A DNA stretch of 35,771 nucleotides, taken from Neodothiora populina (lineage: Eukaryota). Position numbers and translations under genes: made by a program. The first letter of the stretch is position 1, and every line of letters starts with the position of its first letter. Of the stretch, positions 1-35,771 are shown piece after piece. The notes under the pieces are model-generated. The model was not told the DNA's origin. It made no database searches and saw only the letters and a program-made list of their open reading frames with translations. Location of the stretch: contig NW_027191419.1 in NCBI RefSeq assembly GCF_041146345.1, forward strand, positions 868,001 to 903,771, written 5' to 3'.

Positions 1-1513
1 CGAATAGTGTGTCCAAATGCTCACTATCCTCTTGAAGCGTGATGGTCTGCTATGCTGAGAGCCCCGTCGGGCTGCTGGTAAGATAGCCATGACTCTTGAA
101 CAGTGTGATGTCCTGTCACGATGGTGGACAAAGTCGCGAAGCAAGAATCCGGGCTGGTGTAGAAAGAAAGGGCGCAAGAGATAATTTGACAGTGTCGTAC
201 CCGAAACCACACGTCACCTTCGATGAGAGCATAAGACTTGACCTCTATTCGGATGAGGAAGAGTGAAACAAGTGCAAAAACTAACAAAAGTCGATCACAT
301 CTGATGTATATAGGTACAATCCATACAGCATAATCAGCAACATAGTGCTTCCAAGACCGAGCCCTGTCTCTCCCACAAAAGCCATATGAGCATTCCTAAG
401 AGCGATTAGAGAGGTTGGGACCGGTCCTCGATAGGCGGTTGTACCAGAAGAAGCACTATGTGCAACTTTCGCATGTCTCAAAATGACATTGCTGTCTCGA
501 TTCGTGATGGAGGACGAGTCGCTTAAAGGGCTGGACTCTTCATAGGCTGTCTCCTTAGAGCAAGCACTTACCCAACTAAGAGTCTCATGCTTGATTTGTC
601 GTGGTGGATCTGTATTCTTAGTCAGAAGTTTCGTTGCAATGTTTAGTGTGGAAAGATCGCGTGGCGTGCTGGCACTATCACAGGACCGTTGCTAAACAAG
701 ATTTGGAAGTCAAAGGAGGTCTTCCGCCGATAAACATCACCCAAATCCACTGTAACGATCGAAGGATTATACAATGACCTCACAAGCAGCGATGGATTAT
801 GACAAAGGTGTGGAAGAAGGAATAGCCACAGTTAGGGGCACAGCAGTGTCGCATCTGTAGGTGTGAGAAGAATCGCAATTCTTCGACAACTTGGATTGTC
901 CCATTTGCATGAAGGCCACACCTCGGCTGGTTGCTTAAATCCCACGGTGTTTGTGCAACGTGACTTCCACAACTAGAGTTCTGCAATTATCGAGCCTCAG
1001 CGGCGTGAATGGTCCAGATCTTAGCTCAGGTGAACAAAAACCTTGATTATCATTCATCCATTTCTGATTATAGGGTTGGAAGACGTTGGCGACTGCCAGA
1101 GGGTCGGGTCGCTAGTCGCCGCTAGTTCAACAACGCCAGTTCTGGGTAAGAATCATGTCTAATTCGCCAAAGCACTTTACTTGGCAGAAAAACAAATAGA
1201 CTGTCTCAATTGAGGCAAGATGTTTCTTCGCACTCGGAGTGATGATATGCGTATCACTTACTACCTAGGCATGTGTACCACGATGATGTAGTATGATCGA
1301 CCTCTATACAGTATACTCGTGGCTGTGTAGCCAGAAGCCACGTTGCTCCACATGGCAAGTGCGTATCTGTGGATATTGACAGTCTTTCATAACGATATGA
1401 GATATGCCCACTAAGAAGCAGTAGAGAAATTTACCAGCGAGAACGATCTTGTAAATCTAGAGAATGGTGGGATTAGTATATAGAGTTGTTGGACATATAA
1501 AACATGTATATAA

Positions 1514-2909
1514 CTAATTTCTAGTCCATCTAAAGAAAGCTTGCCCGAACCACTGAGAAGGCTGGTCTATGGCGCGGTGGAAAAGTTCTGCACCCAGAAG
1601 TGTGGCCGGTAAACACACGACGAACACGACCGCCTTTGCTCCTGCGGTAGATATGTTTGTATCGACGAGGACAATGAAAATCTTGAGTCCGGCGGTGTAT
1701 AGAAGAATGGATTGTGAAACAAAGATACCTGCATCTGTTAGAACACGCAGTATGGGATGTAGAGTGGTATGACTTACTTAAAGAGCGGCTCCCCAGATAT
1801 CTCAGCACTTTGAAAGAAAGCAAAGACTGAGCCCTTTCAGATAATTCGAGTATGAGCAAAGTGCCCAGAATCACTAAGAAGTTGTCCAAACGCGGATAAG
1901 GTTGTTTTGAATCGAGGTTACCAAGTCCATCGGCGGGCTGCAAATGCTTTGCTGGGTGTATGGAGAGCTCGGCATTGATGTGACTCGGGAAGGCAGAGAC
2001 CCAGACATACTTGAGCGCAGTACCTATAGCGAAGAAGCCAAGAGCGAGGCTCCAGTAAGGCATCCTGAAGTCTACACTTGGAAGGCGTATGCCCCTTCCC
2101 AAAGCAGATCGCAATGCAGGGTTCAGCGACAGATCTGCAACTAGGAGTCCTACGGCAGAGTACCAGCCCCAAGTGTTGAACCAGAAGGAACCAAGGCCGA
2201 ACCAAATTAGACCCTGCAAATGCCACCCAGGTCGTGTGAATGGCAGAATAACCATGAAAGCAAACACCGTCCAGCTTTGGAAATAAATGACAGACACGAC
2301 CCAGAGTGTTCCCGAAGGCCACATCTGATTTCCCGCTTGAAGGGCAAAGTCTTGGTAAACCCACAGCAGATCGTAGATGGAGTTGAAGCCGGTTATAGCG
2401 TTGCTTGAAGCCCTCGGTGCCTCCAATGTGGAGCTCTTGAGCACGGATGCTGCTTGAGCTATGTAGGACACGTCGATGGCCGAGAAGATGGCTATCGAGC
2501 AAGCCAGAGCAATAGAGATCGGGATACCAACGCGAATGGGTCGCGAGATCAAAGTCCGTGCGAATTTTGGAGTTGACGCATCTTGAAGGAAGTGTATGCA
2601 TACTGTGCGCGCGGACAGGATGATGAAAAACGAGTATATTAAGGACTCATCCCAGAGGAGCGGAGAGAACACCTTTCGAATGATGACTTGATACGTCGGT
2701 TGAGACGCATAGTCATTGGCAGAATTGGAGACCAAAGCTGGTATAAAGGTCTGGAAGAACAGCCAAACGAAGCTCTGGACGGCGAGGATTCCACGGAGTC
2801 CAGTCAAGTAATCTTGTTTTGAAGAGTAGATTGAAGGCCGACGAGGCTGCTTTTGCAGCATCGTCTTGGCCGCAGCAAGCATACCTGGTGAGGGATTGGA
2901 TGGAGACAT
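1514..2909 (-). CDS. Acyltransferase-3 (AT3)-like multi-pass membrane protein, about 448 aa, 2 exons: complement(join(1514..1728,1778..2909))
   Basis: AT3-type motifs DYLTGLRGILA, FFIILSAR, RPIR, GTLWVV and many hydrophobic helices. Removing a 49-bp intron (GTAAGT at 1777, CTAAC branch, CAG at 1729) replaces the ORF-track tail with SIFVSQSILLYTAGLK...AELFHRAIDQPSQWFGQAFFRWTRN* (TAG 1514-1516). Confidence 0.85.
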
Positions 2910-4178
2910 GCTTGGGGAGCTGGCAGAGGACCGTGGAGGAGAGTGAGAAGTTGAAGCAGGCTTCGCGAATTATGCAAGTAGATAGAGTGACTTTCTGTTC
3001 TGACTACCAGTACTCTCAGTCGTACCAATCGCAGAGCGTGGTCTAGATCACAAGCATCTTTCGACATTCATCTCCATAAACGAGCGTCGCATAGGAACAA
3101 AATAAAAGGCAAGCTTCGTTACGCTATAAGACGATCAGATTCTGGTTCTGACGCGACGAAATCTTCATGACGACGGTTACGAAACATTCATTAATCCTGA
3201 ACAAAATACAGGCAGCGGCTCCTTACCCTTTGGAGGAAATGCAAATTTGAAATAAGATCCAAACGGCTTTATCGAACCTGCTGACAACGGCCGCTCGACA
3301 CTTGGTAGATATCCCATGTCATCGAGATCATCTCAATGATGCTGAAATCTGCCGAACCCCCAGGACTAGCAGAGATGTTGGATAGAGCACAGCTGTCAAC
3401 AGCAGAAAAGGGATGTCGGGCCATCTATGCAAGCGTAGTAAGCGCGAATGAATATCAGTAAATTTCTCCGTTATGTATTAGTAGTTCGTGAGAAATCGTT
3501 CAGCGGTTCAACGTTACAGGTAGGCCGTGCTTACAAACGCCGAGTCAAAGCGCCCGCCGAACTCCTTTGGAATCCGGCGCTACTGAACCTTAACCGTAGA
3601 TTCGGGTAATCGTAGAATCTCGGGTAAGCGGCCCGCCAGGTCTGGCAGCGTGAGGAACTACTGTAGACCATAAGGTAAGCATAGGAATTTGGCGAGGAAC
3701 TAGTCGACGACCCAAGTTGTATCCTACCTCCATCATACTTTACCTGTCTTATCATAAACGCACGCCATCAAGAGAGAACGTTCCGTCTATTTGGCGTTGC
3801 TACCACGCTTATCTGATAGCCTCGCTGTGGAGCATCTGAGACATTGTTCGAGGATGCGCTCATGGTCTCCTTGTGACTCTTTACCATTCGACATGTCTAT
3901 GACTCGGGTGACTCTCGTGAGCGGATCCTCCCTAGGTCTCGATTCTTTGGGAACGTTACCCCGGCCACTCAATAAACGCTATCGGGGTGACGAAGACGTT
4001 CGCTCACGGCCCTTGAATGTATATGGTCGCTACTGTCGATGTATATGAGTGAGACATCCATTGCTTCCACCCACATCAGCATGGGAGAGGGTCGGCCATA
4101 ATTGTGCAGGCATCCCTTTTCTCTTCTTTAATGTTCTTGACCCAGTTCCAAGCTTCATTGTTATTGTAAAACTCCAGC
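2910..4178. promoter_or_regulatory. Putative bidirectional promoter region between the two AT3-like genes
   Basis: Head-to-head ATGs at 2909 (-) and 4179 (+), about 1.27 kb apart, with no credible ORF between. Shared regulation is inferred. Confidence 0.5.
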
Positions 4179-7100
4179 ATGATGCGATCGTGCTTGATAT
4201 TCTTGGGAGCAGCAGCCTTGTCGCTGGCCGCCGACGTGCGGGACTGCTCGTGTGGTTTCGAGGACTTTAGGTCCGGACAGGTGTATACAGACGCAACAAT
4301 TGTGTACTTCAACGAAACAATCGGACCCCTTGAAGACTTCTTTTCGGAGGACTTTGCACATAAGAGAGAACATGGCTGGAATACGGTGTTCCGTGCTGGC
4401 GCGATCCCCGATAATGTGGCCATCGCCAATTCCACCCACCCTTCGTCGAATTGGAACGCACAATCACTCAATATGTTCATCGATCCAAGTACACCCAATC
4501 ATCTTGTGAAAGGAGCGTCGATCCAGTCAATGCGTCAAGACATGCATTATGGTTCCATAAGAGCATTCATGCGAGGATCTGATCCCTACTCAAGGCAAGT
4601 ACCCCATATATGTTGCCCATCGAGCAAGTCTAACTGTGTCTTTCAGAGGTTCTGCCATGTCAATGATCATGCAGCATAATCGGTCAAGTGGGTTCGACAT
4701 TGACGTTCTGAACATGGATGAATCAAGTTTAGCTCGTGTAACGACTCTCAAGAACGGAGAATTCCCATCAGCAAAACTGAGTGTCAATTACACCGCGGAT
4801 CCCTGGGGATTCATTGAAGTGCAGGTCGACTGGTCCAAACGTTATCTGAACTATACCGTCGCCCACAACAAATCACGTGTCGTGAGGAGCAAGTCTTCCA
4901 TTCCATCCGAGCCTTTGCCTCTGATCTTCAGGCACTATTCGACTGGCGACTCAAATTTCATGCAAGGTCCTCCTGTTCAACGAGCAGAAGCGAACGTTGC
5001 ATGGGTTCGCGCGTTCTTCAACTCTTCTTTGACGACAGAATCTAATCAGGAAGAGTTTGACGAGCGGTGCAGAACGGAAACGAAATGCAATGTCGATGAT
5101 ACGGAACTCCGAGGAGCGACCCCTTACAGCCCACAAGCATTAGTTCCATGGAAACAGCCCCCCCCGGACCATGGCTGGGGATTAGTTGCAGCCATTATCT
5201 GTGGAAGTGCGACCGCCTTGGGCGTCCTCACTTTAGTCAACGTGTTTTTCCGAAGGAAGCCTTGGAAGACCATGTTCAACGGCGAGAAGCGCTATGAACC
5301 AGCTGTGCTCGATCTTGGTCAACACCTTACGTCGACTTATATCCAGAAGCCCCTCAAGATGTCCGAAACCATAGAAGACCCGCCAGTCCTCCACTCAGAC
5401 GATCCGAAGGCCCCGGTTATCGCCTTATCCAAGGAAGACGAGAGTATGGATCAGATCGGAGATCTGGATGCGGGCGTACGGCGCAGAAGTATTTTCCGAG
5501 GAAGTCGACACAACTCTGTCCCTCATCCTCCAGACCAAAGTTCCCACAGTAGCTTTCCTGCTAAATCACCTAAGACCTCATTTGACGTCCGAGAGACTGG
5601 TCTTTTCCAAAGTAACTTCAGCTTCGGTGGCGAAAAAGCCGTCCCCGAAGTCACCACTTACGACTTCGCATCGTCATCAGCAAATATTCCACGACAGCGG
5701 CAGATGAGTCTGTTTGCCCAAAGTAGAATGTTCTCCACAGCGCAAGATCCGGAGGATGACGACACTCCTATACGCGATGTCAGAGAACGACAAGGCAGTG
5801 TCTTTCAAAGTGTAGTCCATTCCGTCACCAGGCTCGCCTCTATTGCGCCTCCTATTGCGGAGGACCCAGAGGATGTCCCGTCCAATGAGCACTTGGGTGA
5901 AGAATATAACATTGACATCAAGGAATGGAACACACAAGCACCTCAAGATATACCGACCGTGGACCCGCCGTACAACGCCTTCTTTGGCAATCGTCGACCA
6001 ACTATTGCAGAAGCTGTGCCAATTGCGTCCATCAATCTACCTCTTCGCCCTGCCAAATCCAAGGAAAAGCGAATTAATTACCTCGCTGGCCTTGTCGCTT
6101 TTGCGTGTCTCGGTGTAACAGCAACGCATTTCTGCTTGACCTTTGTACCTTATGCAGGTGGATTGGACCAGGGAATGCACTACAAGAGCGAGAACGTGGC
6201 GCGTTGGTTCGCCACACCGTACATCATGGATCCTATCTGGCTCGGCCCCCTCTTTGTAACGTCCTGTCGCTTCCTAGCTGGAGGTTTCTTCAAGAACGGA
6301 GACTTGAAGGAGATTGCACAGAGAATGTTGCTTCGAGCTCCCCGTATGCTTATACCCGCAATAGTAGTCGCCATGTTGGAATACTTTCTCCTCGAGGAAG
6401 GTCTATTGAGCTCGTTGGAATGGCTTCCTTCTATTTCCTGGTCTTCCTGGCCCTACATTGTTGACTACAACAACTTCGCCCAATTCATGAACGACACAAT
6501 CGAATTGGCATACTTGATTCCTAATGCTGCGCCCAGGATAGTGGAGCACTACTGTGTTGGCGTTCTCTGGACTGTACCAGTCCAGCTGCAATTCAGTTAT
6601 ACAGCTCTCTTGGCTGTAGTCATCGTTCGTGACATCAAGACACCTTACAAGCGATTCCTTGTATACGCGATCGCTATCCTTACGAATTGGTATGCCATCA
6701 GTTGGGGTGCTTGCTTCTGGTCGGGTGTGATGCTTGCGGACATGCAGATTACCTTCAAAGTGAGCAAACGGCTGCAGGCTAAGCCCATGGTATGGTATCC
6801 GCTTGCAGTATTCTTATGGATGCTCGCAATCGCTGCTCCTACAATGTCTATGCTGGAGGATCGTCTGAAGATACCAACAATGACTGGCGAGCATTACATC
6901 CATCCGGACCCGCTGACTGGTCATCCTATTGGACAAAGCCCTCGAGCTGGGTATCCCCGCTACTTTGAACCACGTCTTAACACTTTGGTGTTTGCGACTT
7001 GCATTCAATTCCTGCTTGAGACAAGTACTTGGTTCCAAGCTTTCTTCTCGTTGGGTTTCTGGCAGCCTATTTTCCCGTATGCATACACGGTCTATCTGAT

Positions 7101-7566
7101 TCACGGATTCATCTGGTGGACACTGGGCTCATACATGGTGGTACAGCTTGGTATGGCCGGTTTGCCTTACTGGGCCAATCTGCTGGTGACAGCTGTGTGC
7201 TGCTACCTCTGTCTGGCACTGGCGACGATTGCACTTTCGCCAGTGACAGACATGGCGAACGCTGCAGCTTGTCGCAACATTGAAAGATGGGCCACTGCTG
7301 CTCCAGTACCTACCAGAGCGACGTTGTCACCGTTTCCTCATGATCTCTTCTTCGGAAGACGTCCCGAGGATGACAAAGCAGACGGAGATGAGGAGGCTGG
7401 TACCAGACAAGATTCACAGGTTGATGTTAAAGTCCAAGATCAAGAAAATGAAGGAGGGAAGGTCAGAAGACCCACTCATACCACGATCCAGGAGGTGGAT
7501 TCGCTCAGCTCATCGACGAGCAACAGTGCTCGATCATATTCGAGTGGGAATGATGGCAATAGATAG
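4179..7566 (+). CDS. Fusion of signal peptide + GH16-like (ConA-fold) extracellular domain + TM helix + low-complexity linker + AT3-like multi-pass domain, about 1111 aa: join(4179..4594,4647..7566)
   Basis: Hydrophobic leader then DCSCGF; GASIQSMRQDMHYGSIRAFM and IFRHYSTGDSNFMQGPP resemble fungal GH16 proteins; TM GLVAAIICGSATALGVLTLVNVFF; C-terminal RINYLAGLVAFACLGVTATHF, LRAPR, VLWTVPVQLQFSY, AYTVYLIHG. ORFs 4179..4679 and 4636..7566 join in frame through a 52-bp GC-AG intron (4595..4646). Confidence 0.85.
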
Positions 7567-8110
7567 CGATTGTGAATTGCTAGCATTTCTTTGGTTAGCA
7601 TTATAATCAAGTTTCCTTTGTTCGATAACATCTGCTGTGCGCGCCATGTCGAAATGGTTTGACTCGCCGATCACGCACTTTTTTTCTCCTCATCCTCCAC
7701 GTTGAAGCAATATCTTCACTGAGCCACGATAAGCCTAGCTCAATATGTCAAGGCGATTTGATGGTTCGACAGAGCAGTGTTACACAAATTCAGGACAACA
7801 GTCCAAGGTCTTTGCGATCACAATTGCCTTGCGCGATACACACTTGAACGAGAGCATGGCTGTGACACGATGAATTAATGCAGCAGTATCAGTAAGAGCA
7901 AGACAGAATGCAGCCCCCCACCTGCTGGACCTCGGCATCCCCCTCAATGATAAGCGAATGACTAAGCTCATTGACGCTGGCCTGCTCAGACATGTTGTGA
8001 AGATACCATATCCCGCTGCTTCTGAGGTGTGTCACATATGCGGCAGCTTCTTACACGGTACCTAGCTATTAATACCATTTGCGAGTTCACGAAATTCGAC
8101 AGCAACAAGT

Positions 8111-8670
8111 ATGTCGAACACAGAACACCACGAGCATGATAGCGTAGACTGGAAACATCAGGGCGTTCGTGTCGTACCGTCGAACTCGTTATCGACAGAC
8201 ACGGCGCAGACTCCTGGTATACATATAACGCTGTCCACCACCAATTCATCAGACAAGGTTACCCTGACCACAATGTAGGCATGAAACGTGCTGCCGCAAT
8301 CAATTTTGCGCGTGTCGGAGCGCAGCATCTATGGGCTGGTACAGTGACCATCGATGCCAACGCCAAGACAGGCGCTCACCATCACGGGCATCTCGAGTCA
8401 GTCATCTACGTGCTCAAAGGCAAGGCTCGTATGCGATGGGGGGCAAAGCTCGAGTTCGTCGCAGAGGCTGGTCCCGGAGACTTCATCTTCGTGCCGCCAT
8501 ATGTCCCCCACCAGGAGATCAATGCATTGGAAGATCAGGATCTGGAGTGCGTCCTCATGAGAAGCGATGGAGAAGCGGTTGCAATCAATCTTCCCGACCT
8601 CGAGCCTGTGGAAAAGCCCGAGCACGTGCCTTGGATTGATCCCACTCACGCCAACTTGGTTGACCTGTAG
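8111..8670 (+). CDS. RmlC-like cupin protein, 165 aa: join(8111..8216,8279..8670)
   Basis: Cupin motifs TGAHHHGHLESVIYVLKG and GDFIFVPPYVPHQE. Upstream exon MSNTEHHEHDSVDWKHQGVRVVPSNSLSTDTAQTPG joins in frame through a 62-bp intron (GT at 8217, CTGAC branch, TAG at 8278). Confidence 0.9.
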
Positions 8671-9423
8671 CAACTCAAAAAAAAGATTTTGTCTGACTAG
8701 TCTAACTTAAGTCTTCTATCGAATCTGATCCCGCCGCAGATAGAGAAGGGTGTACCGAGAGACTGCTCACAGATGTCTGGCGTATTGGAGCGAATCACAT
8801 TTGTCCCAACACATTCTTCCGCACGCACGAGTATCTGGCAAGCTAAAGTACCTGGGCTTGTTCTTGTGTCCGCCTCTCGAGTCATCGAGCCATCGTCGGG
8901 ACCAGAAGACGTCATATCCTGCTGCTTTGTCTATTCATAACGCAGCATGGACCAACAAGAGGCCCCCACTTACCGGATGGGGAATATGTAATTGTTGAGA
9001 TAGAGTGCCATAAACAGCTGAATTGTGTTTTGTCGCGCCACGTGGGCATCAGGAGTAAAAGTGTTGCACAGACATGAACTTGAGATTGCATTAAGCGCCC
9101 AACGCCAGAAACCAGGTTCGTTCAGATAGATGAGCCAGGAACTCGATAAGAAGTGAATGTAAATATGTAACATGTAGGGGGTATCCTCCATACGCGGCCG
9201 TTGCAATAGACATGCATGATTTTTCCCCTCCACACCATGGTTCCGCCAGGTATCCGGGTTTCAGAAGGGTATAAAGTAAGATAAATCGATGCAAAGAAAG
9301 AAGGAGATCCAGGGCTCAGATTCATACATGACAAAGCATGCGATGCTCGTGTGTATGCGTGTGCTGACGAAAAGGGGCAGGATGACAAAAAGAGAGAGAC
9401 AAGTGCCAGGGCGATAATGGCAC

Positions 9424-10128
9424 CTAATCATCGTGAGGTTTGATGACACTCATGCGCACCATCTTTGCATCCTCATCCTCAAAGGGAGGTGGCGGCATAG
9501 GCATATCCTCGTCGATTTGTTGGTGGGCGCCGGCGGACGAGGAGTTGCCTCTTGGTCGTCTCAGACTCTTGGCGCGCTTGACACTCAAACTCGCAGAGCG
9601 CTTGACGGTGCTGAGACTTCTCTGGATTTTCTGGCCCATGTTCTCGACTTCTTCGGGATGCTCTTCCTTGTAATGTTCATCCTCCAATTTGTTTTGTGTG
9701 CGCGAGTCGACCGCCCATCCTGGCTGGGCAGTCTCGACGCCCTTCGTCTCTGCAACAGCGCTGGCGTCGAAGATGCGGGTGCCCTTGGGCGCTGAACCGG
9801 GGGAGGGAAAGTCACGCAGAGGTTTCTTGGGGACACCGAGCCTGTTGGCGTCCATCTGGAGACCGGTCGGGGCCTGTCGACGCATGCTGGACTTGCGTGG
9901 ACGAGACGAGAACGACTGGGATTGCGAACGGGCACGATATGAGGATGTGGGTGGGGAAGAAGCCGTTGACATTGTTGTCTGGGGTTGCAAGACTGAAGCA
10001 CCGTTGGAGCAATCGGCGGATTGGCCTTCTGCGTGTGACGTGACAGTAGGACTCTCAGGTACTGGTTGTAGGGGCGTCTCTAATGGGTTGATGAGGACAG
10101 CAAAACGTTTGGAATCTCTGTTAGACAT
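9424..10128 (-). CDS. Hypothetical Ser/Arg/Pro-rich, probably disordered protein, 234 aa
   Basis: Longest ORF at the locus, ATG start, protein-like composition, pyrimidine-rich upstream region on the coding strand (about 10130-10560). No family recognised. Confidence 0.6.
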   Translation of the reverse strand: MSNRDSKRFAVLINPLETPLQPVPESPTVTSHAEGQSADCSNGASVLQPQTTMSTASSPPTSSYRARSQSQSFSSRPRKSSMRRQAPTGLQMDANRLGVPKKPLRDFPSPGSAPKGTRIFDASAVAETKGVETAQPGWAVDSRTQNKLEDEHYKEEHPEEVENMGQKIQRSLSTVKRSASLSVKRAKSLRRPRGNSSSAGAHQQIDEDMPMPPPPFEDEDAKMVRMSVIKPHDD

Positions 10129-10824
10129 GGCGAAAAAAAGTGAAAAGAGACAAGTAGCGGTGTAAAGTATATCTACGATACGTGATACGTAGACAGAGGA
10201 CAGGCGGAAAATACAGGGATTTTCAAGGTTCGTATAAGACTTTCACGTTAATGCGCCGCACACGTACGCGATCGTGTTGGTTCGCTTTAGCCGAGTTGGT
10301 GTAAGAGGCTTAGGGCAGGGGCGAGAAGTGGGCTGGGCTGGGCTGGGTAAGAACAGCGAGGGGAGGGGCAAAAGAACAAGAAGAAGGGAGGGGGGTGTGG
10401 AGAGTTTTTTGGTTGAGGAATATAGAGTAAGAATAGAGAAAACAATCAAGATCACGGTAGGGCGGCCTTGGACTGCACCATGGGACTGTTAGATGACGAC
10501 GCTTACATGAAACAAGGGTACAGGGGACAAGGAACCAGGGACGAGGCGGGGGAGAGAACGGAGACCAACAGTGGTCTATCTTTATCGCATTTACAGTGAT
10601 ACTGCGATTGTCTGGTGAAGCGCCGGCCACCTTACTGTAAGCTGTGCTGGCTGCGATGCTGGCTGGCTGATTGATTTCTGTCCAATCGGGAGTGGTTATT
10701 TTGCTCATATTTTCTGCGCTGATTTCATTGTTTGCTCGTCACAATATTTCTGTTGCTGCCTTACTCAATCAATCGTACCAGATCTGAAAAGTCCAGGCCC
10801 CCCGCGGCCGCCCACTTATATTGC

Positions 10825-10845
10825 CCTCACTCCTCACTCCTCACT
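10825..10845 (+). repeat. Short tandem repeat (CCTCACT)x3
   Basis: cctcact cctcact cctcact read directly at 10825-10845. Confidence 0.7.
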
Positions 10846-12133
10846 CACGGTGGCTTAAAGGCCGAGATTTCGTCTTCGTCTTAGGTCTCCACCAACACGA
10901 AACACAAGGGTCCAAAGATTTTCCAAATCGTCGAGGCTTGGCGTACGTCAACTTCGCTCTCCTGCTGTGCTTGCCCGATCTTCTGTTCAGCTTCGCGTTA
11001 AGCACTCCGTACTTGTACAGCGCACACAGCCGCTTTGCGTAAACCACGTAGATCTCTCTAAGTTGTATCCAGCATGACACTCGGTATAATCCAGTACTTG
11101 CTGTGCTGGTCCAGTGAGGTAGATCAGAGAGTGGAATCCCGTTCTTCTCCGGATTATCCTCCGCGTCCAACGCGCGTCGCTCCTCGTATCCGTCGATCTT
11201 TCACTGAAAATGATTGCTGGAAAGCTTTTCTGGTGGATGACTGATGTGCAATACGTGTAAGGGGCCTCGACAACCTGGACGTTGATCGTAATGTGATCGC
11301 AATGCGATCTCAATGGAACATCCTTTTGGTCTACGCGAGACACTGTCAGAGAGAGAGCACTCGAGTCACATTTCATCATATGGTAAGCATCGCTTGATAG
11401 TCTACGGTCCCACCGTTCGAGGCAGTATGGCGCATGCATTTTTCGACTTCTACAGTAGTAGCACCGAAGTCGTGTTTACGTCCGTTCAGTCTTCTCACAG
11501 ACATCACTACCTCCTCAGTGACCATGGCCAGTCGACCAAGTAGTAGTAGCCTGGGCGTTTGGTGTCGTCAACGCACAATCTTCGATGCCTTTCTCAGATC
11601 GATTGCGAGGTTCTCGGAGGTCCAATGCGATGAGTTGATGAGTTGAAGTCGCACAATGCTGTGAAGAGTTGAGGTATGTCGTCGATATACTCAGAGCCAC
11701 GATGGGTGAAGTACGGAGTACAAACCACCTGATTCAGCCTTGAAAGCCTTAGTTCTGGTCGGCAGCATTCACGTGGAAAGCCAGGACTCGTAACCTCCGA
11801 CCTCGAAAAGCGGTACCACCATATCAAGAGCTCGTCAGGGTCATCAGATACTTCACCCTGGACTTTCTGATCCACGACACTGAAGTACCTGTGCACCAAG
11901 TTAAGATACGGTAGGGTAACTGTAAGGTAGGGCTAAGGATGGACTACCCCGCCTTGCATCTTTGTACAGTACAATGTACTATTGCGCTTCGTTATTAACC
12001 GCTCTACCGGGTTTTCTCCTGCTGATCCCAACCATGAGTTCGTCTTGACTTCCTTTTCTCTAGGATCCTACGTAAACCCGATACTCCGCGATGCTCGAAC
12101 ACACCGCATTTTGTATTGCTGCGGGCTGCTGCT

Positions 12134-14065
12134 ATGCAAGAACAAGACGAATCTCCTCAGTGTGGTGAGCACTCAAAACGCATCGGCTCAATATCCAGGG
12201 CGGGTGCAGCCTATCCAAGAAAGAGGGCTATCACCGCATGCCAGATCTGCCGTGCCCGCCGCACTAAATGCGATCAAAAGAAACCCTCTTGTTCCTTCTG
12301 CGAAAGAATTGGAGCGGAATGTATCTCCGATCCAGCTGCATTGTCAGCTTTCGATCCTGCCAGTATTGATATCATTGGACGTCTAGAGACCTTGGAGCAC
12401 AAGCTTGATGGCCTCCAAAAACTCGGATCTTCGAACGCATTTGTGAACGAGAGTTACGATACCACGCCGAATACCTACGCTCGATCTGAATCATACTTTG
12501 ATAAAGACCCGAAAAGGTTCATGCCGCAAAATCTTGATACTGTCACGACCTGGCCTATCTTCCGAGAACTTGGTGCCTCGTATTCGTCAAAGTCTCATCT
12601 TGGTGATAGTTCTTCAAACCTGCTATATCCTCCAGGGTCTATCTCGTCGATTACTGACGAGCTTTCTCCTGCTCTCTGCGCCCTTTGGCTGGACAACTTC
12701 TTCCACATCGTCAATGTGAAAAACCCCATACTAAAGGAGCTGGAGACCAGGCGATTGGTACGTCAGGTCTGTATGGAAGGCACAGGATGGGATGCCGAAT
12801 CGTGTCTCGCGCTGCTCGTCTGTGCCAACGGAGCTTTGGCGCAACCATTTCCTCAGCCTTCACTTTCCTCCGACGCCATAAAATCCTTGGCTGCGTATGC
12901 ATTGTTCCATGCAGCGCAGAAACGCTTTGGTCCAGTCATGATGACGGCAGGCGTCATACAGGCACAATGTTCGTACCTCACGGGTGTCTTCCTGATGTCG
13001 TGCCTGCGTCCACTTGATGCATGGCGCATGTTCCTGCAAGCGCTCGCTACTTGCCAAACCTTCAGCTTTCGCAAACCTCGCGAATTTGCGATGACAGTCA
13101 TCAATGGTAGTGTAGCAACGGCAGAGGAGACTGTATATTGGTCTTCGCGGAAATCCGAGCGAGAGCTGAGATGGGAATTAGGCTTACCAGACTTCAACAA
13201 TCCGACATTGTCGCCACCTGAGCTATTCCCGAGTTTGGCGGAAGGCTGCGAAGGGGAGAACCTTCGGGGCTGGTACTTTTACTTGTCCGAGATTTCTCTC
13301 TGGCGCCTCGAGACCGACGCGAAGATCTCGATCAGTAATATTCTACATAAGGACCAGAGTCGGATCCTTGATAGACTAGCCGAGCAGGGGCTAAACAGCC
13401 TCGAGCAAGTCGTGGCGTGGCAAGACTCGCTTGCGCCTGCGGTCAGACTCCTCGAAGATGGGCAGCCGATCGAGATTGACGATGTCCTGCGCTTCATCCT
13501 CCGGGGGCGAACAACATACGTCCATGAGCTAGTAACATGGCCTTCCCTTTACGCTGTCATAAACGAGGGCGAACAGTCACCTCTTGTTCGCAGCTGGGCT
13601 GCCAAGGGTTGTGCTTTCCATCTTGAGAGACTTGCGATCAATCGTCCGGGCTTCTATTACAGACATCATGGTACATGGCTAATGCTAAGGTCCTCAGCGC
13701 GTAGTGCCTGTATACTGTTGCTTGTAGCTCAAACTCACTCAACTCTCGACTTACTCCCAGCACGCTGGCAGGAAGCTGTAGTCGCCACTATTGATATGCT
13801 CGTGTTCTGGCGAAGGACTGTCCACGAAGCTGATGAAACAGTGACACTTTTACAACGTCTGTTGCACAACGTCTGTTGGCTAGCGCGCAAAAGATGCAAG
13901 GATGATACCATATGTAACGATAGCAAACGCATACTTGTAGTGAAATTGCGCCGCTGCGTGCGAGTCGAGACTTTACATCGTATTTGCATTACACTCACTA
14001 TACAATACAGCAGAATCGCATGCGATAGTCCCTTTAGAACACAAATGGCATTGGGGTTCAGATAG
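12134..14065 (+). CDS. Zn(II)2Cys6 binuclear-cluster transcription factor; C-terminus probably altered by a frameshift
   Basis: First ATG at 12134; CQICRARRTKCDQKKPSCSFCERIGAEC cluster preceded by RKRAITA; downstream FFHIVNVKNPIL, EETVYWS, WYFYLSEISLWRL and YRHHGTW typical of fungal regulators. No intron required. Confidence 0.9.
   Translation: MQEQDESPQCGEHSKRIGSISRAGAAYPRKRAITACQICRARRTKCDQKKPSCSFCERIGAECISDPAALSAFDPASIDIIGRLETLEHKLDGLQKLGSSNAFVNESYDTTPNTYARSESYFDKDPKRFMPQNLDTVTTWPIFRELGASYSSKSHLGDSSSNLLYPPGSISSITDELSPALCALWLDNFFHIVNVKNPILKELETRRLVRQVCMEGTGWDAESCLALLVCANGALAQPFPQPSLSSDAIKSLAAYALFHAAQKRFGPVMMTAGVIQAQCSYLTGVFLMSCLRPLDAWRMFLQALATCQTFSFRKPREFAMTVINGSVATAEETVYWSSRKSERELRWELGLPDFNNPTLSPPELFPSLAEGCEGENLRGWYFYLSEISLWRLETDAKISISNILHKDQSRILDRLAEQGLNSLEQVVAWQDSLAPAVRLLEDGQPIEIDDVLRFILRGRTTYVHELVTWPSLYAVINEGEQSPLVRSWAAKGCAFHLERLAINRPGFYYRHHGTWLMLRSSARSACILLLVAQTHSTLDLLPARWQEAVVATIDMLVFWRRTVHEADETVTLLQRLLHNVCWLARKRCKDDTICNDSKRILVVKLRRCVRVETLHRICITLTIQYSRIACDSPFRTQMALGFR
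13852..13878 (+). repeat. 14-bp-period tandem duplication ACAACGTCTGTTG-C-ACAACGTCTGTTG inside the TF coding region
   Basis: Identical 13-mers at 13852-13864 and 13866-13878. Confidence 0.9.
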
Positions 14066-14912
14066 ACACCAACCAAACCAGAGAAGATGACGGTATCAAT
14101 TGCGAGCCTCTGTGGCACAGGCAGATGTACAGGACTCTTCTGGAGTGGCGTCACGTTCAAATCAATTCGTATTGTTGACCTTAGATTATGCAGAACCTGA
14201 AATCACAGCTTGTATCATCAGATTGGAACCATGAGCTCAAAGACTATAATCTCCGCTTACAGGAGTTACAGTACTGCTTATGATCATTATTGTGCAGTTG
14301 TTGGTCTGTTGGTCTTGGGAGGCTGAAATCTCGACGCCTCGTATCCAGCCGCGCTGCAAGAAACGTGATATCTATTTTTACCGGCCTACTACCTATGGAG
14401 ACACAATAGAATGCTATCGAGCCGCCTTTGCTTCGATATAGACTTCATAGCCTAACGGGCTTGGCTGATTGGTTGAACACGAGCCTGAGCCACCTGTATG
14501 TCGACTCGCCTGTTTTTGCACGGAGCTTTAGCGTACCGGACCGATCCTAGATGCATGCGGAGTCATGTCAGCAGCGGGACATCTCTCGGAGCTGAGTCCA
14601 CTGTAGAGTAGGTACAGCTCGAGATCATAGGGTACATAAAGACATCTATGTAAAATATGTTTGGGAGCTCAGCATAGTTGAGGTAAATGAGAAATCGTTG
14701 AGCGTTATTGACATACTGCTTGCGCTTGGTCTAAAGAGTATACACCTTGCATCGGATTCACAGGCTGAGATGGTCGCCGTAGCACATCTGAAGCTCGATC
14801 GAAGATGTTTATGATCCCTACAACGATCTCTCCAGGATCTTGTCACCAAAATGGGAACATTAGCCTGCTAAACGGCAGGTGCAAAATGCCGGTCGCGTCA
14901 AGAAATAAGTTC

Positions 14913-17156
14913 TTAGAAGAAATGCGAGCAACTCAATGCAGGCGAACTACCAGCAGACGAACTGACCTCAATGAGGACTTCTTTGCCTGGCAGATGGAAT
15001 CGACCGCCTGCCCAGCGCTGAAGAGGCACTGTTGAAGCTTGGATCGCGATGGTCTCTGACTGACCGGCATCCAAATCTACTGGTCTGAAGCCCAACAAAT
15101 TTCGGAGGGGGAAAGTCTGCAAAGCCCGGTAGACCATATACTTGGGATACATATCTTCCGTGTCGGGTGCCTGTGTTGGTAACGCTAACATATACCATGA
15201 ATGAGTCTGAACCGCTTGGAGGCTGAATTGTGTCAACTTGAATGCTGTTGATGGAAAATGTGGTGTACGACAATCCGAAGCCGAGGGGGAAAGCAGCTTC
15301 GACACCGAGTCTGTCGAGTAGAGCTTGCCCGAACCAACGGTCATAGACAATCTCTGTTGCTTCCTTGTCGAGAAACGGTAGGTGGCTCTCATCTTTTGGT
15401 ATAGAGAACGGAAGCCTGCCAGAAGCGTCGATACGACGAGGAGAACGTCGGCTAAAGCATGACCACCCTCGCAGCCAGAATACTAACTCAGCAGTAACGC
15501 AGAAGTCTTGTCCTTCCAATCTTCCATGATGACCGCGCCAGCAGTAATTACCGAAACAATAGTACTTGGATTGGCGGCGGTTACACTGTCGATAATTGCC
15601 ACGTCTTCGGGTCGAAGCCTGAGCGATTCACGGTCTCCGCCGCCTCCCACTTCGAGTCCGGTGTCCGCTGCATCCTCACTGATATTGCATTGAACAATGG
15701 AGAGAGTCTTCTTGTCTTCGTTCGTCTCCGCAAGAGGGAGAAGTTCAGGGAGACAAGGGTCAAGTTTCAGAGATGGCACCACATATTCGCCCTCATCTGT
15801 TGCATCGTAACCAACAATGCAGATTACCAGATCAGCAGAGCTAGCGAGAGACCCAGCATTGGCCGCGGAGTCCGTGTCATCAAGCACAACTTCTGCATTC
15901 GGTAGCGCTGCCTTGATACCTGCATATGGCGTCACTACGTGCGGCGAGAACACCTGTGATGAACCTTTGTCTCCAGTGTTTGACCTGTTAGCCAGTCGGC
16001 CAACGACCACGACCCTCGACAGTTTAGTAACATCTAAGGGCAGCAATCCTCTTCCATTGACAGGTGTGTTCTTCAAGAGGACCACGGACCGAGCAGCGGC
16101 CTCTCTTGCCAAGGACCTGTGGGAATGGCTGAAGACGACCGTGGAATCAGGTTGGCTTGCTTCGGTGGAGATAGACGACGACAATTCCTTGAGAAGAATG
16201 TTATAACAGGCTCGATTGACATCTGACCATTGAAGATCGCCAGAACGCAATGCTTCAGTCAACGCCAAGCTACGCTGCTGAGTGAAAGGTGCCTCAATGT
16301 CCAGGCCGTTCTTCAAAGACTGCACGGAATTGCGAAGGCCAAAGATGAAATCTGACAGAACGAATCCATCAAATTTGTACTCGTTACGCAGAATTCCGGT
16401 AAGTAGTTGTTTACTTTGTCCAGCCCATTCGTTATTCACGGAATTGTAGGAGGACATGACAGATGCCACCCCTCCATCGATGACTCTCTTGAAATGAGGA
16501 AGATAAACTTCTCGAAGCACATCTTCCTCTATAGAAACATTGACTCTGAACCGAGCATTCTCCATCGAGTTAAGTGCAAAGTGCTTGACACAAGCCATGA
16601 CATGGGTTTGCACACCTTGGGTGAGTGCAAGTCCGAACTCTCCAAGTAGCAGCGGATTTTCGCTGTATGTTTCTTGTATACGGCCCCAAGCTGGGTGACG
16701 TGGCAGGTTGATGCACACACCCGCAAAGTAATTAGCACCTAGCGCCTTTGATTCCAATCCGATAGCATCTCCAATGCGACGCTCCAGTTCGACATCCCAT
16801 GTGGCGCCTCGGCTCATTGATACAGGAAAGGCTGTGGACGAGCCCATGACAACTCCTCTCGGACCATCTGTGAAGCGAATACCCGGGATCCCCAATCGCG
16901 GGATCTCGCCCATAATGAAAGGCTCCCTGTTGTAGCGATCGCACAGGATTTTGTTCAGTCCCGTGTAGAATTTTTCATCACCATCAAGAAGCGAGAGACG
17001 TTCGACCTTCGTCATCTCAGCGATAAGAGAGTGCACGGCTTGATCGATAGGCCGTCCGTGTTTGACTTGAAGTATCGCATCTTGGAAAGTGAAGGGCTCT
17101 TCGAGATCATCCGCACTCGAATCTTTGGGAACGTGGGCTGGGATGACACTGAACAT
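14913..17156 (-). pseudogene. GH3 beta-glucosidase/beta-xylosidase-like gene disrupted by one nonsense codon and two frameshifts
   Basis: GH3 motifs IPRLGIPGIRFTDGPRG, WGRIQETYSE, CVKHF, FDGFVLSD, SVVLLKN. TAG at 15483-15485 replaces Trp in S*YSGCEGGHALADVLL; 1-nt loss near 15437 before RIDASGRLPFSIP and FPLGFGLSYTTF; 1-nt gain in the homopolymer at 15107-15111 before RNLLGFRPVDLDAGQSETI (FN3-like tail). Confidence 0.88.
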
Positions 17157-17795
17157 CGTTACTTGCTTGGCCGAGCACGTTCTGAAGAATTTGGTAACAA
17201 ATAACGGAGGGCCGAACAGGGAATGATGGAGAAAGGATGACACGGAAAACTATGAGAGAGATAGCTGGGATATCAAGGTTTCAAGTAATCCATAACTCTC
17301 TTAGCCATTGATACATCGCCTGTCTATGAGCATGTGACACCGGGGAAAATCAGCTTTCATATTTTATATTTTACGAGACCCGTCAAATTGTTGGTTCAGC
17401 GTCTTGGTAGGAGACGACTCAAAACGCGGACCATGTAGATATTGGGAATTGGGACTAGAAAAATCCCGATTGTTGTATTTGGGGTGCGCCATACCATCTT
17501 GGCCTGTGATAGAGCACTCATGCTTGCTACATACGTTTTGCTATCTGTATTTCGCCATGTGTACGATTACTCTGAATACATAAAATGAAATGAATTCTAA
17601 TTATTGGAGAACAGTAATTTGATTGAACATTGAACTGATATGTAACATGGTATATCGCGATATAATCTACATATTCTTTCGCTATTGCATGCTCGTCGAG
17701 CTAATTCCAGATGATTACCCCCTTTCTTGTTCATTAGACTTCGTCATTCTATAACGATCACATCATGATCCGCCACAATGGCTTAAAATCCAAAT

Positions 17796-19268
17796 TTATG
17801 CCCATCTGCCACCACGTCTTGTGACCTTGCCGGTAGAGGCAGCAGGGTAGATAAGAGTGCGCGCGGAAGGATCACAGACTACTCCAGCCGGGTAACTGTG
17901 TGCAGGGTTGCAGAGATAGGCGCTCGAGGATGGAGCAGAAGCGGCAACAGGCTTAGAGGTGGCGGCGCAATAAGCCGGTGCAGAGGTGATGGTGACGAAC
18001 TGACCAGGGTTGTCGTTGCAAGCACTGTGCGCAGGGTTGCAGCCGATAAAGTAGGAAGTAGGGTAGGTGCTGGGCGTGACAGTGACAAAAGTGCCAGGAC
18101 CGTTGGGGCAGTTGGTATGGGCAGGGTTGCAGCCATCAAACAAAGAGGTTACGCATGCACTTGGAGTTGGCACAACGGCGACGGGAGCCGAGGTGGCGTT
18201 GAAGTAAGTGCTTGGGCAGCTTCCAGGGTGAGCTGGATTACAGCCACCGAGGATGGAGCTGGTGACAGGAACAACAGGAGCCACGGCGCCCACACCCACG
18301 CTCACAGTCTCAGTGTGGGTCACAGTGATGTAGCTGATGTAAACCGGAGGGCAAGTTCCAGTGGGCTGTGCTACGACAACAGTGTTTCCGGCGACCGAGG
18401 ACTGGCCCTGGTCAGTGACGGTTGCCTGGACAGGCTTCGTGATGGTCTGAGTGACTGGGCAAGTCAAAGTTGTGGCAGAGGTGACAGTGTATGTGTTCTT
18501 GTCTACGGTGATGGTCGTGGGTGCTGGGCAGTAAGTCGTGAAAACAGTCACTCTCTCGGAAGTAGTGTACGATTCTGCGGTAGGGATAGATGGATTGACA
18601 GGCTTGGTGATTGTCTGAGTTACAGGAACAGTCAATGTAGTTGCCTCTGTTACGACGATAGTCTTCTTGTCAACAGTGACAGTGGTAGGTGCAGGGCAGT
18701 AGATGGTCACAGTCTTCACAACCTGGCTGGTTGTATATATAGTGTTGATAGTAGGGACCGAAGTCTTGGTCAATGTGCATGGGCAGTTGGTGATGGTCAA
18801 GGTAGTGGCCTCGGTGACGGTGTAAGTTTTTCCTCCGACAGAGAGGACCGTGGGCTCAGGGCAGTACGTTGTGAAGGAGCTGACGATCTCAGTCACAGTC
18901 ACGGGGATATCAACGGGCGCTGCAGGTGTAATAGTGTTGGTGCCGTTCCCGGCAAATGGGTTTCGACCCAGACAGCCAGCGTACTCTGCAGCGCATGCGG
19001 CCATATTGGCACTGACACCGTTCGGTCGGCTGCTACGGCAGGCGTTGTACTGAGAATAGCATTGTGACTCGGTCGTGTTGAAGTTGTCATAGATGACCGG
19101 TAAAGTGGCCGGCTGGCTGGTGACACTAGTCGATGTGGCACTACTGATGACAACAGATGAACCGGTCGAAAGTAAAGATGGCTTGACTGTAGTTGCGTTG
19201 AACCCCTGTGGAGCAGCTGAACCGAGGGCAGCTCCGAGAGCGAGGGCAATGATGATGGAGGCAACCAT
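17796..19268 (-). CDS. Secreted Thr/Val/Cys-rich repeat protein (cell-wall/surface-like), 490 aa
   Basis: Signal peptide MVASIIIALALGAALGSA; Cys module QCYSQYNACR...ANMAACAAEYAGCLGRNPF; three T(T/I)YCPxPT...TxATTLT repeats (CCG-6/Sed1-like motif); four CNPAH repeats; basic C-terminus without a GPI-type hydrophobic tail. Confidence 0.88.
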   Translation of the reverse strand: MVASIIIALALGAALGSAAPQGFNATTVKPSLLSTGSSVVISSATSTSVTSQPATLPVIYDNFNTTESQCYSQYNACRSSRPNGVSANMAACAAEYAGCLGRNPFAGNGTNTITPAAPVDIPVTVTEIVSSFTTYCPEPTVLSVGGKTYTVTEATTLTITNCPCTLTKTSVPTINTIYTTSQVVKTVTIYCPAPTTVTVDKKTIVVTEATTLTVPVTQTITKPVNPSIPTAESYTTSERVTVFTTYCPAPTTITVDKNTYTVTSATTLTCPVTQTITKPVQATVTDQGQSSVAGNTVVVAQPTGTCPPVYISYITVTHTETVSVGVGAVAPVVPVTSSILGGCNPAHPGSCPSTYFNATSAPVAVVPTPSACVTSLFDGCNPAHTNCPNGPGTFVTVTPSTYPTSYFIGCNPAHSACNDNPGQFVTITSAPAYCAATSKPVAASAPSSSAYLCNPAHSYPAGVVCDPSARTLIYPAASTGKVTRRGGRWA

Positions 19269-22200
19269 CTTAGCGAGTGTGATTGGTAAAGTAAAAAGTC
19301 AGTAAGGAGAAGGGGATGTTTTATGACAGTGAAGATGCTGTAACTAAGAACATTTGTGGCGACGTGAGGCGGACCTTTATGTAAACTTGCCTGGGGATGC
19401 AGCAGTGACCCCCACTTGACTAAAGTCTACTTACCTCCAAACCATTGTGGTGTGATGAAGCTGAGTATCTATTTTGGATCGCACTTGATGGTATACGGGG
19501 AGAATACTAATGCTAGAGCGAATCCTGTTCTCGTATCCTCAGTGGAGGCATGACTACGGGAGACCTTGCTCATGCACTAAATGACGCCAGTGATAAATTG
19601 TCATTGGGGTCATCGACACGCTGTACGCCGACGTGATCGCGTTATTGCAGTGCTGCATTCTCGAAGGATTAGCCGTACCTTTCCGGTGCAGTATAAAGTT
19701 ATGGAATGCAGGTTATAGGTTCTCGCATGCGAGTGTGCAAGATGTCCCGGTACGCGTATTCTTCGGACTTGGGTCTCTAATTTAGGAACTCCATCATAGC
19801 GTACACGGATACGAGATGCGGCTGGTGAGACTTGGCTTCTGGATTCTTCCAACGCAGAATGATTTACCTCGCGTTTGCTTCGACGACACTAGGCGCCTAA
19901 AACCTCGCACGCCAGTCAGCAACCTGTGGATCACGAGATTTAGAGGATGGGTAGTTACCAATTCGCCCAAATTTTTATCTGGAGAAAGCAGACCTTCAGA
20001 AAAAGGTAGGTAGGCGGACGGTATACGGCACAAGCCCTGATTAGTTCATCTTGGCAAGCCTCCCGCACCTTGGAAGACGTCTATGAATAATCCACAGTAG
20101 CATGCAAGGCGCAGGTCGCTAGGTCATATCATGACTAGCCAAAAGAAAAAAAAGAAAGTAGCATTTGTTTGCGCATTTCAACAAATTTCCTGTTATTACA
20201 AAAAAAGTCATCAATTTAGTCATTGGCCTTCTTGCAGCGACAAATGTGATCTGGTCGGTTGCCAGAAACCAAGAACAAGCTCAGTTGGACCCCTTGGACA
20301 ACATGATCCACTGTCTCCGCGATCGAGCAGTGTGCTCACTGTGGCAACATCTACAGCTTGAGCCAAGACACCGTAATCATGCTCAAATGCGTTCTGTGCC
20401 GGCAGTCTGCGCTTTTCTAGAGCCAGATCTCTGTGTCAATGAGCTTGCTATGTGGATGGTAGTCCGTATAGCTACTAGCACTCAATGCATTTGGGTCAGA
20501 AAACCTGCTTCCACGAACCAAATACAGTAGCACCACTTCCAAGCCCAAGCAACTAATGCAGCGCGATTCTTACCTCCTTCAGGCAATGGACATCACAGTG
20601 CGATCCGCAGCAAGCACGGAGCACTGTTGGCCTGCGAGAAGAGGCTACCGAATGGCTAGTGACTGGATTAATGGCGCAGATCGATAAGTCCATCACCTTG
20701 TTCTTGACTTGGCATCGCGTGAAAGTCAGATCAAAGCTGTCATCCTCTTTTTGGCAGAATTGCGCTTTTGGACCCACATTGTGAAGGGCAGCACCACCCA
20801 TACAGGTTACCGTCGGCCCTCATTTTGCCATCCCCGTAACAATTTGTTGATCCTGATGGCATCAACCGCAGCCTAGCCGAGGCTTAATCTTACTCGTCCG
20901 CTGATTCGGATACGAGGAGGAGGATGAAATTCACACCCGGTAGACATAATACCTGACTCAATGTTTGATACCCTAACAGAACAGATTCCGAGGACGCCAT
21001 CGCCCAAGGTGGCCATCACTCGACCAAATCGTACTGATGAAATTGGGGCGAGCTCAGCTGTACTTCAAGCACGCCCGAGAAAATGGCAATAACTATTGTC
21101 TCTTCCTGTTCATATCTGGCTGGTGACGAGCTCCAGCAATATGTTGTGACAAAGTTGCTTCGAGCGAGGAGGAGATTGGGCGCGGCCGAAGCTCTTGAAT
21201 TGGCGAGGTCTCCGATCTCACTGATTGTGAGTTGACTGCTGATCATACCGGAGAAAGGTGCCTTCTCGTCCGGCATCGATTAGCTGCACCACTTAATCCA
21301 TCGTGATCTCGAGGTACGAGGTAGAAAAGACGATTGCTGTACAAGGGGACCTTTGGTAGAAGTATTAGAGAGCAGGGGTCAGCATCATTTCAATTTTCAG
21401 ACCTTTTGTGTGACGAGGTTCGCACGAGTCTGCTTATCGTAGAGGGCCGGAGTTGCGAAACAGGTCATGTGAGGAAAGCACAAGGAGGCTTAGCACACCT
21501 GACTTATCCAAGGTACAATAGGTGCCTAGTGTACTCGAGACCATATTTGTTGTCTACAGTCTGAGTTGTTGCGTCCTTGAATCAGGTCACTACCCATCAG
21601 ACTATCAAGCACCAGTATGTGGCCTGTTATGTCGAACCCCGAATGGCTGGAGTGGTTCGCGTGTAACGCGGAACATAGCAGAAGCCGCATTTAAAATTCT
21701 TGTTTTTTAATGCAACGCAAAGTTACAGATATGCCTCTCAGTCATCAATGTAGTACTCCTGGCACTACAGCTTCACCAAGGTCCAGAACCGGGGAGTGCA
21801 TACTGTGACACAGTAACATGAAATGCTACAAGTGACAATCAAGTGCTTAAAACTATATCTTACTGTACTAACCTTCAGCTAATATTTGATGTCTCTCGGT
21901 CATCGAGAACACAATGTCCTCGTATTCAACTAAAGTCTTACCACCTTAGAACACCATCATGTGACAGCCGCCACACAAGCAGTATCTGAGCCTGCCGCTC
22001 AGAAACGGCGCAATTGAGGCTCTCCCCGCATAAGGTGGTTCACCCATGGGGTCAACAGCATCGCAAGACCCCTTCCTTTACCCCGCGTTGTACTGCATGT
22101 TCGCTATTAACCAAGCTTCCGGATGTCCATGTGGAATAAGGATGATAGGCAGATCTGTCACAACAAGACTCGAAACTCCGTCTAGTCCGCAACGTGCACA

Positions 22201-22514
22201 GGACAGAGAACCGTGTTTACTCGCATTACTGGGATCAACAGCTATTGGCAAAGTTGCTCGGGTCGCGCACAATCGTCAATGCACTTCACACTCGAAGCAT
22301 CTCCATGACCCAGACTATCTATCACACGATTGCTCTGTTGTTCTTTCGACAGTCAGACATGCACCTGTTTCTCTTGCACAAATTCTATCATAGTATTCAT
22401 GACGGTGCTATTCTTCAGCTCCCAGGCTATGCGATGCTCTGACATTGTTGCTTCTGTCGCCGCCACTGATTGTTGTCTTGCAGCACACCTCGTATAGCAA
22501 ATACAATGACGAAA

Positions 22515-22958
22515 GGCTAAGGTATATCCGAGATTGTTGTCGATGCGGGTGTTCAAGAAAAGGGATGTGTCAGAAGAAGGGCTCTAGCCTGAGTGGGAGG
22601 CATGCGAAAGCAGTAGAGAGAATAGGCTAAACCCGAGATTTGAGGTAGATAAGCTTATGAAAACGTGCGGGCCGAGTATCCTTACGTGTCTCATTGGTCG
22701 TCAGGGACTTCTCAGTGAGCAGCACCGGGGCTGCTTTAGGAAAGCGTTTACCCCTTGCATATTAAAGACTCGTGTATAACGGTGTCTTTAGCCCAAGTTC
22801 TGGCTACAGATTGTGGGGTACATTTGTGTGCTAGCCGATCCCCCAGACATTGACCAATTCTTATGCTGAGTTCCCCGCATAGGACAGAGCATCGAAGACT
22901 ACTGGATCGCAAACGGCAGTACCCTGGCGGCTAAGTGTTTGAATATACACGTCCCCAG
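22515..22958 (+). promoter_or_regulatory. Cluster of XlnR-type (GGCTAR) and CreA-type (SYGGRG) motifs upstream of the sugar porter
   Basis: GGCTAA at 22515, 22625, 22929; TTAGCC at 22788; CTAGCC at 22584 and 22831. CreA-type CCGGGG 22725, GTGGGG 22813, CCCCAG 22841, CCCCGC 22873, CCCCAG 22953. Confidence 0.6.
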
Positions 22959-23124
22959 CTATGCATCAGCTTATCCGGATGTTATCCGTGTGCCGTTGGA
23001 GTTGGTGATATATCAAGTCCATGCCGATCCAAATATCCTCACTCAAACACACACTGCATAGTGCGACATCAACAACATCATCTCGACCATATTGTAATCG
23101 TTCATCAAGCTCACATCCACCAAC

Positions 23125-25286
23125 ATGCATTCTGGAGGAGGTAACAGCGGTCATGACGCTTTGTCAAAGAGACGGGCGCAATTCGCAGGGCCGTCAGGTA
23201 TCAAGGGCATTCTACAGAATCCAAAGATCTTCGCCTTGGCTGTCTTTGCCTCGCTTGGTGGATTTGTATATGGCTGTAAGTAAAGAGGGCTTCTTTCTTG
23301 TTGTTATGTGTACTGATAAGAGCATTCAGACAACCAAGGTTTGACATCTGCATCTCGGTTTGCATGATGGCACTAACTCTGTATCTAGGAATGTTTGGAC
23401 AAGTCCTAAACATGCCATCTTTCGCAAACACAGTCCACCCAGAATCAATCACGAACACTACTTTGAGAGGATTTCTTACCGCGTACGAATATTGCAACCT
23501 TGACTGTGATCTCATGACTGACAGACATAGCATTCTCGAGCTCGGAGCGTGGGTTGGAGTTCTGATCAATGGTTATACTGCGGACAAGTTCGGCCGTAAA
23601 CTGGCTACCGTCATTGGTGTATTCGTCTTCTGCGTTGGTGTTATCGTTCAAGCATGTGCCAAGAATGCCGACTATATCCTCGGGGGACGCTTCGTCACTG
23701 GTCTCGGTGTCGGTATCTTGTCTATGATCGTTCCACTGTAGGTTTTGCCACTCTTACTCGATGAGATTCATGTTGACCATGTTCATAGTTACAACGCCGA
23801 ACTCGCCCCAGCAGAGATCAGAGGCTCGCTGGTATCGCTACAACAACTTGCCATTTGTACCGGAATCATGCTCAGCTATTGGATAGGTCAGTAAGCTCCC
23901 TCGTATGAAATACGTGGCTGTACTCATGGAGCTATCACAGGTTACGGAACCAACTTCATTGGAGGCACTGGTGAAACCCAGTCTAACGCCGCATGGTTGA
24001 TCCCAATTTGCATCCAACTCTTGCCAGCAATCATTCTCGGCATCGGCATCATGTTCATGCCGCAGAGGTGAGCTATGGCGCATGCTGTGGAACGCAGGCA
24101 ACTCTGCTGACATACGTGATAGTCCCCGATGGCTTGTTTCGAATGGTCAAGAAGAGGGCGCTCTCTCAGTTCTTGCTCATCTTCGAAGATCACCAGCTAC
24201 TAGCGAAGCTGTGCAACTAGAATTCCTTGAGATCAAAGCGCAGCATATGTTCGAGGTTGAAAGATCGATTGCCAAGTTCCCTAACTACCAGTCTGGCAGC
24301 TTCATGGACAACTCCAAGTTGGGATTCTACGACTATGCAAGCTTGTTGACTAACCAGTCTCTACGCAAGAGGGTCATGGTTGCAGTGTTGGTCATGGCTT
24401 TCCAGCAATGTATGTTCCGATGCTTCTGAGGATGATGTAGTTACTAATTATCGCAGGGTCCGGAATCAATGCCATTCTCTACTACGCAGCTTTCATCTTC
24501 AAGGACCTGGGACTGACAGGAAACACGACTTCGTTGCTTGCTTCTGGTGTTGGCGGAATCCTCCTCATGTTGGCAACCATCCCTGCAGTCCTTTATATCG
24601 ATCAACTTGGCCGTAAGCCGGTGCTCATCGCTGGCGCCATCGGCATGGGCATCTCACACATCATCGTTGCTGCGCTCTACGGGAGTTTTGGCAATAACTG
24701 GCAATCTCACGCCGCCGCTGGCTGGGTCGCCGTGGTGTTTGTATGGATCTACGAAATCAACTTCGGTTATTCATGGGGCGTGAGTGGAGATCCGCGCTGC
24801 AGATATCGTCCGGAAGAAGGTGCTGACTCGTTGTATAGCCTGGTGCATGGGTCCTTGTCGCAGAGGTTTTCCCGTTGGGAGTTCGTGCTAAGGGTATCTC
24901 TATTGGAGCTTCTAGTAAGTCAATTATATAGATACTCACGCTCGTCCCTCGAGACTGATTTCGATACAGGCAACTGGTTGAACAACTTTGCAATTGGACA
25001 AGCGACTCCAGACATGGTCAAGCACATGGGTTACGGAACCTTCATCTTTTTCGGCCTTATGTGCTTCTTAGGTGCAGCCTTCATCTGGTTTTTCGTCCCC
25101 GAGACCAAGAATCTTACCCTGGAGGAGATGGACGAGGTCTTCGGTGACGAAGCTGGAAACGCCACTGAAGATCGTGTAAGACTCGATAGGATCTATGGCG
25201 AGCTCGGACTTATCGAGACGAGTCCATCTCTGCACGAATATACCAAAGAGCCAAAGGTCAATGGGGAATTTGTTGAGCACAAGTAG
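23125..25286 (+). CDS. MFS sugar porter, possibly a pentose/xylose transporter, 10 exons: join(23125..23275,23330..23338,23389..23482,23531..23737,23789..23886,23941..24067,24123..24409,24457..24779,24839..24914,24970..25286)
   Basis: Nine GT-AG introns restore LGGFVYGYNQGMFGQVL, ADKFGRK, LGGRFVTGLGVG, LYNAELAPAEIRGSLVSLQQL, PQSPRWL, QQWSGINAILYYA, WGPGAWVLVAEVFPLGVRAKG, SNWLNNF and FVPETKNLTLEEMD. Frame appears intact. Confidence 0.93.
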
Positions 25287-25838
25287 GTTGCTCTGCTATG
25301 CAATGAATAATCCATCGCATGGCCTTAAGCAAATTCCACGAGAGTTACACAGATACTATCCATTCAACTCTGATAGCTTTACATTATCATTCAATCAATC
25401 TGATGCTCCGCGCAATTTGATTAACGCGATCGCATTTCAAATTTGAGCATATTTCGACGCGTGTGGTATAGATGTTCCAACAAATACAGCACCAATATTG
25501 TATCACTGATCACGCACACAAATCTCGACCTGGAACGACCGAAGACGGCGCAGTTCCTTGATGAACATTAGATGACCAAGGTCAGCTAATCTTGACTTTG
25601 AGAAAAGAGTGTCAGCCTAGCTTGGGCATTGGTTGCATCATACAGAAGTTGAAGAAGGCAATTCATAGCTGGAACAGAAGTCGCTAGTCAGACCAAAAGG
25701 AACGTCAGCACATTGCTACCCAGCATATATCAATAGACTGGGCCAATAAGATGTTTACAAAAAAAATTGCTATTCCCTGACACAGCTGCCCACTACGACT
25801 GCCTGCTGCCCAAAGGATGGGTCACATCTCGTTCTTCC

Positions 25839-27575
25839 TTAATTGGCTTTGTCAGGAGCAGCAGCAATATATTTTCGCCACATAGGGTTCAAGATATAGA
25901 TTGAGATTCCTAGCAGAAAGATACCGACGTAAATGGCGAAGAGGATCATCAAAGCTTCGAGGTAACTGTACGCGTTGACCATGGGTACGATACTATAAGA
26001 AGATCCAAACGAAATGATGTTCTTAGCACCAATCGCCACAACTAATGCAGGGCCTGGGTTCTTCAGTTAAGCTTCCGAGCCGAAGTGAGTGGTAATGATG
26101 AGGACAACGATGAATGCAAATTCGTAGTGAGTCCAGCCTGTATGTGGTGTCAGTATCGTTGCCACGATGAAAGTGCTGAACATGACCTACCCATAATGAT
26201 GCCCCAAACAGAGTGCCTTTTTGGATACATGGCTCTAATTGCGAAGATAATGATGCCGACAGCACCGATAAAGAGTGGTACGATGAGCTGAAGGAGTGTA
26301 TCCTCAGGCTGATGGATTCCCTGGCGATGTTTCGCTAACCAGAGGTTCAATTTATCCCCAACCCAGCCGGCATAGAACATAGCAGCAAGACTGACGAGAA
26401 AAGTTCCTATACTAACGAGGCCCACAGACTCCTGAGACCAGCCAAACGAGGTTGTAAGGATCGTTCCGTACACCAAAGACATAGTGATGCCCTGATAGAG
26501 AATGTCAAGATGGCATACATGACTGCAGGAGAGCTGTAAGCTTTCAGCATTCCAAGATTGGCTCCAATACCCAATATCAATGCATTCGGCGCAGTACCGC
26601 TGATTGGATTCCGACGCTGCAGATATAATTTAGGTCTTAGAACTCCGTTAGTGGCCTGTCGGTATAGATCAGACCTCTCGCGCGCTTCGGCCTCGGACAG
26701 GACGTGAGTGATTCCCACTCGTCGGTATCAACAATTTGGCCATTCATAGAAGCACTTAATCGCGTATGTCTTGTTTCGGTGAGGAAGAAAGATCCAACGA
26801 CCAGACCAATGCCTGCGAATATCGAAAGGACCAGTGAAACCATCTTCAAGTAGCGTCGCTGGCTAGATAGGATGAGCTGATGAGAAAAGCGGTATCGATG
26901 AGATTTTGTGCTCCCCAGTAGATACCGAATTAGAGACCACGCTCGTCCAAGAAAGACATATCGGTGATGATCAGAGGCAAAACCGATTTGGTAGACCCTG
27001 CAGCAGTACCCTGAAGGATGCGACAGGCCATATGAATATTGTATGAGTTGCTTACCCCTGCGCCAAGCGTGGAACCGAGCAAAAGCAGACAGCATCCCAG
27101 AAAAATTGATCGTCTTCCAAACATCATGGACAATGGAAGAATGAGAAAGCTACGTTCATGGAATGTCAGATTTTGGGAATGACACAGAAGAAGATAATCG
27201 GAGAGGCTCACCAAGTGCCACGACCACACTAGGGTAGATAATGAGACTGACGACTTGCTGAACTGATTGGCCCTGCGGAGCGTAGAGGGTAATGAAACTC
27301 CCGAGTAATGGGCCTAATCCGCCCACGAGAACAAGGGAGAAGATAGAGAACCAGCAACAACAAACCGAGATGCCCAGCTTTATCCATTTCGAGAAGTTCA
27401 AAGGATCGTTGGGATCATCCGACGCAGTAGGATCGCGTCGCACCTCACCGATTGTGTTGACGAGTTTAACATTTCCAGAAGTACTATGCTTGGAGGAGTC
27501 GTTCTTTCCATCGCCCTGCAACTCTACTTGCATCGTATCCATCGCCGAATTCTCGTGTTCGATGCTCGAAGTCAT
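25839..27575 (-). pseudogene. MFS transporter (DHA1/HOL1-like) pseudogene
   Basis: Fragments PTASDDPNDPLNFSKW, LPLSMMFGRRSIFL, RILQGTAAG, IITDMSFLDERG, GWVGDKLNLWLAK...PE and AKNIISFG lie in different frames. In-frame TAA at 26930-26932, TGA at 26846-26848 (in *RWF, expected WRWF), and several frameshifts between about 26480 and 26835. Confidence 0.85.
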
Positions 27576-27771
27576 GGCAGCGACCTATATTTGTAATAAA
27601 AAAAGCCAGCAAGATACTGCAAATCTGAGGAGTGGCCACTTGAGGAGAGGTATCATAATGGCTCGCTACCGGGCGAGACAAGCATATTGATAATGCAGAC
27701 CGAGTGCGTCGACCCGAGTGTTCGGTGTATAACAAGATGATCGTTGAACTCTATGGGGAAGCATAGTCCAA

Positions 27772-28585
27772 ATGTGGAGATGGAGAACTGTGCACTTTTG
27801 GTGGACCGCCTATTGCATCGAGCGCATGATAAGTCTGGAAACCGGGCGCCCCTCCCATATCTACGATGATGATATGGAGCAAAAGCAGCCGCTCGAATCT
27901 ACTTGTAGAGAATCTGTGGAGTCGCTTAAAACACTGGTTGGACTCGCTAGGATACAGGGGCGTGTCAGCATACATTCTTCTGGCCAAGGAAATCCCATGA
28001 GTGAGCAAGTTCTTGAGACTCAAAGTGAGCTGGACCAGTCTCTAATAGAGTGGCAAAGGCGTCTCTCAGCCCGATTCGACCTGATGATAGCCTGATTGAG
28101 GACGATAGAGCCTTCACTGTGTCACGCGCGTTTGTGGCAATACAATTCCATGCGGCCATGATCAATTTACACCGTGGAGCGCTTCTGCTGGACAAACAGA
28201 TTTATCTATCACACATTGACAGGAACCAGGCCATCCGCTAAGGTTAAAGTCGAGCGAGATGATTTGCGCCGGATCTTCAAGGCTACAGATAATGACTGGC
28301 CTGCTGATGGCGGTCTGTGTGCTTGCTATAAGTACCTTGGAGAATCCAAGTTCCTGGTCAATCCGGTCCGACCTTGGCTTGATTCAGTTGGCTGCAGATG
28401 CAGTGAAGCAAAGATGTTGTGCGGATGGGCAACATCCAAGCTTCTATACAATTCTCAAGAACTTGAAACACTTCGCGGCGCAAGATATGCTCACTTCCTG
28501 TCTCGCAGCCGTCAAGGCTGTGCAAACAGCGAGAGATTCACCCCCGATGATAGAATCGTTGATGGGTTCAACATCAACAAAATAA
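27772..28585 (+). pseudogene. 5'-truncated fungal-specific transcription factor remnant (Fungal_trans / middle homology region)
   Basis: FWWTAYCIERMISLETGRP, LVGLARIQGRV, ELDQSLIEWQ, then other frames IQFHAAMINLHR and LLMAVCVLAISTLENPSSWSIRSDLGLI. No Zn2Cys6 domain in the roughly 200 bp separating it from the MFS start. Confidence 0.72.
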
Positions 28586-28637
28586 TGAGCGGAGCGAAAC
28601 TACTGCAGAACTGATCTTCGGCGTACTCGACACCATT

Positions 28638-29645
28638 GGCAATGTTTCCATGAACATTGATATGGATGCGAACAAATATGGAGCAGATCGAATTGTCTAC
28701 CATTTACCATCGGCCAGACCTTCACAATGCCTTAAAGCAAGCAGCACTGTCGACCGACCATCCAGGCTTCCCTGTCCAAATATCAACGTCATCGAAGGTC
28801 ACCGACTGTGATTGCGACCAATAGTGGGTTGTGTTAAAGGATGGCACAACTTACCAAGCTGACTTGTTGATTGGTTTGGACAGCATACACAGCGTCATCA
28901 GAGGCTCTGTGGTAGCAGACACGAGCGGCCAGCAGATTCAGCCGCAAGAAACTGGTGCCTCGGCCTGACGCTTCCTGGTGAACATGTATAGCATACCAAA
29001 GCTTGACGTACCTCCAAGTCTTTTGGACCCTCGCGTACTGGCTACAACTCTTATGTTGGGGCATGACCGACGAGTGATAACAGGGCCTGCGCGTGACGGA
29101 GAAGTACTTGGCCTCATCGCCATGGTTCCCGGCGAGCACATGGATGAGAAAAGTACCGGGAACTCGTGGACGTCACCTAGGTCGTTGCAGAAATCGACTA
29201 AGACGCACCATGATTTCCAGAGTGGGTACGTGCGATATTTCAGCAAGCACCCGACATCGCGTTATGGCAACTTCGTGATATTGACGCTTTGCCTTGTTGG
29301 GTCAAAGACCGCACGATTATCATTAGTGATGCTGCTCATGCAATGTTACCTACGCAGGGACAGGGTGCTAGCCAAAGTATCGAAGACGCAGAGGCCATTC
29401 AGGCTTTCTTCAATGATATCGTTGCAAAACCTTCGCTACTCGAAATTGAGGCGAGACTTGCTGGAGTGTTCGAAGCCAGTCATCAGCGGGCAAGTCTTAT
29501 TCAAGCTTACAGTCGCCAACAGGCCAGAGCAGCCACAGAGAAGTCGAGTACATCGATTAATCTGAACCCGGCAGAAGTTATGGACTACAACTGTAGGTAC
29601 CCCGGAGCTGTTGATTGGCTGGCCCAGCGGAAGGCAAAGTCTTGA
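28638..29645 (+). pseudogene. FAD-dependent monooxygenase (salicylate hydroxylase-like) pseudogene, 5'-truncated
   Basis: Reconstructed KYGADRIVYH/RPDLHNALK, ADLLIGLDSIHSVIR, SA*RFLV, LWQLRDIDALPCW, IISDAAHAMLPTQGQGASQSIEDA. Lesions: 7-nt duplication 28704-28710, TAG 28822-28824, TGA 28966-28968, frameshift near 29216, Gly-to-Ser in both the DG and GD motifs; no GxGxxG found. Confidence 0.85.
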
Positions 29646-30477
29646 AAAGCTTGGTTTATGGTTGATCATCTCATTATGATAAATTGCCCGGAGACCGGGC
29701 TATCACAACAGATAAATAGACTAGTCCAATTCTAGCTGGGTAGCATCGGCATACCCTAGGACATCGATGAAAGCCATTACCAACAGCTGTAATTCTCCTC
29801 GGATGACCACAGCAAGCCAAAAGGAGTAAGATCGTTGGAGCAATCAACGAGATTCAATCACACGTAGCTATTGCTAGCTCGAATGGCGTTCACGACTCTT
29901 GGTACGGTAGCCCTACGCAGAAATTACTCCGCGGCTGTCCATAAGTAGAATCAGCACTGTAGGAAGAGCTCATAATCACATCGAAGATGGGATTGAAAGT
30001 AGCTTCTAAATGGTCATATGATATGCCACTGGGCGCGAGGCCAGAGTTTCGCAAGAGAAGGCCATCCTATTTCAATCCTGTGCGAAGCCGAACTGAACGG
30101 TCAAAACCCTGGTCAAAGGCAGCGCAGCCGGGAAAGTATTCAGTCAAAGCTATCAGAAGGAGTATGTATGGGTGTCGTACGGCTAAGTCAGGACGTAAAG
30201 CAAAAGCCGTACGCTATCATGGAGATGGATATCTGGACAGCACTAGTCCTTTCGTAGGCTTCCTATATACGCTGTTACTTCCGGGAATCCGTGACGTCGG
30301 AACTGGAGGATTGATGCGCTTGAGACGAAGATTGGCATTCCATCCTGATCACTAGCAATAGTACTATGCTATGCCTTAGCGAAGTCGCCGAGCCCCCATC
30401 GCATGGCTCTGGTCCAAAACTACCCAACATCGATTTCATCCTTATCGAAAAGTCGTATTGAGTCCTCTCGGCGACCC

Positions 30478-31938
30478 TTACACGTAATCTGTGGTAGTAG
30501 GGTTCATTGCGTAGCGATTCCATATCTCGTCAGTCATCATGCGTGACCATGCGTCGTCTGAGAGATCGACGAGCATTTCCACAGTTCCTTCCGGAGCATC
30601 GGGCGGACAAGGCAAAATGATCTGGAAGCCGGAGCAGACGCCATGCGCTGGGAAGCGTACAGCTTTGAGATGATGACCAAAGGCAGGACCCCACTCGATG
30701 TTGTAGTAATCGAACTCTCTCCAATTACTCTGAAGTACATTGGCGCCTGGCATATCAAGGAAAGCAATTCCAGCAAGACGGTTAACATCGTCCATGTTCT
30801 CAATGTAATGTGCCAATTCATCGTGATAAGACTTATCGCATTTGGCCACAGCTTGTCGCACTGAAACAGCTAGATCGGCGAGTGATGCTGTGTCAGGGGA
30901 GAGCACATGCGAGAGAGGCAACGCGATCGCAGCGTACCCCAGGATGTTACCCAGTGTGTGAGGGTGGATTGTTTCATGGGCACGGCGCCGCGCATCCAAA
31001 GCAACCTGGGCAACTGAGTGCTTATCAGCAGCGATTGTCGAGTGATCAGACTGTTCAGCCCGTTGGACAGATCTCCAGAGTAGAGCTGTAAGAACATCGT
31101 TGGTAGTGACGAATTCAGGCAATTCGGCGGCGGGGATTTTGTCCTTCAGCAATCGTACGTTGCGAGGTGCACACTCCTCTTTAAGAGCCCTAATAGCCTC
31201 TGGTGTGAAACGGAACACATGTGCGTGGTGTTGCGCCTTTGTCAAACCGTCTGGTAGGCCTTCTGGAGTAAAAGGCAGATGGACAAACTCCAGATGCTCT
31301 TGAGCAAAGTTGGCGCAAGCGCGGTCTTTATTGCTGCGGAGTAGCTTTGCACGATCCGTGATGGGAATTTCGGCAGCCTGATGGATAGAAAGACCTTGGG
31401 CACGGCGTACATCCTCAGCAAACAGTTCGATGAATTTCCACATAGTCGTGCCATCGGCGAAGGCATGGAAGCATAGGTGGTTGAGGAGTAGACCGCCCTT
31501 GATGAGGTTGGCCTGCATCATGTTTGTCGGAAGCCTGTCGACACCGAACGTTGGCCACTCTCCATTGCGCCCACGAAGGCACAACTTCTCAGTGTCCATG
31601 CTAGCATTTGGGAAGTTCTGTGCTTTCAGCTGCGCGAACGAAGGCAAACCTGGGTCACTGCGGTGGTCTTTCACCACAAAATCTACGATCTCACCCTCGC
31701 GGTAAGGTTGAAGCTTGAGCATGCCTGTTGGCTTCACATCCGGGCCTACAGGCACTGCCTCAGTGCCGACCATGGGTGTTCTTTCCTTGAAACTGGCCCA
31801 CGCAGATTTGAGTATCGACGTTATGTGGCTAGCATCATATTCCGAATCGAGTTCGAGACAAAGCATATCGCGGATCCATCCTTTTGGTCCAACCTGTTCT
31901 AATGCCAGGAGGACTGGTGCTTGTTCGATTCCACCCAT
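30478..31938 (-). CDS. CoA-dependent O-acyltransferase, Transferase family (Tri101/BAHD-like), about 486 aa
   Basis: HxxxD motif FHAFADG after QANLIKGGLLL; TNDVLTALLWRSV; LDARRR...LGN; DFGWG-equivalent NIEWGPAFG. First in-frame ATG at 31938; uninterrupted ORF. Confidence 0.9.
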   Translation of the reverse strand: MGGIEQAPVLLALEQVGPKGWIRDMLCLELDSEYDASHITSILKSAWASFKERTPMVGTEAVPVGPDVKPTGMLKLQPYREGEIVDFVVKDHRSDPGLPSFAQLKAQNFPNASMDTEKLCLRGRNGEWPTFGVDRLPTNMMQANLIKGGLLLNHLCFHAFADGTTMWKFIELFAEDVRRAQGLSIHQAAEIPITDRAKLLRSNKDRACANFAQEHLEFVHLPFTPEGLPDGLTKAQHHAHVFRFTPEAIRALKEECAPRNVRLLKDKIPAAELPEFVTTNDVLTALLWRSVQRAEQSDHSTIAADKHSVAQVALDARRRAHETIHPHTLGNILGYAAIALPLSHVLSPDTASLADLAVSVRQAVAKCDKSYHDELAHYIENMDDVNRLAGIAFLDMPGANVLQSNWREFDYYNIEWGPAFGHHLKAVRFPAHGVCSGFQIILPCPPDAPEGTVEMLVDLSDDAWSRMMTDEIWNRYAMNPTTTDYV

Positions 31939-33395
31939 AGTCGAAACCAACTACCTTGATAAAGAACAAGAGACTAGCTCGAAATTTATCCAAAAAAAAT
32001 AAAGGGAAGAAGGTCACTGAGAGTCGTTGATAGTTGTGGTATTGCACTGCTAAATACTTGACACAATCTCTCGCATTTGATCTTGAGACATGGATCTTCA
32101 AACTCAACTTGATGATCGAGCATTGGACGGGCTGCTACTCTTCTGATAGCGTTAATTGTTTGCGAGATTAGAAAGTGGGACCTCTCATTGGTAAGTCTCA
32201 GACAGCAATATATAATGGTCGACATATGGGGAATCTGCTAATGCTCATCAACAATAGCATGCTTTTCAAGTGTCAGATGGCGGTAGAGAGATAGTGAGGA
32301 GCAGATCCGTGCCAAGTGCAGGACTACGTACGATTAATATATATCTACCCTTGGACGTGCCCTTAATGTATCACGCCTTTCCGTACAGAGAGCGGTACAT
32401 AGCGATCGGTAGCACGATGGCACGGACCGGCCCCACTACAACTTTTCGAAAGTCTAATTCTCGGCTCCTCTTGCGTCGATCGACCCAACCTGAACGAAGT
32501 TCATATGATCCCCTATTATCGTTTAGGTGTCAACTGCGCAACGTGGCATACTGTGGTTGCTGCTGAGACTAGCTCAATGGCAATGTTCCTAGCCTTTCAA
32601 ACTTAAGTTGTGACCAACACCTGTTAAAGCAGGTGCTTAGCATGTGGGAGGGGCAGAAACTATCCCAACAGCATAAGAGCGCTGATTGGTTATACAGATG
32701 TATGCATTAATGTAACAAGATTTGTTCATCTGCCTTAAAAGTAAGGAACGCGTCGGTCGGAAGGATGTCGTATCAGTTCCAAAGTGTCGAATGAAAGACA
32801 TCCTTTCCAGTGTTCCACACCAAGTATCAGTGGGAAGTGGAGTAGTTCGACAGAGCGCGGACTGTAAGATCATCGTAGTCTACTAAACCTTGTACTCCAG
32901 AAGAAGTCTCTATCGATATTTTGTTAAGTTGAGTGCTTACACAGGCCTTGACCTCTCCTCTCGGCTATAGTCTGTCACTGGAGTGTTCTTGATGGTCGCG
33001 ATGGAATCTACATTAAACAAAACGACCCCTGATTCCTGCAGAGTCCTCTCGCAAAAATTCTGCTTGCTGGTGATCTCATGGAAGGCTCATAAGGCTGGAC
33101 ACTGCTCCACAGAGTCATGTGAATTTGTATCTCTTTGGTCAATATATATTCAGCTACTGGGCCACATTAGTACCAGAAATTTGGTGTTCCGAGGCTGTGC
33201 TAGATATGAACCTGATTTGACCAAACATCCCCTGATACCAGTGAACTTGGCGAGACCGGAGCTGAAAGCCACAAACGACCTTATACTCGGGAGGCGCTGA
33301 CATACTCGATACGTCCGCATCGATTCAATTGTTGTTGCAATCCGAAGACGCCGTTTCAGTCTGCTCTAGGTACAACACACTTCGGTGGACGTAGA

Positions 33396-34885
33396 ATGTC
33401 GCGGATTGATCCTATTATCGAAGCCGCGTTTGGACCAGTCCCGGAGGGACTCGACCTAAGTGGCTCTAATACAGTGGAATACGACCTTGTCTCGTGTGTG
33501 GTTCTTGGGCTTGCAACTGCAGCGGTCGCCCTACGATTTTACGTCCGAGCCGCACACAATGCACAGCAGAGAAACCTGGGTATCGATGACCATACTATAC
33601 TCCTCAGTCTTGTAAGATCGAAGTCCCATATCTTCCGCGCTACAAACCCTCCCGACTCGTATAATCGTACTAATTGCTGGGATTGTACAGTTCTGCACTG
33701 GAGCTCTTGTTGCTACAACTGTTATTGGTGAGCATCCCCATCCCCCCCATCGACCCGCCCACAACCCTCTGCACCATGATCGCAACCCGACACTCTCTAT
33801 GAGACCCTGCTGACACAAAATGTACTATAAGCTGGCAAAAATGGATCAGGGACCCATGTGTGGTCGATGAATCATTATCGGCTTACAACCCTTCTAAAGG
33901 TAGCGTGTCGCTCTGCACTGCTTCCAGATGTGCTTGAACACTTATGTTAAAACTCTCCCAGATCGTCTACGCCGAGCCGTATGTCTACGGCGCAGCCGTC
34001 TCATCGACTAAAATCAGTATCCTGCTGCTATACCGACGACTATTTTTTGTGCCAAGCAACACGATAATCAAAACCGACCTCGTGTTTCCCATTATGTTTT
34101 GGATCGCCACATTCTTCACATGCACTTACCCTATCATTTTATGGACTGTCATGGCTTGTGCCTGCCGTCCCATCAATTTCTATTGGGAACAGTATACCGG
34201 AGCTAAAGATGGCTTTTGCATCGATGTCCTACAGTTTTATTTGATATTCGGCATCATCAACATGGTGAATGATGTTATTATCTTGGCCGTGCCTATCCCG
34301 AGAATATTGAAGCTACAGATGAATACTAAAAAGAAAGCATCGATAGTAGGAGTTATGCTGCTGGGTAGTTTGTGAGAACATTGCTGTCTCCTTTATTTTC
34401 AAAAGCTAATAAGACTTAATATCAGTGTCTGCATTGCCAGCATCGTCCGCATTTACTATCTCCACAAGCTGACGACAGACATAGACATGTCCTACATCCT
34501 GGGCCCAGGGTTTGGATGGTCTAGTCTTGAACCATCGGTCGCAATAATCTCGGCTTGCTTACCGACCTTTGCGCCACTTTTTGTAGGCCTCAGGAACAAG
34601 GGATCTAGCAATAACACCGGCGACAAGATCAATAGTAGTACTGGCTATCTACGTAATGATCCACGTAGTAATCACATACGTCTCGACAATTTCGACAAAC
34701 CGGATTTGGGCTGTATGCATGGGGAGTCTCAGTTCTACATCGAGGACGGTGACGAGGTGCACTTGACAGACAATAACAATTTTCGGGAAACTTTGAGCCA
34801 GGATTCAGACAATTCTGAGCAAGGGAACAACATCATGGTAAAAACACAAGTTCAGATTGTGACGACGGATTCCACGATTCGTTGA
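33396..34885 (+). CDS. Pth11-like integral membrane protein (fungal rhodopsin-like domain, no CFEM), 5 exons: join(33396..33611,33691..33727,33832..33899,33962..34371,34426..34885)
   Basis: AVALRFYVR, LGIDD, GSGTHVW, KISILLLYRRLF, CRPINFYW, NDVIILAVPIP, LGSFVCIASIVR, WSSLEPSVAIISACLPTF; four GT-AG introns restore one frame. Confidence 0.9.
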
Positions 34886-35657
34886 AGATATTCAAGCGAC
34901 GGACTAATGACAGCTGCTTGCGAGTCCTTGCTAATCCTATCATCGCTGGCGAGATAGACATTCATGATTTTTGGTGACATATAGTCTCACCTGTATTTCA
35001 AGTAATTTATGGCATTACGCGAATCTTGGCCTCCTGAAGTGGTTTGCTCTGGTTATGGTGATACTGTGTATGCTTTTCAATGACCGAATGTCGTTAGTAG
35101 TGCCTCCGGGGTCTCGAGTGATCCTTTGTACTATCATTGATGCCATTTACGATCGGCCCTGCCTCATATTGGCGACTGCACACATGATACCCAGCGCTGA
35201 TGTGACGGATGTGTCTCAGTAGCACATTGAGCAACTTAGATTCGGTCGGGCCAAGTTTGGTGGGTCTGAACGATCATCAGATATACAAGATCTGCGCAAA
35301 AATTACTCAAGAGCAGCCCGTCTCGTTAGTTCACAAGAGAGTACGGGATATGTGATAAGATTCATGATTCAACATAGTGGGAAAAGCGCCTGACACTACG
35401 AGATATACACTATTTCTCGTGCGAGGCAAAAGGTAACTTTGCTTGGACGATGTATAGCTGGAGCGAGCACATAGTCAAGTGATCCGGTGCTACGAGTGAA
35501 AATACAAGATATCCACAGGTCTGCTAGTACTGGACTGCATAGTTCTAGGCGTGCGAAAATTGTCCTTAAGAATGGATTTCCCTGGCTGGCGTGCTAGGTG
35601 GGGGCCGATAGACTTTGATCCTTTAGCTTCGCGATATCAAAACCTATCCAAAATCAT

Positions 35658-35760
35658 TAATTACCATCAGGGCTGATGGTAATATTCACTGTTAGTGACC
35701 AGAAATACTTAGGGATTGAGCCCGCGCGTATTTCTCATACTGGGGGGCTGATGGTAATTA
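35658..35760. repeat. Cluster of inverted and direct repeats of CTGATGGTAAT
   Basis: Palindrome ATTACCATCAG-GG-CTGATGGTAAT at 35660-35683; GGGCTGATGGTAAT at 35670-35683 and 35745-35758; TAATTACCATCAG (35658-35670) is the exact reverse complement of 35748-35760; inner IR AGAAATAC/GTATTTCT at 35701-35708 and 35728-35735. Confidence 0.75.
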
Positions 35761-35771
35761 TTTTCGACCCC

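Follow-up and report, generated by a model that had tools for sequence, protein, structure and literature searches.

A divergent AT3 / GH16-AT3 gene pair of Neodothiora populina as a candidate module for fungal surface-glycan acylation

What is the role of two head-to-head genes in Neodothiora populina that both encode AT3-like membrane proteins, one of them fused to a GH16-like domain? According to the gene models, the two divergent genes are bracketed exactly by positions 1514–7566 of the window, the 35,771-nucleotide stretch of contig NW_027191419.1 that was analysed. A previous sequence-only reading proposed that the pair acylates a wall or surface glycan. On balance, the two products are probably the subunits that transfer acyl groups in a fungal system for modifying surface glycans. 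The best reading of its function, which we infer, is a module for glycan O-acylation serving a polysaccharide made by a GT2 synthase.

The smaller gene, AAFC00_000251, is encoded on the minus strand by exon 1 (2909–1778, residues 1–377) and exon 2 (1728–1514, part of residue 378 to residue 448 and the stop codon), separated by a 49-nt intron (1777–1729) whose GT-AG splice dinucleotides were checked. The spliced product of 448 amino acids is identical to the N. populina database protein P0032. On the plus strand, exon 1 of AAFC00_000252 (4179–4594) codes for a signal-peptide-like N-terminus followed by half of the GH16-like domain, and exon 2 (4647–7566) encodes the remainder of this domain, a TM helix, a linker, the AT3 core, a C-terminal tail and the stop codon. 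The intervening 52-nt intron (4595–4646) is of the GC-AG type with a GCAAGT donor and a CTAAC branch site. Its removal gives a product identical to P0001 (1110 amino acids), for which the database start is the second Met at 4182. Because the intron splits the GH16-like domain, a Pfam search of single exons returned a weak AT3 match alone. The divergent start codons are separated by 1269 nt (2910–4178), presumed to be a shared promoter region. Other acyl- and sugar-related genes in the window include a BAHD/TRI-like transferase (30481–31950), a GH3 and sugar transporters.

AAFC00_000252 may be considered in terms of five consecutive parts: a signal-peptide-like segment, a GH16 β-sandwich, one TM helix, a disordered linker of ~265 amino acids and a 10-TM AT3 core. 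The signal-peptide-like segment is a hydrophobic stretch at residues 1–19. It is followed by the GH16-like ectodomain (residues ~26–264, 4257–5025, with the intron inside) and by a predicted single TM helix at residues 314–340 (5173–5253) that is followed by RRKPWK, giving a predicted type-I orientation with the ectodomain outside. Seven N-x-S/T sequons are present, all of them ahead of the TM helix. The cytosolic linker (residues 349–613, 5278–6072) is predicted to be disordered (pLDDT <50) and is poorly conserved, with gappy and variable alignment columns. The AT3/TmAT core spans residues 615–1021 (6076–7296), and its first helix, TMH1, is preceded by KSKEKR. Taken together, the signal-like N-terminus, the TM helix followed by RRKPWK and the KSKEKR ahead of TMH1 place the GH16 domain outside and orient the AT3 core like that of OafA, in which the Arg end of TMH1 is described as facing the cytosol (Pearson 2020, PMC7448272).

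In the family alignment, conservation of the fusion protein is highest in its AT3 core. The Pfam profile PF01757 matches residues 616–997 of P0001 over profile positions 3–321 of 326 with a score of 24.6 bits, which is below the cut-off of 31 (E = 1.6e-5). Among six members of the fusion family, four score above this cut-off (41.8, 35.0, 32.6 and 31.2 bits), P0001 falls below it and P0013 has no match; across 25 fusion relatives, an AT3 match at E ≤ 1e-3 was found in 18. No SGNH/GDSL domain was found by Pfam in the 25 fusion-family members, PF00722 and PF01757 being the only domains identified. A structural comparison of P0001 residues 613–1006 using VIA matched human HGSNAT (8jkv_A, Z 13.9, rmsd 5.0, 290 residues aligned).

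AAFC00_000251 consists of an AT3/TmAT-fold core that stands alone. No Pfam profile, PF01757 included, matches P0032 itself, and its 31 relatives match PF01757 weakly in four cases (best E = 0.0024), DUF418 in seven and Cas1_AcylT in one. A profile built from the small family nevertheless finds proteins that pass PF01757, namely P0338 (E = 5.5e-22; PF01757 score 114.9 bits) and P0256 (E = 1e-69; 31.9 bits). The P0032 model (pLDDT = 82.8) was matched by VIA to HGSNAT 8jkv_A (Z 15.2, rmsd 4.6, 289 aligned) and 8tu9_B (Z 15.1), followed by GWT1 8xik_A (Z 10.4), after which the next row drops to Z 5.0. With the same model, Foldseek returned nothing from the PDB at E ≤ 1e-3, and the small-family profile had no match to PDB sequences at E ≤ 10. 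From the predicted models, the cores of both proteins have the 10-TM fold of the TmAT superfamily (AT3/HGSNAT/GWT1). The term AT3-like, applied to both genes from sequence, is thus borne out by the PF01757 matches within the fusion family, a profile-profile alignment given below and the HGSNAT-fold matches, with AAFC00_000251 belonging at the superfamily level, through its family profile and fold.

Human HGSNAT (PDB: 8jkv, 8tu9) is the top structural match of both cores and has the same part order as AAFC00_000252. It is described as a dimer in which a signal peptide, a luminal β-sandwich, TM1, a cytosolic loop and the TmAT core follow each other, and which passes an acetyl group from cytosolic acetyl-CoA to a luminal glycan (bioRxiv 10.1101/2023.10.23.563672). 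However, sequence identity is 7–10%, with no PF07786 among the matches listed, and the outer domain of the fungal protein is instead a GH16 fold of ~240 residues joined by a linker of ~265 residues. The predicted partner also differs, being a paralogue rather than a second copy.

The GH16-like domain is supported by both sequence and fold. PF00722 matches residues 94–252 of P0001 with 25.0 bits against a cut-off of 22, and a match at E ≤ 1e-3 is present in 17 of 25 fusion-family relatives, several of the misses being N-terminally truncated models. Together with the hydrophobic stretch and the seven sequons, this upholds the earlier description of the domain. The predicted model (pLDDT ~60–84) produced 161 Foldseek matches in the PDB at E ≤ 1e-3, the best being 1u0a_A (E = 1.6e-7, target TM-score 0.72), and the 43 rows among the matches listed are all GH16-type enzymes. 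Using VIA, ranks 1–30 are likewise all GH16-type enzymes, led by the lichenase 3i4i_A (Z 19.4, rmsd 2.8, 200 aligned), and Crh5 is among the top matches of both searches (6ibu_A, Z 18.6 by VIA; 6ibu_B, E = 1.1e-6 by Foldseek). Like the lichenases and Crh transglycosylases, of which β-1,3-1,4-glucanases and Crh5 match best, the domain is a β-jelly-roll with a long cleft; unlike them, it is tethered through the membrane to an AT3 core and has a degenerate E-x-D-x(x)-E motif.

The degenerate catalytic strand, DIDVLN (4696–4713), is aligned by profile to VEVDIEVLG of the Fibrobacter lichenase and has Asp at the nucleophile site with the acid/base Glu missing. In column counts over 24 relatives, the acid/base Glu is found in none in either register, the residues there being Leu, Met, Val, Ile or Cys in one and Asn (23) or Ser (1) in the next. 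The nucleophile site holds Glu in 16, Asp in four (AAFC00_000252 included), Tyr in two and Thr and Ser in one each, and the helper Asp (Asp157) is retained in 23 of the 24. Since the acid/base Glu is absent from all 24, the domain may be regarded as a binding module and not a hydrolase; the family-wide loss of this residue is consistent with binding rather than hydrolysis.

Among the closest bacterial counterparts are the AT3-SGNH proteins OafA, OafB and OatA, in which an additional TM helix similarly connects a 10-TM AT3 core with an extracytoplasmic domain for handling the glycan acceptor. RXXR and the TMH1 His are also shared with the fungal fusion protein. In contrast to the C-terminal SGNH domain, the fungal partner domain is a catalytically dead, N-terminal GH16 fold. 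The fungal fusion also has Val or Ile in place of the TMH1 Arg and is accompanied by a His-less paralogue in 25 of 28 loci.

TMH1 departs from the bacterial motif in both families. In the fusion protein, TMH1 (VAFACLGVTATH, 6094–6129, plus strand) reads V/I-X10-H, with Val in 24 and Ile in one of 25 members at the Arg site and His in all 25. In the small protein, TMH1 (RGILAVQSFVWL, 2760–2795, minus strand) keeps the Arg in 31 of 31 members and reads R-X10-[LIV], the His site being occupied by Leu (15, that of AAFC00_000251 among them), Ile (12) or Val (4) and never by His. The complete R/K-X10-H motif, as used to define AT3 in Pearson 2020, was found in neither protein. A near-invariant Arg of the fusion family, R613, lies eight residues further upstream of the TMH1 Arg site. 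RXXR is retained in both, as RAPR in the fusion (6334–6345, plus strand; R701 and R704 in 25/25 each) and as RPIR in the small protein (2532–2543, minus strand; R123 in 31/31 and R126 in 30/31). In bacteria, R/K-X10-H is reported in all 31 aligned AT3 acetyltransferases, and both residues of OafA are essential, R14A and H25A leaving 0.07% and 0.33% activity, respectively (Pearson 2020, PMC7448272). GWT1 is described as an active TmAT acyltransferase that lacks the His (JBC 2025). Judged by these motif states, neither protein is a textbook AT3.

The two motif halves are carried by related proteins. The small-family profile aligned with the AT3 region of the fusion family at a probability of 98.9% by hhalign (E = 3e-17, 404 columns), although a BLASTP comparison of AAFC00_000251 with AAFC00_000252 was not significant (E = 0.15). 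As judged from the profile alignment, the two cores are paralogues. A co-fold of both cores, run without alignments, scored 0.84 compared to 0.00 for the best of three controls, with at least 82% of contacts in agreement between runs and a partner pLDDT of at least 81. Of 78 solved complexes, 51 score this high, as do 2 of 108 mismatched pairs (39/65 and 2/126 for eukaryotes); since the chains are paralogous and a TmAT homodimer (HGSNAT) has been solved, the high score may stem from a homodimer interface that is ancestral or was learned by the predictor. The residues of the predicted interface were not significantly better conserved than the remainder (means of 0.70 vs 0.66, p = 0.13; 0.63 vs 0.58, p = 0.06). 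The co-fold supports a predicted heterodimer of the two cores. A stronger proposal can be put forward tentatively and is, on present evidence, somewhat unlikely: that the heterodimer is obligate and asymmetric, dividing the ancestral TMH1 motif such that the small protein alone would keep the acyl-CoA-side Arg and the GH16 fusion alone the exit-side His. With a Cps-type processive GT2, it would form a fungal synthase-acylase machine that produces an O-acylated polysaccharide for the surface of melanised Dothideomycetes, Chaetothyriales and other fungi of the Leotiomyceta.

The GT2 comes into consideration from gene neighborhoods in relatives. Among 28 metagenome loci that extend 6 kb or more upstream (19 sequence groups at 95% nucleotide identity), the small AT3 gene and a GT2 gene both lie within 10 kb of the fusion gene in 25 loci and 17 groups. 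Three gene orders occur among the 17 groups (in 9, 5 and 3 groups), with the two AT3 genes flanking the GT2 in 12 and lying in tandem in five. An ORF clustering of the 17 group representatives and the window identified AT3 and GT2 as the only conserved families, so the flanks differ. A fourth conserved cluster gene was considered and rejected, as the other recurring families were shadow ORFs on the AT3 and GT2 genes. An ATP-grasp-like neighbor is restricted to a single Aureobasidium locus (L004). Consecutive locus tags or accessions in named genomes agree with this linkage: Elasticomyces (LTR66_005694/5), Acrodontium (R9X50_00642700/800), Neophaeotheca (g6658/g6659), Chaetothyriales (DV736_g4600/1) and Aureobasidium (KAI4717447/8 and CAD0014703/4). 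The three-gene unit is found in black yeasts and plant-pathogenic Dothideomycetes (Aureobasidium, Cercospora, Pseudocercospora and Dothistroma/Lecanosticta). Accordingly, the expectation that the pair would be syntenic and accompanied by glycosyltransferases was correct for co-location and for the GT2, both at 25 of 28 loci; the head-to-head layout, however, was observed in none of the 17 groups, and the N. populina window has no GT2.

The GT2 partner is of the processive synthase type, with a PF13632 match of 75 bits and the motifs QR[LM]RW in 122 and [TCV]EDID in 121 of 123 sequences. In the 35.8-kb window, a tblastn search with eight GT2 queries at E ≤ 10 returned noise (best E = 0.12), no remnant was found by the same search in the 2910–4178 intergenic region, and no GT2 Pfam domain was found among 30 long ORFs. 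An N. populina GT2 was also not among the best 120 GT2 relatives. In a tree of 120 database GT2s and three locus ORFs, the cluster-linked members are spread within one broad group. The Zymoseptoria tritici member of the cluster-type clade is XP_003855770.1 on the 3.86-Mb chromosome; its identification as ZtGT2 was rejected, since ZtGT2 is XP_003857553.1 on chromosome 1. None of the protein ids 35809, 38873 and 65552 has a row in the supplements of King 2017, where the two matches to "35809" are a coordinate and an FPKM value.

The pair-linked GT2 is a fungal membrane GT2 of the same general kind as the Cps GT2s (Cps1/CpsA/ZtGT2/MoGT2 and the paralogue Cps2), but it differs from them in that the cluster-type member of Z. 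tritici is not ZtGT2 and none is present in the N. populina window. In bacteria, a processive GT2 is genetically linked to a stand-alone AT3 that acylates its product in IcaA/IcaC (PNAG) and in NodC with NolL/NodX. IcaA and NodC are GT2 enzymes, and NolL and NodX act with NodC as acylators of its product. Unlike these bacterial operons, the fungal unit has two AT3 paralogues and a GH16-like module. IcaC is a stand-alone AT3 and a suggested O-succinylase (JBC 2025). In eukaryotes, Drosophila DRD and C. elegans NRF-6 also have an AT3 with an extra fused N-terminal domain, but this is an NRF domain rather than GH16, and a linkage to a synthase is not part of their description in that article (JBC 2025).

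The incomplete TMH1 motif is one reason for considering that the pair has no acyl-transfer function. The two proteins may be non-catalytic accessory subunits of the GT2 synthase that use a TmAT fold and a lectin-like GH16 domain for channel, chaperone, anchoring or chain-guiding purposes. The half of an essential motif missing from each core, the dead GH16 domain and the tight linkage to a processive synthase speak for this explanation. It is nonetheless unlikely given the invariant TMH1 His in the fusion family, the RXXR in both proteins, the activity of GWT1 without the His (JBC 2025) and the persistence of the pair in N. populina with no adjacent GT2. That same missing GT2 would suit an acceptor that is not a polysaccharide, for instance a small metabolite, the glycan of a glycoprotein, or a glycolipid or biosurfactant that is secreted. 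Biosurfactant production is reported for relatives of Neodothiora, and the BAHD/TRI-like transferase, GH3 and sugar transporters share the window. Such an acceptor is, however, quite improbable, because a processive GT2 is the only conserved neighbor (in 17 of 19 groups), conservation with the pair does not extend to the other window genes and the nearest structures of the GH16 fold are enzymes with a β-glucan cleft.

The resemblance of the ectodomain to Crh5, along with the retention of Asp157, raises the question of whether the ectodomain works as a Crh-like transglycosylase in the cross-linking of wall polymers, the AT3 core being separate or vestigial in function. This is very unlikely for a domain that lacks the acid/base Glu in either register and varies among E, D, Y, T and S at its nucleophile site, in a protein whose best conserved part is the AT3 core. 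Least probable is that the genes are mere adjacent paralogues from a local duplication with no joint function. They are paralogous and their head-to-head layout is unique to this lineage, but in 25 of 28 loci they have stayed close to each other, although gene order takes three forms and the flanks are not conserved. The distant likeness of the two proteins (BLASTP E = 0.15) indicates that the duplication is ancient and that both copies were kept.

The preferred reading, a surface-glycan acylation module, may then be described as follows. AAFC00_000252 would be a type-I membrane protein with a glycosylated, catalytically dead GH16 β-sandwich outside, tethered by the TM helix and the long disordered cytosolic linker to a 10-TM AT3 core in its canonical orientation with a cytosolic N-terminus. 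The cores of AAFC00_000251 and AAFC00_000252, acting as a heterodimer, would take the acyl group of cytosolic acyl-CoA and conduct it through the plasma membrane. At the outer mouth, the GH16-like domain would hold the acceptor β-glycan chain, a role analogous to that of SGNH in the bacterial AT3-SGNH enzymes and of the luminal β-sandwich in HGSNAT. The proposed substrate is the polymer of the Cps-type processive GT2 that accompanies the pair in relatives, and which is not adjacent in N. populina. The original proposal of a glycan acylation module is partly supported: the folds, the GH16 domain without its acid/base Glu and the linkage of the pair to a GT2 are in its favor, and it is qualified by the incomplete TMH1 motif in both proteins, the window without a GT2 and the unconserved head-to-head layout.

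Among the papers listed by literature searches, none describes a GH16-AT3 fusion or a GT2 and two-AT3 cluster, and four locus tags did not occur in the literature searched, in agreement with the earlier remark that no characterised fungal system with this arrangement was known to its author. Characterised eukaryotic AT3 proteins are few, with worm and fly examples alone named in a 2022 review. Cps1 mutants are reported to have strong growth and virulence phenotypes, and the products of Cps1 (PMC9500679) and of Cps-type GT2s in general are described as still unknown. That a GT2 is linked to both a His-less AT3 paralogue and an AT3 with a dead GH16 domain points to a system, so far undescribed, that makes and acylates a surface glycan. 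It would extend the AT3/TmAT repertoire by a further partner domain, in which a glycoside-hydrolase fold presumably serves to bind the acceptor, and the paralogous subunits may have partitioned a motif between them. Since the three-gene unit stays intact despite reshuffled gene order and changing flanks, it offers a testable way to approach a fungal surface polymer and how it is modified.

The proposed range of the pair (1514–7566) coincides at both ends with two divergently transcribed genes of Neodothiora populina, a dothidealean fungus. The gene for the small AT3 protein (AAFC00_000251, 448 aa) lies on the minus strand and consists of exon 1 (2909–1778), a 49-nt GT-AG intron, and exon 2 (1728–1514). 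The gene for the GH16-AT3 fusion (AAFC00_000252) lies on the plus strand with exons at 4179–4594 and 4647–7566. Its intron (4595–4646, 52 nt) splits the GH16-like domain and is of the GC-AG type, with a GCAAGT donor and a CTAAC branch motif. The sole in-frame GT option failed the frame test and the GC donor is borne out by the database protein. The spliced translations correspond to the small protein P0032 and the fusion protein P0001, both 100% identical to their database entries; in the database model of P0001, translation begins at the second Met. The two start codons are 1269 nt apart.

P0001 matches the Pfam GH16 profile (PF00722) at residues 94–252 with 25.0 bits (cut-off 22). The match to the AT3 profile (PF01757) spans residues 616–997 and nearly the full profile at 24.6 bits (E 1.6e-5), below the cut-off of 31, which is cleared by four of six scanned fusion-family members. 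At E ≤ 1e-3, 18 of the 25 aligned relatives match AT3 and 17 match GH16. The AlphaFold model of P0001 has an overall pLDDT of only 56, lowered by a lengthy disordered segment. It comprises a β-sandwich (residues 26–264, pLDDT ~60–84), a transmembrane helix (313–341), an unstructured stretch (349–613) and a helical bundle (615–1021, pLDDT ~65–89). With Foldseek, the sandwich matched GH16 enzymes 161 times at E ≤ 1e-3, the best being the lichenase 1u0a_A (E 1.6e-7); by VIA it aligned with 3i4i_A (Z 19.4, 2.8 Å RMSD, 200 residues) and Crh5 (Z 18.6). The helical bundle aligned by VIA with HGSNAT (8jkv_A, Z 13.9, 5.0 Å RMSD, 290 residues). Since P0001 carries an N-terminal hydrophobic stretch (residues 1–19), seven N-x-S/T sequons upstream of the transmembrane helix, and basic residues both after that helix (RRKPWK) and before AT3 TMH1 (KSKEKR), the GH16 domain is expected to be extracellular and the AT3 core to have its usual N-in orientation. 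A signal-like N-terminus, the sequons and the GH16-like domain described by the sequence-only reading are all found in this protein.

The same reading had called both proteins AT3-like, which holds for the small protein by a less direct route. P0032 has no Pfam match, and its 31 aligned relatives have only weak ones to Acyl_transf_3-type families (DUF418 in seven, AT3 in four, Cas1_AcylT in one). The small-family profile aligns with the fusion-family AT3 region over 404 columns (hhalign 98.9%, E 3e-17). Searched against 1.84 billion representatives, it retrieved 930 proteins at E ≤ 1e-3, including the canonical AT3 protein P0338 (PF01757 114.9 bits; E 5.5e-22) and proteins of 1030–1399 aa matched at their C-terminus, four of which have both GH16 and AT3 Pfam matches. 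The structure model of P0032 (pLDDT 82.8, pTM 0.82) resembles only TmAT proteins among solved structures: HGSNAT (Z 15.2 and 15.1) and GWT1 (Z 10.4), the next match being at Z 5.0. These matches make the small protein and the AT3 core of the fusion paralogues, and the two share a lineage-specific 'HP ... PRL(N/D)' loop. Existing database labels read 'GH16 domain-containing protein' for the fusion and 'Acyltransferase 3 domain-containing' for some small-family members. Six small-family relatives (P0254, P0264, P0265, P0269, P0270, P0288; 573–691 aa) have N-terminal extensions of 140–350 residues with no Pfam domain there and may represent a third family architecture.

An R/K-X10-H motif in TMH1 is reported as common to all 31 aligned bacterial AT3 acetyltransferases, and OafA retains 0.07% activity as R14A and 0.33% as H25A; the RXXR arginines are likewise essential (Pearson et al. 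2020, PMC7448272). At the Arg position, the fusion family has Val (24) or Ile (1) and the small family has Arg in all 31. At the His position, the fusion family has His in all 25 and the small family has Leu (15), Ile (12) or Val (4). Judged from these alignments, the halves of the motif are complementary, each family lacking the half that the other retains. RXXR is kept in both (R701 and R704 in 25/25; R123 in 31/31 and R126 in 30/31). The missing His need not mean that the small protein is inactive, since GWT1 lacks it and is yet described as an acyltransferase (TmAT paper, PMC12423673).

When co-folded without alignments, P0001 residues 600–1030 and P0032 scored 0.84 (0.84, 0.84 and 0.83 in three runs; best of three controls 0.00). 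Of 78 solved complexes, 51 attain the pass mark, compared with 2 of 108 mismatched pairs; the eukaryotic figures are 39 of 65 and 2 of 126. The runs share at least 82% of contacts with a partner pLDDT of at least 81. The predicted interface is built from equivalent elements of the two chains, the common HP loop among them, and is therefore pseudo-symmetric. Conservation of its residues was not significantly higher than that of the rest. Because the chains are paralogous and HGSNAT has been solved as a homodimer (bioRxiv 10.1101/2023.10.23.563672), the pass may reflect a homodimer-type interface.

A metagenome contig scan identified 78 loci with fusion-gene relatives, 28 of which extended 6 kb or more upstream of the match and were testable; neighbours were sought by tblastn. 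A small-family gene and a GT2 glycosyltransferase gene both lie within 10 kb of the fusion gene in 25 of the 28, or in 17 of 19 groups merged at 95% nucleotide identity. The synteny survey proposed at the outset thus favours co-location of the pair with a glycosyltransferase; gene order differs among groups: small AT3(−), GT2(−), fusion(+) in nine, GT2(−), small AT3(+), fusion(+) in five, and small AT3(−), GT2(+), fusion(+) in three. The window is the exception, with the two genes in direct head-to-head arrangement and no GT2 in any part of its 35.8 kb. The three loci with neither a GT2 nor a small AT3 gene within 10 kb are L028 and L029 (both 10001–11961, matched from residue 225 on) and L078 (10672–11099, a weak match to residues 882–1024); these genes possibly belong to a distinct, unclustered AT3 paralogue. 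Shorter loci have partial GT2 or AT3 genes at contig ends. In named genomes, cluster genes have consecutive tags or accessions in Elasticomyces (LTR66_005694/5), Acrodontium (R9X50_00642700/800), Neophaeotheca (g6658/g6659), Chaetothyriales (DV736_g4600/1) and Aureobasidium (KAI4717447/8, CAD0014703/4, THX47898/9).

Clustering of ORFs of at least 100 aa from 17 group representatives and the window identified no further conserved cluster family. Six neighbouring ORFs of the window have Pfam matches, and none is kept beside the pair in related loci: a cupin (8143–8667, +), a Zn2Cys6 transcription factor (12038–14062, +), a GH3 β-glucosidase (14916–17249, −), a sugar/MFS transporter (23280–25283, +), a BAHD/TRI-like soluble acyltransferase (30481–31950, −) and a fungal-rhodopsin-domain protein (33938–34882, +). 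At the Aureobasidium-type locus L004, an ATP-grasp-like gene ('glutathione synthetase ATP-binding domain-like'; 14404–15575, +) is immediately downstream of the GH16-AT3 gene; it was found at no other locus nor in the window. The 90%-identity cluster of P0007, a 1251-aa Aureobasidium GH16-AT3 protein, includes 374-aa ATP-grasp-like proteins with no similarity to it (BLASTP E 0.34), and probably arose from a gene model that fused the two neighbours in some assembly.

The cluster GT2 matches PF13632 (75 bits) and has the processive-synthase signatures QR[LM]RW (122/123) and [TCV]EDID (121/123). Fungal Cps GT2s are described as falling into Cps1 (also CpsA, ZtGT2 and MoGT2), to which no product has been assigned, and Cps2, a paralogue of patchy occurrence (PMC9500679, PMC5653360). 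In Z. tritici, the cluster-type clade is represented by XP_003855770.1, encoded on a 3.86-Mb chromosome, and ZtGT2 is XP_003857553.1 on chromosome 1 (PMC5653360). As these are different proteins on different chromosomes, the Z. tritici cluster-type GT2 is not the Cps1 orthologue. Cluster-type GT2s are duplicated in Acrodontium crateriforme (P0127, P0149), where just one copy (R9X50_00642700) adjoins the small AT3 gene, and in Coniosporium tulheliwenetii (P0105, P0209). In one lineage (L053 7217–8788; L065 4146–5615) the GT2 is strongly diverged, with 22–28% identity to others and no Pfam match at E ≤ 0.01, and is still positioned between both AT3 genes.

In a profile comparison with Fibrobacter lichenase, the fusion family presents 'l-E-i-D-l-l-N' opposite 'V-E-V-D-I-E-V-L'. 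Among the 24 relatives having the region, the acid/base Glu is absent from all in either register, the nucleophile position is Glu in 16, Asp in four (including P0001), Tyr in two, Thr in one and Ser in one, and the middle Asp is retained in 23. An HWSxGD strand, FFNSS and two Cys pairs are invariant. From these residues, the domain is predicted not to be a hydrolase, and its fold to be under selection for a role apart from hydrolysis. An active Crh-like ectodomain, for all the structural likeness to Crh5, is accordingly given very little weight. Mere adjacency of the two genes is the least credible alternative beside their recurrence together elsewhere. With a synthase so often linked and the TMH1 motif divided, the pair could be non-catalytic accessories of that synthase; this is unlikely, though the strongest of the competing accounts, and RXXR is intact in both families. 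Acylation of something other than a polysaccharide is less likely again.

Literature searches turned up no publication describing the fusion protein, the gene pair or the three-gene cluster, and the sequence-only reading likewise knew of no characterised fungal system with this arrangement; characterised eukaryotic AT3 proteins are few, according to a 2022 review. A glycan O-acylation module is the most economical explanation of the locus and is favoured by a modest margin over doubt. What the analysis establishes is the identity of the domains, the state of their motifs, the paralogy and the gene linkage; the chemistry is inferred throughout. In such a module, acyl-CoA would enter the AT3 core from the cytosolic side, with the small paralogue as an obligatory partner, and the GH16-like domain would grip a nascent or wall-bound β-glycan at the outer face. 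This glycan-holding role belongs to the SGNH domain in OafA and OatA, and the outer domain resembles in its architecture the luminal domain described for HGSNAT. The acceptor polymer would be the product of the linked GT2.

Follow-up and report, generated by a model that had tools for sequence, protein, structure and literature searches.

Reciprocal helix-1 motif states and conserved linkage in a fungal pair of AT3-like paralogues

In bacterial exopolysaccharide operons, a GT2 synthase gene occurs together with genes for membrane acyltransferases, as in the acetylation of cellulose or alginate. In AT3 enzymes, the helix-1 Arg and His lie on the same helix, which lines the pore of one protomer, and the 3'-phosphate of CoA is bound by this Arg and three further basic residues (PMC9833829). 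H25 is among just four residues invariant over 31 characterised AT3 enzymes, and activity of OafA is abolished both by H25A and by R14A (0.07 % left). According to PMC11502805, the structurally equivalent pair is N286/H297 in HGSNAT and I141/K155 in active GWT1, a working TmAT without the canonical His; the first position is therefore variable among active enzymes, and the second carries a functional group. HGSNAT is a homodimer with two complete sites: an acetyl-CoA site is enclosed within each protomer, and lipids lie between the two.

Two AT3-like genes and the register of their helix-1 motifs

The window analysed here is a stretch of 35,771 nucleotides from Neodothiora populina (contig NW_027191419.1, positions 868,001 to 903,771), and all coordinates refer to it. 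Gene 1, on the minus strand, encodes a stand-alone AT3-like/TmAT-fold protein of 448 amino acids, and our gene model is identical to the deposited protein P0001. Exon 1 (1778..2909) carries residues 1-377 and the first base of codon 378, the single 49-nt intron (1729..1777) is of the GT-AG type (GTAAGT...CTAAC...CAG), and exon 2 (1514..1728), which starts S-IFVSQ, carries residues 378-448 and the stop codon. Gene 2, on the plus strand, encodes 1110 amino acids, again in agreement with the deposited protein (P0071), for which splicing of its single 52-nt GC-AG intron (4595..4646; GCAAGT...CTAAC...CAG) is needed. Its exon 1 (4182..4594) encodes a signal-peptide-like N-terminus and the start of a GH16-like domain, and exon 2 (4647..7566) runs to the stop codon inclusive. 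The divergent start codons are separated by a 1.27 kb spacer (2910..4181), presumably a shared promoter region.

The GH16-like ectodomain of gene 2 (4461..4989, plus strand) spans the intron and scores 25 bits (cut-off 22) for PF00722 over residues 94-252; its catalytic Glu sites appear degenerate. It is followed on the same strand by a single putative membrane anchor (5173..5250; residues 314-339), predicted from a hydrophobic stretch, by a weakly conserved, low-complexity linker of about 270 residues (5251-6069), the end of which forms the first residues of the AT3 structure model and has pLDDT <50, and by the AT3/TmAT domain (6070..7323; residues 613-1030).

The initial annotation spoke of two AT3 domains. 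By Pfam this is generous, as gene 1 has no AT3 match at E<=1 and gene 2 scores 24.6 bits, under the cut-off of 31; profile and fold evidence nevertheless sustain the assignment. The structure models (gene 1: pLDDT 88.8, pTM 0.87; gene 2 AT3 domain: pLDDT 83.8, pTM 0.82) both find human HGSNAT (8jkv_A) as their best solved match, with Z 15.3, rmsd 4.6 and 292 aligned residues for gene 1 and Z 14.5, rmsd 4.9 and 290 aligned for gene 2. GWT1 (8xik_A) also matches, with Z 10.7 and 9.9, respectively, the next unrelated row being at about 6, and a gene 1 Atlas model reaches TM 0.62 and 0.59 against bacterial PF01757 clusters. The AT3 nature of both proteins thus rests on profiles and predicted folds. 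By the same models and the profile alignment below, the two are homologous and share a common fold.

In gene 1 the helix-1 motif, GLRGILAVQSFVWL (2760..2801, minus strand; GGA CTC CGT GGA ... CTG), holds Arg39 (CGT, 2795-2793) and, at position +11, Leu50 (CTG, 2762-2760) where the His would be expected. In gene 2 the corresponding motif, GLVAFACLGVTATH (6088..6129, plus strand), holds Val621 (GTC, 6094-6096) and, exactly 11 codons on, His632 (CAT, 6127-6129). Both retain RxxR, as RPIR in gene 1 (2532..2543, minus strand; R123 = 2543-2541, R126 = 2534-2532) and as RAPR in gene 2 (plus strand; R701 = 6334-6336, R704 = 6343-6345). Only gene 2 has the late YLxH, within VYLIH (7090..7104, plus strand; Y954, L955, H957), whereas gene 1 reads IFVSQ (1726-1712, minus strand) directly past its intron. 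When the gene-1 family was aligned with the AT3 part of the gene-2 family using hhalign (probability 99.85 %, E 8.1e-30, 414 columns), R39 fell opposite V621, L50 opposite H632, RPIR opposite RAPR and IFVSQ opposite VYLIH. The residue assignments made in the initial annotation all hold at the codon level, and the profile-profile alignment shows that the register is no artefact of alignment by eye.

Fixation and order of the two losses

We then followed these positions through both families. Among 70 gene-1 family proteins, one of them gapped at the motif, Arg occurs in 69/69 and His at +11 in 0/69, the latter position being Leu in 34, Ile in 21, Val in 13 and Ala in 1. An alignment of gene-1-like representatives (69 rows) has R or K in 68, with Tyr in one fragment, and again no His, and gene-1 relatives in metagenome loci combine R/K with L/I/V in 26/26 readable cases. 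Across both alignments the +11 residue is aliphatic or other (L, I, V, T, A, M, S, F). In the 120 proteins of the gene-2 family, the Arg position is Val in 118 (plus 1 Thr and 1 Ile) and the +11 position is His in 118 (plus 1 Tyr and 1 Asn). The RxxR arginines are kept in 70/70 and 66/70 gene-1 family proteins and in 120/120 and 120/120 of the gene-2 family, and the Tyr, Leu and His of YLxH are each present in 120/120 of the latter, with no conservation of these residues across the gene-1 family alignment of 70 proteins. These alignments bear out the reciprocal R-only and H-only pattern: each state is fixed in its family, which puts the pattern far beyond chance. The helix-1 His is not strictly needed in the Val/His clade, however, since the Extremus fusion P0120, which has a gene-1 partner, carries Tyr in its place, and two further fusions carry Asn (P0132 and P0327, the last also with Leu for Val).

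The initial annotation had read this pattern as a complementary loss, and as a single coupled event this is not supported by the order of the changes. A profile search run exhaustively over 1.84 billion representatives gave 487 matches at E<=1e-3; among the best 150 of these 487, the first outside the gene-1-like family were long fusions, from E 4.8e-27. Nine of nine long proteins with both Arg and His exceed the Pfam AT3 cut-off (31.5-70.5 bits), and the named ones belong to Ustilaginomycotina. GH16-AT3 fusions with a full R-x10-H occur in the basidiomycetes Violaceomyces, Acaromyces, Meira and Thecaphora, and basidiomycete gene-1-like proteins (Ustilago, Tilletia) are without His, like the ascomycete ones. 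Since the basidiomycete fusions keep Arg and His and their gene-1-like relatives are already without His, the two losses are uncoupled.

A tree of 83 rows, built with a 'quick' search and midpoint root and containing seven named basidiomycetes, gave SH-aLRT support of 100 to the separation of gene-1-like proteins from fusions and of 100 to the Val/His clade, of 98 to the R/H protein P0319 as its sister, of 96 to the other six R/H fusions, named basidiomycetes among them, and of 98 to a basidiomycete gene-1-like clade. On this tree the Arg position changes once and the His position three times. With the caveat that the root is a midpoint and that named basidiomycetes are few, the phylogeny indicates that Arg to Val is a single, later event inside the (ascomycete) fusion clade, and that the duplication giving rise to genes 1 and 2 is older than the ascomycete-basidiomycete split. 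We think it rather probable, jointly with the whole explanation favoured below, that the pattern reflects two independent substitutions of unequal age and not a split active site.

A linked module and its possible function

In a sample of 28 metagenome loci with gene-1 relatives, several of them near-duplicates, a gene-2 relative adjoins the gene-1 relative in 15 (11 in tandem, 4 upstream on the opposite strand); in the other 13 the flank is too short to judge, and there are 0 clear negatives. A GT2 gene for a processive, BcsA/PgaC-like glycan synthase lies 5' of the gene-1 relative in 17/28 loci. Without near-duplicates, these counts come to about 12 distinct loci with gene 2 and about 13 with GT2. 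The present window, in which just 1.5 kb is visible on one side, contains no GT2 gene. Linkage of genes 1 and 2 outlasts changes of orientation and GT2 insertion between them, and no relatives of six flanking window ORFs or of the left flank were found across the 28 loci. The pair also has consecutive locus tags in Neodothiora, Elasticomyces, Extremus, Hortaea, Neophaeotheca and Acrodontium, the last with two separate pairs, each adjacent and the second on one contig; a possible unlinked case is Coniosporium tulheliwenetii, for which the contigs given for a gene-1 relative and for two gene-2 relatives differ in length. Genes 1 and 2 are thus a conserved module, linked across fungal classes while the flanks change, in keeping with the functional link proposed initially. 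We found no description in the literature of a conserved sugar-polymer gene cluster with this AT3 pair.

The explanation we favour, with somewhat better than even confidence, is a fungal cluster for glycan synthesis and O-acylation, in which the AT3 fusion is probably the catalytic member and the His-less paralogue an auxiliary one. The two proteins are ancient AT3/TmAT-fold paralogues moving together as a fungal module, joined in most related loci by the processive glycan-synthase gene. Gene 2 has a predicted layout of a GH16-like domain (extracytoplasmic and probably glycan-binding), a single anchor, the extended linker and an AT3 domain of 10 helices, in which the helix-1 His, RxxR and late YLxH are all present. 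It would most likely be an O-acyltransferase that uses acyl-CoA to modify a glycan, either of the wall or secreted, both its competence and the kind of glycan being what we infer. As R14A abolishes OafA activity, gene 2, with its Val621, may likewise lack classical AT3 activity. The missing Arg is probably offset in the same chain: residue 697, in R697-x3-R701-x2-R704 (6322..6345, plus strand), is the sole position with a conserved basic gain in the Val/His clade (49/53 vs 0/7 R/H fusions), a correlation that points to K/R697, beside RxxR, as the candidate compensation. Of the four histidines conserved in fusions, gene 1 is without three (the helix-1 His, a His just past helix 1 and a late His), and it also lacks several conserved Tyr and Lys/Arg; the cytoplasmic half of the pore, rich in arginine (R/K39, R101, R123, R126, R226), is retained. 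Transfer at the canonical site has most likely been lost, and the protein has probably been re-purposed as an auxiliary or otherwise modified subunit of the same pathway, perhaps in physical contact with gene 2. The earlier suggestion of re-purposing is thus supported for gene 1.

As GWT1 works without the canonical His, gene 1 is possibly still an enzyme, and both proteins could be active, independent acyltransferases of one pathway, with gene 1 using other catalytic residues, such as the outer-loop E314/H318 pair common to both families, and adding a different acyl group or modifying a different position of the same glycan. Strong constraint on the gene-1 family speaks for this (23 invariant columns, including R39, R78, R123, R340 and D342, and 37 near-invariant ones, including R101, R126, E314, H318 and E355, in 60 sequences), as do the E-x3-H-P loop motif that it shares with the fusions and the basic residue at 39 in 68/69 representatives, pointing to continued CoA binding. 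We nonetheless hold it to be unlikely, though the strongest of the alternatives, as the gene-1 +11 residue is an interchangeable aliphatic with no functional group like the GWT1 Lys, the further histidine, Tyr and Lys/Arg losses go the same way, and the 31 characterised AT3 enzymes keep the His invariably and, in OafA, depend on it.

Considerably less probable is that the genes are neighbours merely from tandem duplication and that gene 1 now does something unrelated, for instance transport or sensing. They are indeed paralogous and in many loci in tandem on one strand, and other eukaryotic AT3 proteins, NRF-6/NDG-4 and Drop-dead, have little-understood functions that are perhaps not acyl transfer (PMC12423673); against this, the duplication predates the ascomycete-basidiomycete split, linkage survives reorientation and GT2 insertion with 0/6 flanking genes kept in the 28 loci, and both Acrodontium pairs are adjacent. 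Least credible of all is the obligate heteromer of the initial annotation, in which the Arg of one shared R-x10-H function would come from gene 1 and the His from gene 2. In its favour are the fixed reciprocal states, the conserved adjacency of the genes and the dimeric state of HGSNAT, the nearest solved fold. The two sites of that dimer are, however, distinct, with lipid between them; as each protomer has its own site, and Arg and His sit on one helix lining a single protomer's pore, the two could hardly come from two chains. The uncoupled losses and an Extremus-type pair (locus L007, with P0120) without His in both partners argue in the same direction, and a basic gain at 697 in the same chain is the simpler explanation.

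Comparison with described systems

The animal proteins NRF-6/NDG-4 (C. elegans) and Drop-dead (Drosophila) are likewise eukaryotic AT3 proteins with an N-terminal extracytoplasmic domain, but that domain is NRF and not GH16-like, and the accessible sections of PMC12423673 make no mention of a paired His-less paralogue. Fungal GWT1/human PIG-W (8xik) shares the TmAT fold and offers a precedent for non-canonical catalysis; it differs in its Lys where gene 1 has an aliphatic residue, in being a monomer and in its lipid acceptor (GlcN-PI). Human HGSNAT (TmAT superfamily; 8jkv, 8tu9), the best solved match for both models, has the same order as gene 2, with an N-terminal luminal beta-sandwich, an extra helix and the acyltransferase core, whereas sequence identity is about 6-12 % and N286/H297 stand in place of the AT3 R/H.

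Like bacterial AT3 proteins (PF01757: Salmonella OafA/OafB, Shigella phage Sf6 Oac, Staphylococcus OatA), both fungal proteins have a ten-helix pore fold with RxxR where helix 3 ends on the cytoplasmic side; of the helix-1 residues, gene 2 retains the His and gene 1 the Arg. Further shared features are, for gene 2, an extracytoplasmic carbohydrate-directed fusion with a presumably cytoplasmic AT3 N-terminus, and a frequent place beside a polysaccharide synthase. Neither fungal protein has a complete R/K-x10-H, however; bacterial fusions carry a C-terminal SGNH domain where gene 2 has the N-terminal GH16-like domain, an extra anchor and the linker; and the fungal proteins form a paralogue pair, sub-cut-off or unmatched in Pfam. 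Compared with bacterial exopolysaccharide operons, the genes here are fungal and intron-bearing, of AT3 and not MBOAT type, and the window has no GT2 gene; the shared feature is a GT2 gene beside membrane acyltransferase genes, as in the 17 related loci.

The gene pair and its helix-1 residues

Genes 1 and 2 lie divergently in fungal DNA, with 1.27 kb between their start codons. Gene 1, on the minus strand, encodes a hypothetical protein of 448 aa (AAFC00_000251, homologue P0001) that is identical to the spliced translation of exon 1 (2909-1778) and exon 2 (1728-1514), separated by a 49-nt GT-AG intron (1777-1729). Gene 2, on the plus strand, encodes the 1110-aa hypothetical protein AAFC00_000252 (homologue P0071), likewise identical to its spliced translation; its exons (4182-4594 and 4647-7566) flank a 52-nt GC-AG intron (4595-4646, GCAAGT donor), and this splice is needed to obtain the deposited protein. 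The gene 2 product is made up, in order, of a signal-peptide-like N-terminus, a GH16-like domain, a single hydrophobic anchor (residues 314-339), a linker of ~270 residues with little conservation and an AT3-like domain. Other ORFs in the window, at 8281-8670, 12116-14065, 15483-17243, 24534-25286 and 30478-31950, match a cupin, a Zn2Cys6 transcription factor, a GH3 beta-glucosidase, a sugar transporter and a BAHD/TRI-like acyltransferase, respectively.

The initial annotation had reported that the two AT3 domains lose opposite halves of the helix-1 R-x10-H motif, and on re-reading both genes all of its coordinates and residues proved correct. Gene 1 has Arg39 (2795-2793, minus strand) at the first position and Leu50 (2762-2760, minus strand) at position +11, and gene 2 has Val621 (6094-6096, plus strand) and His632 (6127-6129, plus strand). 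The RxxR motif reads RPIR in gene 1 and RAPR in gene 2, and the late motif reads IFVSQ and VYLIH, respectively. BLASTP of gene 1 against gene 2 gave no significant match (best E 0.15), so the register needed a profile test. An hhalign comparison of 64 gene-1 relatives with the AT3 part of the gene-2 family returned a probability of 99.85 % (E 8.1e-30, 414 columns) and paired R39 with V621, L50 with H632, RPIR with RAPR and IFVSQ with VYLIH. Compared by hhalign, Sf6 Oac (record AF547987), a characterised bacterial AT3 protein, gave probabilities of 5.3 % with the fusions and 0.2 % with the gene-1 family; the register relative to canonical AT3 proteins is therefore taken from the basidiomycete fusions, which bear the literal motif and pass Pfam.

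These states were then read across 70 gene-1 relatives and the 120 listed of 174 gene-2 relatives, all of which were aligned. In the gene-1 family the first position is Arg in 69/69 sequences (one gap; n=70), and position +11 is Leu (34), Ile (21), Val (13) or Ala (1), with His in 0/69. Among the 120 listed gene-2 relatives, the first position is Val in 118 and Thr and Ile in one each, and position +11 is His in 118 and Tyr and Asn in one each. The two RxxR arginines are present in 70/70 and 66/70 gene-1 relatives and in 120/120 and 120/120 of the listed gene-2 relatives, and the Y, L and H of YLxH, each 120/120 in the latter, are not conserved in the gene-1 family. Statements about IFVSQ are weaker than the rest because many gene models are incomplete, which leaves gaps in the C-terminal third of the gene-1 alignment. 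As to whether the states are fixed per family, which the initial annotation had asked, we find R-without-H in the gene-1 family and H-without-R nearly throughout the gene-2 family; the R-only/H-only observation is correct, and the fixation is stronger than could have been known when it was made.

Neither protein thus carries the full helix-1 R/K-x10-H of AT3 enzymes, of which the His is invariant in all 31 characterised members, and both have RxxR at the cytoplasmic end of helix 3. Against PF01757 (Acyl_transf_3), gene 2 reaches 24.6-25 bits, below the gathering cut-off of 31 bits; gene 1 has no Pfam match at E<=1, and one of three other gene-1 relatives reached 10.6 bits against PF01757. Because the helix-1 motif is incomplete in each, we class gene 2 as a divergent AT3 relative and restrict gene 1 to the label of an AT3-like paralogue with the transmembrane acyltransferase (TmAT) fold.

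The wider family and the order of losses

An exhaustive HMMER search of 1.84 billion representatives, its profile being built from 60 of the 70 gene-1 relatives (eight close relatives of included rows were left out, as were P0053, which is short with a gap at the motif, and P0069, of 270 aa), gave 487 proteins at E<=1e-3, of which 150 are listed; aligned to the profile, 84 rows span helix 1. Among the matches listed, 69 stand-alone gene-1-like proteins have R/K at the first position in 68 cases and Tyr in one fragment, with His in none; long gene-2-like fusions are Val/His in four cases and Leu/Asn in one. Nine further long proteins (839-1243 aa) among the matches listed contain the complete motif, for example YLDGLRGFACFLVSFHHF. 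Only because of an insert column was the 451-aa fragment P0326 scored R/F; by eye it, too, has His at +11. All nine R+H proteins exceed the PF01757 cut-off (31.5-70.5 bits), weak GH16 matches occur in two of the nine, and gene 2 aligns to seven of these fusions at 26-33 % identity.

Exact look-ups assign four R+H proteins to Ustilaginomycotina (Violaceomyces, Acaromyces, Meira and Thecaphora) and three gene-1-like proteins to Ustilago and Tilletia. Further gene-1-like representatives come from Piedraia, Acrodontium, Plenodomus, Pseudovirgaria, Clarireedia and Aureobasidium, and a third homologue search, using a profile of 33 diverse gene-1-like proteins, added only Tilletia walkeri among the matches listed; the taxa given here for the gene-1 family come from 30 exact look-ups. 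Six gene-1-like proteins of the basidiomycete clade (P0228 from Ustilago, P0235, P0237, P0239, P0243 and P0255) are 570-690 aa long, with 140-350 additional residues at the N-terminus. Scanning five of the six (P0228, P0235, P0237, P0239 and P0255) produced no Pfam match.

A tree was built from 83 AT3 parts with full coverage and at most ~62 % mutual identity, named pairs being added by hand (IQ-TREE 'quick' mode, SH-aLRT support, midpoint root). It separates gene-1-like proteins from fusions (SH-aLRT 100) and groups the basidiomycete gene-1-like proteins (98), the ascomycete gene-2-like fusions, or Val/His clade (100), the R+H protein P0319 as sister to that clade (98), and the other six R+H fusions, including the named basidiomycetes (96). 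The 83 rows comprise 49 basic/no-His, 25 non-basic/His, seven basic/His and two with neither. The basic residue at the Arg position requires one change on this tree; the His position requires three, namely one between the families, His-to-Tyr in P0120 and His-to-Asn in P0327. Tyr or Asn replaces the helix-1 His in a few gene-2 relatives: P0120 (Extremus antarcticus), P0132, P0327 and the metagenome copy at L007:8082-9392. The Extremus-type His-less fusion still adjoins a gene-1 relative.

Canonical AT3 proteins carry both the helix-1 Arg and His (PMC7448272), so the simplest history starts from an R+H ancestor. This ancestor would have been duplicated before the ascomycete/basidiomycete split; the stand-alone copy would have lost its His early, and Arg would have changed to Val much later, in the ascomycete fusion lineage. 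This order of events depends on the midpoint root and on a few named taxa. Judged by its residues, the basidiomycete pair is an R-only protein with an R+H partner, and hence would have no complementarity.

Genomic linkage and the GH16-like ectodomain

Scanning metagenome contigs with the gene-1 alignment yielded 28 loci. By tblastn, a gene-2 relative adjoins the gene-1 relative in 15 of these (about 12 distinct once near-duplicates are considered), lying downstream on the same strand in 11 and upstream on the other strand in four; in the remaining 13 the flank on the side concerned is too short, and there are no clear negatives. The gene-1 relatives in these loci combine R/K with L/I/V in 26/26 readable cases, and the 11 readable gene-2 relatives have Val and His in nine, Thr and His in locus L027, and Val and Tyr in locus L007. 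In named genomes, the pair has consecutive locus tags in Elasticomyces, Extremus, Hortaea, Neophaeotheca and Acrodontium and one intervening tag in Endocarpon, and its members lie on contigs of equal listed size in Polychaeton, Teratosphaeria, Piedraia and a second Acrodontium pair. Since Acrodontium's two pairs occupy matching subclades in the two families, the pair was duplicated as a unit, with the members of each copy remaining neighbours. A counter-case is Coniosporium tulheliwenetii, whose relatives are on contigs of differing size.

The gap of the upstream-type loci contains a GT2 glycosyltransferase gene that resembles processive glycan synthases. Its representative at L025:7277-8176 (+) matches PF13632 at 74 bits and has a QRLRW motif; among solved structures, BcsA chains are its best relatives (E about 1e-8), and its best NCBIfam model is PgaC/IcaA, at 70 bits, far below the equivalog cut-off. 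A GT2 relative lies 1.3-2.4 kb 5' of the gene-1 relative in 17 of the 28 loci (L001-L005, L007, L009, L011, L014, L016, L019, L020, L023, L024, L025, L027 and L028), the other 11 having shorter upstream sequence, so the pair usually belongs to a three-gene cluster. Within the window itself, tblastn found no GT2 match, and the left 1.5 kb, searched by tblastx, gave no match at E<=1e-5 against the 28 loci and only chance-level rows (E 0.27-0.96) against their GT2 regions. Six flanking ORFs of the window (up to 19268, including the cupin, Zn2Cys6 and GH3 genes) have relatives in 0/28 loci.

The ectodomain of gene 2 (residues 94-252) matches PF00722 at 25 bits, above the cut-off of 22 bits. The catalytic motif of GH16 enzymes is E-x-D-x-x-E. 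With the register set by eye, the corresponding columns in gene 2 (residues 155-160, 4696-4713) read D-I-D-V-L-N, and in the gene-2 family, also by eye, the first position is Glu in 49/104 and the last is Asn in 101/105 filled rows. A sequence search of this part against solved structures returned chance-level rows only and no GH16 alignment. Glycan binding, rather than cleavage, may be the role of this ectodomain.

Predicted fold and possible functions

AlphaFold2 models built from the family alignments reached pLDDT 88.8 and pTM 0.87 for gene 1, and 83.8 and 0.82 for the AT3 part of gene 2. Foldseek against the PDB found nothing at E<=1e-3, with HGSNAT no higher than 41st and 46th in the ranking. 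VIA-align against 48,161 chains placed HGSNAT and GWT1 first for both models: for gene 1 and gene 2, respectively, HGSNAT 8jkv_A gave Z 15.3 (rmsd 4.6, 292 aligned) and 14.5 (rmsd 4.9, 290 aligned), HGSNAT 8tu9_B gave 14.1 and 13.2 and GWT1 8xik_A gave 10.7 and 9.9, although a Z of ~13 is often reached by chance in helical bundles. The next rows have Z of about 6 or less, and the top three are all TmAT enzymes aligned over nearly the whole model. Both proteins are thus predicted to adopt the ten-helix core fold of this superfamily. An ESM Atlas model of gene 1 has a TM of 0.75 to a fungal PF01757 cluster, and of 0.62 and 0.59 to bacterial AT3 and AT3-SGNH clusters.

Conserved polar columns were mapped between the families through the hhalign alignment. 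The gene-1 family and the fusions have in common a basic cluster (R78, R101, R123, R126 and R226), together with D259, R340, E355 and the loop motif E314-x3-H318-P. Conserved in the fusions and lost from the gene-1 family are H632, H649, E653 (now Gln), Y717, K806/R807, Y811, Y954 and H957. The available text of PMC9833829 places the helix-1 His near the thioester, at the outer face. From this pattern of kept and lost residues and this position of the His, gene 1 looks like a protein still able to bind an acyl-CoA-like ligand that has lost the outer-face chemistry. The E-x3-H-P motif falls in a predicted outer loop (E314...H318 of gene 1 at 1956-1970; E886...H890 of gene 2 at 6889-6903). Its conservation in the gene-1 family and in both ascomycete and basidiomycete fusions makes it a candidate functional site, common to these groups, that is distinct from the classical AT3 motifs.

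Residue 697 (gene 2 R697, 6322-6324) is the sole position that turned conserved-basic in the Val/His clade only: it is K/R in 49/53 sequences of this clade and in 0/7 R+H fusions, and lies four residues, or one helical turn, before RxxR. This correlation makes it a candidate substitute, in the same chain, for the Arg that was lost. From the complementary pattern the initial annotation had drawn, as one of two possibilities, an obligate heteromer in which the two proteins divide the function. The pattern itself is real and fixed, but a division of the R-x10-H function is at odds with the timing of the two losses, with the sharing of a single helix and a single pore by Arg and His, with the Extremus-type pair, in which His is absent from both partners, and with the basic residue gained inside the gene-2 chain.

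The evidence supports a module, conserved among fungi, in which a GT2 synthase is grouped with a His-less AT3-like protein and a fusion of GH16-like and AT3 domains. Gene 2 is likely the transferase, with the caveat that its activity is itself uncertain because the R14A substitution abolishes the activity of OafA (0.07 %); gene 1 we read as a putative auxiliary or re-purposed paralogue. A more elaborate arrangement, which we consider improbable, would make gene 1 an obligate non-catalytic subunit that forms an HGSNAT-like dimer with the fusion and is docked on the GT2 synthase, the nascent glycan being O-acylated while it emerges. If true, this would have no described precedent, either as a heteromeric TmAT enzyme in which one subunit is a pseudoenzyme or, among fungi, as a glycan acylation machine coupled to a synthase.

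Our literature search found no description of the GH16-AT3 fusion or its partner. Of the publications listed on PF01757 in the fungal cell wall, none is about this pair by title and start of abstract, the words 'GH16' and 'acyltransferase' are absent from the text of a 2026 preprint on the mixed-linkage glucan synthase Tft1, and a TmAT review, in its available part, mentions fungal AT3 genes only within natural-product clusters. Not found in print were an N-terminal GH16-like domain fused to an AT3 core, a conserved adjacent His-less paralogue that would date from before the ascomycete/basidiomycete split, and, in most relatives, the clustering of both with a processive GT2 synthase. Should the module acylate a wall or secreted beta-glycan, it would represent an unstudied fungal cell-surface modification; black yeasts, lichen-forming fungi and plant-associated Dothideomycetes are among the carriers.

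AT3/TmAT proteins carry acyl groups over membranes to glycans, and their mechanism is known almost wholly from bacteria and human HGSNAT; the R-only, H-only, R+H and neither states found here form a natural mutational series for probing the role of R-x10-H. According to the available text of PMC11502805, GWT1 is a working monomer with I141 and K155 where HGSNAT has N286 and H297, so the first position varies among active enzymes. At the second position, however, GWT1 and HGSNAT have Lys or His, whereas the gene-1 family has aliphatic residues only.
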